The position numbers and the translations under genes were made by a program. DNA of 64,000 nt from an uncultured Bacilli bacterium (lineage in GTDB: Bacteria > Bacillota_I > Bacilli_A > RF39 > UBA660), in the NCBI GenBank assembly GCA_934182615.1, contig CAKPRO010000009.1, positions 5,282 through 69,281 of the forward strand, given 5' to 3'. This document shows, piece by piece, positions 1 through 64,000 of the stretch. How positions within the stretch are numbered: position 1 is the stretch's first letter; each line of letters opens with the position of its first letter. The notes beneath the pieces were generated by a model. The model ran no database searches. It was not told the DNA's origin and saw nothing but the letters and a program-made list of their open reading frames with translations.

Positions 1-1409
1 AAGACATGGTTGTTTATGATGAAGACACTGTAATTAAAACTAAATATTTTAATATTGAATTTTTTAGAACAACCCACTCGATACCTGATTCTCATGGTCT
101 TGCAATAGAGACTCCTGATGGTACTATTGTTATGACTGGTGACTTTAAGTTTGATATGACTCCTATTGGGCCAATGGCTAACTTACATAAGATGGCAAGA
201 ATTGGTGAAAAAGGTGTTAGTGTACTTATGAGTGATTCTACTAATGCAATGAGTCCTGGCACTTCTCTTAGTGAGAGTGTTGTTGATGAAAACTTAAAAG
301 AAATTTTCTCTACTTATACTAGTAATAGAATTATTCTAGCTACTTTTGCTTCAAATGTTTATAGAATTAAACATATTATTGAAACTTGTAAAAAGAATAA
401 TAGAAAAATTGCTTTATTTGGTAGAAGTATGGAAAACATGGTTGATATTGCTCTTAAGTGTGGTTACTTTGAGGATAAGAGTATTATTATTACTGCGGAA
501 GAGGCTAATCATTTAAAACCTGGTGAGGTATGTTTACTTTGTACTGGTAGCCAAGGTGAACCATTAGCCGCTCTATCTAGAATTGCTGCTGGTACACATA
601 GACAAATTAAATTGATGCCTAATGATATTGTAGTATTTTCTAGTTCACCTATTCCAGGTAATACAGCTTCGGTATCAAGAACTATTAATAAACTTTATAA
701 GAAAGGTGTTAAGGTATTTACTAATGCTATGAGTGAAATTCACTCTTCAGGACATGCTAATCAAGATGAACTTAAACTTATGATTAGATTATTTAAGCCT
801 AAATACTTTGTTCCTTACCATGGTGAATTTAGAATGCTTAAGAAACATACGGACTTAGGTGTTATGTGTGGTATTCCAAGAAGAAACACTTTTGTCTTAG
901 AAAATGGTGATGTTCTTGCTCTTGATAAAGGACAACTATATAAAGATGGTAAAGTTCAAGCTGGGGAAGTTTATGTCGATGGTTCAAGAATTGGTGATGT
1001 TGGGTCTGCGGTTATAAAGGATAGAATTCTTATGAGTACTAATGGTATTCTAGTTATTATTGCTAATATCGATATTGAGCATAAGATTCTTTTAGGTAGT
1101 CCGGCAATTACTACAAGAGGATATATCTTAGTTAATGAGAATGCTGACTTAATTAAGGAAATTCAACATAATGCAGAAATTATTATTAATAAGGAACTTA
1201 AAAAGAAATTCTTTAACTTTAATGATATGAAGTCAGAAATTATTAATGGTCTTATGCCAATTCTTTCGGATAAGACTGGTAGAGTTCCTATTATCTTACC
1301 TATCGTTATGGGTATTAAAACGCATAATAAGGAAGATGATAATAATAAAAAAGAGGTTCAATCTAAGAAGGATTATCATAAGAAGGAAATCTCAAATAAA
1401 AATAAATAA
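1..1409 (+). CDS. rnj: Ribonuclease J, C-terminal part (5' end lies left of the window)
   Basis: Frame is open from base 1. Metallo-beta-lactamase/beta-CASP RNase J-type sequence (HGLAIETPDG, SSGHANQDEL, VPYHGEFRML). Followed by a hairpin plus T-run. Confidence 0.9.
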   Translation, partial: DMVVYDEDTVIKTKYFNIEFFRTTHSIPDSHGLAIETPDGTIVMTGDFKFDMTPIGPMANLHKMARIGEKGVSVLMSDSTNAMSPGTSLSESVVDENLKEIFSTYTSNRIILATFASNVYRIKHIIETCKKNNRKIALFGRSMENMVDIALKCGYFEDKSIIITAEEANHLKPGEVCLLCTGSQGEPLAALSRIAAGTHRQIKLMPNDIVVFSSSPIPGNTASVSRTINKLYKKGVKVFTNAMSEIHSSGHANQDELKLMIRLFKPKYFVPYHGEFRMLKKHTDLGVMCGIPRRNTFVLENGDVLALDKGQLYKDGKVQAGEVYVDGSRIGDVGSAVIKDRILMSTNGILVIIANIDIEHKILLGSPAITTRGYILVNENADLIKEIQHNAEIIINKELKKKFFNFNDMKSEIINGLMPILSDKTGRVPIILPIVMGIKTHNKEDDNNKKEVQSKKDYHKKEISNKNK

Positions 1410-1418
1410 TTATATAAG

Positions 1419-1462
1419 AAAAATAACTATTACCCAGGGAATGGATAATAGTTATTTTTTAT
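1419..1462 (+). terminator. Intrinsic terminator of rnj
   Basis: Stem aaataactatta (1421-1432) / taatagttattt (1446-1457), followed by a T-run. Confidence 0.7.
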
Positions 1463-1542
1463 TTGAAGTAAATATATTTTAAAAACAAAAACATAAATCA
1501 AAAATAAATTATTATAACAAACGAACTAATTAATAAATGAGT

Positions 1543-1719
1543 GGTAATTCCTACTTTTAATTTCTACAATAGGGTTTTGAACTTTTGTACTTTTTAATTT
1601 TTTATTTAATATAGGTTTAACAGATTTTTGTGAATTTTATTTAATATCTAACATAAAAAGGGGTAGTTGACATATGAATCAACGATAAAATATTTTTATA
1701 CATTCGTGTAGGAATTACC
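1543..1719. repeat. 12-bp perfect inverted repeat, GGTAATTCCTAC (1543-1554) / GTAGGAATTACC (1708-1719)
   Basis: Read directly. The arms are 153 nt apart, inside an ORF-free gap between convergent genes. Confidence 0.6.
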
Positions 1720-1985
1720 TTTAACAACATATTAGGTGTTTTTAAATTTTTCAAACTAGAGCGTTATGTGTTGTTACTCTAGCAATAACCTCCTTATTTT
1801 CAGATTTCGCCCATTCTTAGATTTATACTTTATACTCAAATATTATTAATGGATTCCTTTGAAAAAGTCTTCAAAAAATTCATTAATTTAGTAGGCCTTA
1901 ATATCGCAATAAGTATACTATATGGTTTAGCACTTGTCAACAGGTTTTTGTTAATTTTGTCAATTTTTGCCAAAATTATTTAGTC

Positions 1986-2008
1986 TGTCCACAGATGTTG
2001 TGGATAAA
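1986..2008. promoter_or_regulatory. Inverted pair of DnaA-box-like 9-mers (cTgTCCACA gatgt TGTGGATAA); near-copy at 56742-56764
   Basis: TGTGGATAA is a perfect complement of the TTATCCACA consensus. About 19 of the first 22 aligned positions match the second site. Confidence 0.35.
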
Positions 2009-2066
2009 TCTATATTTTATAAGGCTTTTTCATATGTAAAATAGTGTAAACTTTAATAATGTTTTT

Positions 2067-2131
2067 ATGAGGAAGACTAATCTTAGGCTTACTCATTTTA
2101 TGATAGAGACAAAATTACTTGGCTCTATCAT
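2067..2131 (+). repeat. Tandem AGAC...GGCT hairpin pair (copy a)
   Basis: Hairpins atgaggAAGACtaatcttAGGCTTactcat (2067-2096) and atgatagAGACaaaattacttGGCTctatcat (2100-2131). Lies 3' of the amidase gene. Confidence 0.7.
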
Positions 2132-2208
2132 ACCACGGAAAACATAAACTTGTTTATGGTTAAAGTGGAATAAGAAAAAAGAAAATATATGGTTATATAC
2201 TTTCTATG

Positions 2209-3591
2209 TTATCTTACTATTAGTATTTGACCTATTGATAATAAATTTGATTTTAGATTGTTTAACTGTTTTAATCTATCAACAGTAGTATCATATTTTT
2301 TGGCTATACTATATAGTGAATCACCTTTCTGAACGGTGTAAGTTGTCTCTAGGTTGGTATCTGTTGGTATTAGTAATACTTGACCTATTGATAGTAAATT
2401 AGTTGTTAGATTATTTAAATCTTTTATTTTATCAATGGTAGTAGAATATTTTCTGGCTATACTATATAGAGAATCGCCTTTTTGAACTGTATAACTAATG
2501 GTATTTTCTTCCTTCTCTACATCGCTTACTTTATCACTTGGTAATTTTAATACCTGACCAATACTTAGAATATTACTTGTTAAGTTATTGATTCTCTTTA
2601 GTTCATCAACGGTAGTATTATATTTATTGGCAATTGAATATAGGGAATCGCCTTTCTTTACAATGTATGTTGACTCTGGTAATAATGCACTTGGTATTTT
2701 TAGTAATTGTCCAGTTGATAGAATATTGGATGTTAAGTTATTGATTCTCTTTAATTCATCCACGGTTGTATTATTAGCCATGGCAATTGAGTATAAGGTA
2801 TCTCCTTTTTTGACTATGTAGATATTTTCTTCTTCTTCATATATTTCTTTAGTTGGAATACGAAGTACCTCTCCTATTTGTAATGTATTTGTTGTTAAGT
2901 TATTCTCTTTTTTTAGTTCTGAAACAGTAGTACCTAATTTATTTGCTATGCTATATAGTGAATCGCCTTTTTGAACAACATAGGTATTGGTTGTTATTCC
3001 CCCTGGTGGTGTGTATGGTACTCCTATATAGTTTGCTACTGCTGATATGACGGCTTCTGCTAGTTCTTTATAGTTTTCTTTTAGGAATTCGACATCTTTG
3101 GTATCGTCAATAAAGCCATACTCGACAATTAGTGGTTCTAGATTGCCAGTATTTCGATGTATGAAATAGTAGTCTTTAGAGGTGTCACTTGGTAGTCTTC
3201 TTTGGTAGTATTTTCTTGTTTCTTGTCCAGCGGCTCCTATGTTTTCTAGTATTCTTTTAGCTAGGGTATCTCTATTTCTTAGAGCATAGATGACTTCGGC
3301 TCCTTCGCCGCCTCCTGAATTAACATGGTTTGATATTAGTATAACATCAGAGGAGTTACCAAACTTATTTAAAATAGTATTTACTCTATCAGTTGGAGAT
3401 AATGTGGTATCTGAGTCTCTTGTTATAGCCACTGGTATTCCTAACTGTTTAAATCTATCATACATATATTTGGATATTAATAGATTATAGTCTTTTTCTA
3501 ATAAATTATTGCCTGTAGCACCAGAATCCGTACCACCGTGACCTGGGTCAATTATTACTTTACGAACCGCTCTATCTTCATTATTATTCAT
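2209..3591 (-). CDS. N-acetylmuramoyl-L-alanine amidase (Amidase_3) with five C-terminal LysM repeats
   Basis: IIDPGHGGTDSGA and NHVNSGGGEGAEV amidase motifs, then 5x Y.V.KGDSLYSIA...L...NNL...L.IGQ.L.IP. Start chosen at the ATG after SD aaggtga. Confidence 0.9.
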   Translation of the reverse strand: MNNNEDRAVRKVIIDPGHGGTDSGATGNNLLEKDYNLLISKYMYDRFKQLGIPVAITRDSDTTLSPTDRVNTILNKFGNSSDVILISNHVNSGGGEGAEVIYALRNRDTLAKRILENIGAAGQETRKYYQRRLPSDTSKDYYFIHRNTGNLEPLIVEYGFIDDTKDVEFLKENYKELAEAVISAVANYIGVPYTPPGGITTNTYVVQKGDSLYSIANKLGTTVSELKKENNLTTNTLQIGEVLRIPTKEIYEEEENIYIVKKGDTLYSIAMANNTTVDELKRINNLTSNILSTGQLLKIPSALLPESTYIVKKGDSLYSIANKYNTTVDELKRINNLTSNILSIGQVLKLPSDKVSDVEKEENTISYTVQKGDSLYSIARKYSTTIDKIKDLNNLTTNLLSIGQVLLIPTDTNLETTYTVQKGDSLYSIAKKYDTTVDRLKQLNNLKSNLLSIGQILIVR

Positions 3592-3651
3592 AGTTATCAC
3601 CTTCAAAGTAGTATATGTAAATAATGTTAATTTGGTTAACTTGACTAGTAT

Positions 3652-3686
3652 AAAAAGATACTAATTTTACTTTTTAGTATCTTTTT
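3652..3686. terminator. Bidirectional hairpin terminator
   Basis: Stem aaaaagatactaa / ttagtatcttttt, flanked by an A-run and a T-run. Lies downstream of the receiver-domain gene. Confidence 0.6.
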
Positions 3687-3771
3687 GATATTTAATTTAT
3701 AGCGGTGTTATTTACATATAATTTATAACCATTTTAATTCTTTACATACTAGTTCTACTTCTTCATTATTG

Positions 3772-4200
3772 TTAGTATTTTTTAGTACTGATTTTGTTAT
3801 ATCTATTTTCTTCATAAGATATTTTTTTCTTTTTACTAGTACTTGTTTTATTTAACTGAATATTTACTCTTGCTAATAACTCTTCAATATGAAATGGTTT
3901 TGTTAAGTAGTCATCCGCTCCATTTTCTAAACCATTTAGTTTATCTTCGAGCATTGATTTGGCTGTTAACATTATGACTTTACTTTCTATTTCTTCTTCT
4001 CTTAGTTTTTTTAATATTTCAAAACCATTCATACTTGGTAACATTACATCTAATATTATTAAATCATATAGTCCTGATAAGGCATTATAATAACCTTCTT
4101 CACCATCTGTTTCTATATCTACGATGTAATCATCTTTAGTTAATTTTTCTTTTATTAGTTCTGCGAGTGTATATTCATCTTCAATTATTAAGATATGCAT
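3772..4200 (-). CDS. OmpR-type receiver domain only (truncated or stand-alone response regulator)
   Basis: IIEDE...ILDVMLP...LTAK...GADDYLTKPF receiver motifs. The ORF ends about 20 aa after the receiver, and there is no room for a winged-helix domain before the next gene. Confidence 0.75.
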   Translation of the reverse strand: MHILIIEDEYTLAELIKEKLTKDDYIVDIETDGEEGYYNALSGLYDLIILDVMLPSMNGFEILKKLREEEIESKVIMLTAKSMLEDKLNGLENGADDYLTKPFHIEELLARVNIQLNKTSTSKKKKISYEENRYNKISTKKY

Positions 4201-4283
4201 AGTTAATCACCTCTTTAAATATATAATTTATTTATTAAATGAATATTAAATATAGTTATATTATAACATTTTTTAATAAAAAC

Positions 4284-4312
4284 AAAAAGAGACTAGTTTT
4301 TGTTAATCTCCT
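4284..4312 (-). terminator. Degenerate copy of the aaagagaTTAA...TTAAtctcttt hairpin (see 5337-5364)
   Basis: aaaaagagactagtttttgttaatctcct is about four-fifths identical by eye, over about 45 nt, to the 5337 copy. Lies 3' of the 4365 gene. Confidence 0.4.
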
Positions 4313-4364
4313 AAGTTATAAGTATATATTATTTCGTATTATATAATAATTTTTGTTAATTAAT

Positions 4365-5189
4365 TTAACTTTTATGTTTAACTTTATTTTTATTTAAGCT
4401 ACAACCTGTTATAACCTCATATAAATTACTATTTAAACAAGTGCTACAAATATCTGCATCTTTTTTAATCAAGTTGTTATTTAATAAATAATCTGAAAGA
4501 ATATTTGCTAAAGGATAACGCAATAAATAATTAACCAAACCAATATTTAAATCGTAGTCATAACGCATTAGTTTTTTAATTTTATGAGCATCTAAATCTT
4601 CTATATTTATTTGTTCATTTTGAATATATAATTTTTCACACAATAGTTCATATTCTATAGCATTTAGCATTTTTTCTTCATAATACATTCTATTATTTCT
4701 TCTTGCTTGAATTAATTCATAAAATTCTTTGTGATTAAGCCAAAGTTCTAATTGCTTTTCAATATAAAATGAAAATACTTCACAAAGAAAACTATACTTA
4801 TCAGGAATTATTGGTGGATTAGAAATTATGTCAATATAATGAGCAAATTCATGAGCTAGTATAAAAATATCAGAATCATTTCCAGAAAGTCTTATAAATG
4901 CTCTTCTATTATTTGTATCAACTAAACTTTTAGTTTCGTTTTTATTTATGATAATTCTGTTACTATTTATTCCTTCTAAAATGATTTTGTAGTATTCTTT
5001 ATTATAACTTTTATAAAACTCAAGAACTATGCCTAGAGGATTATTTATATTTTGAGGATAATCCATCTTAGTATAATCCTTTTTAAAATAATCTATTAAT
5101 TGGTAAATTAAATCTTCTTTTATAAATTTATGAATGTTTGATTCTACTTTTACTCTCCCAATAAATTTTTCAGTAACAGATTTTCTCAT
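4365..5189 (-). CDS. HExxH zincin (gluzincin/M3-like) protein of unknown function
   Basis: ILAHEFAHY, followed by a Glu about 24 residues downstream (FLCEVF). Same motif layout as the 42706-43776 protein. Confidence 0.5.
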   Translation of the reverse strand: MRKSVTEKFIGRVKVESNIHKFIKEDLIYQLIDYFKKDYTKMDYPQNINNPLGIVLEFYKSYNKEYYKIILEGINSNRIIINKNETKSLVDTNNRRAFIRLSGNDSDIFILAHEFAHYIDIISNPPIIPDKYSFLCEVFSFYIEKQLELWLNHKEFYELIQARRNNRMYYEEKMLNAIEYELLCEKLYIQNEQINIEDLDAHKIKKLMRYDYDLNIGLVNYLLRYPLANILSDYLLNNNLIKKDADICSTCLNSNLYEVITGCSLNKNKVKHKS

Positions 5190-5336
5190 GTCAGCCTCCT
5201 ATAAACATATTAATAATAAACTTTGTTTTTTGATATATTATATCATATATATTTATACTTTCATAGGTTTATATAATGTTTTTTATTCTTTATTATGTAA
5301 TAATGTGCAATATAGATTGATAAATAAAATTACATA

Positions 5337-5364
5337 AAAGAGATTAATTTTTGTTAATCTCTTA
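5337..5364 (-). terminator. Perfect hairpin aagagattaa-tttttg-ttaatctctt
   Basis: 10-bp stem read directly. Lies 3' of the Abi gene. Confidence 0.5.
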
Positions 5365-5503
5365 AATTATAAATATAGAAAAATAGGGCTCCATCATTTA
5401 GACAGTGCCCTTGCAAAAATGTATTACCATTTTTTCCTTGCATAGATAATATAACATATTTTTTTATCTATGTCAAACTATTTAATCAATGTTTACATTA
5501 TTT

Positions 5504-6493
5504 TTACTTATAATAACATTTTATTATTTTGTCAAAATATTCATATATTGATTTTAATAGTTCATTATTAGTATAATACTCACTATGGTAATTTATTCTT
5601 CCATAAAATAAATCTTTAATATCATTTGTAACATTTTCTTTTACTCCATTACTTGTTACTATTTCATTAAACATATAAAGCGTGTATGTTATCTGCCTTA
5701 TTCGTGAATTTTTCAATTTATTAGTTCTCATTTCTTTTTTGATACCACAAAAGTTTAAGTAATTAACCACTTTATAATCAGGTGAATATTGATTATCTTT
5801 CTTATCAAGTTCACATAACACGCAAGAATTATGTGCAACTGCATTTCTTAGTTTTACTATTTCCCTTAGAATAAATACATTTTTACTTTCTTCTGCTAAC
5901 TTGTATTCTTTAGAGAAAAACTCATAAAAGTTTACTAGTTCTCCAAATGTGATAACTTCAAGAAATTCCCATATAGGTATATTTTCCAATTTCTTATCTT
6001 TATCAATATCATATTTAGAAAATATTTTTTGATAATAATCGCTTCCTACTTTTTTAAATATACTATTATGTACTTTTTTGGGAAATTTATCGTCGTTAAA
6101 ATCTTTTTCTAAATACATATTTACTATTCTATATCCATCTTCTTCATTTATATCTTCTATTAAATTTAATATTCTAATTTTTAAATAATGTTCAATATCT
6201 ATTATCATTTTAAATAAAACTAATCTTACCCTGTGATCAATAATCGCTAAATCTTTAAGATATGCGAAATCTAAATCAACATATTTATCTACAAACTCTC
6301 CATTAATTAAATATCTTTCAAAATTATGTTTATAAGATGTTAAATTATAATAGTTATTGTTGTCTTTTAAATATTTTTCTGCTTCTTGTTCTGATATTAG
6401 TTCAAACTTAATATTTTTATTTTTTAGATATGGAACCATATCTGTTATTTTTAACATAGGCTTTAATGTTTCTATATTATTACCATTAATCAT
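5504..6493 (-). CDS. Abi_2 family (AbiD/AbiF-like) abortive-infection protein
   Basis: N-terminus ...VPYLKNKNIKF..SEQEAEKYLKDNNNYYNLTSY and C-terminal LRNAVAHNS (Rx4H, HEPN-type), as I recall for the Abi_2 family. Confidence 0.75.
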   Translation of the reverse strand: MINGNNIETLKPMLKITDMVPYLKNKNIKFELISEQEAEKYLKDNNNYYNLTSYKHNFERYLINGEFVDKYVDLDFAYLKDLAIIDHRVRLVLFKMIIDIEHYLKIRILNLIEDINEEDGYRIVNMYLEKDFNDDKFPKKVHNSIFKKVGSDYYQKIFSKYDIDKDKKLENIPIWEFLEVITFGELVNFYEFFSKEYKLAEESKNVFILREIVKLRNAVAHNSCVLCELDKKDNQYSPDYKVVNYLNFCGIKKEMRTNKLKNSRIRQITYTLYMFNEIVTSNGVKENVTNDIKDLFYGRINYHSEYYTNNELLKSIYEYFDKIIKCYYK

Positions 6494-6594
6494 ATCGATT
6501 CACCTTCTTTTTATTTACTATTATAACATATCAATTTTAATTAATTAAGACTTTTTTATAAGAAAATTACATAAAAACTATATTTATTAAATCA

Positions 6595-7842
6595 TTAATT
6601 TAAAATTGATTTATCATAATAAATATTATGACTTAATGATGATTTAACTATTGTATTATCAAGCCTAATATATTGATATATATAAGCAAGCATTACATCC
6701 TCTAAAAAATATGGTATTCTAACCAATTCATCATTTGATAGTTTCTTCAACTCGTTGGTATGATGATTATAATAATTTCTTCCATCAGCTATTTTTCTTG
6801 ATAATTTATATACTTTTTTACTATTAAAATTCCAAATATAAGCAACTTGATTTAATATAGATTCAATTCTATCTGCCAATGTTACTTTGCCACTCGGTTT
6901 CCCATTTTTTACCCACATATTCTTAGCATTTTGTTCATCATAGTTTTTAGATATATATTCCAAGATTTGAGTATAATTAAGAAATCTATTTAAGTCAGAT
7001 GTTTTATATTTTAAAATATCTAAATAAATATCAAAAATAGGAAGTGCATTTTCTAGTAAAGTATTAAAATTAGCATAGGCTTTTAAAAAGTATTTATCAA
7101 TTTTTTCTATCGTTATAACAAATTCGTTGTAATGATGTGCTAGACATTCATTATTAGGTATTTTATCAATAAATTTTATACAATTCAAAAACATTATATT
7201 GTTTTCATTTACTTCAATTTTCTTTATGCCAATTTCTCTTTTAGATAATATACTTAAAAATGCTTTAAATTGATATACATCTCTCATTACATCCATATAT
7301 CGTTGAGATTTATTATATTTAAACTCAATTAAAATGGTTTTCTCATTTTGATATAATGGATGCCCACAAATAACTGAATTACCCACTAAAATAGAAATTT
7401 TTTTATCATCAAAGTTGTAACTATAGCATTTACTCTTAAATATTGGGTTTAATTGTTCATCATAATCATAAAATGGGATATTAGTAAACTCATTTATATT
7501 ATAAAATTCAACTAAAGTTCTCCTAATTTTTCTATTATTTTTATTCGTATATTTATAATTTACAATGAATTCATCAAATCTAAAGCGTAATTCAAATTTT
7601 TCGTCCATCCCGCTTGTCATCCCACAACTATAAAAGTTAAAAATAGTTATATCTTTTTTATCAATTATGCCATTAACTAAATTAAAACCCTTTTTTAATT
7701 TTAGCATCGTATTTATATCAACTAAATCTAATAGTCTAATTTTAAGTTGATTATCCTCAAAATAAAATTGTGCATTATATTTTTCATCTAAGATATATAT
7801 AGTAAAATACTTATTAATATAGTCATCAATTAATTCATTCAT
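6595..7842 (-). CDS. HEPN-motif protein, ApeA-like architecture
   Basis: C-terminal ADGRNYYNHH (Rx4H). The N-terminal region ...VNGIIDKKDITIFNFYSCG... resembles the ApeA N-terminal domain as I recall it. Confidence 0.45.
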   Translation of the reverse strand: MNELIDDYINKYFTIYILDEKYNAQFYFEDNQLKIRLLDLVDINTMLKLKKGFNLVNGIIDKKDITIFNFYSCGMTSGMDEKFELRFRFDEFIVNYKYTNKNNRKIRRTLVEFYNINEFTNIPFYDYDEQLNPIFKSKCYSYNFDDKKISILVGNSVICGHPLYQNEKTILIEFKYNKSQRYMDVMRDVYQFKAFLSILSKREIGIKKIEVNENNIMFLNCIKFIDKIPNNECLAHHYNEFVITIEKIDKYFLKAYANFNTLLENALPIFDIYLDILKYKTSDLNRFLNYTQILEYISKNYDEQNAKNMWVKNGKPSGKVTLADRIESILNQVAYIWNFNSKKVYKLSRKIADGRNYYNHHTNELKKLSNDELVRIPYFLEDVMLAYIYQYIRLDNTIVKSSLSHNIYYDKSILN

Positions 7843-8226
7843 TTTTTATCATCTCCTATACTTTTCAATTACAATATTATAATAAAATAGATTTAATTAA
7901 ATCTAATCGATAATATAATTATATCACTAAAAAGAGACTTTTCCATGAAGTACTTTACATTTTATAGATTTTTATTTATTATACCATTTATACAATTGCA
8001 TTGATAGAACAAATAACTTGGTGGATTAGAATCAATTACTACTTTATGTATCACTCTTAAACAATAATGTGCATATGCTCATTCTTTATATCGGTACTTT
8101 TATGTTTTTTTATTACTTCTAAATTAAGAATACTACTTCCATGATATACATAGTTCATATTTATTTTTCCTCTCTACTTCAACTTGATTGTATCATATTA
8201 ATTATTATATACAACTTAATATTTTT

Positions 8227-8283
8227 AATCTAGAGACTATATAATAGGATCTAAATTACCTCACGGGGCTTAGGCTTAAGAGG
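8227..8283 (+). repeat. Tandem hairpin pair (copy b, partly degenerate); core of a ~90-bp direct repeat with 13830-13927
   Basis: tctagagactatataataggatctaaattacctcacggggcttaggcttaagagg aligns with copy c at most positions. Confidence 0.7.
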
Positions 8284-8303
8284 CTAAAGAAAAAGAGACT
8301 CTT

Positions 8304-9413
8304 CTAATCTCTTTGTTCATTTTTAACTAATTTTATTATCTTACATTTTTTATGATTTTCTGTTTTTGCTTCCGGTGTTTGACTACTGGACTGAGTATCT
8401 TTTAAAACATCAAGTATTATTTTTTTTATATTATTATAATTTAACCTATCGTTAAAGCTTAATTTAGATATATCTAATTCATAACTTAACTCTTCCATTA
8501 TTCCTTGATAATGTTCTTCTGATATACTATCATATTTTAATAAAGTCTTTTCTATTCCTAGATTAGTTGCTACTAAATATAGTAAAGTTATTTCGCTTAG
8601 TGAATAATAGTCAACTGCTTCATACTCCATATACTCATGTACTTTACTTATTATTTCATTATATTTTTTTCTTTCTTTTGTTTCAATATATTTATTCCAA
8701 TTATTCTTTATTTTGTCTAATTGTTTTGAAATATCTTCAAGTAAATAGATATGACTACTTAAATATGATGATAACATTTCATCATAGACTGCTATAAAAT
8801 CTAATATATATTTTTTTATTCCTATTTTTTCTATTTTTTCAAATGTATTAAATCTTTGATGAAGATAATCTTCAAGTACAATATCATATTCCTCGAAAAT
8901 ATCTTCAATTATTGCTTTAGCATAATAATCTAGTATAATTTGACTACTATTAAAACTATCATAAATGATTAGAAAGCCCATTCCTAAATTTTCCGCTGCC
9001 GCTTCATCTATTTTTAATTTTCCTAATTCTATCTGTAATCTTTTCGACTTATGATTAACCTCTAAAAGAAATTTGTATTTTTTGTAGTTTTTACTATTTT
9101 TGTCTTTTATTAGATTACACATAATTATTAATAATTCTATATAATTTTGTTCATTATCTTGATTTTCTATATAAGTGTCTGCTGCTACAGTAATTAAATT
9201 CTCATCTTCTTTAAACTTATTAATTATAAACTTAACAAATCTATAATCTGTTTTTACATTATCTTCAGCAAAATCATAAAAGTTTTTGTCATTTGATACA
9301 TTTATTACATCTATCATAAAGTTAGTATTGGACTCTAGTTCTTCTAATGTAAAATCTGTTATATCTTCACCATTTATGTAGTTATATACTGTTTCTATAT
9401 TATATTTTTTCAT
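8304..9413 (-). CDS. Hypothetical protein (369 aa), third gene of a 3-gene operon
   Basis: Long ORF, 13 nt downstream of the preceding gene. No motif recognised. Confidence 0.5.
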   Translation of the reverse strand: MKKYNIETVYNYINGEDITDFTLEELESNTNFMIDVINVSNDKNFYDFAEDNVKTDYRFVKFIINKFKEDENLITVAADTYIENQDNEQNYIELLIIMCNLIKDKNSKNYKKYKFLLEVNHKSKRLQIELGKLKIDEAAAENLGMGFLIIYDSFNSSQIILDYYAKAIIEDIFEEYDIVLEDYLHQRFNTFEKIEKIGIKKYILDFIAVYDEMLSSYLSSHIYLLEDISKQLDKIKNNWNKYIETKERKKYNEIISKVHEYMEYEAVDYYSLSEITLLYLVATNLGIEKTLLKYDSISEEHYQGIMEELSYELDISKLSFNDRLNYNNIKKIILDVLKDTQSSSQTPEAKTENHKKCKIIKLVKNEQRD

Positions 9414-9425
9414 TTTCTTTTCCTC

Positions 9426-10379
9426 CTAATATCTTACTCTTTTACCTATTGCTATTCTTCTTAATTTGCTTAATGTTTTAATTTCTTTTTGTCTTGCCCT
9501 TTCTTTTGTTATATCCATTAACTGTGCTGTCTCACTTAAATTATGACGATCATATTCACCAATACCAAACCTTCGCTTTATTAATTCTAATTCATCTTCA
9601 TTCAAACCATCTAATAATAAATTTATTGTTTGTGAATTATAATCTTCATCTATTATAGTTGTTTCCATATCTATTGGCAAAGATTCTTCTAATGTTTGAA
9701 TTGAATCTGTTAGTCCCCTATCAATTAATAAATATTTTAACTTATCCATCTTTGCTTTTGATAGCTTGCTACTATCTACTTCTGTTAGTGTGTTAGTGAT
9801 TGCTTCTAATAATGTATATATACTATATAAACAATAGTAGCCTGAAAAATATTTAAAAAAGTCTTCATTTTTATTTAGTTCTTTTTTTATAAAGTCTAGG
9901 TATTTATTATAGGTTACCTCTGGAGTTATTTCCTTTAACTTGATGTAGTTTATTAATATTTCAGCAAAATTTGTTGTATTTAAAACGACCATTTTTTCAA
10001 AAGAATACTTTGCTATTGGTAATTTATCTAATAGTTTCGTATAAAATAGACTATTATAGTTAAATATATTTGAATATTTATCTATTGATACAAGTATTTC
10101 GGCATCTATTAATTCTATCCATATCTCATAAATTGTACTTATCACATCATTCATATCGTATGATATTGTATTTGTAAAATAAACCTTATTTTTATTTATA
10201 AAATTTAATGGTACATATACCGTGTCTTCAATTAGTTTTTTTCTTTTTATTTCTTTTTCTTTAATATTTGATTCTTTTTTCATCTCAATGAATAATTCTT
10301 GAGCTTCTTTTAACTTTAGTTTACCTAGTGTTTTTACTTTTTCATTCCACATGTTTAATATTTTTATGTTCTCTTCCAT
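9426..10379 (-). CDS. Protein with C-terminal sigma-70 region-4-like HTH and an unrecognised N-terminal ~250 aa
   Basis: C-terminus LELIKRRFGIGEYDRHNLSETAQLMDITKERARQKEIKTLSKLRR matches the region 4.2 pattern. No region 2 seen. Confidence 0.55.
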   Translation of the reverse strand: MEENIKILNMWNEKVKTLGKLKLKEAQELFIEMKKESNIKEKEIKRKKLIEDTVYVPLNFINKNKVYFTNTISYDMNDVISTIYEIWIELIDAEILVSIDKYSNIFNYNSLFYTKLLDKLPIAKYSFEKMVVLNTTNFAEILINYIKLKEITPEVTYNKYLDFIKKELNKNEDFFKYFSGYYCLYSIYTLLEAITNTLTEVDSSKLSKAKMDKLKYLLIDRGLTDSIQTLEESLPIDMETTIIDEDYNSQTINLLLDGLNEDELELIKRRFGIGEYDRHNLSETAQLMDITKERARQKEIKTLSKLRRIAIGKRVRY

Positions 10380-10401
10380 TCTAATCCCCTTCTTTACTTT
10401 T

Positions 10402-11007
10402 TTATCTTGTTAATATTTTTCTTTTGATATATCTTCTACTATTTAATGAACAAAAGTATTTATCTCCTAATGTATCTTGAGTTAATTCTGTATCAGTATC
10501 CATTTTATCTGCTAATTTAGATAGAAGTTCTATTTTTGATTTTCTATCTCTATCATAAATGTTTCCATACATCCCTATACTTATATCATACATACCTGAA
10601 TTATGTATTTTATGCCAAGATGATACATCTTGATATGAATATGGATTATGAGTAATAAATAAATTTGTTTCCGCTAATGATATTGTTCTTGGAGTTGCTA
10701 TTAAAACATTTCTATCGGTTATTATTAGTTTTGAAGGTAATATACCTAATGTTATTCCATAAGGTGATACTATTTCCATATCTTTACTACTTATGCTATC
10801 ATATCTTCCTTTTCCCACTTCTGTTCCATCATATAATGATACATTAAGATATGAAAGATAATCTTTATACATTTTTGATGTCTGTCTATTTTGGACTATC
10901 CAGTTTATAAAATCTTCATTATCTTTCATTTCGGCAAAATTAATATTCTTTATTTCTCTAGCATTACAGTACTGACAAAATAATGCCTTTAAATATTCTT
11001 CTAACAT
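10402..11007 (-). CDS. Hypothetical protein (201 aa), first gene of the 3-gene operon
   Basis: ORF with tight spacing to the next gene. No motif recognised. Confidence 0.5.
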   Translation of the reverse strand: MLEEYLKALFCQYCNAREIKNINFAEMKDNEDFINWIVQNRQTSKMYKDYLSYLNVSLYDGTEVGKGRYDSISSKDMEIVSPYGITLGILPSKLIITDRNVLIATPRTISLAETNLFITHNPYSYQDVSSWHKIHNSGMYDISIGMYGNIYDRDRKSKIELLSKLADKMDTDTELTQDTLGDKYFCSLNSRRYIKRKILTR

Positions 11008-11138
11008 ATACTTTTTCCCCCTTCCAATGGCTTTTTTGTCAAAAGCACTAGTATTGTAACATAATTTATGATATAATTAATATACATATTATTTATATGT
11101 TATATAACTTTTGGTTATATTTTAGATGGAGGTTATTT

Positions 11139-12032
11139 ATGAATATTAACTTTGAATTATATAAAGTCTTTTATTATGTTGCTAAAAATAGTAGCATAAG
11201 TAGAGCCGCTAACGAGATGATGATAAGTCAACCTGCTATCAGTAAATCTATTAAAACATTAGAGGCGCAAGTTGGTACTCCACTATTTATTAGAAAGAGA
11301 GATGGAGTTATTTTATCAGAAGCAGGGGAAACTATTTATAATAAAATTAAAGATGCTGTTGAACTTATAGTTTCTGCTGAAAACGATTTAGATGCTTTAA
11401 CTAACATGGATACCGGTGTTATTAATATTGGAGCTAGTAGAACTATTCTTCATGAGTTTTTGATGCCATATATTAAAAGTTTTCATAAAAAATATCCTAA
11501 AGTTAATATTAGGATATTTACTGATAAAACTGATTTACTTCTTAAGAAGGCTAAAATGGGACTAATTGATGTTATTTTTACTAATATGCCATATAATATT
11601 CCAAATAATTTTGATAGTTTTAAATTAATTGATTTGCATGATTGTTTTGCTGCGAATGAAACATTTAAGTATTTGAAAGATAGAACTATCACTAAGAATG
11701 ACTTTGAGAAACTTCCTTTACTAGTTTTAACTAAAGGTGCTTCTACTAGAATTAGACTTGATGAATATTGTACCGATAATAATATTGTTATTAATCCGGA
11801 GATGGAGTTTGGTAGTAATACTTTAATTAAAGATTTTACACTAGCAGGCTTTGGTATTGGTATGCTTACTGAAGAACATATCAAAGATGAACTTGAAGAT
11901 GGTACCTTATTTAAACTTGATATTGAATTACCACTCAAAGAAAAATATTTAGGTATGATTTATAACTGCGGTAGCATTGGATATATTAGTAAGAATTTTA
12001 TTAAATATATAAAAGAGGCGATAACTGAATAG
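11139..12032 (+). CDS. LysR-family transcriptional regulator
   Basis: N-terminal HTH FYYVAKNSSISRAANEMMISQPAISKSIKTLE, followed by a substrate-binding-type domain. Start at the ATG after SD tggagg. Confidence 0.85.
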   Translation: MNINFELYKVFYYVAKNSSISRAANEMMISQPAISKSIKTLEAQVGTPLFIRKRDGVILSEAGETIYNKIKDAVELIVSAENDLDALTNMDTGVINIGASRTILHEFLMPYIKSFHKKYPKVNIRIFTDKTDLLLKKAKMGLIDVIFTNMPYNIPNNFDSFKLIDLHDCFAANETFKYLKDRTITKNDFEKLPLLVLTKGASTRIRLDEYCTDNNIVINPEMEFGSNTLIKDFTLAGFGIGMLTEEHIKDELEDGTLFKLDIELPLKEKYLGMIYNCGSIGYISKNFIKYIKEAITE

Positions 12033-12033
12033 T

Positions 12034-13740
12034 TTATCGTCTCTTTTGATTGCTTGTAGTTATTAATTCTTCTAAATTTGTTTTTAATATTTGTTCAATT
12101 TCCTGCTGGATGCTAAATTCTAATTCTATTGCTTCTTCGGATACTTTAGCAGGCAGTCCTAAACTTGAAGATGTAGTTAGGTGTGCTAAAGCTTGCTCTT
12201 CAGGGGTAAATTGTCTATCTTCGTTTTCATTCATTATTCTCTTAACTACTTGACAGCCATCATTATCTCCAAAGATTTTTCTATATTTTTGTAATGTCAA
12301 TAATTTTTCATTATCTTTTCCTACTTTTATATTTTCGGCTTTTCCTGTTATTAATGTATCTGGAACATACATTCCTGTCTTATCATCTAGTAGAAAGCCA
12401 CTGAAAATAAAATCTTTAGATTGTTTTTTTGTTAGAATCAAATCATTTAATATACCAGTTATTGTTAGTTTCTTATTTATAAAATCTTGACCATATCTAG
12501 TTGCTGCTATTGTAGCATATTCTTCATTTGGTTTTTCTAAATAGTGACCTTCTTTTAGTTTTACTAAACAGAAACATGTTTTAAAATAGTCTCCTCGCAT
12601 AAATGAGCTTGTTTTTAGTATTATTTTTCCCCAAGGTAACATTTGATATACTTTACCATTTTCTTCTATTAATCCACCTTCGGCTATTATATATTTTTGA
12701 TTTTTTATCAATGCTAATAATACTTTATCTGCTCCTGCTGATTCACTTAAACCTAGAACTTTTCTTACTTTTTCTGATAAATATTCGGCTCTTGGTATTC
12801 CTAATATATGAGGTATTCTTTTTGTATCTAGAACATATTTAAATGGAAATATAGTACCATCTACTAGTTCCACATCATTTTCTATTGCTTTGTTATTACC
12901 ATCTAAATAATATTTTTGATATGTGTCATAGCATAAATTTAGATTATCAAAAAGATTACCTATTAATTCTTTCATTATATCATCTCTGCTTCTAGTTTCT
13001 AAAGCAGCAGAATATCCAGGATAACTTTTAAGAAAAATTTTATTTTTTTCTAATCTGTTTTCTTCACTTCTTGGTTCTGGTATCTTTCCTCCGATAGTAA
13101 ATACTTGTTTTTGTTCTTTTATTTTCCGATTTTTTTCTTCCTCAGTCATATCTGGAGTTATTTTTATTCTAGGTATTTCTTTAAAGTGATATGTGCCTTT
13201 TTCTTTAGACTGTGCTAAAATGGCGTTCCTATTACTTGCTTCTTCTTTTACTATATTTGAGCCTTTAGCAGCTTCAATTAAGTTTATTAGTGAGATATCA
13301 TCAAAAGTAAATCTCTTACTGAGCATCATTGCCTTTCCTTCTATATCACTCATAATTTTATCTTGTAATTCTATTGGATAATTATTTAATTTGCAATATC
13401 TTTCAAAAACTAATTTTATTTTATCTATATCTTCAGAGGCCAATGTCATTTCTATGTTCTTACCAAAATATTTTAAACATATATTGTTTATTATTGTAGA
13501 GCTTATTCGATTATAACTATCTACAATGTAGTTTTCTATGGCTTTTATTGCAATCATCATATTTACATCATCAGTATAAACAATCTTATATTCATCTAAT
13601 TTAGTCATAATATCATTAAAATTATTAGTTATTTCGTTTTCTATTTTTTTAACATCTAATAATGACATGCCAAATATGTCTTTTAATATTTCTCCAATTA
13701 AATACTTGTTATCAATATCCATATTACCCTCCTCTATCAT
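12034..13740 (-). CDS. Hypothetical protein (568 aa)
   Basis: Long ORF. Its stop abuts the LysR stop with a 1-nt gap. No confident motif. Confidence 0.6.
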   Translation of the reverse strand: MIEEGNMDIDNKYLIGEILKDIFGMSLLDVKKIENEITNNFNDIMTKLDEYKIVYTDDVNMMIAIKAIENYIVDSYNRISSTIINNICLKYFGKNIEMTLASEDIDKIKLVFERYCKLNNYPIELQDKIMSDIEGKAMMLSKRFTFDDISLINLIEAAKGSNIVKEEASNRNAILAQSKEKGTYHFKEIPRIKITPDMTEEEKNRKIKEQKQVFTIGGKIPEPRSEENRLEKNKIFLKSYPGYSAALETRSRDDIMKELIGNLFDNLNLCYDTYQKYYLDGNNKAIENDVELVDGTIFPFKYVLDTKRIPHILGIPRAEYLSEKVRKVLGLSESAGADKVLLALIKNQKYIIAEGGLIEENGKVYQMLPWGKIILKTSSFMRGDYFKTCFCLVKLKEGHYLEKPNEEYATIAATRYGQDFINKKLTITGILNDLILTKKQSKDFIFSGFLLDDKTGMYVPDTLITGKAENIKVGKDNEKLLTLQKYRKIFGDNDGCQVVKRIMNENEDRQFTPEEQALAHLTTSSSLGLPAKVSEEAIELEFSIQQEIEQILKTNLEELITTSNQKRR

Positions 13741-13860
13741 TAATTTAAGTATATCATAATTTTAATAATTTATATGTTGTATTTAATTATTTTTACAGTA
13801 TTTTGACATTTTATATGTAATTTGTTATTACTTATATATAATACAACATAATATTTTTAA

Positions 13861-13915
13861 TTTAGAGACTATATAATAGGCTCTAAATTACCTCTTAAGA
13901 CCTAGGCTTAAGAGG
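13861..13915 (+). repeat. Tandem AGAC...GGCT hairpin pair (copy c)
   Basis: Hairpins tttagAGACtatataataGGCTctaaa and cctcttaAGACctaGGCTtaagagg, directly 3' of the VanZ gene. Confidence 0.75.
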
Positions 13916-13942
13916 ATAAAGAAAAAAATAACATAGAATATA

Positions 13943-15034
13943 TTAATCTACATTATTTACTTTTATAGTACTTACATACTTTATATTTAATACTTTGTCA
14001 TATAGTAATTGTTTATTTTTTAATAATTTTATAAAACTATATATATAGAAAATTATAAATATTATAAATGTATTTAATCCTATTATTACTAATAGATAAT
14101 TAGGTATATTTTTAGCTAATAATACTTCTAGATGTATCACTAGTGAAAATATTCCATAGTAGTATAGATAGATAAAGATATTTCTTAAAGTTATTCTAAG
14201 TAATCTCTTATCTGGTACTTCTAATGATACATTTATTATTTTTCCAAAGATAGTTTGGTTATGATTAAAATATGGAATGATAATAAAGTAAAGAACCGCT
14301 AGTGAAAGATTTATATATTTATTATTTATTAAAAATGATACTAGCATTATCATTAGTAGATAGATAAAGATATCTCCTATAAAGAGTGTTATTCTTCTTA
14401 AGGAAGATACTTTTTGTCCTTCTTTTAATGATTTGGTATCGATATCTTCTCTTGTTGGTAAATGTTTTTGGATAGGACTTATTATTAAATATCCCAGAAG
14501 ACCTCCTAGTGTGTTTATTAATAGGTCATCCACATCAAAATTACGATATGCTCTAGGATAGATATAATATAGTCCTGTTAACTGAGTTAATTCAAAGAAT
14601 AGTGATATTAAGAAACTTATAATTATTGTTTTCTTTAATGAACATTTATAGTAGTATCTTAGATAGACTCCTAATGGCATAAACATTATTATATTAAAGA
14701 TAACAGTATATATACTAGGTATAGTTATTATTTTTAGAATGTTTATTTGTTTTAATTCTATTAGGTCCTCTACTATATCTTTTATGAATGTTAATGGAAT
14801 TAACTGAGGATTAATCACTTTCATTTTGATTACTTCTTCTTTGGTTGGAAGAGGTAATATTACTAAAAAGTAGATTGTTATTAGATATAAGATAAAGGAA
14901 TATATTATTAAAGTTCTTAATTTGTTTACTGATCCATAATGATGATATTCATATATTATATATGGTAATGTTATTAATAAGGCTAAAAAAGGAAAGATTA
15001 TTAAAGCTGTTTTTATTGGTACTAAATAGCTCAT
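13943..15034 (-). CDS. VanZ-family membrane protein with an extra C-terminal TM region
   Basis: FELTQL...FDVDDLLINTLGGLLGY VanZ-type motif. Multiple hydrophobic segments. Confidence 0.7.
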   Translation of the reverse strand: MSYLVPIKTALIIFPFLALLITLPYIIYEYHHYGSVNKLRTLIIYSFILYLITIYFLVILPLPTKEEVIKMKVINPQLIPLTFIKDIVEDLIELKQINILKIITIPSIYTVIFNIIMFMPLGVYLRYYYKCSLKKTIIISFLISLFFELTQLTGLYYIYPRAYRNFDVDDLLINTLGGLLGYLIISPIQKHLPTREDIDTKSLKEGQKVSSLRRITLFIGDIFIYLLMIMLVSFLINNKYINLSLAVLYFIIIPYFNHNQTIFGKIINVSLEVPDKRLLRITLRNIFIYLYYYGIFSLVIHLEVLLAKNIPNYLLVIIGLNTFIIFIIFYIYSFIKLLKNKQLLYDKVLNIKYVSTIKVNNVD

Positions 15035-15035
15035 C

Positions 15036-17099
15036 TTATCTCTCCTTTATTATGGTTTTACTACAGTAGTACGTTACTAAGAAATATCCTCCATAGATTA
15101 CTACTAGAAATACTGCTGTTAATATTATTGATGATAATAATGATTCTGTTCCCATTGTTTTTAAGATATAGTTAGCAAACTCTATTCCAAATATTGAGTG
15201 AATTATAGCTAGTAATAATGGGAATAGGAAGAATACTGCTATCTGTTTAAATAAGGCTTTGTTAATCATTTTCTCATCAGTTCCTATTTTTCTTAACATA
15301 TTAAATCTTTCTTTATTATCAGTACTTTCTGATAATTCTTTTAAGGCTAAGATGGCCGCACTTGATATTAAGAAAATTATTCCTAGATATAGTCCTACAA
15401 ATGTTACCATGGCTCCTAGTCCTATGGATGATGCATAGATATCTATTTTAGTATTATATGATAATAAGGTATCTTTGTTAAAATGGTTATTTATTATAGT
15501 ACTAACTATATCTTCAACATTTTCTTTTTCTTCTTTAGTGTCTGCTTGATAGTTAGCTGCTAAAATATTTTTATATGGATGAATACCTTCTAAGGCATTA
15601 TCTGGTAATATTATTACTCCTGTATTAGTAGCACTTCCACTTAGTTCGATAATGCCATCTTGACATTCTTGATATTTTGGATAGTAGTTTTTACTATTTA
15701 TAGTTAGTTTGGTATTATTTTTTAAGGCTATATTTCGAATGTCCGCCATCATCTTATAGTTAGATATAATTACATATTCATTATCTTTTAGAGTTAATTC
15801 TTTTTTGTTATATAGTTTTGCTAGACGATTGTAGTCACTTAATTTTACTAAGTCTTCTCTTACGTTATAAGCTAGTGTGGGATAATCTTTTCCTATTTGT
15901 TCTATTTGGTCTCCAAAAGAATCTTTTAGGGTTATTTCTTCTACTCGATATGTATTTATATCTACTACATCTTTTAGATACTTGTATACATCTAATCTTT
16001 GTAAGGTATCTTTGACAGTGGTGTTATAATCCTCTATTATCTCTTTTGAAAAGTTTTCTTGTTCTTCTTTAGATAATGGTTCTTGTAATTTTGAGAACTG
16101 AATATCAACAGGTGCTAAATCTTTTAGATTACCTGATAGAGAGTTTTTTATAGATAATGCTGATGAAAAGATACATATAGTAAAGAATAGCATTAGGCAT
16201 ATTATTGTCATTGAAAAGACAGTGGTATTTATTTTGCTACTTATTTGACGAACGGTAAAACTATTTAGTCCTTTATAGTAGTATTTTTTTAGATGCATTA
16301 CTATCTTTAGAATTAGACCTGATAGTGACCAAAATATTAGAAATGTTGATACGCATCCTAGGGCTATAGGCAACAATATTCCTCTTATGGTATTCATTAG
16401 TGGTGAAGAGCTAAATCCATCTGTTACTAGATAGTAAGCGTATGATAGTGCTATAACAGCAATTATGAATACTATAGTGCAAATGATAGGATTTTTTAAT
16501 TTTACTTTTTCGGATTTTTTATTACCATGTAATAGATCTATTAGTTTACATTTATTTACAATTATGGTGTTAAATATCATTACTATTAGATACATTATGC
16601 TAAAGTATAATAAGGTTTTTAGGGCCGCTGATGATGAAAATGTAAACTGGAATTTTGTTAAGTCGGCTTCAAACATATTGGCTACTAAGATACTCATTAG
16701 TTGTGATAAAACTATTCCTAGGGCTAAGCCAACTCCTAAAGAGATAACTCCTATTATAAGAGTTTCAAAGAAAAGGATTAGAGATATTTTTCTTTTGGAC
16801 ATTCCTAAGGTTAAGTAGATTCCAAATTCTTTGTTTCTTCTTTTTATGAGAAAACGACTGGCATAGATTATTAGAAATCCTAGAATGAATGAAACAAAGA
16901 CACTTACTCCTCCTAGGATGGTTGTCATTAGTCTTATTATTTCACTTGTTGATGATGATACATTTAGCATTACTGTTTGACTATCTATGGCATTGAAGAC
17001 GTAGAAGATGGCTACTCCTAGTACTAGGGTAAAGAAATAGATGGCATAATCTTTGATACTTTTGGTTATGTTTTTTATAGACAATTTAAAGAGCATCAT
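15036..17099 (-). CDS. BceB-type ABC permease (FtsX-like, large extracellular loop)
   Basis: 687 aa with multiple TM segments either side of a ~200-aa hydrophilic loop. Overlaps the ATPase gene. Confidence 0.85.
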   Translation of the reverse strand: MMLFKLSIKNITKSIKDYAIYFFTLVLGVAIFYVFNAIDSQTVMLNVSSSTSEIIRLMTTILGGVSVFVSFILGFLIIYASRFLIKRRNKEFGIYLTLGMSKRKISLILFFETLIIGVISLGVGLALGIVLSQLMSILVANMFEADLTKFQFTFSSSAALKTLLYFSIMYLIVMIFNTIIVNKCKLIDLLHGNKKSEKVKLKNPIICTIVFIIAVIALSYAYYLVTDGFSSSPLMNTIRGILLPIALGCVSTFLIFWSLSGLILKIVMHLKKYYYKGLNSFTVRQISSKINTTVFSMTIICLMLFFTICIFSSALSIKNSLSGNLKDLAPVDIQFSKLQEPLSKEEQENFSKEIIEDYNTTVKDTLQRLDVYKYLKDVVDINTYRVEEITLKDSFGDQIEQIGKDYPTLAYNVREDLVKLSDYNRLAKLYNKKELTLKDNEYVIISNYKMMADIRNIALKNNTKLTINSKNYYPKYQECQDGIIELSGSATNTGVIILPDNALEGIHPYKNILAANYQADTKEEKENVEDIVSTIINNHFNKDTLLSYNTKIDIYASSIGLGAMVTFVGLYLGIIFLISSAAILALKELSESTDNKERFNMLRKIGTDEKMINKALFKQIAVFFLFPLLLAIIHSIFGIEFANYILKTMGTESLLSSIILTAVFLVVIYGGYFLVTYYCSKTIIKER

Positions 17100-17853
17100 T
17101 TATGTCTCCTCCTAGTAAGGTTACGACATCTATTATTTTATCAAAGAATTCTTTTCTGGTATCATTTCCTTTACGAATTTCGTTATATATTTTACCATCT
17201 TTTATGAAGATTATTCTAGTAGCGTAACTTGCGGCATAAGCGTCATGAGTTACCATTAGAATAGTGGCTCCTAAAGCATTATTTAGGTAGGTTAGTTTTT
17301 CTAGAAGCATTTTTGATGACTTAGAGTCTAGGGCTCCAGTTGGCTCGTCTGCGAGTACTAAGCATGGATTTGTTATTATGGCACGAGCTGCTGCTACTCT
17401 TTGTTTTTGTCCTCCACTCATTTGGTAAGGATATTTTTTTAGTACTGATTCGATATCTAGTTCTTTTGCTACTTTCTTTATTCTTTTATCTATTTCTTTG
17501 GGACTTACATTTTGAATTGATAAGGCTAGTGCTATATTTTCATAGGCTGTTAAGGTATCTAATAAATTGAAGTCTTGAAAGATGAAACCTAAGTCTTCTC
17601 TTCTAAACTTGTTTAAATCATTTCCTTTTAGTTTTGTTATGTCAGTTCCTCCTACGAAAATATGTCCGGCGGTTACTTTATCAATTGTGGATATGCAGTT
17701 TAGTAATGTTGTTTTACCTGAACCTGAAGAACCCATGATAGCGACAAACTCTCCTTTTTCTACTTCAAATGATATGTTATCTATGGCTTTAGTTAAACTT
17801 GATTTACTTCCATAGTATTTTTCAATATTTTCTATTTTTAGTATATTTTCCAT
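17086..17853 (-). CDS. BceA-type ABC ATPase
   Basis: Walker [10 protein letters not shown], signature MSGGQKQR, Walker B LVLADEPT. Confidence 0.9.
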
Positions 17854-17943
17854 ATTATTTTCCTTCCTTTCGTAATTAATAATACTAGATAATAGGATAT
17901 TTGTCGTAAGTTTAATATTACAGTATATTACTTTTTTGTAAGG

Positions 17944-18963
17944 TTAGTCTTCTGGGTGATAAAGTTTATTTTTACCAAAGGTTATTTTGACAATGGTATA
18001 TTCTTTTTCTTCAGATTCTATCTCTATTTTATGGCCTAGTTTGGTACATAATTTTTTGGCTATGTATAGACCCATGCCTGTTGATTTAATTTTATCTCTG
18101 CCATTAGTACCGGTAAATGATTTTTTGAAAACATTTGGGATATCACTTTTTGGTATGCCAATACCGTTATCTTTGATAAATAAGGTTATTTGACTATTAT
18201 CTTCAGTAGCTTTTATTTGGATATAGGAGTTTGGAATATCTTTTTTGTATTTGATGCTGTTATTGATAATTTGATTTAAAATGAATTCTAACCATTTGGT
18301 ATCGGTATAGACTTCGGTATTTTTTATATCGACGATTAGGTCAATTTTATTTTCTAAGAGGTCATCTTTATTTTTAAGGGCTACTGATGAGATTATTTTT
18401 TCTAGTTTTACTTTTTTGAAGATAAAGTCTTCACTGGTATAGTTACTTCTTACATAATAGAGGATTTGGTCGATGTAGTTATCTAGTCTTTTTATTTCTT
18501 CAATGTATTCTTTTGGTACTTGATTTTTATGATTATGGGTCATAAGTATTAGACTTGATATTGGTATTTTTACTTCATGTATCCACATCTCAATATAATC
18601 TTTGAAGTCTTTGGTGCTATTTATGTAACTACTGACATTTTCAATCATTGATTTGTTTATGTCGCACATGACGTTATATATTAATTCTTCTTCGTAAGTA
18701 TTTGGTTTTGGTATGGTTTCTAGGACTAGGTATTTTTTATCTAGATTTTCGGTATTGGTTATGATGGTGTTATAGAAGGTTCTTTTTTGGAAATATGATA
18801 TTAAGAGGGCTATGATTAGTGTTAGTAGTAGTAATACTATGGTTACTATTATTAGTCCCTCTGGTACTTTGAAGGCTATGTCTAATAGGGTTATTAGAAT
18901 TATTGATATGATAGTGATAATGATTATGGTTATTTTATCTTTTAGATAGTTTGTTAATTTCAT
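17944..18963 (-). CDS. BceS-like intramembrane-sensing histidine kinase
   Basis: Two N-terminal TM segments with almost no loop, H-box HEVKIPIS, and a G-box DNGIGI...GMGLYIAKK. Confidence 0.85.
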   Translation of the reverse strand: MKLTNYLKDKITIIIITIISIILITLLDIAFKVPEGLIIVTIVLLLLTLIIALLISYFQKRTFYNTIITNTENLDKKYLVLETIPKPNTYEEELIYNVMCDINKSMIENVSSYINSTKDFKDYIEMWIHEVKIPISSLILMTHNHKNQVPKEYIEEIKRLDNYIDQILYYVRSNYTSEDFIFKKVKLEKIISSVALKNKDDLLENKIDLIVDIKNTEVYTDTKWLEFILNQIINNSIKYKKDIPNSYIQIKATEDNSQITLFIKDNGIGIPKSDIPNVFKKSFTGTNGRDKIKSTGMGLYIAKKLCTKLGHKIEIESEEKEYTIVKITFGKNKLYHPED

Positions 18964-19622
18964 AATAGTATATATCCTTGTCCTTTTCTTGTTTCTATGG
19001 CATTTGGATAACCAAAGTCCTCTAGTTTACTTCTTAGTCTACTTATATTTACGGTTAGTGCATTATCATTTATGTATTCTTCATTATTCCAAAGGATGGT
19101 CATTAATTCATCTCTTGATACAATTCTGTTTTGGTTATTTAATAAGTGCTGAAAGATTAACATTTCATTTTTGGTTAGTTCTAATTCTTTATTATTACCT
19201 GATAAGGTACCACGTGAGGGCGATACTTCTAAATCTTTATATTTCAGTACTTCAGTACTATTATCTAATCTTTTAAAGATATTTTGTATTCTTAGTAATA
19301 GAATGGTTGGGCTATAAGGCTTGGTTATGTAATCGTCTGCTCCATAAGAGATTGATAATATTTCATCGGTTTCATTTGCTCTTGAGGTTACCATTATTAC
19401 GGGAATATTTGATTCTTTCCTTATTTCTTTAAGTAACTGCTCACCATTTTGATATGGTATATTTATATCTAAGAGAATTAGATCTATATTACTTTTTAAT
19501 ACTTCTTCTTTGGCATTTGTGAAGTCTTTTAGTATTAATGCTTCATAGCCAGCATTTACTAGTAGTTCATATAATTCTTTAGATATTATGGTATCATCTT
19601 CAATTATCATTATCTTTTTCAT
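18960..19622 (-). CDS. OmpR-family response regulator (BceR-like)
   Basis: Receiver domain (IIEDD...LDINIP...GADDYITKP) plus winged helix (LTKNE...LTVNISRLRSKL). Overlaps the kinase gene. Confidence 0.9.
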   Translation of the reverse strand: MKKIMIIEDDTIISKELYELLVNAGYEALILKDFTNAKEEVLKSNIDLILLDINIPYQNGEQLLKEIRKESNIPVIMVTSRANETDEILSISYGADDYITKPYSPTILLLRIQNIFKRLDNSTEVLKYKDLEVSPSRGTLSGNNKELELTKNEMLIFQHLLNNQNRIVSRDELMTILWNNEEYINDNALTVNISRLRSKLEDFGYPNAIETRKGQGYILL

Positions 19623-19935
19623 ATATTATACTTCCTTCTTTCTATAGTTATATTATATCATTGTTTTAATTGGTTTTATATTACAAGTTTGTAAGGTAGA
19701 AGAAAAAGACTTAGTACATCTTTGTGATGTGGGTAAGTCTTTGGTTTTTGTGAGAAGTCCGTAATGCACAAATCATATCTATCTGATTTTTTACTATTCT
19801 GTCCTTTCAAAATTAACTTTTTAAAATATGTAGTTAAAAAAGTATAATTTTGTATAATAAAATTCAACATAATTTTGCATATAAACTGTACAAATAGTAT
19901 AAAACAATACTTTGTCTACATAAATATATATTTTT

Positions 19936-20076
19936 TTAATCAAGATCCTTTGGCGTTTCGGATAATTCAGAATTTAATATTTCATAAAATCTTTCTCCAA
20001 ACGGTGTTATGTTATCTTTTTTATTATTGTCTTGAGTATCTTTAAATGCTTTTATTAAGTTTCGTATTAAACACAT
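19936..20076 (-). CDS. Small ORF, 46 aa (MCLIRNLIKAFKDTQDNNKKDN...), paralogue of 29668-29847; may be a remnant
   Basis: Below the ORF-track cutoff; translated by hand. The N-terminal ~21 aa are shared with the second copy. No clear SD here. Confidence 0.3.
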   Translation of the reverse strand: MCLIRNLIKAFKDTQDNNKKDNITPFGERFYEILNSELSETPKDLD

Positions 20077-20122
20077 AGTCTCGTCAACTCTGAATTTTAG
20101 TTACCTATATTAAATTTTTATG

Positions 20123-21775
20123 TCACACTAAACTAATAAACCCTACTTTATCACTACTGTAATCATCATCTAAATCAGCACCAGCATATACAATACCAAC
20201 AACTTCTCTTTTTTTATTTAAAACCGGGCCACCACTCATTCCATGTTTTGGAGAATCTTTAGTTACCCAAAATTCTCTTCCAAGAAAAGTATCTTTACCA
20301 ATTATTTTGGTTTCTATAATTGAAATACTCGTCCTATCAAAGTCTACAAAGCCCGGATAACCAACTAAATATACAGTATCTCCCATCATAGGTTTATTTT
20401 TTGAAATGTTAAAAAACTTACTATTAAAATTAATATTTTTGATACATAAAATATCGGTCTTATAATTATTTTCCTCTATTTTATAATTCAAAAAAAGTTT
20501 ACTCGTTTTATTTTTTAAATAAAAGAAAGGTAAATTTCCATCATCAGGTATAATAGGAAACTGTCTTAAATATTGAGTGTCATTTTCATCATAAATAAAA
20601 TCTTTAATGGTAGTTTTATTTATTAAAACATGAGTTGAAGTATGCAATATATTATTTTTTATCAGAAATGCTGTACCTTGAGAATCTTCAGCTTCTGACT
20701 GTAAAACAAAACATCTATCTTCTGTATACTTTTGAATTTCCAATATACTATCAACATCAAACAGTTCAACGCTAAATAGCTCGTTAAATTCTTTAGCATA
20801 TTTTAAAAACATCTTATCATTATAACCTCTTACCATTTTTAAATAATTTAATTTTCCTTGTAGCAAATTAAACATTTTATATTTTGCATCCTTTTCAGTG
20901 TCAAATTTAAAATTTTTAAAATTCTTTTGAGCTGTTATTATAAAGCCATATTTTTTTATGGAATAAAGCATTGCGCGAACTTCTTTTATATATTTTTTAT
21001 TTAAATTTAATTTAGTATTTACTATTACACCTGTTACCTCTTGACGTAACATTTTTTTTGAAAGTTTAGTTTTTGCATTATTTACTTTAAATCCTGTATT
21101 ATAACCACCATTAATTATTTTGATTAATCTATCAGATAAAACTATTTCACTGGATTGTTTATATGCTATTTGTAAAGGAAATTTATCACTATTTGTAGAT
21201 ATTGTTATATCATCAGCATATCTACTATAAATACATCTATTTTTTTTTGATAAATGTTCTAATTCTTTATCCATTTGATAACATATAATATTAGATATTA
21301 TCGGTGATGTTGGGGCTCCTTGAGGCAATTTACCATCTTTACAAACTATTTTTGCAAGAAAAGTAGCTAAATGCCTATTGAAATTAAAAGGTTTACCCAT
21401 AAACATTCCACGAACTCTACCAAAATGTATTGTATCAAAAAAATTTTCTAAATCAATATTTAATACAAATCTTTTTCCTACATGTTGACTTGCATTAGTT
21501 ACACAACTTCTGTTTTTTATAAAACCATGTTGAACATCTAAAAAATCATAACAATCATATAATAATGTTGCTAATCTTTGTTGTATTACTTTTAATTCAA
21601 TTGTAGGCGCAGAAATTTTTCTTATACCGCCATTTTTTTTAGGAATTTCAAAGCTTATATAATTTTCTTCTTTTACAAATAAAATATAATTTAAATATCC
21701 TTTAGATATATTTAAAATGCTACATAAATCATCAACGCTATCAATCTCTAAAAATATATAATTTTTATGCAACAT
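20123..21775 (-). CDS. Retron-type reverse transcriptase fused to a C-terminal trypsin-like serine protease
   Basis: RT motifs: NASQH (NAxxH), QGAPTSP, RYADDITIS, EVTGVIVN (VTG). C-terminal H/D/S triad candidates: TSTHVL, TDILCIK, GMSGGPV. Start set at the ATG 6 nt after SD gaggtg. Confidence 0.8.
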   Translation of the reverse strand: MLHKNYIFLEIDSVDDLCSILNISKGYLNYILFVKEENYISFEIPKKNGGIRKISAPTIELKVIQQRLATLLYDCYDFLDVQHGFIKNRSCVTNASQHVGKRFVLNIDLENFFDTIHFGRVRGMFMGKPFNFNRHLATFLAKIVCKDGKLPQGAPTSPIISNIICYQMDKELEHLSKKNRCIYSRYADDITISTNSDKFPLQIAYKQSSEIVLSDRLIKIINGGYNTGFKVNNAKTKLSKKMLRQEVTGVIVNTKLNLNKKYIKEVRAMLYSIKKYGFIITAQKNFKNFKFDTEKDAKYKMFNLLQGKLNYLKMVRGYNDKMFLKYAKEFNELFSVELFDVDSILEIQKYTEDRCFVLQSEAEDSQGTAFLIKNNILHTSTHVLINKTTIKDFIYDENDTQYLRQFPIIPDDGNLPFFYLKNKTSKLFLNYKIEENNYKTDILCIKNINFNSKFFNISKNKPMMGDTVYLVGYPGFVDFDRTSISIIETKIIGKDTFLGREFWVTKDSPKHGMSGGPVLNKKREVVGIVYAGADLDDDYSSDKVGFISLV

Positions 21776-21789
21776 ATTCATCACCTCAG

Positions 21790-21937
21790 TGTAAAAAGGA
21801 CTCATACATTGTACTATTATATTAAATAATAAATAGTATAAGGTATATTAAACGAAATAATTAATTTATAATACCTAAATGTAACTAACATTTTTTTAAC
21901 CATGGCGAAACACTCATGAGGTGCAGTCCTTTTTACA
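21790..21937 (-). ncRNA. Candidate retron msr-msd
   Basis: 13-bp perfect inverted repeat, tgtaaaaaggact (21790-21802) / agtcctttttaca (21925-21937). It brackets ~120 nt with several hairpins, and a G follows the 5' arm on the RNA strand. The 3' arm ends 15 nt before the RT start. Confidence 0.45.
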
Positions 21938-22216
21938 AGATAATATATTAACATAGATTTAGGTCTTTTACAAGCTTTTGCCTACTCTTCCATAAGAATT
22001 TCTAATTTATAATTAATTTTCAATTATTATATTCTTGTCAGTTATTTCTTCATGAACTTTAATATCAACATTATACTTCCTATTGATACCTCTATTTCAT
22101 CTGCAGTAATATTAAGCACAAGTTCTTCACTTAATAACTTAATATCATTTGCCTCATTTTTCCAAATTTCTCTTAAATTTATTATTTTTTCTAACCTTCC
22201 TAAACTATAATCCTTT

Positions 22217-23266
22217 TTAATCCTTCAAAAATTCTAAATATCTGCTATATTGATCAACTAGTATATTTTTTATGTATTGTTCCATATATTCATAATCAGG
22301 ATTATTGTTTTTATCTACTGGTAACAAAATTTTTTCTTTACTAATTCTAAAATCATTTATTTCTCTATTAAAACTATATTTATTTCCTATTCTTGAAACT
22401 ATGGCTGTTAAAAATAAATAAATATACTTATTATACTTATTATTTTTTAGTGCTGTAATATGATCACTACCAATAAAATCATATTGATGATAAAAGGTGG
22501 CCCCAACTGAACCACTATTAGCGATAGTTAAACAATTATTAAATTTTTTTCCTTCTTTGTTACTAATAAAATTATCTACACCATTATTCATCATTGTTGA
22601 GGAAATGTACGGAATGTTTCCTGCTTTATGATTGCTCTTTTTTAATCTTTTTCCTCTTTCAATAATTGAAAATATACAATTAATATCAAATTCTTTCCAT
22701 TGTTTTTCTGATAATTCAAGGATTTGTTTATATTCAATATTTGATATACTTTTATTACAATATTTTTTCACCAAATCTAATTTATCGTCTAATATTTCAG
22801 CTATACTATTTTCCATGTATTGATAATTTACTGTTTCATCGTCATTTATGGGAAGAATAATTTTCAATTTAGACAAATCCTTACTTGATAACTGATTTCC
22901 ATATGAAAAATTATCTGTATTTGCCATAATTATAACTTTAAAATATTCAGCTAAGTTTTTATTTAAGGTATGTTCTTTTAATATTAATGCATGAACTTTC
23001 ATATCCAATGAAGCCTTATACGGATGATAAAAAACGCTACCCAAAAATGAAACACTTATAAAATTTTCATAAACTCTAAAATTAGGGTTACTTGACTCGC
23101 AATATGAATCAATACCATTATTTGTATCTCTAACTGTTATTCTAGGAATTGATCCTGGCTTTAATTCAGACTTATTTATATAAGCACCTGTTGGTACTTG
23201 ATTTTCAGTTGTTTCAAAAATATCACTTATTCTAAATATTTTCCATTTGATACCATTATCATTCAT
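22217..23266 (-). CDS. Restriction-modification specificity subunit (HsdS/BcgIB-like, two target-recognition domains)
   Basis: Two similar halves, each ending in a conserved helical spacer. Overlaps the upstream methylase gene by 8 nt. Confidence 0.8.
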   Translation of the reverse strand: MNDNGIKWKIFRISDIFETTENQVPTGAYINKSELKPGSIPRITVRDTNNGIDSYCESSNPNFRVYENFISVSFLGSVFYHPYKASLDMKVHALILKEHTLNKNLAEYFKVIIMANTDNFSYGNQLSSKDLSKLKIILPINDDETVNYQYMENSIAEILDDKLDLVKKYCNKSISNIEYKQILELSEKQWKEFDINCIFSIIERGKRLKKSNHKAGNIPYISSTMMNNGVDNFISNKEGKKFNNCLTIANSGSVGATFYHQYDFIGSDHITALKNNKYNKYIYLFLTAIVSRIGNKYSFNREINDFRISKEKILLPVDKNNNPDYEYMEQYIKNILVDQYSRYLEFLKD

Positions 23267-25172
23267 TCTTATCACCTTCGGTCTCAAATAAATATCCTCT
23301 TCCGTGAGTAATCATATTAATTTCAAATGTTAAATAATCAGCTATAGCGTTTTCAAAACAATCATTATTGGGAATTTCATCATTGAAATAAAAGTAAGAA
23401 TGTAACCATTCATCTTCCGCTTCAACAGTCGTTTCTACACAAAATTTAGTTGGAGCTTCTATTTTATCAAACCATACATCCAACAAATGTTGCTTTCTAT
23501 CCTTTGCACGTTCAGTTTCGACAAGCCCTTTGTGTTTTTGAACTTCAAATCCATCGTCTGAAAAATCAATGAATTTACATAATTTGTTTCTATCATGTGG
23601 TATACCTGCGGTAAAAATTGCAATACAAGGATTTGTTCCAACTCCATAAAAAGTATTTGTGTTTAGAGTAATTACTCCCTCTAAAGTGTGATGTAATAAT
23701 ATACTTTCTTTTATATTTTGTTCATTCTTATTTTTACCCGTCATTGTACTTTGAGGTACAATGACAATAACCTTACCGCCAACTACGATGCTGTCTAATA
23801 AATGTTCAACAAAGCTAAGTTCACATTTTTCAGGGCTTATTTTTCCCATTGAGTATGGGGGATTCATCATGCCTACTGTTGCACCCTTTAATTGTACTTT
23901 GCTAGAATCCTGTGCTAAAAAATCATCACATATTAGATTACTTTTCCCATCGCCACGCAAAATCATATTTGTAGTTGCAATAGTAAACATATATGGTTGA
24001 AGTTCAAAGCCATGTAGTTGGTTCCTTTTAATTGCCATCTTTTCCTGATTATTAGATGTTTTTCCAAGCATGTCGTGCATAGCTGAAACAAGGAATCCAG
24101 CCGTTCCACAGCATGGATCCAACACCACATCTGTAGATTTCAACTCTATTAAATCGCAAAATAAATTGCATATATGTTTTGGTGTTAAAACAATTCCCAA
24201 TGATTGCCCATCTCCACCAGAATAACTCATAAATTCTCCATAAAATCTACCCAAATAGTCTTCTGATGTCTGATTATATCTAATAGTTTTATATAGCTTG
24301 TTATATAAATATTCAGTATAAAATTTTAATGGGGTTTTACCTAAAATATCGTTTTTTTCATTCAAAATGACAGTGTCTTTTATTATAGCAAATTGTGATA
24401 AAAGTTTATCTTTCTTTGTTTCTGGAGATACTTGTGATCGATCTAAATTATCTCGTATTGCATTATAAATTTTCAAACCATCTGTTTTTAATTTGTCACC
24501 AATTAAATCGTCAATAGAGAAATTCTTATGTTCTATTTCTTTTAAAGCCAATAATATTCCACTTACAACCAAAGGCTTGTCTTTATCGCTTAAATTACCA
24601 TAATTTCTTAAATATTCATGCAATTCTTTTGCATCTTTTAGTATTTCTTCAGTCGTCTTTTCATCATCTGTGTTTTCCTTTAAAATTTCTCTAACATAAT
24701 ATTCATCAATATTATTCTCATTAAAAGAAATAAAACTTTCTACTTCCGGTAAATCTATAAAATATTCTCTACCATCTAAATATATTGGCTTTATGACGTG
24801 ATGTTTTTCATCTCCGCTAATTCCAAATGCAATAGCTTTTTTGTAATTAGTGTTTTCTAATATGTGATTTGCATAAAAATATGCCCCATTTAAGGCATAA
24901 TCAGTTATTGATGATACGCTTAAATTTAAAATACCATTTTCATCATATTTTGCTTGTTTATCTGTGGAATACTTGTCTTCAATTACTAAAACAAAATCTT
25001 TTACAACCCCTACATATTCTGGAAATCCCACATTACCTGTGCCTTTTTTTGATGCAGTTTTTAATGCATAATCTAATTCTTTAATATTGCTTCCTTGTGC
25101 ATCTAATGTTATTCCAGCATCTTTTAATAAATCATAAACCCACAAATCAGTTCTAACTTCTTTTTTTGCCAT
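23259..25172 (-). CDS. Fused PD-(D/E)xK-like nuclease plus gamma-class N6-adenine methyltransferase (BcgIA-like, type IIB candidate)
   Basis: N-terminus GFPEYVGVVKDFVLVIEDK (E...ExK), AdoMet motif VLDPCCGTAGFL, catalytic MMNPPY. There is no HsdR-like helicase gene anywhere in the window. Confidence 0.7.
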   Translation of the reverse strand: MAKKEVRTDLWVYDLLKDAGITLDAQGSNIKELDYALKTASKKGTGNVGFPEYVGVVKDFVLVIEDKYSTDKQAKYDENGILNLSVSSITDYALNGAYFYANHILENTNYKKAIAFGISGDEKHHVIKPIYLDGREYFIDLPEVESFISFNENNIDEYYVREILKENTDDEKTTEEILKDAKELHEYLRNYGNLSDKDKPLVVSGILLALKEIEHKNFSIDDLIGDKLKTDGLKIYNAIRDNLDRSQVSPETKKDKLLSQFAIIKDTVILNEKNDILGKTPLKFYTEYLYNKLYKTIRYNQTSEDYLGRFYGEFMSYSGGDGQSLGIVLTPKHICNLFCDLIELKSTDVVLDPCCGTAGFLVSAMHDMLGKTSNNQEKMAIKRNQLHGFELQPYMFTIATTNMILRGDGKSNLICDDFLAQDSSKVQLKGATVGMMNPPYSMGKISPEKCELSFVEHLLDSIVVGGKVIVIVPQSTMTGKNKNEQNIKESILLHHTLEGVITLNTNTFYGVGTNPCIAIFTAGIPHDRNKLCKFIDFSDDGFEVQKHKGLVETERAKDRKQHLLDVWFDKIEAPTKFCVETTVEAEDEWLHSYFYFNDEIPNNDCFENAIADYLTFEINMITHGRGYLFETEGDKNE

Positions 25173-25362
25173 AATACATATTCTCCTTCATAATTTTTTC
25201 TTCTATAGCCTCTAATACAAATTTATTAAAGCTATAATTTTTTCTTCCATTTTTCTTTTTTATTTTTTGAACATAATCTGAAATCTGAAAAAACAAATTC
25301 TTATCTAATCTTAATAAATAAGTTTCCTTTTTTTCATTCTCATTAAGATCTTGTTTTTTCAT
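25153..25362 (-). CDS. Small ribbon-helix-helix-like protein (possible controller of the RM operon)
   Basis: YLLRLDKNLFFQISDYV...SFNKFVLEAIEEKI looks like strand-helix-helix. Overlaps the methylase start by 20 nt. Confidence 0.4.
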   Translation of the reverse strand: MKKQDLNENEKKETYLLRLDKNLFFQISDYVQKIKKKNGRKNYSFNKFVLEAIEEKIMKENMYYGKKRS

Positions 25363-25520
25363 ATTTTCACCTTCTTTACTGTGATATCTTTATATCTTGA
25401 TATAATGATATCATATTTTTGAAATTTAATCAAGAGATTGGGATTATTCCTATAAAATAATTTTGCATAGAAACACAAATTCAGTGCTGGCCATGCAACA
25501 AACACTATTCTACTAACTAA

Positions 25521-25547
25521 AAACACTACCATTTCTGATAGTGTTAA
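25521..25547 (-). terminator. Hairpin aacacta/tagtgtt with a short U-run (weak terminator)
   Basis: 7-bp stem with a 10-nt loop. Lies between the junction promoter and the RHH gene. Confidence 0.35.
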
Positions 25548-25635
25548 TTACTTTAATAATATCTTTTTAATCTTAATAATCCATTTTTTTCCATAGTTAT
25601 TTGGTTTTAGTTTTTATACATTTGCTTTTTTTGGC

Positions 25636-25864
25636 CACCACCTGAAGTTATTATATCATAGTTTTTTTCCATATATGACTATATGATTATTTTTCTAATT
25701 CTATTTATATAATACTATTTCTCTATACTAAAATAATATTAGTATATAGTTATTGCTTATATATAATAGATGTAATAGGCATATTGTTATTAGACCCTAG
25801 GCTAATAACAACACTAATAAGACTTACATAGTAAGGCTTATAGTGAACATAATAAAATATATAT
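25636..25864 (-). repeat. Junction element J2: hairpin pair + extended -10 promoter + SD (direct repeat of 29853-30079)
   Basis: Aligns end to end with J3; the first 32 nt and last 45 nt are identical. TGaTATAAT on the minus strand (25650-25658). Hairpins at 25786-25809 and 25812-25855. Confidence 0.85.
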
Positions 25865-25866
25865 AA

Positions 25867-26170
25867 TTATTTATTATTAACTATCTCATCTAATTTACTT
25901 CTTATAATACTTTCTTCTCTACTACCATTAGTAGTTAATCTTATTAATGGTATATTATATTTAGATAGAATATCATTCTTTAATATATCTCTTTCTTTTT
26001 GTTTATTATCTTCTTTATGATATTTATATCCATCTACTTCTACCGCTAATAATGGTATTTTACTTATTTTATTATATATTAAGAAATCTATATGAGTATT
26101 ATGGTGAGAAGCATATTTTCTTTCTTCTTCTGTTAATAATGTCTTATCTTTTATTAATATATTTAAAATT
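25867..26170 (-). pseudogene. Start-less DUF2726-like fragment (about 100 codons)
   Basis: Hand translation gives ...HIDFLIYNKISKIPLLAVEVDGYKYHKEDNKQKERDILKNDILSKYNIPLIRL..., which matches the DUF2726 pattern. No ATG, GTG or TTG in frame. Begins right at the stop of the upstream gene. Confidence 0.5.
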
Positions 26171-26713
26171 TTATTTATGTTTTCTTTTATACAAGTATAC
26201 TCCTCCTGATATTACTCCTATACCTAAGATTGTGTTTAATAAACTATTACTATCCTTTTCATCTTCAATATTATTATCTTCAATATTTTTACTAGTGGAT
26301 ATAATGCAACTTCCATCATCAACCTCTGCTTCTGGATCATAGTTGTCTGCTGATGGATTTTTACATCCTAGTACATAATATTCACAGGTTCCGTCATCTT
26401 TATTTGCTGATGAATTATAGTTCTTTGCTGTTTCATCTGTGCATCCATATGTATAATAGATACAACTTCCATCATCTCTATTAGCACTAGAATTATAATT
26501 ACTTGCATTTTTGTCTGTGCACCCATAAATATAGGTAACTGTTGGTGTACATGTACAACTAGGACTTAAAGTACCATCATTACAAACCAATCTTCCAGAA
26601 CTACTACAGCCACTAACACCACCATGATGAGAACAACACCCTCTCGTTGCACTAACTTTTAATGGCATTAATAGTATAATGCACACTAAAATTACTATTA
26701 TTTTTTTCTTCAT
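26171..26713 (-). CDS. Secreted or membrane-anchored Cys-rich repeat protein
   Basis: Signal peptide, GCCSHHGGVSGC motif, 3x GC(T/K)D..A.NY(N/D)..A..DDG(S/T)C repeats, and a C-terminal TM segment plus KRKHK. Confidence 0.7.
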   Translation of the reverse strand: MKKKIIVILVCIILLMPLKVSATRGCCSHHGGVSGCSSSGRLVCNDGTLSPSCTCTPTVTYIYGCTDKNASNYNSSANRDDGSCIYYTYGCTDETAKNYNSSANKDDGTCEYYVLGCKNPSADNYDPEAEVDDGSCIISTSKNIEDNNIEDEKDSNSLLNTILGIGVISGGVYLYKRKHK

Positions 26714-26733
26714 TAAATATCACCTTACCACAA

Positions 26734-26779
26734 AAAAAGACGCAGCACAAAATCTATTAAATAGACCTGTACTAGCGTC
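26734..26779 (-). terminator. 46-nt hairpin terminator, copy 1 (near-identical to 29557-29603)
   Basis: aaaaagacgcagcacaaaatctattaaatagacctgtactagcgtc. On the minus strand, gacgc...gcgtc is followed by a run of seven T. Confidence 0.7.
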
Positions 26780-26875
26780 CTTATTTAATTATTTTTAATT
26801 CTTTTAATATTTTACCATGTTTTTGTTTACATTATCTTATTCTTTCTTTATTAATTTAAAATTTTGAATATTTTA

Positions 26876-27145
26876 TTATAGTTCATTAATTCCAGTAACT
26901 ATTTTGTTAACGACTTCAACTATACTATCATATACGACTTTTGAAATTTTATCATTAGAGCTATCAAAATCGGTAGACTTATTTATTTTAATAATATCAC
27001 CTTTTTTAAATTCCTTAAACAAAGCCTCATATAGTTTTTTACCATCCACATTTAGCGTACTTTTAGGAATTTCAAATATCTCCACATTTTCGCTTTTAAT
27101 AATATATTTGTCATTGTTATTATACATCGTATATATTTTTGTCAT
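26876..27145 (-). CDS. Small protein (89 aa) translationally overlapping the PHP-ATPase gene
   Basis: SD aaaggtgg before the ATG at 27145. Overlaps the upstream stop by 26 nt. No motif recognised. Confidence 0.5.
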   Translation of the reverse strand: MTKIYTMYNNNDKYIIKSENVEIFEIPKSTLNVDGKKLYEALFKEFKKGDIIKINKSTDFDSSNDKISKVVYDSIVEVVNKIVTGINEL

Positions 27146-29522
27146 ATCTTTTCCACCTTTCATTAATTGAAGCTATTCCACCTTCTATGTTATCGGCAAC
27201 AATTTTCAAAACATTACATTCTTCATCTTTATATTCAAGTGCACCATTTTGAATATATATTTTATCTTTTTCATCTTTACCCAAGAATATTACATTATCA
27301 ACATCTAAATTTACGATAAATTGTGGATTATGCGTTATCATAATAATTTGTCTATTCTTGCTCATATCATTAAAATCATTTAAAATATTTTTCTTTATGG
27401 ATGGTTGTGACACGTCATCTTCAGGTTGATCAATTATATATATTCTCTTATCATCAGTTTGGTTAGATATTAAATCAAAATAGATTCTAGAATTTAAACC
27501 TGATGATAATTCTTTTGTTACATCTTTATCTTTATCTTTGTTCCATTCATTTATTGCATTCTCAACAGAAAAAATATCGTTTATTTTATTATCTAATTCA
27601 TTTTTTAGATTTAATAACTTGTTATCGTAAGAAATTTCTTTACTTCTATTATTAAATTTATCTGGAATTGTATTTGGATCAATTGAATTTATATCTTTTA
27701 TACTTTTTCCTAATATTTCTTTAATTAAGTATATTAAATGATCATTTGATATTTCTTTTACCTTAGTTTTTGCGACGAATCTGTATTTTCCAACTATATT
27801 AAAGGATGTTGGTATTTTTTCTTCTTTGATATTTGGCTTATATTTAGTTTCTTTCCTACTCTTAATATAATAATTTATGATGTTTTCCGAAAAAATCTCC
27901 TTATTATTTTCATAATTTGATATTTTTTCTGTTTCATCCGTTTCTATTCTTTTTAGTTCTTTACCTTTTTTAGTGAACTCAGTATTGATTATATTGATTT
28001 TAGATATTTCAAGCAAATTTTGTTTATTTATATCGTTATATTTTGATATTAAAATTTTATAGTGGTCAACGCTATTTTTAATATACTCTTTATCTCCCTT
28101 CTCAAAGCAGTCATTATTCATTACTTCCAATAGCAATGAATTGATTGATTCAAGTTTTTCAATTATTTTATTTACTTCTTTTATTTTCAAATTAATATTG
28201 TTAATAATAGTATTAGTTATATTTTTAAAGCTTAGTGACTTTGAGTTTGAATCAATGATACATATACTAAAATCTATTATCTTATTGAATGCACTGGTTT
28301 TCTCTTCTTTATTTTTTAAAACTGAAATATAACTTTCAATTTCAGATTTATATTTTTTAATATATTTATTTACTGAAGGGGCAACAGGAAAAAAACTATT
28401 CAAGAAATTATCACTATTAAAGTTTTTATTTTCAAACATCTTTCTTATAGAGCCTTGTCCATTAAATTCAGAAATATTTGATTTTGGTATATGTGAATTG
28501 ATTTTTATATTTTTCTCATTCAAATACTCCTCATAACTATTTTTTATTTTATTATCATTTAAATAATTATAATCAGTTAACTTGTGAATTAATAGCGACT
28601 TTCCTATGGAATTATCACCTATAATAACATTGATTCCTTTAGAAAGTTTTATATTATGTTTATTTCCATTTATTTCTATATCTATACTATCCAAATATTT
28701 ATCTGTAACAGGGAAAAAGTTATTAACATAATTTATTCTTTTAGTGTTTGTCATAGCCATGGCTAAACCACGAAAGGTTGGTAAACATTTTAAATATGTA
28801 AATGAAAAATCATCGTTTTCCTCGGGATAATCGGCCCAAATATGGCAATCAGAACCTGTTATAAACTTCAATGTAATATCTTTATATTTTTCCCTGTTTC
28901 TTTCAATATAGTTTTTATTAAATATTTCGTTTATCTTTTTTTTAAATTCAAAGGCCTCAAAAAAATCCAAAAAGACCAATTCATCAAATTTTTCCTTTCC
29001 TAAACTCATGACATCATGATTTCTCGGCTCCTTGCTAGATAGGGTTGCTTTTTGATGGGCTATCATCACTACATTTAAATTAATTTCTTTTAAAATATCA
29101 AGATATTTACTTTCAGAAAATGAATTTAATTTGTTATTATCATACAATGGTTTTCCTTTATTTTTATCAAATATTTTACTTTGTATTTTACTTATTGCTT
29201 CTTCATCTGAATCATCAAATATTGTAATAACATGCAAAACTTTTTTATCATATGCCACCGAAAATTCAACTGCAGGAAAAACCTTTTTAATACTTCCTTT
29301 ATTCTCTTCATTCTTTAATCTTTTATATATATCAAAATCAAAGTTATCATGATCTGATATAGAGCACATATTTATTTTTCTTTCATTTAATTTTTCTATT
29401 AATAAATTTATGTTATCTATTGTCGATAAATCTACACGATCATCACTTTCTTTATGTTTTGACGCAAAAGAATGAATATGAAAATCCACTTTATTGCCTG
29501 TTTCAACTATCTTTTCAATCAT
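27120..29522 (-). CDS. PHP-domain phosphoesterase fused to an ABC/OLD-type ATPase (Ppl-like defence candidate)
   Basis: N-terminus DFHIHSFAS...SISDHDNF...AVEF (PHP). Walker A IIGDNSIGKS, Walker B IYIIDQPEDDVSQ, and IMITHNPQF. Confidence 0.65.
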   Translation of the reverse strand: MIEKIVETGNKVDFHIHSFASKHKESDDRVDLSTIDNINLLIEKLNERKINMCSISDHDNFDFDIYKRLKNEENKGSIKKVFPAVEFSVAYDKKVLHVITIFDDSDEEAISKIQSKIFDKNKGKPLYDNNKLNSFSESKYLDILKEINLNVVMIAHQKATLSSKEPRNHDVMSLGKEKFDELVFLDFFEAFEFKKKINEIFNKNYIERNREKYKDITLKFITGSDCHIWADYPEENDDFSFTYLKCLPTFRGLAMAMTNTKRINYVNNFFPVTDKYLDSIDIEINGNKHNIKLSKGINVIIGDNSIGKSLLIHKLTDYNYLNDNKIKNSYEEYLNEKNIKINSHIPKSNISEFNGQGSIRKMFENKNFNSDNFLNSFFPVAPSVNKYIKKYKSEIESYISVLKNKEEKTSAFNKIIDFSICIIDSNSKSLSFKNITNTIINNINLKIKEVNKIIEKLESINSLLLEVMNNDCFEKGDKEYIKNSVDHYKILISKYNDINKQNLLEISKINIINTEFTKKGKELKRIETDETEKISNYENNKEIFSENIINYYIKSRKETKYKPNIKEEKIPTSFNIVGKYRFVAKTKVKEISNDHLIYLIKEILGKSIKDINSIDPNTIPDKFNNRSKEISYDNKLLNLKNELDNKINDIFSVENAINEWNKDKDKDVTKELSSGLNSRIYFDLISNQTDDKRIYIIDQPEDDVSQPSIKKNILNDFNDMSKNRQIIMITHNPQFIVNLDVDNVIFLGKDEKDKIYIQNGALEYKDEECNVLKIVADNIEGGIASINERWKRYDKNIYDV

Positions 29523-29556
29523 ACTACTACTTCAACTCCTAACTTCTAGCTAATAT

Positions 29557-29603
29557 AAAAAGACGCAGCACAAAAATCTATTAAATAGACCTGTACTAGC
29601 GTC
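29557..29603 (-). terminator. 46-nt hairpin terminator, copy 2
   Basis: Differs from copy 1 by one extra A. Confidence 0.7.
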
Positions 29604-29667
29604 TTTCTTTAACTAATTTAAGTATATCAAATTATTTTTATTTAATCAATATATTTTGACAATTTTC

Positions 29668-29847
29668 TTATTCATCATCCTCAGAATAATAGTCATCATC
29701 TTCTAGTTCTTCTTCTTCAAAGTTAAATGAATCATACTTCTTTTCTTTTACTAATTCTTTTTGCCAATCTTCTAAATCATTATTATCTTTTTTATTATCA
29801 TCTTCTGTATCAGTAAATGCTTTTATTAAGTTCCATATTAAACACAT
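29668..29847 (-). CDS. Small acidic ORF, 59 aa (MCLIWNLIKAFTDTEDDNKKDN...EEEELEDDDYYSEDDE)
   Basis: Below the ORF-track cutoff. SD aggtggtg lies 7 nt upstream, and the junction promoter is directly upstream. Confidence 0.4.
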   Translation of the reverse strand: MCLIWNLIKAFTDTEDDNKKDNNDLEDWQKELVKEKKYDSFNFEEEELEDDDYYSEDDE

Positions 29848-29852
29848 AGTCT

Positions 29853-30079
29853 CACCACCTGAAGTTATTATATCATAGTTTTTTGTTATATATGACTATA
29901 TGCTTATTTTTCTACTCTTATTTATATAATTACTTCTCTATACTAAAATAATATTAGTATATATATCTACTGCTTATATATAATAGGTATCTTGGATACA
30001 TTTAATTAAGACAAGTTTACTTGGCTTAATTAAACACTAATAAGACTTACATAGTAAGGCTTATAGTGAACATAATAAA
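29853..30079 (-). repeat. Junction element J3 (complete copy): hairpin pair + TGnTATAAT promoter + SD
   Basis: See J2. Extended -10 at 29867-29875 (minus strand). Hairpins at 30001-30034 and 30035-30068. Confidence 0.85.
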
Positions 30080-30125
30080 GATAATATATAGGTATATTAA
30101 AACTAAGACTTGATATCTTAGTTTG

Positions 30126-30929
30126 TTATTTAGTTAATGTTAATGTTTTTATTTTAAATTCTTTAGTATCATAACCCCATGGATTAGATACTAATCTTAT
30201 ATTATTTATTATTATATCTTCTTCTTTATGATCATGACCATATATCCATACTGGTGATTTATATTCTTTAACTTCTGTATAGTAACAAGAGTTATTACCC
30301 CTACTATTACTTTTGTTTCTAAATGGTGGTACATGTGTTATTATTAAATCTATATTATTTGGTAAGTTATTATACCAAGATATGCTATCGTTATGTAGTT
30401 TTTGTATTTTATCTTTCTTAGATAATTCTGATAAGATAAATCTTGAATCATTCTGCATAGGATAGTTATATAGTTTATCTACTAATGTTACTGGTTTATA
30501 CCAAAGGGTATCTCCCGCTAATAAGAAGGTATTATAGGTATATAGTCCTTTAGTATTATTCGTTTTATCTAGTATGATTATATCGTTATTATCTTTAAAT
30601 ATTTCATTTAATCTATATACTTTATTCATACTATTATAGTTATATTCTTTAGCCATAGGATCAGTATAGATATATTTTATTACTGGTATATAGTATTCAT
30701 GATTACCTAGGACAAATATTACTTTTTTATAGTATTTTGAACATGAATATAATAGTTCACTCACTCTATTTATATCTTCATCGATATCTCCCGCTACTAC
30801 AAGGATATCTCCTTTTACTTGCATACTTATTTTATCTTGAACTAATTTATCTATTTTGGTTATGCTTTCATTTTTACTTATGTAGTGAGTTAAGTGTAAA
30901 TCAGATACGTAGTCAATGTTTAATTCCAT
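30126..30929 (-). CDS. Calcineurin-like metallophosphoesterase
   Basis: SDLHL, VVAGDI, LGNHEYY, THVPP and YGHDH motifs in the canonical order. Confidence 0.8.
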   Translation of the reverse strand: MELNIDYVSDLHLTHYISKNESITKIDKLVQDKISMQVKGDILVVAGDIDEDINRVSELLYSCSKYYKKVIFVLGNHEYYIPVIKYIYTDPMAKEYNYNSMNKVYRLNEIFKDNNDIIILDKTNNTKGLYTYNTFLLAGDTLWYKPVTLVDKLYNYPMQNDSRFILSELSKKDKIQKLHNDSISWYNNLPNNIDLIITHVPPFRNKSNSRGNNSCYYTEVKEYKSPVWIYGHDHKEEDIIINNIRLVSNPWGYDTKEFKIKTLTLTK

Positions 30930-30983
30930 GGTATTTTTCCTTTCTAGATGCTTATATTATATAGAAAGATGCAAATTATGTCA

Positions 30984-31015
30984 AATAAAAAACCATTGAC
31001 ACTTTTGCCTGTCAA
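30984..31015 (-). terminator. Hairpin ttgaca...tgtcaa plus U-run
   Basis: Read on the minus strand, 3' of the 31033 gene. Confidence 0.5.
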
Positions 31016-31032
31016 CAGTTTCTGCGGATAAG

Positions 31033-31782
31033 TTATTTATTATTACATTTCCTTATAAATTCTTTTTCGTGTTCTTTTAAATAGTTATAACTTCCTTTAA
31101 TAGCGGTATCTATACTATTATTTTTATATATACTTGTTATTTTATCTAGTAAATTTATATTATCTATTTCTACATTATAAAAGATATCATAGCATTTAAA
31201 CTTATGTTTATATATTTTTTGTATGCCGTCACTATTTAGTATTGGGTCTATGACTATTTCACTTAAGTACCATAACAAACTTGGGCTATCAAAATCTTCA
31301 TACTTCCAATTTGGATATATTTCTTTACATTTCTCAAAGAAAAGGAAATGACATAATTCATGCATACAGGTATCTATTAAATCTTCTTTATTTTTCTTAT
31401 GAATATCAAAGGCTTTTTCTTTAATGTATCTAGGACATACTGGTATTAGTCCTATTCCTACTGATATTTCTTTATATTCTTTTGGCCACTTTATATTAAA
31501 GTAATTACTTATTTCTAACATATATTTATCATTATATTCATTCCAGATAGTGGTATATTCTTCTCTCAAGTTATTATTTTCTTTTATAAAGTTATTATAT
31601 CTATCTTGAATTATGTCTTTAATATTATCTTCTTTGGTAAGTCTTTTTAATTCTGGATATAGGAATAATGTTCCTTCTTTTACTGATAATATGTTATCAG
31701 TATCTTTAAGTGTCCATGATAGTATGTCAGATGTTTCTTCAAGAGTTAAATATTTAAATTTTAATTTTGGTATGTTATTCAT
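31033..31782 (-). CDS. HExxH-motif protein of unknown function
   Basis: CMHELCHFLFFEK. Confidence 0.5.
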   Translation of the reverse strand: MNNIPKLKFKYLTLEETSDILSWTLKDTDNILSVKEGTLFLYPELKRLTKEDNIKDIIQDRYNNFIKENNNLREEYTTIWNEYNDKYMLEISNYFNIKWPKEYKEISVGIGLIPVCPRYIKEKAFDIHKKNKEDLIDTCMHELCHFLFFEKCKEIYPNWKYEDFDSPSLLWYLSEIVIDPILNSDGIQKIYKHKFKCYDIFYNVEIDNINLLDKITSIYKNNSIDTAIKGSYNYLKEHEKEFIRKCNNK

Positions 31783-31803
31783 ATTTCCTCCTATTTAATT
31801 ATA

Positions 31804-33405
31804 TCATATTTTGTTTACTTTATCACGATAATCATCATAATTACCAATATATCTAGTGATGTTTTTATTTTTTATTTCTATTATACTAGTAGCTATTTTA
31901 TTTATGAAATATCTATCATGAGATACAAATAATATAGTACCAGTAAACTCCTTTAGTGACTCTTCAAGCATTTCTCTTGTATCAATATCAATGTGATTAG
32001 TGGGTTCATCTAGAATTAAGAAGTTATAAGAATCTTGAATTAGACAGAATATTTTTAATCTTACTTTTTCTCCTCCAGATAAGTATTTTATTTTTTTATG
32101 AATGTTTTCTCCTGCAAAGAGATATTTGAATAAAGCACTTCTTAAATATTGTTCTGGTCCAATGAAATATTTTCTGGCTTCTTCTAGTACTGATAAATTA
32201 ATATCTTCAAACTCGATCTCTTGAGGAATATAACCTATCTTGATATTACTTCCTAGTTTTATACTATTATTTCCTTTTAATATTTCTTTGATTAGAGTTG
32301 ATTTACCGACTCCATTATCTCCGACTAGACATAGTCTATCTTGATATTTAATACTTAGATTAAGATTATTAAATATTTCTTTAGTACCATAAGATAGATT
32401 TAGATTATTTATTGTTAATACATCTTTTCCTGACCTACTAGCGGTATCAAAAGTTATATTTAGTTTTTTCTTGTCTTCTGGTTTATCTAACTTTTCTAGT
32501 TTTTCTAATCTTTTTTCGATATTGGCAGCTCTTCTAAAGAATATTTCTCCACCACTTGGTCCACAAAGCCTGCCATATTCTTTTAATCTTTTGATACTAT
32601 TTTCCATAGCGGTTATTTGTTTTTGTTGGTCTTTATAGTTTTTTAATTCTAGTAATAGTCTATTTTCACTTTCTTTAATATAGTAACTATAATTGCCATG
32701 ATATACTTCTATTCCTCTTTTGGTTAATAAATATACTTTGTTTATGACATTATCCATGAAATAGCGGTCATGTGATACTAGTATTATTGTACCTTTATAG
32801 TTCTTTAATGTTTTTTCTAACCAAATCATTTTATTTATATCTAAATGGTTAGTGGGTTCATCTAATAATAAGACATCTGGTTCTTGTAATAATAATCTTA
32901 TTAGAGATATGATGGTTTTTTCTCCTCCAGATAGGGTATTGAAATTTCTATTTAATATTTCTTCAGTTATATTAAATACTGGTAGTATTTTTTGAATCTT
33001 TGTTTCGTATTCATATCCTCCTAGCGAGATAAACTTCTCTTGCAGATTCATATACTTTGTTATTACTTTATAATCTTCAGTTAAGAGTTTATCTTCATAT
33101 CTTTCTAATTTTTCTTTTAGTTCTATTATTTCTTTAAAGGCACTATTTATATAGTCTTTTACTATTATATCTTTTTTTTCAGGTATTTGACTTAAATAGC
33201 CTATACTTATATTATTTCTTATTGAAAGGGAACCGGAATCTATACTTTCTTGGCCTGCGATTATTTTTAGTATAGTACTCTTTCCACTTCCATTTGTTCC
33301 AATTAAACCTACTTTTTCTCCTTTTTGTACTGTTACGTCTATATTATTTAATACTAAGTCAAAACCAAATGACTTACATACTTTACTTATATTTATATCT
33401 ATCAT
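31804..33405 (-). CDS. ABC-F family ATPase (two ABC cassettes, no TM domain); ribosome-protection type candidate
   Basis: Walker A GTNGSGKST and GDNGVGKST, signatures LSGGEK (twice), and a ~80-aa charged interdomain linker. Start at the ATG after SD gggagga. Confidence 0.85.
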   Translation of the reverse strand: MIDINISKVCKSFGFDLVLNNIDVTVQKGEKVGLIGTNGSGKSTILKIIAGQESIDSGSLSIRNNISIGYLSQIPEKKDIIVKDYINSAFKEIIELKEKLERYEDKLLTEDYKVITKYMNLQEKFISLGGYEYETKIQKILPVFNITEEILNRNFNTLSGGEKTIISLIRLLLQEPDVLLLDEPTNHLDINKMIWLEKTLKNYKGTIILVSHDRYFMDNVINKVYLLTKRGIEVYHGNYSYYIKESENRLLLELKNYKDQQKQITAMENSIKRLKEYGRLCGPSGGEIFFRRAANIEKRLEKLEKLDKPEDKKKLNITFDTASRSGKDVLTINNLNLSYGTKEIFNNLNLSIKYQDRLCLVGDNGVGKSTLIKEILKGNNSIKLGSNIKIGYIPQEIEFEDINLSVLEEARKYFIGPEQYLRSALFKYLFAGENIHKKIKYLSGGEKVRLKIFCLIQDSYNFLILDEPTNHIDIDTREMLEESLKEFTGTILFVSHDRYFINKIATSIIEIKNKNITRYIGNYDDYRDKVNKI

Positions 33406-33418
33406 AATATTCCTCCCA

Positions 33419-33590
33419 TCAAAAAAAGTTATATGAATGTATTGCATCCATATAACTTCTATTTATATATATAGATGCAGGCACGACAAAAACTCACACC
33501 CACATCTCATTTTTTTTACTTTAATTTTTGATGAGATAAAGGTGTGATATTTATAGTAAACATGATTACATTACCTACATATTTATACAT
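33419..33590 (-). promoter_or_regulatory. Leader-peptide attenuator of the ABC-F gene
   Basis: Terminator aagttatatg (33426-33435) / catataactt (33449-33458) plus a seven-T run, just before the SD. Alternative hairpin gcatc.atata / tatat.gatgc (33444-33480). Upstream hairpin 33495-33546 overlaps the leader ORF stop. Confidence 0.65.
33516..33590 (-). CDS. Leader peptide, 24 aa (MYKYVGNVIMFTINITPLSHQKLK)
   Basis: SD GGAGGG lies 7 nt upstream. The stop sits in the loop of the first leader hairpin. Confidence 0.45.
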   Translation of the reverse strand: MYKYVGNVIMFTINITPLSHQKLK

Positions 33591-33839
33591 AAATATCCCT
33601 CCATTTATAATATATTATAGTTTTTTACTTTTGTCAATTGTTTTTACACTATAAGCCATTTGTCTTGCTAGTGTTATTTGGAGTCTTGGGTCTCCAAATA
33701 AGTATTAATTATACTTATTATATATAAGTATGAAATATATACTTAAAGTAGTTTATTATTGGTATTTTTTTTGTTATTTTGAGTATAATAATAATGCAAT
33801 ATACTTGACTTTTTATAATAGTTATAGTATCATTGTATT

Positions 33840-33954
33840 ACCGGAGAGAAATCTCGTCAGGTCGATAGCTCAATGTCGATTTTATTAAATTAAGTGTATG
33901 TTAAGTACACCGCTTGAGTTGGGGAGAGACTACTAGATAGTCTCTTTTCTTTTT
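33840..33954 (+). ncRNA. Candidate ~110-nt small RNA convergent with the DUF3800 gene
   Basis: TTGACT-17 nt-TATCAT (33805-33833), then agagacta/tagtctct hairpin plus tttcttttt (33925-33954). No plus-strand ORF downstream. Confidence 0.25.
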
Positions 33955-34681
33955 ATGGAAATAATAGTTTATGATCGATAATATCAATATCAGAATCAAT
34001 ATTTGATAATGCTCTTCTTCTGGTAGTGCCTGCTATTAAATCTGCTGCTTGCACTAAGTAACTCTTACCTGAATCTTGATATGTTAATCTTATTTCTAAT
34101 TTTCCATATAATATATTTTTATATTTTATATCATAATTAAAATTAGATATTCCATGTAGTAATTCTTCAGTTAGGCCATCTTTTAAATTATAATAACCAT
34201 TACTTTTTGTAGATTGTTCATCTATATTTATTATTAATCTCACATTTTTATGTGGGTTTATTTTTTTATCTTTTATTAATTCTTCTATGGTACTTTTAAT
34301 TAGTCTTCTTATTGTGTAATCTATGTATCTTCCTTTTGATGCTTTATTATTTATAATATGATTATATACTTTTGTATTATTTATTACTAGGGCAATAGTA
34401 TAATATTTACTTATGTAGTTCATAAGTCTTCTTTTATGACCTTTCTTGATATTTGTATTTTTTATTTCTTTACATTTTTTAGTACATTCTCCTTTTGTTT
34501 GTCCGCAGTAGGAACATTTTATCTCATTTATTATTTGGCGATACTGAGTTATAAATTTATCTTTTTCTTGTTTTGATAAAAAGACTATTCCTGCATATAC
34601 TGATACTTTTTCTTTTTTTGTTAATTTACCTGAATCATCTAAATTTATATATATTTCTTGATATTCTTCTTTTTTGTTCAT
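33953..34681 (-). CDS. DUF3800-family protein
   Basis: N-terminal IYINLDDSGKL and C-terminal LVQAADLIAG match the DUF3800 signature as I recall it. Start after SD gaagggag. Confidence 0.65.
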   Translation of the reverse strand: MNKKEEYQEIYINLDDSGKLTKKEKVSVYAGIVFLSKQEKDKFITQYRQIINEIKCSYCGQTKGECTKKCKEIKNTNIKKGHKRRLMNYISKYYTIALVINNTKVYNHIINNKASKGRYIDYTIRRLIKSTIEELIKDKKINPHKNVRLIINIDEQSTKSNGYYNLKDGLTEELLHGISNFNYDIKYKNILYGKLEIRLTYQDSGKSYLVQAADLIAGTTRRRALSNIDSDIDIIDHKLLFP

Positions 34682-34830
34682 ATAAGTGCTCCCTTCAATT
34701 GTTTTAATGTTTATTATAGCATGTACTTTTAATATTGTCATTAGGTTTTAAGTAATTTTGTTTATCAACAATATATGTGGATATAAGAAAAACTATAGAC
34801 ATAAATCTATAGCTTATATAAATACTTTTA

Positions 34831-34912
34831 TTTCAGAGCCATTTGGCCCAGTAAATATTTTTGAAAGACTTTTGGCTTTCAAAAACCTCAAACAATGTAA
34901 TGTGAGAGGGAT
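34831..34912 (+). repeat. Hairpin pair + GAACAA..GTGTGAGAGG box (copy f, first hairpin degenerate)
   Basis: tttgaaAGACttttGGCTttcaaa (34860-34883). About 90 nt aligns with 40193-40280. Confidence 0.7.
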
Positions 34913-34915
34913 ATA

Positions 34916-35341
34916 TTACCTTCTACTTTTTCCTTTAGAAGATAATAGTTCTTCTCTTAAATATCTATAATATTCAATACAATTAACATATTTATTTTCT
35001 TTTTCATTAAATATCCATATAGCAGTTAAATCTTCTAACGAGATAGCTCCCATTTGACCATCTTGTACTTTGGTATAAGGTGCTTCTAGTACTGGTCTTT
35101 TATCGTAGTAAAATAATTTATCTCCACCTCTAGTCCAAAATAATTCATTATTATGACCACCTTTTACTTTATCTTTACTTCTTGCATATCCACTAGTTAT
35201 AATATCTTCTACTTGATCCATACCGGTTACTCTATATACAAAATTATCATTTGTCTTCATAGCAATAGGACTATCTTTCCCAAAAGCTAATTCTCGGACA
35301 AATACTCTATTTCTAGTAGTTTCTATTCTATCGTCTTCCAT
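34916..35341 (-). CDS. Hypothetical protein (141 aa)
   Basis: ORF separated by a 2-nt gap from the upstream gene. No motif recognised. Confidence 0.45.
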   Translation of the reverse strand: MEDDRIETTRNRVFVRELAFGKDSPIAMKTNDNFVYRVTGMDQVEDIITSGYARSKDKVKGGHNNELFWTRGGDKLFYYDKRPVLEAPYTKVQDGQMGAISLEDLTAIWIFNEKENKYVNCIEYYRYLREELLSSKGKSRR

Positions 35342-35343
35342 AT

Positions 35344-35718
35344 TTACTCCTTTTCTATAGTAGTTCTACCACTTATTCTATTATCACTATCTTTAATCCA
35401 AAGATAATATTTTTTATATGTAAAGTAATTACTCTCTACTTTGTTATTTTCTATTTTATTCCAGCATAATGAATCTATACTGGGAACACTCTTAGTTGTT
35501 TTTAGACAGTATTCAGTTGAATCTCCTGTTGTTGTTATTATAAGTTTATTATTTTCTTTAGTAATACTTTCTATTTTAGCTATCATATTTTCATTAGGTT
35601 TAGCATAATACTGATTATTATCACTATCTGGCAAGATATTTTTTGCTGCAATGAAACTAAATACTGATAAGACAAGAATGCCACCAAGTACTATGAATGT
35701 ACTATTATTATTTTTCAT
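35344..35718 (-). CDS. Small secreted or membrane-anchored protein (124 aa)
   Basis: N-terminal hydrophobic segment. Overlaps the ATPase stop. Confidence 0.5.
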   Translation of the reverse strand: MKNNNSTFIVLGGILVLSVFSFIAAKNILPDSDNNQYYAKPNENMIAKIESITKENNKLIITTTGDSTEYCLKTTKSVPSIDSLCWNKIENNKVESNYFTYKKYYLWIKDSDNRISGRTTIEKE

Positions 35719-38323
35719 TTTTAACCTCCCTGTAATCTTTAAATAATTTTGTATATATTGGTTTTACTAACTCTCCTAATACAAACATTATAAAACATAT
35801 TCCGATAGTTATCAAGATATAATTTATTTTTATATTTGGTACTATAAAGTATTTACTTATTGGGGTTACTAATACTATGATTTGAACTAATAGTATTAAG
35901 AATACTCCTAATGTTAGTTTTTTATTTGAAAAGATGTCTTTATTTAGTACTGACTTCTTAATATTACGACAAGAGAACGAGAATAGTAATTCATGAGTTA
36001 CTAAGTAGATAAATAATAATGAACCTGCGGTATTTACATCTGCTTCTTTTGCAAAATAGATAAATATTATTAACATTACTATTGATTTTATGATTGCTCC
36101 GATTACTATTTTAGCTGTTAATAATGGTGTAAAGAAACTTTCATTGTATTTATTAGCAAGAGTATTTTCCATTTGGTCTTCTGTTTTCTTTTCGAAAGCT
36201 AACATAATAGCAGGTATACTATCGGTTACTAGGTTTATCCATAGTAGTTGTAATGTTGTAAACATTTCCATATTTAGTACCATAGATATGAATACTAGAA
36301 GTACTTCTACTATATTACCCGCGAGTAAGTATAGTATTATTTTCTTGATATTAGAAGTTATTCTTCTTCCTTCTTCAACTCCATCGACGATGGTAGAAAA
36401 ACTATCATCTACAAGAATACAATCTGCTACTTTTTTTACTACTTCAGTTCCGGTTATTCCCATACCTATTCCAATATCAGCTTTTTGAATAGCAGGTGCA
36501 TCGTTTACGCCATCACCGGTCATAGCTACAACATAACCATTACTTTGAAGTGCATCTACTATCCTTAATTTGGTACTTGGTGATATTCTAGCATAAACAT
36601 TATATTTTTTTACTGCTTCTTTTAATTCATCGTCTGTTAACTTATCTATTTCTTTTCCTGTTGTGGCTCCTTCATCGGTATCGATAATACCAACACTTTT
36701 AGCTATTGCACGAGCAGTATTTATACTATCTCCAGTTATCATAACTATTTTTATTCCAGAATTTTTACATGTATTAATAGCATTTGGTACTGATATTCTT
36801 GGTGGATCCATCATTCCTATTAATCCTATAAATATCATATTATGTTCTGGGTCACTTGTGTTTTCTGTTTTATAGGCTAGTGCTAAGATACGAAGGGATT
36901 TTTCTGATTCTTCTTCTTCTATTTTAAATATTTTTTCTTTATATTCAGTAGTTATATTATATAATTTATTATCTTCTAGATAATAGGAACAGTTTTGTAA
37001 TACTGAGTCCAAACTTCCTTTAGTAAATGAATATTCTTTACCTTCAATGGTATTGATAGTACTCATCATTTTTCTATCTGAGTCAAATGGATACTCTTTT
37101 ACTCTTGGAATATTTATTAATATATTTTTTTCTTCAAGGTATTTATAGATGGCTACTTCGGTTTCATCTCCTAGATATTTATCATTATTTTTAGTTACAT
37201 TCTGACAACTTGATAAACAATAATTATATAGATTTATGTTTTCAATATTATCTTTTTCGGTATATAATTTATTGTTTACATAGATACTTTTTACTTGCAT
37301 TTTGTTCTCAGTAATAGTTCCTGTTTTATCAGAACAGATTATGTCAGTAGAACCTAGTGTTTCAACAGAAGCCATCTTTCTTATGATTACATTTCTTTTA
37401 GCCATTTCGGACATTCCTAGAGATAATATTATGGTTATTACTGATGACATTCCTTCAGGGATAGCGGCGACCGCTAATGAGATGGATAACATTAGGATAT
37501 CAAAGAAATCATTCTTTTTAAGTAGACCTACGACCATCATAACTATTATTATTGCTATTATTATATAGGTTAATACTTTACTTATTTGGTTTACTTTCTT
37601 TTGGAGTGGAGTTAGTTCATTCTTATTATTCATAAGGCTTGCTCCTATTTTACCTAGTTCTGTATCCATAGCGGTACTACATACTACTACAAAGGCATGG
37701 CCATTGGTTACATTACATCCGGCATAAACCATATTTTTTCTTTCGTATAATTCTTTTTCTTCGGTTATATCTATATTATCTTTCTTGATACTTTTTGATT
37801 CCCCGGTTAGGGTTGATTCATTTACTTCTAAGGCTTCTGATGATATTATTCTAGCATCAGCGGATACATAATCACCTGCTTCTAATTCTATTATATCTCC
37901 TGGTACAATCTTTCTTACATCAATTGTTTCTTTTTTACCATCTCTTATGACATTATTATTTGTTATAAACATTTTATTTAGTTCTTCAATAGCCTTATCG
38001 GCTTTCTTTTCTTCAATAAAACTTAGGGTTGCATTTATTATGACGATTATTAGAATTATTACTGAGTCAGCATATGATTCTTTTTGGATATAAGATATTA
38101 CTGCAGAAAATACTGAAGCAAAGATAAGTAAAATTATCATTAGATCATTAAACTGATTTAAAAAGATTATGAAATTTGATTTTTTCTTTCGTTCTGCTAA
38201 TTTATTTTCGCCATACTCCTCTAATCTCTTACTTGCTTCTTCTTCAGTTAATCCACTTATATTGGTATTTAATTCTTTATATAGTTCTTCTACTTTTTTA
38301 TTATAATAATTATTTTCTTTCAT
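35708..38323 (-). CDS. P-type (type II, Ca2+-transporting-like) ATPase
   Basis: TGES, DKTGTIT, MITGD and TGDGVNDAPA motifs. About 10 TM segments. Confidence 0.9.
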   Translation of the reverse strand: MKENNYYNKKVEELYKELNTNISGLTEEEASKRLEEYGENKLAERKKKSNFIIFLNQFNDLMIILLIFASVFSAVISYIQKESYADSVIILIIVIINATLSFIEEKKADKAIEELNKMFITNNNVIRDGKKETIDVRKIVPGDIIELEAGDYVSADARIISSEALEVNESTLTGESKSIKKDNIDITEEKELYERKNMVYAGCNVTNGHAFVVVCSTAMDTELGKIGASLMNNKNELTPLQKKVNQISKVLTYIIIAIIIVMMVVGLLKKNDFFDILMLSISLAVAAIPEGMSSVITIILSLGMSEMAKRNVIIRKMASVETLGSTDIICSDKTGTITENKMQVKSIYVNNKLYTEKDNIENINLYNYCLSSCQNVTKNNDKYLGDETEVAIYKYLEEKNILINIPRVKEYPFDSDRKMMSTINTIEGKEYSFTKGSLDSVLQNCSYYLEDNKLYNITTEYKEKIFKIEEEESEKSLRILALAYKTENTSDPEHNMIFIGLIGMMDPPRISVPNAINTCKNSGIKIVMITGDSINTARAIAKSVGIIDTDEGATTGKEIDKLTDDELKEAVKKYNVYARISPSTKLRIVDALQSNGYVVAMTGDGVNDAPAIQKADIGIGMGITGTEVVKKVADCILVDDSFSTIVDGVEEGRRITSNIKKIILYLLAGNIVEVLLVFISMVLNMEMFTTLQLLWINLVTDSIPAIMLAFEKKTEDQMENTLANKYNESFFTPLLTAKIVIGAIIKSIVMLIIFIYFAKEADVNTAGSLLFIYLVTHELLFSFSCRNIKKSVLNKDIFSNKKLTLGVFLILLVQIIVLVTPISKYFIVPNIKINYILITIGICFIMFVLGELVKPIYTKLFKDYREVKNEK

Positions 38324-38335
38324 CTTTTTACTCCT

Positions 38336-38512
38336 TTATATTAGATATGATAGAACAAACATTACTATCATTATTATTAAGATTATTATTAAGAGTACTT
38401 TGGTTATGTTTATTAAGATATTTTGATATGGTTTTAGTACTCTTATGCCACAGTTACGACAGTATTTATCACTATCTCTTACTACTTTTTTACAATTTAT
38501 GCATTCTTTCAT
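38336..38512 (-). CDS. Small zinc-ribbon + TM protein (58 aa)
   Basis: Hand translation gives MKECINCKKVVRDSDKYCRNCG...hydrophobic tail. ATGA start/stop overlap with the upstream gene. Confidence 0.45.
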   Translation of the reverse strand: MKECINCKKVVRDSDKYCRNCGIRVLKPYQNILINITKVLLIIILIIMIVMFVLSYLI

Positions 38513-39630
38513 TGTTGTAACCTCTCTTTTATGATATTTATTATTTCTAATGAACTAGTACTTGACGAATCTCTATGTAAGTAATAGTCATGAATGGCTT
38601 CGGCGATTACTTCATCATAATTTACACTTTCTTTTACTTTTTGACTAGCATAACCAGAGATACTTTTGGTAAAGTCTTCAAGTGAAATATTGGTATTATA
38701 CTTTTTGTTATAACTCTCTATGGCTTCTTCGACTAGTTCTTTTGAGTATGTTCCTTCTTTTAAGATATTTAGAATATTTTGATAGCTATTTATATTATCT
38801 TTTGTTACTAGTGTTATGTTATCAATATTATTTTGTTTTAATAATGTTACAAATGTTATGTAATGTCCTAATTCATGGGCTATTAGTGATTCATAACTAG
38901 CATTATTTGGATACCAGTTTTCTTTTAATCCTTTACTTAGGATATCTTTATTTAAGAAATAATAACTATTTAATAAGATTTCTGTTTTATTTACTTTGTT
39001 ATATTCTTTTATATCTAAGTTATTATTTATAAAGGTATTAGTAGGATTGAAATAAGCTATATAGTCTTCGTTATTTGGAGCATTGGTTACTGTTATGTTT
39101 GTTAGATAGCCTTTTATATTAGGAAATAACTGATATGTTGTACTTATTACTTCTTTTATTTTGTTTGATACATCTTCATCAACATCACATAAACTTACAC
39201 TGGGAATATTATAGTTTTCACTTATTTCTTTTTCGATTAGAGATACATTTATATTTCTTTTACATTTCCAAGATTGTTTTGTGATATCTTGTTTTATTAG
39301 GTTTATGGCTTCTTCTTTGGTACTCAAAGTTACATTTGTATATTTATTATTGGTATTCATAATGGATACTTTATAACCATATTTTAAGCTAGATATTTCT
39401 TTTTGTAATTCTATATATGGTCTAAACATATCTTTACCACTTATTAAAGTCATAGCAATAAAACTTATTATGATAATAGAAGTTAAGGTAAATAATGAGC
39501 CAATATTATTTTCTTTATATCTTAATTTATTATCTTTTAGAGATAAATAACCATGAGGAGTTAGTTCTCCACAGGTGGGGCAGAAGTTATCATCCACTTC
39601 TAGTTCTTCATTACACTTTATACATTTCAT
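38509..39630 (-). CDS. Zinc-ribbon / TM / extracellular HExxH metalloprotease-like protein
   Basis: N-terminal CIKCNEELEVDDNFCPTCG, one TM segment, and LIAHELGHYITF. Confidence 0.65.
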   Translation of the reverse strand: MKCIKCNEELEVDDNFCPTCGELTPHGYLSLKDNKLRYKENNIGSLFTLTSIIIISFIAMTLISGKDMFRPYIELQKEISSLKYGYKVSIMNTNNKYTNVTLSTKEEAINLIKQDITKQSWKCKRNINVSLIEKEISENYNIPSVSLCDVDEDVSNKIKEVISTTYQLFPNIKGYLTNITVTNAPNNEDYIAYFNPTNTFINNNLDIKEYNKVNKTEILLNSYYFLNKDILSKGLKENWYPNNASYESLIAHELGHYITFVTLLKQNNIDNITLVTKDNINSYQNILNILKEGTYSKELVEEAIESYNKKYNTNISLEDFTKSISGYASQKVKESVNYDEVIAEAIHDYYLHRDSSSTSSLEIINIIKERLQQ

Positions 39631-39736
39631 AGTTTCTCCTTTGCTACTTTATTTAATTATATCATATTTTGTCGTATTTGTTTGTAAAAAAATGATATTT
39701 TTATTTTTAATGGGAAAATTATATTAGGTGTTAGAT

Positions 39737-40174
39737 ATGAATTTTCAAAAACTAATAGAATTAAGAGAAGACTTTAATCTTAAACAAAAGGATATTGCTA
39801 AGCTATTAAACATTACTCAGCAGACTTATTCACTATGGGAAAATGGCAGTAAAATTATTCCTTTAAAGCATTTGAATTCTTTATGTAACTATTATAATGT
39901 TAGTATGGATTATATGCTGGGGCTTTCTAATAAGAATAGTTTTAATAATGGTAAATATAATATTGATAAAAAGATTATTGGTAGGAGATTAAAAGAATTT
40001 AGAAAAGAAAAAAATATTACCCAAGAAGAACTAGCTAGTACTCTTAATACTACTCATTCAACGATTAGTGCTTATGAAAGTGGTAAAACTACTATTCTTA
40101 CAGCTTTTGCTTATGAGATATGTAAAAGATATAACATTTCTATGGACTATTTATGTGGTAGAATACTTATTTGA
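39737..40174 (+). CDS. XRE-family regulator with two HTH_3 domains
   Basis: LKQKDIAKLLNITQQTYSLWENG and ITQEELASTLNTTHSTISAYESG. Confidence 0.85.
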   Translation: MNFQKLIELREDFNLKQKDIAKLLNITQQTYSLWENGSKIIPLKHLNSLCNYYNVSMDYMLGLSNKNSFNNGKYNIDKKIIGRRLKEFRKEKNITQEELASTLNTTHSTISAYESGKTTILTAFAYEICKRYNISMDYLCGRILI

Positions 40175-40200
40175 TATTTTTTATATTATATATACTTTTA

Positions 40201-40277
40201 TTTCAGAGACATTTGGCTCTGAAATTTTTTTGAAAGACATTTGGCTTTCAAAACCTCGAACAACATAGTGTGAGAGG
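40201..40277 (+). repeat. Hairpin pair + GAACAAC..AGTGTGAGAGG box (copy g)
   Basis: tttcagAGACatttGGCTctgaaa (40201-40224) and tttgaaAGACatttGGCTttcaaa (40229-40252). Box at 40256-40277. Confidence 0.75.
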
Positions 40278-40338
40278 AATATAATTTTTTATTATATTTT
40301 TATTATTTTGGTTCATAATATTTTTGAGGAGGATATTT

Positions 40339-40776
40339 ATGAAAGAAAATTATGAATTAATGGAACATATTTATAAAGATGCTGAAATGGCTGTTTATAC
40401 TTTGACTACTCTTACTAATGATTTAAAAGATAAAGATAATAAAATAAAGAAGACTCTTGAAGATATTCTTAAAGAATATGAGTCTTGGAAAAAGAAGAGT
40501 ATGAAGTATTTAAAGAAAGGAAAAGCAGAAATTACTGATAGTGGAGTTATGGCCAAAATGATGGCTAAGATGGGTATTAAGAAAGAAGTTATTAATGATA
40601 ATAGTGATTCTTCGATTGCTAAGATGATTATTAAGGGTGTATCAACAGGGTCTGTGGATATGGAAAAGAAAATTAAGGCTTATGATAAAGATGTTGATAA
40701 GAGTGATTTGAAGATAGCGAAAGAATTTTTGAAATTTCAAGAAAAGACTATAGATGAACTTAAAGAATATCTATAG
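40339..40776 (+). CDS. Hypothetical helical protein (145 aa)
   Basis: SD tgaggagg before the ATG. Lys/Glu-rich helical sequence. Confidence 0.55.
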   Translation: MKENYELMEHIYKDAEMAVYTLTTLTNDLKDKDNKIKKTLEDILKEYESWKKKSMKYLKKGKAEITDSGVMAKMMAKMGIKKEVINDNSDSSIAKMIIKGVSTGSVDMEKKIKAYDKDVDKSDLKIAKEFLKFQEKTIDELKEYL

Positions 40777-40830
40777 TTTTTTTAATATTTTTATATACAA
40801 TTATTTATTTATGTGGTAAAATTATAATAG

Positions 40831-42603
40831 GTGAAGAAGAATATGTTGGGGAGAATTATTGCTATTAATGATAATATTGTTTCAGTACAATTATCTGTTA
40901 ATATTTATGATTATGATAGTTTAATTAGTAAGAATGTTATATTTAAAGATACTTCTGCGATTAGTATTGGGGAAGTTATTGCTATTGGTAATGGTATTAT
41001 GCAGGTATCTTTAGTGGGAGAAATTAGAAATAATAAGTTTTTATTTGGAGATATTTCTAAGCCTTCTTTTAAGGCTACTTGTAATTTGATTGATAATAGT
41101 GTTCTTGATATTATTTTAAATAATGATGGACCTAATAGTATTAAACTTGGTAAGTCTTTTATTTATCCTGATTACGATATTAAACTTGATGTTGGTAATT
41201 TCTTTTCTAATCATTTTGCTATACTAGGTAATTCTGGTAGTGGTAAATCTTACTCTGTTGCTAAGATTCTTCAGAGTGTCTTCTACCAATGTAAGAGTTT
41301 ACCTTTCTATTCTAATATATTCTTATTTGATGCTTATGGAGAGTATCAAAGAGCTTTTTCTAGGATACATGAAGTTAATGATAATATTAATTATAAGGTA
41401 TATACTACTGATTTAAATAGTACTGAATTTGATATTTTACAATATCCTTTTTGGTTACTTGGTATTGATGATTTGGCTTTACTTATGGGTGTTACTTCTA
41501 AAGAGCAATTACCAGTTATTGAGAAGGCTTTAAAATTAGTTAGTTATTTTGCTAGAAAAGAAGAAGAAGTTATTAATCAGAAGAATGATATTATTGCTAG
41601 ATGTTTATTAGATATTTTATTTTCTGGTAAGAGTGCTAGTATGATTAGAAATAAGATTGTTTCTATTCTTACTAAATTTAATACTAGTAATCTTAACTTA
41701 GAAGTTAAACTTGTTAAGGGTGGATGGACTAGAACTATTAGACAATGTTTATTCGTAGAGAATACTGGTGAGTTTTCGGATGTTGAGGTTGTTATTGAAT
41801 ACTTAGAAAGTTTATGTTTGGATAATTTTGAGCTTTCTCTTCCTAATGGGGAATATATGTATACTATGAAAGACTTTAGTACGGCTTTGGAGTTTGCTCT
41901 TATATCTGAGGGTACTCTAAATAGTGATAAGGCTTTTGAACTTACTAATATTCTTAAAGTTAGATTTAATAATTTAATGAATAGTAATTATGCTAGATAC
42001 TTTGAATATGATGGTTATATTAATAGAGAGAGTTTTATTAATTTACTTCTTACTACTAATGATGGTAAGAAAGCACAGATTGTTAATTTTAATATTAATT
42101 ATGTTGATGATAGATTTGCTAAGAATTTGGTTAAAATATTTTCTAAACTTTTATTTGATTATATTGTATCTCTTAATCAGAGAGCTTCAATGCCATTTCA
42201 TATTGTTCTTGAAGAGGCTCATAGATATGTTCAGAATGATGAAGATGCCACTATACTTGGATATAATATTTTTGAAAGAATTACTAAGGAAGGTAGAAAA
42301 TATGGATTACTTCTTGGTATTGTTTCTCAAAGACCTTCTGAGCTTTCTGAAACTACAATATCACAGTGTAGTAACTTCTTAGTATTTAAGATGTTTCATC
42401 CTAGGGATTTACAATTTATTAAGGATATTATTTCTAGTGCAGATATTACTTTGACTAATAAGATTAAGACTTTACATCCTGGTACTTGTATTATGTTTGG
42501 TACGGCTTTTAAGATGCCTACGATTGCTATTCTTGATAAACCTAATCCTGAACCTCTTAGTCAGAGTTGTGATATTAATAAGACTTGGTATATTCATAAT
42601 TAG
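40831..42603 (+). CDS. HerA/FtsK-like (DUF87) ATPase with an N-terminal HAS-barrel-like segment
   Basis: GRIIAINDNIVSVQL...IGEVIAIGNGIMQVSL, Walker A GNSGSGKS, Walker B HIVLEEAHRY, and GIVSQRPSEL. Confidence 0.75.
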   Translation: MKKNMLGRIIAINDNIVSVQLSVNIYDYDSLISKNVIFKDTSAISIGEVIAIGNGIMQVSLVGEIRNNKFLFGDISKPSFKATCNLIDNSVLDIILNNDGPNSIKLGKSFIYPDYDIKLDVGNFFSNHFAILGNSGSGKSYSVAKILQSVFYQCKSLPFYSNIFLFDAYGEYQRAFSRIHEVNDNINYKVYTTDLNSTEFDILQYPFWLLGIDDLALLMGVTSKEQLPVIEKALKLVSYFARKEEEVINQKNDIIARCLLDILFSGKSASMIRNKIVSILTKFNTSNLNLEVKLVKGGWTRTIRQCLFVENTGEFSDVEVVIEYLESLCLDNFELSLPNGEYMYTMKDFSTALEFALISEGTLNSDKAFELTNILKVRFNNLMNSNYARYFEYDGYINRESFINLLLTTNDGKKAQIVNFNINYVDDRFAKNLVKIFSKLLFDYIVSLNQRASMPFHIVLEEAHRYVQNDEDATILGYNIFERITKEGRKYGLLLGIVSQRPSELSETTISQCSNFLVFKMFHPRDLQFIKDIISSADITLTNKIKTLHPGTCIMFGTAFKMPTIAILDKPNPEPLSQSCDINKTWYIHN

Positions 42604-42613
42604 TTATAATAAA

Positions 42614-42651
42614 AAGATAATTCTTGATATTTAGAATTATCTTTATTTTTT
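42614..42651 (+). terminator. Intrinsic terminator of the HerA-like gene
   Basis: 11-bp stem aagataattct / agaattatctt plus a T-run. Confidence 0.75.
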
Positions 42652-42654
42652 ATG

Positions 42655-42707
42655 CCACTTCAGCCTATAGTCTTACGTGGTAAATTAGAGCCTGTAGTCT
42701 CTAATTT
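42655..42707 (-). repeat. Hairpin pair (copy h, the only copy in inverted orientation)
   Basis: The reverse complement aaattagAGACtacaGGCTctaattt accacgtaAGACtataGGCTgaagtgg aligns with copy c. Overlaps the stop of the 42706 gene. Confidence 0.7.
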
Positions 42708-43776
42708 AGTTATTTGGTTTTAATGTTTTAGTTTTATTGTTACTTAGTAAGGTATCTTTAAATATATTGATATCTTCTAGTAAAGTGTCTAAAGATTCTT
42801 TATTTAATTTTATATTTATTATTTTTAGTGAATCTTCTAGTGAATATCTATTATTTAATAACGATTCATTTAATTCTTCTATTTGCTTTAAGAAGTTGGA
42901 ATCTTTTTTATATTCTATATAATTATATAGTGAGAAAATAGCTACTGAGTAGTGTAATATTATAAACATAATATTTTGATTATTTATTCTTTCTTTATCA
43001 AATACTTCTAATGATGTTCGATAATTATCGTCATGATATAATAATTTATAATTTTCTTCAGATACTTTTCCAAGTAAATAGTAAAGTAAAGTTATTCTTA
43101 TGATATGGAAGCCTTGATTTATAATGCTATAAAAATTATTATACTCTGATATTTTAAATGTATTTACAGCTTCTTGATAGCCAATACCTTCTAAATAATC
43201 AGCATAAATTAGTTCTTCAGTAAAGGCAAGTAGTTCAGTCAAAATATCATTTACTTCTCCTCTTTTTATAGATGGTTGATTTCGGTAATGAGATATTTCA
43301 TGAACCCATATTATTGAATCAGTTACTAAATCATTATTATAAACATTTATTGCTTTATGATAAGTAGTATCTACTACTACTCGCTCTTGTGTTCTAATAT
43401 TGATATAACATTCTTCATGAATAATATAATTATTGTTGCCAGTGTATATTTCTTTATAGGTTGCTTTTTTAGGATTATTAGTACTTATTATGTTAAGTAC
43501 TCCGCTACTTGCTATTTCTTCCATTCTAAAGTCTATTCCTATATTTTTATAAAAAGCATCAATTAATTTTGACTTTGCCATATAATCAGCACGAGCACCA
43601 TCTCTCAAATCTAATTTTTCTACATCTAAACTATCCATATTGTAGTATAGAAAGGATATTAATTTATAAATATTTGACATATTATTAAATAATAATTTAT
43701 TTCCATTATAGGTAGCATCAAAAAAACTTTTTAGAAAGGTATTTGTAGATGCCTCAATATCAACTTTTTCTTTCAT
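42706..43776 (-). CDS. HExxH zincin (M3-like) protein
   Basis: IIWVHEISHY, followed by Glu residues about 22-29 aa downstream. Confidence 0.5.
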   Translation of the reverse strand: MKEKVDIEASTNTFLKSFFDATYNGNKLLFNNMSNIYKLISFLYYNMDSLDVEKLDLRDGARADYMAKSKLIDAFYKNIGIDFRMEEIASSGVLNIISTNNPKKATYKEIYTGNNNYIIHEECYINIRTQERVVVDTTYHKAINVYNNDLVTDSIIWVHEISHYRNQPSIKRGEVNDILTELLAFTEELIYADYLEGIGYQEAVNTFKISEYNNFYSIINQGFHIIRITLLYYLLGKVSEENYKLLYHDDNYRTSLEVFDKERINNQNIMFIILHYSVAIFSLYNYIEYKKDSNFLKQIEELNESLLNNRYSLEDSLKIINIKLNKESLDTLLEDINIFKDTLLSNNKTKTLKPNN

Positions 43777-43784
43777 CGTTTATC

Positions 43785-44834
43785 CTACTTTCTTTTTTTT
43801 ACTTTTATTTTGGCTAGTTCTTCAGTAATATCACTATATAGTTCTTTTTGACTTTGATAGTAGGCTTCGATTATATCTTTATTACTTTCATATATTCTTG
43901 TAGTTATATCTATGTATTCTCTATCTTCACTTGGGGCTGTTACTGCATCAGTTAATGTTGCAAGTACTTTTTTATTTTTCTTTTGTTTTGGTAGTATGTG
44001 AATATCTCCTGCTGCTGATGTATCTATTAAGATATTTTCTTTTATACTACTTGGTTTGTATATTCTAGATTGAGTTGGATCTAAATAATATGTATCTCCT
44101 TGGTAGACTGCTGTTGTTATCCTATGGTTACCGATTAAAGTTAATTTTTTATCTTTTTTAGGAATAATATACTCATAATATTTATTTAGTTCTTCTTCAT
44201 ATTGATATACTAAATCTAAAAAAGAAATGTTTGTTCTTTGGTGTTCGTTATGAATTTCTTCTAGCAGACTTAGCATATTTTCTACATTATCTTGCATTAC
44301 ATCAAAATCACTTTGATATACAGTTAAAGTATTTCCTTCTATTCCATAAGCATTATATATTTCTTTTAACATAGTAGCTATATGACGACATACTGCTTCA
44401 CCATTTATTATATTTGAAAAATAGATACCATCAATATCTCTAACTGTTTTTTCTCCAAAATCAAATTCTTTATTTTTAGATAAATAACCATCATGTAACA
44501 TCTTATCATAAAATGTATATATCTCTATAGGGTTTTGAAATTCAAATATTCTATTTAATTTTACATATTCGGAAAGAAATTCTTGATAAAGAGCTTTTAT
44601 TTTTTGAACTTCTTTAGTATGTGATTCTGAATTTCTTGAAAATATTGCATAACTAACATTTATAATATTTGCTCCTAGTAACAAAAGACTTGCTAATAAA
44701 CTATCACTTATGTTAGGTAAAAGAGATGTTCCTATTCCACATGACATGATTGCTATAGTATTAGCTTTAGATATTATTTCATTAGTATTATAACTTATGT
44801 TTCCATATATTTTATCTTTTAAATTATCTCTCAT
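43785..44834 (-). CDS. Membrane-anchored transglutaminase-like cysteine protease-fold protein (paralogue 2)
   Basis: GEAVCRHIA (Cys), GNHRITTAVYQG (His), YYLDPTQ (Asp). N-terminal TM pair. Confidence 0.6.
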   Translation of the reverse strand: MRDNLKDKIYGNISYNTNEIISKANTIAIMSCGIGTSLLPNISDSLLASLLLLGANIINVSYAIFSRNSESHTKEVQKIKALYQEFLSEYVKLNRIFEFQNPIEIYTFYDKMLHDGYLSKNKEFDFGEKTVRDIDGIYFSNIINGEAVCRHIATMLKEIYNAYGIEGNTLTVYQSDFDVMQDNVENMLSLLEEIHNEHQRTNISFLDLVYQYEEELNKYYEYIIPKKDKKLTLIGNHRITTAVYQGDTYYLDPTQSRIYKPSSIKENILIDTSAAGDIHILPKQKKNKKVLATLTDAVTAPSEDREYIDITTRIYESNKDIIEAYYQSQKELYSDITEELAKIKVKKRK

Positions 44835-44835
44835 A

Positions 44836-45864
44836 TTATCTTTTTTCCTTTCTCTTTACTTTTATATTTGACAATAGATTTGATATATAATTATATAGTT
44901 CTTGATGTTCTTTATAAAATCTTTCTAATATATCTTTATTTTGTTTATAAATATTAATAGTACTTTTGACATATTTTAAATCTTCACTAAATGGTGTTGA
45001 TGGATTTATTTTCATTTCTTCTGGTAAATTTGCTCTTGATATTATTTTAGTATCTCTTCGACCATCTTCAGATACTAAGAGATTAGGGGTGTTATTACTT
45101 GGTTTATACATTCTTGTTTGAGTGGGATCTAAGTAATAATCTTTTCCTTGGTAAACGGCTTTAGTTATACGGTGATTAGTTAAATTCCCTATATCTTTTG
45201 GATCTATATAGTAACTAAAGACCTCCTGTATTTTATCTTCAAGTAAGTAGGTTAAGTCTTCTAATGGGATACCTTTTATTATACTTATTTTTTGTAATTC
45301 TCTTTGATAATAGGCTAACATTCCTTCATCTATTTTAGTGTCTTTTTGAAATACACTAATATCATAACTTGTTATACCATAGTCTAAATAAATATCTTTT
45401 AACATTGGGGCTATATGACGACATACGGCTTCACCATTTATTACATTTGCTCCTTGAATAGTCATTATATCTTTAACTTTATCTTTTCCAAAATGGAATT
45501 CTTTATCTTTAGATAAATATCCAGCATATAGCATTTTATTATACAATGTATATATTTCTACAGGATTTTGAAAGCCAAATATTTTATTTAGTTTATTATA
45601 GTCTTTTATTAAATCATTATATAGGCTTTTTATTTCTTTGATATCTTTTGTATGTAATGATAGTTTTTCTCCATTACTATATATATAATATATCATATTT
45701 AATATACTTAACATCATTAATGAGGCGGCGTTATTTAAGTTTACTCCTAGTGAGAAGAAGCCTGTACCAAATGTTGTTAACATTAGGCCTAGATTTACAT
45801 CACTTATTAATTCACTAGTATTATAATTTATATTACTATATATTTTCTTTATTATTTTATCCAT
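44836..45864 (-). CDS. Membrane-anchored transglutaminase-like cysteine protease-fold protein (paralogue 1)
   Basis: GEAVCRHIA, TNHRITKAVYQG and YYLDPTQ. Clearly homologous to the adjacent gene. Confidence 0.6.
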   Translation of the reverse strand: MDKIIKKIYSNINYNTSELISDVNLGLMLTTFGTGFFSLGVNLNNAASLMMLSILNMIYYIYSNGEKLSLHTKDIKEIKSLYNDLIKDYNKLNKIFGFQNPVEIYTLYNKMLYAGYLSKDKEFHFGKDKVKDIMTIQGANVINGEAVCRHIAPMLKDIYLDYGITSYDISVFQKDTKIDEGMLAYYQRELQKISIIKGIPLEDLTYLLEDKIQEVFSYYIDPKDIGNLTNHRITKAVYQGKDYYLDPTQTRMYKPSNNTPNLLVSEDGRRDTKIISRANLPEEMKINPSTPFSEDLKYVKSTINIYKQNKDILERFYKEHQELYNYISNLLSNIKVKRKEKR

Positions 45865-45946
45865 AACAATTCCCCTTCATATGTGCTGGGTATTATACCA
45901 TATATTATTAGAAAAAGCAAATTTTTGTTTGCTTATGATAAAACTT

Positions 45947-46024
45947 AATTTAAAGACTTTGGCTTTAAATTACTATAGAAAGACCTTAGGCTTTCTATAG
46001 CAGTGAACAACGAAGTGTGAACTC
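45947..46024 (+). repeat. Hairpin pair + GTGAACAACgaAGTGTGAAC box (copy i)
   Basis: aatttaaAGACtttGGCTttaaatt (45947-45971) and ctatagaaAGACcttaGGCTttctatag (45973-46000). Confidence 0.75.
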
Positions 46025-46053
46025 TAAAAAAAATAGTTTAGCACAATACTAAA

Positions 46054-46056
<3 letters not shown>
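46025..46056 (-). terminator. Intrinsic terminator of uvrA (overlaps the stop codon)
   Basis: Stem tagtttag / ctaaacta plus a nine-T run on the minus strand. Confidence 0.75.
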
Positions 46057-48873
<2,817 letters not shown>

Positions 48874-48966
48874 ATTATCACTGCTTCCTTTTCCTTTGGT
48901 ATTATACCACATTTTTTTAAAATTATAAACAAGAAAAAAATGCTAATTGATAGCACTTTATATTTA

Positions 48967-49512
48967 TTAAAAATTTAATTCACCAGGGGATACGGTTCTA
49001 GCACCAGAGTCGGCCCATGGATTGTTTATTTTTCTTTCTAGTACTTTATGTTCCTCTTGCTCTTCAGGAATAAAGTTTTCTAGGTCTGGACTTGTGTAGT
49101 TTGCTTCTTTTGGTTCTTCTTTTACCTTGCTAGAATCTTCTTTAACTGAATTATCAAGTTCTTTATCAAAAGTAACCGCAAGTTCATTTATAGGTTCTTC
49201 TGGTATATCCATGGTTAGAACTTCATCACGAGGATGAGTTAGTTTTTCTTGGTTTACTAAGTTAGTATATTTTGAATCATAAATACTTGCTTCACCTGGA
49301 GTACTTGATAAAGTTTCTTCTTTAGGAGAATCCTCTAATGCTTTGGTATCTTCAGGTAATGGTATATTCTCTTCTTGTGGAGGCAATGTTTCTTTTTTTG
49401 ATTCTTCAGATAGTAATTTATTTACTGTATCTAAAAATTCTTCTTTACTTTGAGTAACCGCTAGTAAATCTATTATTCTTAATTTTTCTTCTGGGGTAAA
49501 ATTATTATTCAT
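48967..49512 (-). CDS. Acidic Pro/Glu-rich hypothetical protein
   Basis: ORF with low-complexity composition. Confidence 0.45.
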   Translation of the reverse strand: MNNNFTPEEKLRIIDLLAVTQSKEEFLDTVNKLLSEESKKETLPPQEENIPLPEDTKALEDSPKEETLSSTPGEASIYDSKYTNLVNQEKLTHPRDEVLTMDIPEEPINELAVTFDKELDNSVKEDSSKVKEEPKEANYTSPDLENFIPEEQEEHKVLERKINNPWADSGARTVSPGELNF

Positions 49513-49572
49513 ACTTGTGCCTCCTTTACACTTATAGTATATATTAGAAAAGAAAAAAAGTAAATATTATAG

Positions 49573-50154
49573 TTAGTAATTATTTTTATTTGACACTATA
49601 CTTGATACTTTTTTTCTTATCCTATTAATTATATTATATACAGTTCTTTGATTATTATCTATTATTTCAGATATTTCTTTTGGTTTATAGTTTTGTTCTT
49701 TTAATTTAAAAACTAATTCTTCTTGCCAAGTTAATTTACTTATGATTGTCTTCTTTAATTTATTATAGTTATATTCTTCAAATACTTGTAGTTCTGGGTC
49801 ATACTTTTTATCATATGAGGATATATTTAAATAATCAGTACTATTAAGTGATGTTGCTTCACTTAAAACTCTACTCTTTTTGGTATTATTTTTTCTAAAA
49901 GCATTTTTTAAAGCATTATCTAGGCATCTATTTAAATAGATATTATAGGGAGTAGTATCGCGATAATTATCTATTGTTTCATATAATGCTAAAGTTCCTT
50001 CACTTATATAGTCCTCTAGCTCATTATTAGTGTTATTTCTTTGTGAATATTTTCGAGCTTTATAATAAATTAGATTTTTATATTTTTGATAAATTAGGTC
50101 TTTTACTTGATCATCATCTTTAGCTAAATATAATAGTTCATAATCATTATCCAT
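49573..50154 (-). CDS. sigH: Sigma-70 family sigma factor (SigH-like by position)
   Basis: Region 2-like YISEGTLALYETIDNY and region 4-like EISEIIDNNQRTVYNIINRIRKK. Lies downstream of mrnC-rlmB, as in Bacillus. Confidence 0.55.
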   Translation of the reverse strand: MDNDYELLYLAKDDDQVKDLIYQKYKNLIYYKARKYSQRNNTNNELEDYISEGTLALYETIDNYRDTTPYNIYLNRCLDNALKNAFRKNNTKKSRVLSEATSLNSTDYLNISSYDKKYDPELQVFEEYNYNKLKKTIISKLTWQEELVFKLKEQNYKPKEISEIIDNNQRTVYNIINRIRKKVSSIVSNKNNY

Positions 50155-50155
50155 A

Positions 50156-50863
50156 TTATACTCCTCTTGATCTATTTATTTCTGCTAGAAAGATGCCACA
50201 AGCTACGGAAGCATTTAAACTATTTACTGTTCCACTCATAGGTATTTTGGCTAAGTAGTCACAATTTTCACTTACTAATCTACTTATTCCCTTACCTTCA
50301 TTTCCTATTATTAGAGCAGTTTTCATTTTATAATCAATATCGGTATAAACTGTTCCTTCCATATCAGTACCTACAACCCAATAACCATAGTCTTTTAATT
50401 TTTTGATGGTATTATTTAGATTTGTTACTTTGATTATTTTTACTTTTTCAATGGTACCTACTGATGCTTTTACAACAGTTCCGGTTATATCTACTGAACG
50501 ATCATTAGGTATTATTATGGCATCTACACCAAAGGCTTCGCATGATCTTATGATGGCTCCAAAGTTATGGGGGTCTTCAATATGATCTAATAGAACCACT
50601 AATGGATACTCTTTATCGATATTTGGTATGATATCTTCTAGTGAATAGGTTTTAACATCCTCTACTTCTAATATTATACCTTGATGTAAACCTTTACACA
50701 TTTTATCTAAATCACGCATATCTAGAGGAATAGGATTTATATTTCTTTTTTTGATTAGAGTGATTATTTCATTATCTTTAAATTTATTACTTAGATATAC
50801 TTTTTTTATTTTATCTTTTGTTTGCAATTTTTCTTTTGCTACATTCTTTCCATATATTTGCAT
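50156..50863 (-). CDS. rlmB: TrmH/SpoU-family 23S rRNA 2'-O-methyltransferase
   Basis: LLDHIEDPHNFGAIIRS, LIIGNEGKGIS and IPMSGTVNSLNASVA. Confidence 0.8.
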   Translation of the reverse strand: MQIYGKNVAKEKLQTKDKIKKVYLSNKFKDNEIITLIKKRNINPIPLDMRDLDKMCKGLHQGIILEVEDVKTYSLEDIIPNIDKEYPLVVLLDHIEDPHNFGAIIRSCEAFGVDAIIIPNDRSVDITGTVVKASVGTIEKVKIIKVTNLNNTIKKLKDYGYWVVGTDMEGTVYTDIDYKMKTALIIGNEGKGISRLVSENCDYLAKIPMSGTVNSLNASVACGIFLAEINRSRGV

Positions 50864-51243
50864 TATTTCACCTCTATTTGCTCTAATATTTCTTTTAATC
50901 TATCTTTATTATTTAAGTATAAGTCTCCTAGTAAGGCTTCAAAACCAGTAGATAATTTATAGGTTATGATATCGGTATTTTTAGGGTGATTTTCTTTTTT
51001 GTTATTTCTTCCTCTTTTTACGATATCTAATTCTTCTTCAGTTAAGAAGTTATCTTTAGTTAATTTATCTAATATTTTTACTTGTCCTTTAGCGGATACA
51101 TAAGGAACTGCTGATGCATTTAATTTATTGGCATTATTGATACCTTGTTTTAACAATTTTTCTCTTATATATAAGGATAATACAGCATCTCCTAGCAATG
51201 CTAATACTTGAATATTTATTGTTTTAGTATTCATTTTATACAC
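50863..51243 (-). CDS. mrnC: Mini-ribonuclease III
   Basis: LALLGDAVLSLYIRE...FEALLGDLYL. Size and position match. Confidence 0.8.
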   Translation of the reverse strand: MYKMNTKTINIQVLALLGDAVLSLYIREKLLKQGINNANKLNASAVPYVSAKGQVKILDKLTKDNFLTEEELDIVKRGRNNKKENHPKNTDIITYKLSTGFEALLGDLYLNNKDRLKEILEQIEVK

Positions 51244-51357
51244 TTCTTTCTTTAAAAAAAATATTGTTTTTCTTCATATTTAAATGACACATATAGTTTA
51301 TCATATATAGTTATCTTTGTCTATAATTTGGTAAAAGAAAAGTAGCATTTTTATCTG

Positions 51358-52158
51358 CTACTGATTATTTTGCATTATTTGTCCAAACATTGATGGTCCA
51401 GTTGTTGTTTGTCCTCTTACTGGAATGGGATTATTTACTTGATTAGACTCATTTACTGGATTACCAAAGAAGGGATTACTATTTAAATTAGTATTAACTC
51501 CCGGATTCATGTTTGGAGTACTATTTATATCTATTTTGAAATTGTCTGTTGTATCCATTAAGTTAGTTGGCTCTGGTGTAGGTTGTTGCCACAAATTACC
51601 ATTAAAATTTACCGGTTCATTGCTTTGATTGTTTACTACTTGATTATCTAGTTTAGGAATTGGTTCTCCCATAGGTTGATAATTAGTTGGTTCTAGAACT
51701 GGTGTTGGTATTTCAAAGTTATTTGTTTGTAAATTAGGCATAGCCTCAGTTTGATTCATGTTAGGAATATTTAAATTACTTGGTGCCTGTCCTTCTTGGT
51801 TTGGTACTTCTACTGGTTCTGGTGTTGACATTTGAGGTGTTACTTCTACAGCAGGACTACTTGGAGTATTAAATGCTGGTACTTCAAAACTTGGAGTACT
51901 TACAGGAATACTTTCTGTATTTACTGGTTCCTCTTTTGGTATATTGAATGCTCCTGAATTAAATGTTGGAACTTCAAAACTAGGCATGCTATTTGCTACA
52001 CTTTCTTTAGGTGGATTAAATACTGACTCCTGAACAGGTAACTCTACTTTTTCTTCTTTATTATATTTGTTATTAAGATTTTTTAATGTCTCACGAGTAG
52101 GTTCTTGTAATAACTCATTCGTTATATCCTCTAACTCTTCTTTTGTAAAATATTTCAT
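51358..52158 (-). CDS. Pro/Asn-rich low-complexity protein
   Basis: Internal SFEVP(T/A)FN repeats. Confidence 0.45.
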   Translation of the reverse strand: MKYFTKEELEDITNELLQEPTRETLKNLNNKYNKEEKVELPVQESVFNPPKESVANSMPSFEVPTFNSGAFNIPKEEPVNTESIPVSTPSFEVPAFNTPSSPAVEVTPQMSTPEPVEVPNQEGQAPSNLNIPNMNQTEAMPNLQTNNFEIPTPVLEPTNYQPMGEPIPKLDNQVVNNQSNEPVNFNGNLWQQPTPEPTNLMDTTDNFKIDINSTPNMNPGVNTNLNSNPFFGNPVNESNQVNNPIPVRGQTTTGPSMFGQIMQNNQ

Positions 52159-52249
52159 ATTAGGCCCCTCCTTATTATAAATAAATTATAATATAAAAAA
52201 GATAAAAAGTAAATAGAAATATCACTTTTTATCTAGAATAATTTTTGAA

Positions 52250-53452
52250 TTAGTCTGCTAATTTTTTGTTATGCTTTATTTCTTCCCAACCTAAATTTCT
52301 TTTAAATATTGATATCATAAGGCATAAGATATAGCTTAATAAAAATAATGGGTTATATAATGTTAATTTTGTTTTTGATACATTTAAATTTAATTTATTT
52401 TTTTCACTTTTAATTATTATATAGGTTATACCCGCTAATTCTAAGTAGATTAGTAATAAGACTACTACTAAAGTTTTTATAAAGGCTGTAATATCATTTA
52501 TTGTTAATGAACTTACTACTAACAGAAGAACTCCTATTAAAAGGTATATTAGTGGTTGTACTCCTATTACGGTACTTATTTTTGAACCATAGTTTTTATC
52601 TTTATAATCTAGACTTCTTCTAATTTCTTTGATATATATTTTACGAGCTTCAAAATAACCTTTTACCCATCTTGTTCTTTGCTTCATGGATACTTTGAAA
52701 CTATCTGGTTGTTCATCATAAAAGATAGCTTTCTCATTATAAGTTGTAGTTAAATTATTCAAAGTACTATATAGAGTTAATTCATAATCTTCAGTTAAGG
52801 TATTAAAAGGGAAACCTTGCCAATCTTCTACTAAAGAACCTTTGATATAATATCCTGTTCCTGATATGGTTAAATTATTGGTATATTTACTTTTTAATTG
52901 ATTACCAATTGTATTTATCATAGAAAAGGTTAAGGCAGAAGAAGCTGCTACTAAGGTAGAACTATTTTTAGTATTACGATAACTTATGCCAATATCATAA
53001 CCTTCTTCAATACTATTTATCATTTCTTTGATATAGTTTTTATCTAAGATATTATCGGCATCAAAGATAAAATAGGCATCATATTTTTTATTTTTTGATA
53101 ATATTTCTTTAATAGCGTCATCTAAGGCATAGCCTTTTCTTTTTTTAGTTAAATCTTTTCGATAGACGATATTCATATTATGTTTTTTGACTATTTCTAC
53201 TGTAGGATCTTCTTTTGATTCTACAATTATATAGACATCTTTGGAATTTATTTTTTTAGTTTGCTTTTCAATACTAATTAGAAGTTGTTCTATTACTTGG
53301 GATTCGTTACGTGCAGGTATTAAAATACAATATTTATTAGTTACTGTATCTGACTTCTTTGGACTATTGTTATTTCTTGTCATTACAAAGAAACTATATA
53401 CTAATAAGAATAGTGAATAAATTATTAATAAAAAACTTATTATTGTTGTCAT
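52250..53452 (-). CDS. Family-2 glycosyltransferase (processive type, membrane-embedded)
   Basis: IPARNE, FIFDADN (DxD) and QRTRWVKG (QxxRW). C-terminal TM segments. Confidence 0.8.
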   Translation of the reverse strand: MTTIISFLLIIYSLFLLVYSFFVMTRNNNSPKKSDTVTNKYCILIPARNESQVIEQLLISIEKQTKKINSKDVYIIVESKEDPTVEIVKKHNMNIVYRKDLTKKRKGYALDDAIKEILSKNKKYDAYFIFDADNILDKNYIKEMINSIEEGYDIGISYRNTKNSSTLVAASSALTFSMINTIGNQLKSKYTNNLTISGTGYYIKGSLVEDWQGFPFNTLTEDYELTLYSTLNNLTTTYNEKAIFYDEQPDSFKVSMKQRTRWVKGYFEARKIYIKEIRRSLDYKDKNYGSKISTVIGVQPLIYLLIGVLLLVVSSLTINDITAFIKTLVVVLLLIYLELAGITYIIIKSEKNKLNLNVSKTKLTLYNPLFLLSYILCLMISIFKRNLGWEEIKHNKKLAD

Positions 53453-54138
53453 CTTACCACCATATTTGTATAACTTTTCTTCATTCTTTCATCATTATAT
53501 ACTTTATCTAAAAACTCACCATATCCTGTCAGTGGTTTATAGCCTTCATGTCTTAGTCCCATTCTTATACATGCACTAAATGATATAAACATATCTATTG
53601 TTATTACTACTAATAGAATGTAATAAATTAGATTTCCTAAATTATATGGTATCTTTTCTATTTTGTTTGATACAAAGGGATATATTTTAACCATGAGTAT
53701 ATAACATAATAAACCCCAGAATAACATATATGGTAAAGTTGTTCTGCCATTTATATTTAATAGATATGTTGAATAATCCCATGATGTTGTTCCGGTGAAG
53801 GCCTCCTGCAAGAAGCTTATTAGATATTCGAAGGCTCCTCCTATTAAAGAACCTATTAAGAAATAATCTAATTTTTGCCTCGGCTTTCTAGCAAGAATAT
53901 ATACCATGATACATGCTCCCCAGCCATATATTGGAGATAATTCTAAATATAATAGCCCTCTTTTAGTGGAATAATCTAGTATTCCATAATTGATATAATT
54001 TTTAGTCATAAATAGTATATCTTCATAAAGGCAACCTAAGAAACTAAAAATGACAAAGATTAAAAACATTTTCTTAAAAGATAAACCTTCAGCGAAGGGT
54101 GTTCTATCTTTTAAAAGATATTCTTTTATTTTCTTCAT
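53449..54138 (-). CDS. Polytopic membrane protein
   Basis: About 6 hydrophobic segments. Overlaps the GT2 start. Confidence 0.55.
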   Translation of the reverse strand: MKKIKEYLLKDRTPFAEGLSFKKMFLIFVIFSFLGCLYEDILFMTKNYINYGILDYSTKRGLLYLELSPIYGWGACIMVYILARKPRQKLDYFLIGSLIGGAFEYLISFLQEAFTGTTSWDYSTYLLNINGRTTLPYMLFWGLLCYILMVKIYPFVSNKIEKIPYNLGNLIYYILLVVITIDMFISFSACIRMGLRHEGYKPLTGYGEFLDKVYNDERMKKSYTNMVVR

Positions 54139-54153
54139 ACTGCTAACTCCTTT

Positions 54154-55131
54154 TTATATTAAATTATTTCTTTCATATATATTGATATTATATTTGGTAT
54201 ATATATCAACTTTTCCTTTTTTAGTAAACTTTATGAAACATAAGTCTTCAATTACGATATCTTTATCTTTTTCTAGATTGAATGTTATTTTTTTACATTC
54301 TTTTAATTTGGGATTATTATGTGTCATTTTAGTTATATTTAAGTTATTGGCTATATATATAGTAATATTATTATCAGTATAGTAATCTAATCTAATATAG
54401 TCTTCGATTACTAGGGAGCCTTTTCCTTTCAATTGATAACTTCTTGGCTTTATTTCTTTTTTAGGAGTTATTTTTTTTATTTCTTTTAGTGATAGGCTAT
54501 TTAGAATGCTACCTTCATTTAATAAACCAGGTGTATCTATTATCTTTAAATTGTCTAGGTTTATTTCTATTTTATTTAGGGTTGTTGAAGGATATAGACT
54601 AGTTGTTACTTCTAACTGTTTGTCGGTATAGTTTTTTATTAGTTTATTTATTAGAGTTGATTTACCTGAATTAGTCATTCCTACAAAATATATTTCTTTA
54701 TTACTTTTATTATATTTTTTTATTTTGTTTAATAAACTATCTAGATTGTAATTTTTTATTGAACTTATTATTTCAATATCTAGATAGTTATTAGTTATAT
54801 TAGATATATAATTTATTAATTTATAGTCCTGAACTGATTTTGGTAGTAAATCTTTTTTGGTTAATACTAATATTACATTATTAAAGTTATTTATGTATTC
54901 TAAATTAATATTTAATAATGATGTTAAATAGACTACTAACGCATCTTTAGGGATACTATTTAAGATATCGGTATAGTCTTTATTATTTAATGTTACGGCT
55001 TTATACTCACCATAGTTTTTTAATTTAAAACATCTTAAACATAGTTCATTATCTATATTTTCAGTATATCCTTCTTTATTTATATCTTCTTTTTGAAGAG
55101 TGATTCCACATCCTGTACACTTCTTAATCAT
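54154..55131 (-). CDS. yqeH: Ribosome-biogenesis GTPase YqeH
   Basis: N-terminal CTGCG...CLRCF zinc finger. Circularly permuted GTPase motifs (TKKD...GMTNSGKST...DTPG). Confidence 0.8.
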   Translation of the reverse strand: MIKKCTGCGITLQKEDINKEGYTENIDNELCLRCFKLKNYGEYKAVTLNNKDYTDILNSIPKDALVVYLTSLLNINLEYINNFNNVILVLTKKDLLPKSVQDYKLINYISNITNNYLDIEIISSIKNYNLDSLLNKIKKYNKSNKEIYFVGMTNSGKSTLINKLIKNYTDKQLEVTTSLYPSTTLNKIEINLDNLKIIDTPGLLNEGSILNSLSLKEIKKITPKKEIKPRSYQLKGKGSLVIEDYIRLDYYTDNNITIYIANNLNITKMTHNNPKLKECKKITFNLEKDKDIVIEDLCFIKFTKKGKVDIYTKYNINIYERNNLI

Positions 55132-55645
55132 AATATTCTCCTACTTTAAATATTCCTTTTTTATTCATTTTATTTATTTCTTTTCTTTCTATATAACGAT
55201 GTATTTTAGTAAATGGCATATCAATATCAGACATTGGATTTACTAATACTGTTGTTATACCTACTCTATTGCCACCATAGATATCTGTTACTAATTGATC
55301 TCCTACTATGGCTACTTCAGATAAGTCTAATTTATATTCTTTTAATACTTTTATAAATTTTGCTTTTCTTGGTTTTCTAGCAGATGGACAACAGTCAACA
55401 TTTAAATATTTTTTAAATGGTTCTAGTCTATCTCTTGGTGAATTAGAAAATATTATTACTGTAAAACCTAAGTCTTTTAGTTTATCAAAATGATTTTTTA
55501 ATTTTTTTGTTGGTTTTTTATCTACATATGGTACACAAGTATTATCTAAATCAAATAGTAAACATTTTATACCGTTTTCTTTTAATTTATCATAATTGAT
55601 GGTATAGATACTTTTTTGATAAACATCTGGATAAAAATAATTCAT
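55124..55645 (-). CDS. yqeG: YqeG-family HAD phosphatase
   Basis: LLFDLDNT...FSNS...VGDQLVTDI. Lies upstream of yqeH. Confidence 0.8.
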   Translation of the reverse strand: MNYFYPDVYQKSIYTINYDKLKENGIKCLLFDLDNTCVPYVDKKPTKKLKNHFDKLKDLGFTVIIFSNSPRDRLEPFKKYLNVDCCPSARKPRKAKFIKVLKEYKLDLSEVAIVGDQLVTDIYGGNRVGITTVLVNPMSDIDMPFTKIHRYIERKEINKMNKKGIFKVGEYYD

Positions 55646-55756
55646 ATATAATTCACCTCGCTATAAATATTATACTATATTTTTTTTATTATTGAAAGAG
55701 AGATTTAATCTTACTATTTTTTATTTTGCATAAATTTTATTAGGAGGATGTATTTT

Positions 55757-56455
55757 ATGTTGTTTAATTTATTTAATCTTTTATTTGGTAATCTTACTTT
55801 TTTTAGTGGTGCCTACTCTAATAATGTTTTTCCTGACCCTTTATCTAAGGAAGAAGAAGAAAAATATATTGAAAGAATGATTAATGGTGATAAGGAAGCT
55901 AGAAGTAAACTTATTGAACATAATCTTAGACTAGTAGCACATATTGTTAAGAAGTTTGAATCTACTTATAATGATGTTGATGATCTTATTGGAATAGGAA
56001 CAGTAGGGCTTATTAAAGGTATTGATAGTTTTTCTCCTAATAAGAATGTAAGACTTACTACTTATATTGCTAAATGTGCGGAAAATGAAATTCTTATGCA
56101 TTTTAGAGCAGATAAAAAGAATTCTAAGAATGTTAGTATTTATGATGGTATTAGTTATGATAAGGAAGGAAATGAAGTTACAATACTTGACGTTTTAAAA
56201 ACTGAAGATCCTGATTTTAATGAAGAAATATATAAAAATGATAATATTAAATTATTAAAAGAATATATGAATGTTCTTACTCCTAGAGAGAGGGATGTTC
56301 TTACTAAAAGATATGGTCTTGATAATAATGATGAAATAACGCAGAAGGAAATTGCTAAAAATTTGGGTATATCGAGAAGTTATGTTTCAAGAATTGAAAA
56401 AAGGGCAATAACAAAAATTTTAAGAGAATTTATTAAAAATGATACTAAGAAATAG
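55757..56455 (+). CDS. sigK: Sporulation pro-sigma-K (uninterrupted)
   Basis: NNVFPDPLSKEEEEKYI...LIEHNLRLVAHIVKKFE...CAENEILMHFR closely follows the B. subtilis SigK pattern as I recall it. Hydrophobic pro-sequence present. Confidence 0.8.
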   Translation: MLFNLFNLLFGNLTFFSGAYSNNVFPDPLSKEEEEKYIERMINGDKEARSKLIEHNLRLVAHIVKKFESTYNDVDDLIGIGTVGLIKGIDSFSPNKNVRLTTYIAKCAENEILMHFRADKKNSKNVSIYDGISYDKEGNEVTILDVLKTEDPDFNEEIYKNDNIKLLKEYMNVLTPRERDVLTKRYGLDNNDEITQKEIAKNLGISRSYVSRIEKRAITKILREFIKNDTKK

Positions 56456-56531
56456 TAAAATCATAAATAATTGTTGACTAAAAGGCAATTTTATGGTAAA
56501 GTTAATTACGAACTGATGAGGAGGGAATACG

Positions 56532-56711
56532 ATGAAGAAAGTAACAACTAAAAAAACTAGATCTGTAAATAATAGACCTAACTGTTTAAAAATAACTAAA
56601 GGTACTCAAAAAGTTAACTTTACTACTGTTACTGACAAAGATGGTAACAAAATTAAGACTAGTGTTAGAGAAGCTAGAACTATGAAAAAGAATAGTAAAA
56701 AAGATGCTTAA
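56532..56711 (+). CDS. rpmB: Ribosomal protein L28 (divergent), 59 aa; not in the ORF track
   Basis: SD gaggaggg. KKTRSVNNRPNCLKITKGTQKV...VREARTMKK parallels GKKT..GNNRSHA....KR....NLQKV...VSARALK. Convergent with the rpe operon, as in Bacillus. Confidence 0.55.
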   Translation: MKKVTTKKTRSVNNRPNCLKITKGTQKVNFTTVTDKDGNKIKTSVREARTMKKNSKKDA

Positions 56712-56713
56712 TG

Positions 56714-56737
56714 AAATGGATTTATATCCATTTTTTT
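56714..56737 (+). terminator. Intrinsic terminator of rpmB
   Basis: Stem aaatggat / atccattt plus a T-run. Confidence 0.75.
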
Positions 56738-56741
56738 GTTT

Positions 56742-56764
56742 GTCCACAGAAATTGTTGATAACT
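56742..56764. promoter_or_regulatory. Second copy of the tgtccacaga..ttgt.gataa motif
   Basis: See 1986-2008. Followed by three TTGACA repeats (56783-56812 region). Confidence 0.35.
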
Positions 56765-56830
56765 TTACTTTTGATTTGACATATATTGACAATTTACTTG
56801 ACAATTATCTATAAAAAAATACAATCTTAT

Positions 56831-56953
56831 TTAATTGTATTTCTCTGTTTCTTTAGGAGATTCTTCTAGTAGCTTATTATAGTATTCTTTACCTAATCTG
56901 TATTCTTCAGCGAGTACTTCTTTATCTATTTCTTGTTTTTGATTATCATTCAT
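56831..56953 (-). CDS. Small ORF, 40 aa (MNDNQKQEIDKEVLAEEYRLGKEYYNKLLEESPKETEKYN), last gene of the rpe operon
   Basis: SD aaaggag. The stop is embedded in the atacaat/attgtat hairpin, which is followed by a U-run. Confidence 0.35.
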   Translation of the reverse strand: MNDNQKQEIDKEVLAEEYRLGKEYYNKLLEESPKETEKYN

Positions 56954-56997
56954 ATTAAAACTCCTTTCTTTATTTATTATAAAGAGAGGAGTTATAT

Positions 56998-57621
56998 TTA
57001 TACTAATGTTTTTACTTTTTCTATCATATTATCACTAGTAGTTATGTATGAACCTACTACTGCTATGTCAGCAGTATTTACTAAGTTTATGGTTTTATCA
57101 TTGATACCACCATCTACTTCTAGTAAAATATTTTTATCTTTTATCAAGTTCTTTATTTCTTTTATTCTATCTGGACTGTTTTCTAGGAATGGTTGACCTC
57201 CTAAACCTGGTTCAACAGTCATTATTAATATTAATTCAATATTATCTAAATATGGTATTAACTTATTTATATCAGTATTTGGTTTAATAGATATTCCTCT
57301 TTTAAAACCATATTCTTTTATTTTATTTAATGTATTTTGAATATTCTCTTCTATTTCTAGATGAATTGTTATATATTCAATATTTTTTAAGTCTTTTATT
57401 TTCTCAATATAAGTTAGAGGGCTACTATGCATTAAATGAATATCTAGTTTTTTTTCTGATACTTTAGATAGTTCTAATGTTTCTTCTACTGGCATAGATA
57501 TTTGTTTAACAAAATTACCATCCATTACATCAATATGAAAATATGATATATCAGTATTATTTAATATTTTTATTGTTTCTTTTTTATCTTTGGCATTTAG
57601 TATTGATACTGATAGTTTCAT
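56998..57621 (-). CDS. rpe: Ribulose-phosphate 3-epimerase
   Basis: HIDVMDGNFV...HLM...MTVEPGLGGQ...VDGGI. Confidence 0.9.
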   Translation of the reverse strand: MKLSVSILNAKDKKETIKILNNTDISYFHIDVMDGNFVKQISMPVEETLELSKVSEKKLDIHLMHSSPLTYIEKIKDLKNIEYITIHLEIEENIQNTLNKIKEYGFKRGISIKPNTDINKLIPYLDNIELILIMTVEPGLGGQPFLENSPDRIKEIKNLIKDKNILLEVDGGINDKTINLVNTADIAVVGSYITTSDNMIEKVKTLV

Positions 57622-58454
57622 TTTTGACCTCCTATAAAAGATTTATAATTATTATATCTAGATAATAATATTTTATTTTGTTCTACTAGTCTTTTTACTT
57701 CACAGTCATCTTCTTTTATATGCATACAATCTTTATACTTACAATTATGTAAGTTATCAAACATATCTTTCATATTATCACGGATATCTATTTTAGTCAT
57801 TCCACGGAAATCTACTGATGAGAAACCAGGGGTGTCTGCTACTAAAGATGAATCAATGTCATATAACGTTGTACATCTTGTGGTATGTTTACCACGACCT
57901 AAAGCCTTGGATATTTCATTTGTTTCTAGATTTAGATTTTTATCTAGTTTATTTAATAAAGATGATTTGCCTGCTCCTGATTGACCAGCAAAGACAACTA
58001 TTTTACCTGCTATTAATTTTTTTATTTCTTTGATATCATTATTTGTTACTACTGTGTAGCCAATACTTTGATAGTAGTTAAATATCTCTTTAATATTTTT
58101 CTCTTCTTCTTCATTTAGTAAGTCTGTCTTTGTTAAGCATATTATTGGTTCTATATTATTATAAGATATTATTGTTAGTAGTTTATCTAACAAGTTACTA
58201 TCAAAGTTAGGCTCTTTTACTGATGTTACAATTAATGCTATATCAACATTAGCTATTTGAGGTCTTATTAGTGAGTTTTTTCTAGGCTTTATTTCTAGTA
58301 AGTAATTATTTATATCATCTATTACTACTTTATCTCCTACTAGAGGAGTTATTTTATCTAATCTAAACTTACCTCTTGGCTTGCAGATATTTATCCCCTT
58401 ATTTGTTCTTACTGTATAATTATTACTTTCGTTTTTGATTATTATACCTTCCAT
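57618..58454 (-). CDS. rsgA: Ribosome small-subunit GTPase RsgA
   Basis: LTKTDL...GQSGAGKSSLLN...GRGKHTT, and a C-terminal Cys/His cluster. Confidence 0.9.
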   Translation of the reverse strand: MEGIIIKNESNNYTVRTNKGINICKPRGKFRLDKITPLVGDKVVIDDINNYLLEIKPRKNSLIRPQIANVDIALIVTSVKEPNFDSNLLDKLLTIISYNNIEPIICLTKTDLLNEEEEKNIKEIFNYYQSIGYTVVTNNDIKEIKKLIAGKIVVFAGQSGAGKSSLLNKLDKNLNLETNEISKALGRGKHTTRCTTLYDIDSSLVADTPGFSSVDFRGMTKIDIRDNMKDMFDNLHNCKYKDCMHIKEDDCEVKRLVEQNKILLSRYNNYKSFIGGQK

Positions 58455-58463
58455 ATTTTGTTC

Positions 58464-60248
58464 CTATTCTGTTTTTTTATCTTTTTTATCTTTTTTATCA
58501 TCATTTGGCATTAATGGATCTGTTGGCTCTGTTTTATCTTCTGGTTTCTTTGATATAGTTATTTTTAAAGTATAGCCATTATAGATTGGATCACCAGGAT
58601 CTCTGCCTTGTGATAATACGATGTTTTCTTCTACATCTGTTGTTTCTTTATATGTTATATCTAATGTTAAATTATTTTCTTTAGCAAACTCTTGAACTTG
58701 AGATAAAGTCCATTTTTCTTTAACCATATCTGGATATACATCTACTTCTGGTATGTATAGTGTTACGGTATCATTAGCATATAATTTGGTTTCGTTTTCT
58801 TTATCAAATTTTGGTTCTTGATCAATTATTTGCTCTTCTTTGTCTTTATAATCAGAAGTATTTTCTACTTCTTTGGTTTTCATTTCTACTTTGATACCTT
58901 TTAATTCTAGTTTTGCTTTTATTTCATAATAGTTTTTACCAGTATAGTCTTCTAGTAATAAGTATTCTTTACCAGAAGATTCTACTATTGTAATAGTACT
59001 TCCTTTGGTTTTGGTTGAACCGGCTTTTGGTTCTGTTCTTATTACTTTTCCTTCTTCGATATCAGCATTTTCTTCATCTTTTGTAGTATATTTTAAGCCT
59101 TGTTTTTCTACTTTCTTTATGGCTTCTTCTAAAGTAAGACCTGTTACATCTGGTACTTTTACTTCTTTAACATCATGATTACTTATTAGTAGATATACTA
59201 CTGCTAATACTATTAGAAAGACTAATAATATACCTGCTAAGATAATTGGTAATTTATTTTTTTCATCTTTTTCTTTTAGTATTGAATCGTCATTATCTGT
59301 ATCTTCTTCTTTATCAAGAGGTTTATCTACGACTGGTTTCTTTGGCTCTTTTGGTATTGGAGCTATTACTTTGGTTTCTTCTAAATCATTTTCTGGATAT
59401 TCATATACTAATCTTTTTTCATTATCTCTTTCTAAAGCAGTTTGTAAATCATTATACATCTCTCTTACAGTATCATATCTATTCTTTGGATTCTTAGCAG
59501 TAGCTTTTAGAATTATATTTTCTACTGATTGTGGTATTGTTGGGTTTTGCTTTCTTACACTAGGTATTTTTTCTTTCATGTGTTTTAAAGCTATTTCAAC
59601 AGCAGTATCTCCTTTGAATGGTACTGATCCTGTTAATAACTCATACATTAATATTCCTAATGAATATATATCACTTTTTACTGTAGAGCCTTTGCCATTA
59701 GCCTGCTCCGGTGGTAGATAGTGGACTGAACCCATTACTGAGTTTGTTTGAGTTAATTGGGTTGAATTTAAAGCCATTGCTATTCCGAAGTCGGTTATTT
59801 TGATACGACCATTATCTTCAATCATTATATTTTGTGGTTTTATATCTCTATGAATTATATAGGCTTCATGAGCGTGAGCTAAACCATCTGTTAACTGACT
59901 CATTATATCTATTACTTCTGTTAGGGTTAAGGCTCCTCTTTTTTGAAGTAATTGTTTTAATGTCTTTCCTTCGATATATTCCATTACAATATAATAGTTT
60001 CCATCTTCTTCTCCAACATCATATACTTCAACGATATTTGGATGTGATAGGTTTGATACTGATAAGGCTTCTCTTTTGAAACGACGAATAAATTTTTCAT
60101 CGTTTGAAAGATCACCTCTTAAAACTTTTATAGCTACTTTTCTTTCAAGAATGGTATCTTCTGCTAGATAGACATTGGCCATTCCTCCTTCACCGATGGT
60201 TTTTATTATTTCATAACGATCATTTATTTTTTGACCTTTAGTTAGCAT
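58464..60248 (-). CDS. prkC: Ser/Thr protein kinase with extracellular PASTA repeats
   Basis: Kinase motifs GEGGMANVY, HRDIKPQN, DFGIA; one TM segment; three PASTA-like repeats. Confidence 0.9.
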   Translation of the reverse strand: MLTKGQKINDRYEIIKTIGEGGMANVYLAEDTILERKVAIKVLRGDLSNDEKFIRRFKREALSVSNLSHPNIVEVYDVGEEDGNYYIVMEYIEGKTLKQLLQKRGALTLTEVIDIMSQLTDGLAHAHEAYIIHRDIKPQNIMIEDNGRIKITDFGIAMALNSTQLTQTNSVMGSVHYLPPEQANGKGSTVKSDIYSLGILMYELLTGSVPFKGDTAVEIALKHMKEKIPSVRKQNPTIPQSVENIILKATAKNPKNRYDTVREMYNDLQTALERDNEKRLVYEYPENDLEETKVIAPIPKEPKKPVVDKPLDKEEDTDNDDSILKEKDEKNKLPIILAGILLVFLIVLAVVYLLISNHDVKEVKVPDVTGLTLEEAIKKVEKQGLKYTTKDEENADIEEGKVIRTEPKAGSTKTKGSTITIVESSGKEYLLLEDYTGKNYYEIKAKLELKGIKVEMKTKEVENTSDYKDKEEQIIDQEPKFDKENETKLYANDTVTLYIPEVDVYPDMVKEKWTLSQVQEFAKENNLTLDITYKETTDVEENIVLSQGRDPGDPIYNGYTLKITISKKPEDKTEPTDPLMPNDDKKDKKDKKTE

Positions 60249-60988
60249 TACTTATCACCACTTTCCTTCTTCAGATAAGCTATTGATATATTATCTGTTC
60301 CGCCTCTTATATTACTCTTTTTTATTAATTTTTCTACTTGTTCTTCGATTGAAGATTTACTATTTAATACTTTTTCTATTTGTTCATCTGTTACCATATT
60401 AGTTAATCCATCACTACATAGGAATAAACCGTTTATGGTATTATCGATATCGAAGATATCTATTTCGATTGGATCATTAGCTCCTAGTGCTCTTGTAAGC
60501 AGGTTCTTTCTTGGATGAAACTTGGCTTGTTCAGGAGTTAGTTCTCCAGTTGAGACTAATAAATTTACTAGGGTATGATCTTTGGTTACTTTATGTAATT
60601 TTTCATTTTTTACTACATATCCTGATGAATCTCCTATATTTCCATAAAGGATATAGTCATCTGTTTTTATGGCTATTACTAGAGTTGTTCCCATTCCTTT
60701 ACTTTCTGGATGAATAGAGGTATATTCAAATATTTTTTCATTTATTTCTTTTACTATTTTTCTTAACCAATCTATTCCTTCTTCTTTTTTCCCTATTGTT
60801 TCCATACTTTCGAAACTTTGAACAATATGTTCTATTGCTATATTTGAAGCTATTTCTCCAGCTTTATGTCCACCCATTCCATCTGCTACTGCGAGAATGA
60901 ATTCATTATTTTTATTGCCAACTATTATTACACTATCTTCATTATGTGTTCTTACTTTTCCGGCATCTGTCATATAAAATGTTTGCAT
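60248..60988 (-). CDS. prpC: PP2C-family Ser/Thr phosphatase
   Basis: RTHNEDS, ADGMGGH, GDS and SDGL...GGTDNIS. Confidence 0.9.
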   Translation of the reverse strand: MQTFYMTDAGKVRTHNEDSVIIVGNKNNEFILAVADGMGGHKAGEIASNIAIEHIVQSFESMETIGKKEEGIDWLRKIVKEINEKIFEYTSIHPESKGMGTTLVIAIKTDDYILYGNIGDSSGYVVKNEKLHKVTKDHTLVNLLVSTGELTPEQAKFHPRKNLLTRALGANDPIEIDIFDIDNTINGLFLCSDGLTNMVTDEQIEKVLNSKSSIEEQVEKLIKKSNIRGGTDNISIAYLKKESGDK

Positions 60989-61002
60989 TATTTCACTTCC
61001 TC

Positions 61003-62016
61003 TTAATTATTGGCTCTTAGTTGACCACATGCGGCATCAACTGAACCTCCAAATTCTTTTCTTATTGTTACATTTATCTTATTTTTCTTTAGTATATCAT
61101 AAAACTTCATAATTTTCCACTCTTTTGTTCGTTTAAATTCAATATTTTCTGTTTCATTATATGGTATTAGGTTAACATAGCAATTTATTCCTTTTAATAA
61201 TAAGGCTAATTCTTTAGCATTTTCTTCGCTATCATTTACATTATCAAGCATTATATATTCAAAGGTTACTCTACGATTTGTCTTATTTATATATTCTTTT
61301 ATTGTTTCCATTAACTCATTTAAAGGATATGCTTTATTGATAGGTATTATTCTACTTCTAAGGGTGTCATTAGGAGCATGTAAGCTTATGGCTAGGTTTA
61401 CTTGGCCTTCTTCATTCATAAACTTCTTTATACCAGGGATTACTCCACATGTTGATATGGTTATATGTCTTGAACCGATATCGATGCCTTTACCACAGTT
61501 TATTATTTTTACAAATCTTAAAACATTATCGTAGTTATCAAAAGGTTCTCCTATTCCCATTAATACTACATGAGTTATTCTTTTATTTATGTCTTCTTCT
61601 ATTTGAAGTATTTGCTGCACTATTTCATAAGCTAATAGATTTCTTACTTTTTTTAATCTTCCGCTTTCACAAAAAGCACAAGTCATATTACAACCTACTT
61701 GAGATGATACGCAGATACTTGTTCCGTAATCGTGAAACATTAATACGGATTCTATCTTGTTTCCATCTTCTAATTCAAATAGATATTTATTGACATTCTT
61801 GCCTTGCTGTTTTATTAACATTTTTATTTTATAGAAAGAGAAATCTTGTTTTAGTTTTTCTCTTACTTCTTTACTTATATTGGTCATATCATCAAATGAT
61901 TTTATTCTTCTTTTATATAGGGCTTCATATACTTGAACTGCTCTAAATTTTTTTTCATTTATTGATATGAAATAGTCTTCTAATTCTTTTATTGTTAAAT
62001 CATATATATTTCTCAT
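61003..62016 (-). CDS. rlmN: Radical-SAM 23S rRNA/tRNA A2503 methyltransferase
   Basis: CNMTCAFCESG cluster. N-terminal FRAVQVYEALY. Confidence 0.9.
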   Translation of the reverse strand: MRNIYDLTIKELEDYFISINEKKFRAVQVYEALYKRRIKSFDDMTNISKEVREKLKQDFSFYKIKMLIKQQGKNVNKYLFELEDGNKIESVLMFHDYGTSICVSSQVGCNMTCAFCESGRLKKVRNLLAYEIVQQILQIEEDINKRITHVVLMGIGEPFDNYDNVLRFVKIINCGKGIDIGSRHITISTCGVIPGIKKFMNEEGQVNLAISLHAPNDTLRSRIIPINKAYPLNELMETIKEYINKTNRRVTFEYIMLDNVNDSEENAKELALLLKGINCYVNLIPYNETENIEFKRTKEWKIMKFYDILKKNKINVTIRKEFGGSVDAACGQLRANN

Positions 62017-62081
62017 TTTTTCACTTCTAACTTTCCATTATTATTATACCAAAAAAAATATGTTATTAAAACATATTTTGA

Positions 62082-62621
62082 TTATTTTTCTTTATGTTCA
62101 TGATGAGAATGTCCTCTTATTCCATATCTTTTGGTTATTGGATCTTTGAATAAGAAGTTTTTTATTGGTAATAATGTTAATACCATATAAGAGCCGAATA
62201 TTATAAATAATACTATTACTGATATGTATGCATAGAAGAAATGTAATGATTCCATATTTATTATATAGTAAAATACTAGATTACTTATAATAATAGTTAA
62301 ATAGAATATTGTGATATCTATTGGTAATATGGCTTTTTTGGTTATTAATTGATAGGCATAAAATAGTAATGGTATTAGTATTATTATTACTAATATACTT
62401 AAGACTTTGGCTTCAAAGTAATTTGGATTAAGGCCATATACTGCTCCATCATATAATGTCCATATAAAGGTTGGTGTTAAGGCTATTTTGATATGTTCCC
62501 AGGTACTTTCGTTAACTGCGGCAAAAAGGGATACTACTTTATTATGTCCTGACCATTCATACATGAAATGTAAAAGTGTTCCTATTACCGATATAAAAAT
62601 TATGGCTATTACTATATTCAT
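62082..62621 (-). CDS. Small polytopic membrane protein
   Basis: Five or so hydrophobic segments and a His-rich tail. Confidence 0.55.
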   Translation of the reverse strand: MNIVIAIIFISVIGTLLHFMYEWSGHNKVVSLFAAVNESTWEHIKIALTPTFIWTLYDGAVYGLNPNYFEAKVLSILVIIILIPLLFYAYQLITKKAILPIDITIFYLTIIISNLVFYYIINMESLHFFYAYISVIVLFIIFGSYMVLTLLPIKNFLFKDPITKRYGIRGHSHHEHKEK

Positions 62622-62809
62622 ATATCCTCCTATTTACAATATAATTATATATTATTTTTTTATTTATTACAACTAGTTATTTTTCCTTTCATGAAAATCC
62701 AAGGTATTTTCATGTCTGATATAGCCTAATTCTTAGTCTATACCAGAGTCTCATTAGACATATTATATTCACAGTTATAACCAAAAGAAAAAGAATTAGT
62801 TTAGTTAAA

Positions 62810-63358
62810 CTAACTCTTTAATGTAGCATTCTTACCAGTAGCATATAAATCAAATGATAATGTTTTATTCTGCATAGTATTTGGATTAGTATAATCTTTC
62901 CCATTAAACCATAAATATAAAGTATATTTATCTGTAGTAGTATTAACTACTCTATCAGTAAATAATGTTAAAGTAGTAGTGCCACTACTAGCATAAGTTA
63001 TATCTTTAAAATTACCTTTAGTAACTAAAGTACTATCATTATAATATAATTCATATATAAATGATTCTTCTTTTAATTCACTTGGCATAGTAGTTAAATC
63101 CATATATAAACTCATAGTACTACCTTCTTCACTTGCTATAACTGTTATATCTTTCTTAATACCTTCTTCTTTACTAGAAGTAGGTATTAATACTCCAGTT
63201 ATATTAGTACCTCCATCAAAAGTAACAGTACTACCTTCAATACTAATATTAATATTTATATTATCACTACTACTCCATCTATAATAAGCATAAGTACCAC
63301 CTATCATAACAACAATTAACCCTATTATTCCTATTATTAATCCTTTATTATTTTTCAT
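62810..63358 (-). CDS. Secreted protein with a SipW/TasA-type signal peptide
   Basis: LIVVMIGGTYAYY resembles the GGTFAYF SipW-cognate motif. Start at the ATG after SD gaggtgg. Confidence 0.5.
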   Translation of the reverse strand: MKNNKGLIIGIIGLIVVMIGGTYAYYRWSSSDNININISIEGSTVTFDGGTNITGVLIPTSSKEEGIKKDITVIASEEGSTMSLYMDLTTMPSELKEESFIYELYYNDSTLVTKGNFKDITYASSGTTTLTLFTDRVVNTTTDKYTLYLWFNGKDYTNPNTMQNKTLSFDLYATGKNATLKS

Positions 63359-63379
63359 ATTCCACCTCATTTCCTATAT

Positions 63380-63705
63380 TTAATTTTTCGCCTTACGGCG
63401 AATTACTATTCCCCGCTTTTTTATTTTGGGACTCAAGTTGCAAAGCAACTTGGCGTCCTTATATATATATCCATATTTCTATTGCCGAAGAATATTACTA
63501 CTTAATCATTTACTATAGCCCATATTTCTTCTTCATTATCTACCATGTTACCTCTTTTTTATATTTGGTTCGTTCACCTTACGGCGAATTTGCTCCTCTT
63601 CATGAAGACTTCGCTTACGCTTAGCCTGGTCCCCTGCGGACCAAGCCCGCACGGAGACCTATTTTTTATGAATATCCACTACCGAAGAAGAAATATCAAT
63701 TTGTC
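63380..63705 (-). other. Two tandem GC-enriched, hairpin-dense units (candidate structured RNA or leader)
   Basis: On the minus strand each unit carries C[UUCG]G and UUCGCC[GUAA]GG(C/U)GAA hairpins. Unit 2 also has CUUGGUCC-GCAGG-GGACCAGG and GC[GUAA]GC. Confidence 0.4.
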
Positions 63706-63709
63706 CGTT

Positions 63710-64000
63710 TTACACGGCCAATTGATATGGTTCTGAACTCGAACCTGTTACCGACTTGACAGCTAGTTCAGAGTTTAGATAAAGGACTGGGGTCACACCA
63801 AACGCAATATAGGCATCGCTGCTGCTGCTGACACCGCCGGACGAATAGACATACCACGCATAGTTGGAGTTGCCGGAACCAGGGGTTAATAACAAACCAG
63901 CATTGGAACTTCCATTATTAACTATTGTCTTCATCCAGTTGTTTGATTTACATGTACTATTTTCATAATTATTTAAGTTTTGACTACATTTACTTAAATC
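63710..64000 (-). CDS. C-terminal end of a larger protein (frame open to the window edge), with a compositionally aberrant last ~55 codons
   Basis: No stop between 64000 and the track's Met at 63934. ...NWM...LLLTPGSGNSNYAWYVYSSGGV...FGVTPVLYL resembles DUF1566/lectin-like C-termini. Confidence 0.6.
   Translation of the reverse strand, partial: DLSKCSQNLNNYENSTCKSNNWMKTIVNNGSSNAGLLLTPGSGNSNYAWYVYSSGGVSSSSDAYIAFGVTPVLYLNSELAVKSVTGSSSEPYQLAV

Follow-up and report, generated by a model that had tools for sequence, protein, structure and literature searches.

A two-gene relative of the anti-phage system Ppl: a PHP–ABC ATPase fusion protein with a translationally coupled small partner of predicted unseen fold

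The locus described here lies in a window of 64,000 nucleotides (the whole stretch of DNA that was analysed) from an uncultured Bacilli bacterium, and raises the question of whether an 800-aa protein that joins a PHP phosphoesterase domain to an ABC-type ATPase belongs to the defence system Ppl, or whether it forms a distinct unit together with the 89-aa protein encoded across the 3′ end of its gene. Ppl is a validated single-gene PHP–ATPase anti-phage defence (PMC12904381; PMC11482910), and has been reported as an NTP-inhibited single-stranded DNA 3′–5′ exonuclease that needs 3′-OH ends (PMC12904381). When the sequence was re-examined, the motifs and open reading frames given in a preliminary description of the locus were all found in place, including the 800-aa frame and the 89-aa frame that overlaps its 3′ end, the latter with its ATG at 27145 and a Shine–Dalgarno sequence upstream. 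The mechanical open reading frame of the partner comprises 95 aa from an ATG at 27163, and the ATG at 27145 gives 89 aa, which is also the length that gene callers assign in public assemblies from this strain. Both genes lie on the minus strand and make up a self-contained two-gene operon, in which a hairpin leader is followed by the 800-aa gene, the coupled 89-aa gene and a terminator (Table 1).

Table 1. Coordinates in the window of the two genes, the domains of the large protein and the flanking elements
Feature	Position	Strand	Basis or remark
Large gene, 800-aa fusion of PHP phosphoesterase and SMC/Rad50-like ABC ATPase	27120..29522	−	ORF, alignment, AF2, Foldseek
Partner gene, 89 aa	26876..27145	−	ATG inside the Y793–D794 codons of the large gene; 26-nt overlap
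PHP domain, aa 1–275	28698..29522	−	Alignment and motif positions, structural matches
ATPase head N-lobe, aa 276–380	28383..28697	−	Walker A 28596–28619, Q-loop Q356; PDB profile matches
Helical arm and middle subdomain, aa 381–660	27543..28382	−	AF2 helices; between Q-loop and signature motif
ATPase head C-lobe, aa 661–800	27123..27542	−	Signature 27489–27509, Walker B 27414–27437, H-loop 27324–27338
Shine–Dalgarno sequence AGGTGG of the partner gene	27153..27158	−	Made by the R789–W790 codons of the large gene
Terminator-like hairpin and U-run, 5′ leader	29557..29608	−	3′ end about 35 nt upstream of the large-gene ATG
Second copy of the same hairpin and U-run, operon terminator	26731..26787	−	RNA fold and 31-nt repeat
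Promoter-like site TTGATT-N17-(TG)TATACT	29621..29649	−	Consensus scan; just upstream of the leader hairpin

The N-terminal PHP domain, which had been proposed from HIH, DH and E motifs, is borne out by the positions of DFHIHS (aa 13–18), SDHD (aa 56–59), E86 and H97, and of the further motifs AHQK (aa 155–158) and SDCH (aa 224–227), which supply a complete set of metal ligands (D13/H15/H17, D57/H58, E86, H97, H156 and D225/H227). Across an alignment of 36 relatives, with identities of 23–69%, each of these ligands is either invariant or conserved to at least 90%. In Foldseek searches the domain matched a Bifidobacterium PHP phosphoesterase (3o0f, E 1.1e-5) and the PHP domain of RNase AM (7ug9, E 3.2e-5, TM 0.57 on the target), with weak NCBIfam matches to RNase RNM and pAp phosphatase; both the residues and the structural matches agree with the trinuclear metal site of His/Asp/Glu ligands and the (β/α)7 barrel of the PHP superfamily. 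Because a Pfam search with the 800-aa protein returned no PHP match at E ≤ 0.01, the protein is regarded as a divergent member of this superfamily, and because the structures closest to the domain are those of the RNase AM/pAp-phosphatase branch, RNA or nucleotides are possible substrates.

The Walker A, Walker B and THNP motifs of the ATPase were likewise recovered, with Walker A (GDNSIGKS, aa 302–309) and the Q-loop residue Q356 in the N-lobe, and the signature motif (LSSGLNS, aa 672–678), Walker B (IIDQPEDD, aa 696–703) and the H-loop (ITHNP, aa 729–733) in the C-lobe, all of which are invariant or nearly so in the same alignment. The long coiled region noted earlier corresponds to a predicted helical arm with helices at residues 385–416, 437–468, 475–524 and 529–555, and is poorly conserved, the alignment consensus there being mostly 'x'. 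The AF2 model of the large protein (pLDDT 87.8, pTM 0.71) consists of a PHP domain and an SMC-type head with this arm, and its ATPase matched SMC, cohesin, RecN, Rad50, JetC and AriA heads in Foldseek; PDB profile matches of the N-lobe were to the N-lobes of Rad50, SMC and AriA, and the PADLOC matches of the ATPase were to the defence ATPases GajA, PtuA, AriA and mad3. Walker A, Q-loop, signature, Walker B, H-loop and a predicted helical insertion are thus present together, as in ABC ATPases of the SMC/Rad50/RecN type. The earlier designation 'ABC/OLD-type' holds as far as ABC is concerned, but not for OLD specifically, since the closest structures are SMC, Rad50, RecN and AriA heads. OLD and GajA-type proteins combine an ABC ATPase with a Toprim domain, whereas the predicted nuclease domain here is PHP, with no Toprim, and GajA profiles matched the ATPase lobes only (aa 285–313 and 674–755). 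The C-lobe carries a family-specific C-terminal extension that ends in an RWKRY(D/E) motif. A PDB sequence search with the single large protein gave no match, and in a PDB profile search the only matches were ABC/SMC heads of a generic kind and a single PHP enzyme, with no Ppl-like solved structure.

The large protein resembles Ppl in its N-terminal PHP domain, joined in one polypeptide to an ABC-type ATPase that carries a long insertion, in its defence-island setting and in a common C-lobe pattern (DQPEDD ... THN ... VVN.D ... GALEY ... GG ... R..Y), and by analogy a nucleotide-gated nuclease effector is also likely in this branch. Nevertheless, canonical Ppl was rejected as an identification: the NCBIfam profile NF042955, whose cut-off is 1000 bits, gave 32.9 bits and covered aa 695–792 only, and the PADLOC Ppl model PDLC02208 (E 2.1e-6) matched only the same C-terminal region. 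Among 36 family members, 35 matched the Ppl profile, none of them above the cut-off (best E 7e-22, partial). Moreover, Ppl is a single-gene system, whereas here a partner gene is embedded downstream; and Ppl is a system of Escherichia coli, whereas the present branch is found in Bacillota and Coriobacteriia of gut and oral samples and not in Enterobacteria. The suggestion of a Ppl-like but distinct variant therefore stands, the architecture being that of Ppl and the score lying below the curated profile, and on these sequence comparisons the branch is an undescribed two-gene relative of Ppl.

Judged by profile, the nearest named family is TrlF, not Ppl. The best NCBIfam match of the window protein is to TrlF (NF045780), with 130 bits over aa 10–316 (PHP and Walker A), which falls short of the curated cut-off of 350; all 36 family members matched this profile at E ≤ 0.001, with a best E of 6e-59. 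TrlF has the same overall architecture, with an hhalign probability of 99.7 for the C-lobe, but the example examined is 875–891 aa long and has neither an overlapping small open reading frame nor a match to the partner HMM. The TrlF plasmid example adjoins an Abi family protein. The match to Spaf_1101 (NF045781) is weak, with 58.4 bits against a cut-off of 475, but end-to-end (aa 40–795 against profile positions 96–834 of 836), and all 36 members matched this profile, none above the cut-off. Spaf_1101 shares the C-lobe (hhalign 97.6) and is found in Bacillota plasmids, but in the single Enterococcus plasmid locus examined no partner gene lies downstream. The PADLOC candidate system PDC-M49 does not account for the locus either, since aa 10–122 aligned only with positions 3–101 of 681 of PDC-M49A (E 1.7e-5) and the partner matched none of the PDC-M49 components.

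PARIS (AriA–AriB), Gabija (GajA–GajB), Septu and its retron form (PtuA–PtuB), Lamassu, Wadjet and SbcCD/Mre11–Rad50 likewise bring together an ABC/SMC head, a helical arm and a nuclease, and AriA, GajA, PtuA, Rad50, RecN and JetC were among the structural and profile matches. By analogy, the same logic, in which an ATPase sensor gates a nuclease, may apply here. The nuclease of these systems is, however, a Toprim, HNH, Mre11 or Cap4 domain instead of an N-terminal PHP fusion, and AriB, GajB, PtuB, LmuC and the kleisins show no similarity to the non-enzymatic 89-aa partner. Neither the large protein nor the partner was recognised at trusted thresholds in Pfam, NCBIfam and PADLOC v2, and no PADLOC v2 model recognised the two as a system; defence inventories of gut and oral Bacillota and Coriobacteriia therefore probably miss this branch. 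A literature search on TrlF and on PHP/SMC two-gene defence returned nothing relevant, although a description may still exist. To our knowledge, Ppl is among the less understood single-gene defences, and TrlF and Spaf_1101 are annotation names only.

The two genes form an obligate unit, as had been suspected. The co-occurrence check proposed in the preliminary description was carried out across genomes, viral contigs and metagenomes, and the partner HMM matched the open reading frame directly downstream of the large gene in essentially all family loci with downstream DNA, the few exceptions being broken or very distant loci. One such very distant member, L050, is followed by a 100-aa open reading frame in which homology to the partner was not detected. 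In 41 of 45 distinct pairs the partner ATG is formed by the invariant C-terminal Tyr codon of the enzyme and the next, G-initial codon (YE, YD or YG), and a purine-rich Shine–Dalgarno sequence was found at the equivalent position in 41 of the 45. The distance matrices of the large protein and the partner are correlated, with a Pearson coefficient of 0.93. Translation of the partner is best read from this arrangement as coupled to that of the large gene, so that the two proteins would be made in a fixed ratio; because the partner is downstream and translationally coupled, its amount should be at most equimolar. A start codon built into the invariant C-terminus of the enzyme offers a clean genetic handle on the control of this nuclease–ATPase class.

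The partner family comprises 55 clusters, every one of which is unnamed or annotated as 'hypothetical'. In about 60 loci the small frame encodes a conserved protein with a confidently predicted fold, and it remains conserved as a protein down to approximately 23–25% identity of the large protein; its mean identity is 24%, compared with 38% for the large protein, which indicates faster evolution. The AF2 model (pLDDT 93.6) has the topology β1-β2-β3-α1-β4-α2, closed by a long C-terminal helix (aa 66–88). No match to this fold was found in PDB or viral fold libraries, and the sequence had no match in Pfam, NCBIfam, PADLOC or the PDB, so that the partner is confidently predicted to adopt a previously unseen small fold. 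The protein has no catalytic motifs, the only conserved residues being Y14, I26, Y39 and I86 of the core, and most homologues are acidic, with pI values of 4.2–5.4 and net charges as low as −20. The idea that the partner arose by splitting off as a domain from the longer single-gene relatives was rejected, with an hhalign probability of 0.04 against TrlF.

Six loci (L009, L010, L061, L062, L063 and L080), all from a single subclade, encode the partner as a fusion with a Peptidase_S24 domain of the LexA-like type (Pfam E 5e-18 to 6e-24). The catalytic residues are intact, and all six retain the C-A-G linker motif, the serine of SMEP and the lysine of KR. The locus L009 belongs to Neglectibacter caecimuris. 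The additional fusions came from a metagenome scan; a word-based search with the N-domain of an S24-fused partner gave one fragment only. The large proteins of these loci span 48–57% identity, and the restriction to one subclade indicates a single fusion event. The fused partners resemble S24 regulators of the LexA/CI/UmuD type in having a C-terminal S24 domain with an Ala-Gly-type linker, Ser and Lys, but the acidic partner domain occupies the N-terminal place of the helix–turn–helix; the 89-aa partner of the window differs from these regulators in having no S24 domain.

Homologues of the large protein are numerous, with 1756 representative proteins at E ≤ 0.001 and 232 clusters (50% identity) at E < 1e-30, and the branch is patchily distributed across Bacillota and Coriobacteriia and common in human gut and oral samples. 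Members are present on predicted viral contigs; in phage and plasmid records, tblastn returned C-lobe matches to other families only and no close member. The reported setting among other defence genes was confirmed by PADLOC, which placed a type XI retron RT–protease (20123–21805), a Type IIG restriction–modification enzyme with its specificity subunit (22217–25172) and HerA (40831–42603) in the window. Elsewhere, the neighbours include HsdR, Eco57I-like and Dcm methylases, McrB-like AAA_5 and AbiE, as well as Fic, SocA/Panacea, DUF3800, recombinases, integrases and prophages. One identical protein was found with six different downstream flanks; a search for a site without the pair, among contigs with the adjacent 180-aa gene, gave the same arrangement in all 10 places. 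The contexts of the homologues are variable and island-like, not the conserved surroundings of housekeeping genes which the preliminary description had named as evidence against it. The branch is a horizontally mobile, uncharacterised part of the PHP–ATPase superfamily that also contains Ppl, TrlF and Spaf_1101, and this genomic context suggests an anti-phage function for the pair.

The reading that we prefer, with a probability of roughly 0.55, is that of a putative defence module in which ATP gates the nuclease and the partner serves as a stoichiometric subunit with a regulatory role. The large protein would dimerise as ATP drives its SMC/Rad50-like heads to engage, the engaged heads would clamp or sense nucleic acid, probably at ends or unusual structures, and the trinuclear-metal PHP domain would act as the effector, which by analogy with Ppl may be exonucleolytic on phage, and possibly host, nucleic acid. 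A regulatory role is proposed for the partner because it has no catalytic motifs, because its homologues are acidic and because of the six S24 fusions; as a stoichiometric subunit, it would hold the nuclease in check or set its trigger. We infer which substrate the nuclease acts on and with which polarity, that the partner binds physically, and whether its role is inhibiting or activating. In the S24-fused subclade, RecA* on single-stranded DNA, formed in the course of infection or DNA damage, would sever the partner from its dimerisation domain and so license the nuclease, which gives a specific, testable prediction on the trigger. A more detailed form of this reading, in which a PHP-armed SMC/Rad50-like nuclease is kept safe by a small subunit of unseen fold, removal or remodelling of that subunit is the activating step and the S24 subclade is wired to RecA* cleavage, is put forward tentatively. 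If it is true, the locus would represent a new class of defence module with a nuclease licensed by DNA damage or replication intermediates, and would differ in mechanism from Ppl, a single-gene system gated by NTPs.

Certain observations weigh against a regulatory partner: the S24 domain may act as a mere dimeriser, and an equimolar ceiling is unusual for a labile inhibitor of the antitoxin type and fits a structural subunit equally well. It is possible, though somewhat doubtful, that the partner is needed as a structural or activating subunit, such as a mini-kleisin-like clasp spanning the ATPase heads or neck, or a sensor or adaptor for a phage cue, without which the nuclease is inactive. 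Downstream translational coupling favours 1:1 assembly, and small accessory subunits are a common requirement of SMC-like ATPases, as in the structural neighbours Smc–ScpA, cohesin–RAD21, JetABC and AriA–AriB; the C-terminal helix of the partner could pack on the coiled-coil neck, and its faster evolution is often seen in sensors. Its fold, however, is unlike kleisins, KITE proteins or any PDB chain, a self-cleaving S24 fusion is more easily read as removal of a brake than as loss of an essential subunit, and single-gene relatives manage without such a subunit, as described for Ppl in the literature and as seen in the TrlF and Spaf_1101 loci examined. The toxin–antitoxin comparison can also be taken literally, as an addiction module that stabilises mobile DNA and has no specific anti-phage role. 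The pairing of a nuclease with a small acidic protein in two genes, on prophage-like and integrative elements and beside toxin–antitoxin or Abi genes, invites this explanation, but it is very improbable given that the enzyme-first order, the coupled small gene and the large regulated ATPase are atypical of type II modules, that the recurrent neighbours are restriction–modification and other defence systems and that Ppl, the closest characterised relative, is a defence system.

An ordinary Ppl orthologue, or a housekeeping enzyme of the SbcCD or RNase AM kind in repair or RNA processing, with an incidental small frame, is scarcely credible: the domain composition is indeed that of Ppl, and weak profile matches to Ppl, Rad50 and RNase RNM exist, but 33 bits stand against a cut-off of 1000, the small frame is the conserved folding protein described above, and the variable contexts and patchy distribution extend to viral contigs. 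That the partner is instead a DNA-binding autorepressor, standing in for the LexA N-terminal domain and derepressed by SOS in its S24 forms, is unlikely. Repressors of the S24 family normally have an N-terminal DNA-binding module, whose position the partner domain takes, and the operon is preceded by a structured leader; yet most partners are strongly acidic, show no helix–turn–helix, ribbon–helix–helix or AbrB signature and match no DNA-binding domain in fold, the overlap conserved at the stop region of the enzyme gene indicates co-assembly over transcriptional control, and the leader hairpin is confined to two clades.

These two clades are that of the window and L001. In the window, the leader hairpin folds with −24.1 kcal/mol (z −5.3) and the terminator hairpin with −23.3 kcal/mol (z −5.9), and the two copies share an identical 31-nt core for which 0 matches are expected by chance. 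A family-wide scan with a crude fixed window matched the window clade and missed the hairpin of L001, the hairpin of L010 being unrelated, and the leader hairpin was rejected as a family-wide feature. The promoter-like site upstream is a candidate promoter; consensus scanning found 49 such sites against 44.6 expected, which is not above chance in AT-rich DNA, and in a clade of 76% identity a TGATATAAT box lies approximately 12–19 nt upstream of the homologous hairpin, a spacing similar to that in the window. The homologous leader hairpin of L001 folds with −24 kcal/mol (z −6.2), and its inner-stem changes on both sides preserve the pairing.

A check of the sequence found the 800-residue open reading frame and the PHP and ATPase motifs listed in the preliminary description all where expected. 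Mechanical ORF calling gave a 95-residue version of the partner, starting from the ATG at 27163 and with the same end, 26876; AGGTGG at 27153-27158 precedes a further ATG, at 27145, and this start, which yields the 89-residue partner also predicted by gene callers in ten public assemblies of the same strain, bears out the earlier claim of a 26-nt overlap with the 3' end of the large gene.

A partner HMM was built and run over all fetched loci, and it matched directly downstream of the large gene in every family locus from GTDB genomes with downstream DNA, in six of seven viral-contig loci and in nearly all of 43 metagenome loci; a match was missing only at contig ends, from frameshifted genes and in two cases that were fragmentary or very distant. 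On reverse look-up, three distant partner protein clusters (P0275, P0303 and P0324) each directly follow a gene for a 770-803-residue ATPase. The two genes overlap by 17-32 nt, in a constant relative frame, in 41 of 45 distinct pairs; of the other four, two are broken genes and two are Coriobacteriia-type loci in which 13-19 nt separate the genes. Throughout the 41 overlapping pairs, the partner ATG is formed by the invariant Tyr codon of the large protein and the next codon (YE, YD or YG), and the partner SD sequence by conserved basic/Trp codons just before it; thus, the translation signals of the partner fall together with the codons of the invariant residues R789 and Y793 of the enzyme. 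This geometry is kept down to 23-25% identity of the large protein, and the overlapping small gene is likewise present in the relatives with a 76% identical large protein (the 76% clade). The partner is the defining feature of this PHP-ATPase branch, and the obligate two-gene unit suggested from the window alone holds across genome, viral and metagenome loci. The layout may reach past the family defined here: in a predicted viral contig (L050, 5905-8785), a very distant PHP-ATPase (858 aa, 23% identity) is followed 2 nt past its stop by a 100-residue ORF of partner-like size, for which homology to the partner family was not detectable.

In an exhaustive HMMER search, 1756 representative proteins matched the large protein at E<=0.001 and 232 at E<1e-30, the majority of homologues being full-length (770-830 aa). 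The large protein met the curated threshold of no profile in NCBIfam, PADLOC or Pfam: it scored 130 bits against a cut-off of 350 for NCBIfam TrlF (aa 10-316), 58 against 475 for Spaf_1101 (end to end) and 33 against 1000 for Ppl (aa 695-792 only). The PADLOC profiles, a check proposed in the preliminary description, gave a Ppl match to the same C-terminal stretch (E 2e-6), GajA and PtuA matches confined to the ATPase lobes and a PDC-M49A match confined to the N-terminal 110 residues, and Pfam gave no significant match. This sub-threshold pattern recurs in all 36 aligned members. The large protein has its C-terminal lobe and extension in common with a TrlF protein (hhalign probability 99.7) and a Spaf_1101 protein (97.6); together with the profile matches, this places the large protein within the PHP-ATPase superfamily of Ppl. 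The initial assignment to a Ppl-type system therefore stands as to superfamily and fails as to Ppl itself, and the group is a separate branch outside every curated model searched. Ppl has been described as a single gene (PMC11482910), whereas the branch in the window has an overlapping partner; both a partner-like ORF and a partner HMM match are absent from the one plasmid locus each of TrlF and Spaf_1101. No description of a two-gene PHP-ATPase family was found in a literature search, and, judged against the literature searched and Pfam, NCBIfam and PADLOC, this Ppl-related family with a partner of novel fold appears to be new.

An alignment of 36 relatives (23-69% identity to the window protein) showed invariant or near-invariant PHP metal ligands (D13/H15/H17, D57/H58, E86, H97, H156 and D225/H227) and ABC motifs (Walker A G302..G307-K308-S309, Q356, signature G675, Walker B D698-Q-P-E-D702 and T730-H731), with low conservation across the ~300 residues separating the Q-loop from the signature motif; from this residue content, both domains look catalytically competent. 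The AlphaFold2 model from the same alignment (pLDDT 87.8, pTM 0.71) comprises an N-terminal alpha/beta PHP domain, an ABC head and an arm of four long helices (385-416, 437-468, 475-524 and 529-555). In Foldseek searches of the PDB, the ATPase part matched the heads of Smc, cohesin SMC3, RecN, Rad50, JetC and AriA, and the N-terminus matched the Bifidobacterium PHP phosphoesterase (3o0f/3e0f) and the PHP domain of RNase AM (7ug9). On the substrate and polarity of the nuclease, the indications differ: Ppl is reported to be an ssDNA 3'-5' exonuclease (PMC12904381), but by structure the PHP domain comes closest to RNase AM and nucleotide phosphatases.

At 90% identity, the partner family falls into 55 clusters, every one unnamed or 'hypothetical', with conservation limited to core-type residues (Y14, I26, Y39 and I86). 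Its AlphaFold2 model is a compact b1-b2-b3-a1-b4-a2 fold (pLDDT 93.6) without a significant match in the PDB (best E 0.28) or a viral structure library (best E 0.096), and its sequence profile had no match in the PDB. In six loci (L009, Neglectibacter caecimuris; L010, Acutalibacteraceae; L061, L062, L063 and L080), the partner domain is joined through a linker to a Peptidase_S24 domain (Pfam E-values 5e-18 to 6e-24), and the C-A-G linker motif (Ala-Gly type cleavage site), the catalytic Ser in SMEP and the catalytic Lys in KR are kept in all six. The large proteins of these loci form one subclade (48-57% identity within, 37-46% to the rest), which therefore reflects a single old fusion, since maintained. 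In LexA, CI and UmuD, RecA*-ssDNA stimulates S24 self-cleavage, so that the N-terminal module and the dimerisation domain come apart. By analogy, release of the partner domain from the S24 domain would be a regulatory event in this subclade, and the fusions would fit a partner that serves as brake or trigger.

In the window, the pair lies in a defence island (see the table), and its placing among other defence genes was confirmed by PADLOC matches to a retron, a Type IIG R-M system and HerA. In other loci, the neighbours of the pair include HsdR, Eco57I-like and Dcm methylases, a McrB-like AAA_5 protein, Fic, AbiE and SocA/Panacea, as well as NERD, DUF3800, T5orf172, serine and tyrosine recombinases and transposases, and the pair is also present on predicted viral contigs. 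One identical 797-residue PHP-ATPase has a constant upstream flank and six different downstream flanks, a pattern that locates the edge of an integration hotspot.

Features of the defence island around the PHP-ATPase operon
Feature	Coordinates	Strand	Evidence or remark
Type XI retron RT-protease	20123-21805	-	PADLOC RT-Protease_XI, E 7e-157
Type IIG R-M enzyme and separate specificity subunit	22217-25172	-	PADLOC E 6e-172 and 9e-51
180-aa secreted or membrane-anchored Cys-rich protein	26171-26713	-	Directly downstream of operon terminator
Partner gene	26876-27145	-	89 aa, ATG at 27145
Large-protein gene	27120-29522	-	Uninterrupted 800-aa ORF
Calcineurin-like metallophosphoesterase	30126-30929	-	PADLOC candidate PDC-S10, E 3e-11
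249-aa protein	31033-31782	-	YbeY-like match only, sub-threshold
ABC-F protein	31804-33447	-	NCBIfam 'ribosomal protection-like ABC-F family protein', 443 bits, cut-off 380
DUF3800-I RNA	33833-33957	+	Rfam 65.6 bits, gathering score 44.2
DUF3800 protein gene	33953-34741	-	Adjoins DUF3800-I RNA
HerA helicase, defence-type	40831-42603	+	PADLOC E 6e-108

We favour, with a probability of about 0.55, a PHP nuclease effector joined to an SMC-like clamp or sensor gated by ATP, the whole under the control of a stoichiometric small subunit. The SMC-like part would clamp or sense, gated by ATP, the PHP domain would act as the nuclease, the small partner would control it and the module would serve in defence against phage or mobile elements. 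That the pair exists and belongs to this family is near certain, a defence role is probable and the partner as a 'brake' is tentative. It is rather unlikely that the partner is instead a required structural or sensor subunit. Most partner homologues are acidic (pI 4.2-5.4, net charge down to -20, many with an acidic tail; the window's own partner is near neutral), which favours a protein-binding subunit and speaks against a DNA-binding repressor, so that a LexA-like autorepressor seems improbable. That the pair is a TA or addiction module is less probable still. Least likely of all is a plain Ppl orthologue, rejected on its Ppl score, or a housekeeping enzyme: the variable, island-like contexts, in place of the conserved non-island ones that would have refuted the preliminary description, the viral contigs and the six downstream flanks of one identical protein contradict a housekeeping role.

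A 47-nt element with an identical core of 31 nt (0 matches expected by chance) stands as a direct repeat on either side of the pair, and each copy folds into a strong hairpin with a U-run after it (-24.1 and -23.3 kcal/mol, z -5.3 and -5.9). With a TG-extended -10-like box on one side and the large-gene SD on the other, the upstream copy is part of the 5' leader. In the 76% clade, whose genomic context differs, the leader contains a homologous hairpin (-24 kcal/mol, z -6.2) similarly close to a TGATATAAT box, and changes on both sides of the inner stem preserve pairing. A crude scan, which also missed this homologous hairpin in locus L001, found no comparable leader hairpin in most other clades. 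Judging from these two or three sequences, the hairpin may serve to attenuate the expression of a nuclease that could be toxic.

Several observations concern the neighbouring genes. The retron gene encodes a reverse transcriptase fused to a trypsin-like protease. The Type IIG REase-MTase (637 aa) is a full-length PADLOC match preceded by a 69-residue ORF, and we read the system as BcgI-like and two-subunit. HerA is the last gene of a set at 39728-42603 (plus strand) that also encodes a double-HTH regulator and a 150-residue protein without a family match, and may belong to a HerA-based system with an unrecognised small effector. The metallophosphoesterase and 249-residue protein genes are immediately upstream of the operon. 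In unrelated loci (L024-L027), a DUF3800 gene is directly downstream of the pair. The ABC-F gene is missing from some otherwise identical strain contigs (L032 and L033), and is so a variable cargo gene. The Cys-rich protein contains three tandem 'GCTD..A.NYN..A..DDG.C' repeats, with only weak, PRK10040-type N-terminal matches.

An intergenic block of ~250-480 nt is duplicated (25400-25876 and 29616-30099, 80-91% identity) and ends in ...CTATGATATAATAACTTCAGGTGGTG, read as a -10 box and SD; one copy is upstream of a 59-residue ORF preceding the PHP-ATPase operon, and the Type IIG R-M operon has the other in front of it. The promoter-like 36-mer recurs in a weaker third copy, at 31793-31828, ahead of the gene for the 249-residue protein. 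These blocks resemble repeated modules of the island that mark cassette boundaries or act as promoters. The 59-residue ORF (29668-29847, minus strand), just upstream of the operon, is extremely acidic (MCLIWNLIKAFTDTEDDNKKDN...EDDDYYSEDDE) and had no family matches; its N-terminal 26 codons and SD recur with 86% identity at 20012-20089 (minus strand), downstream of the retron RT gene.
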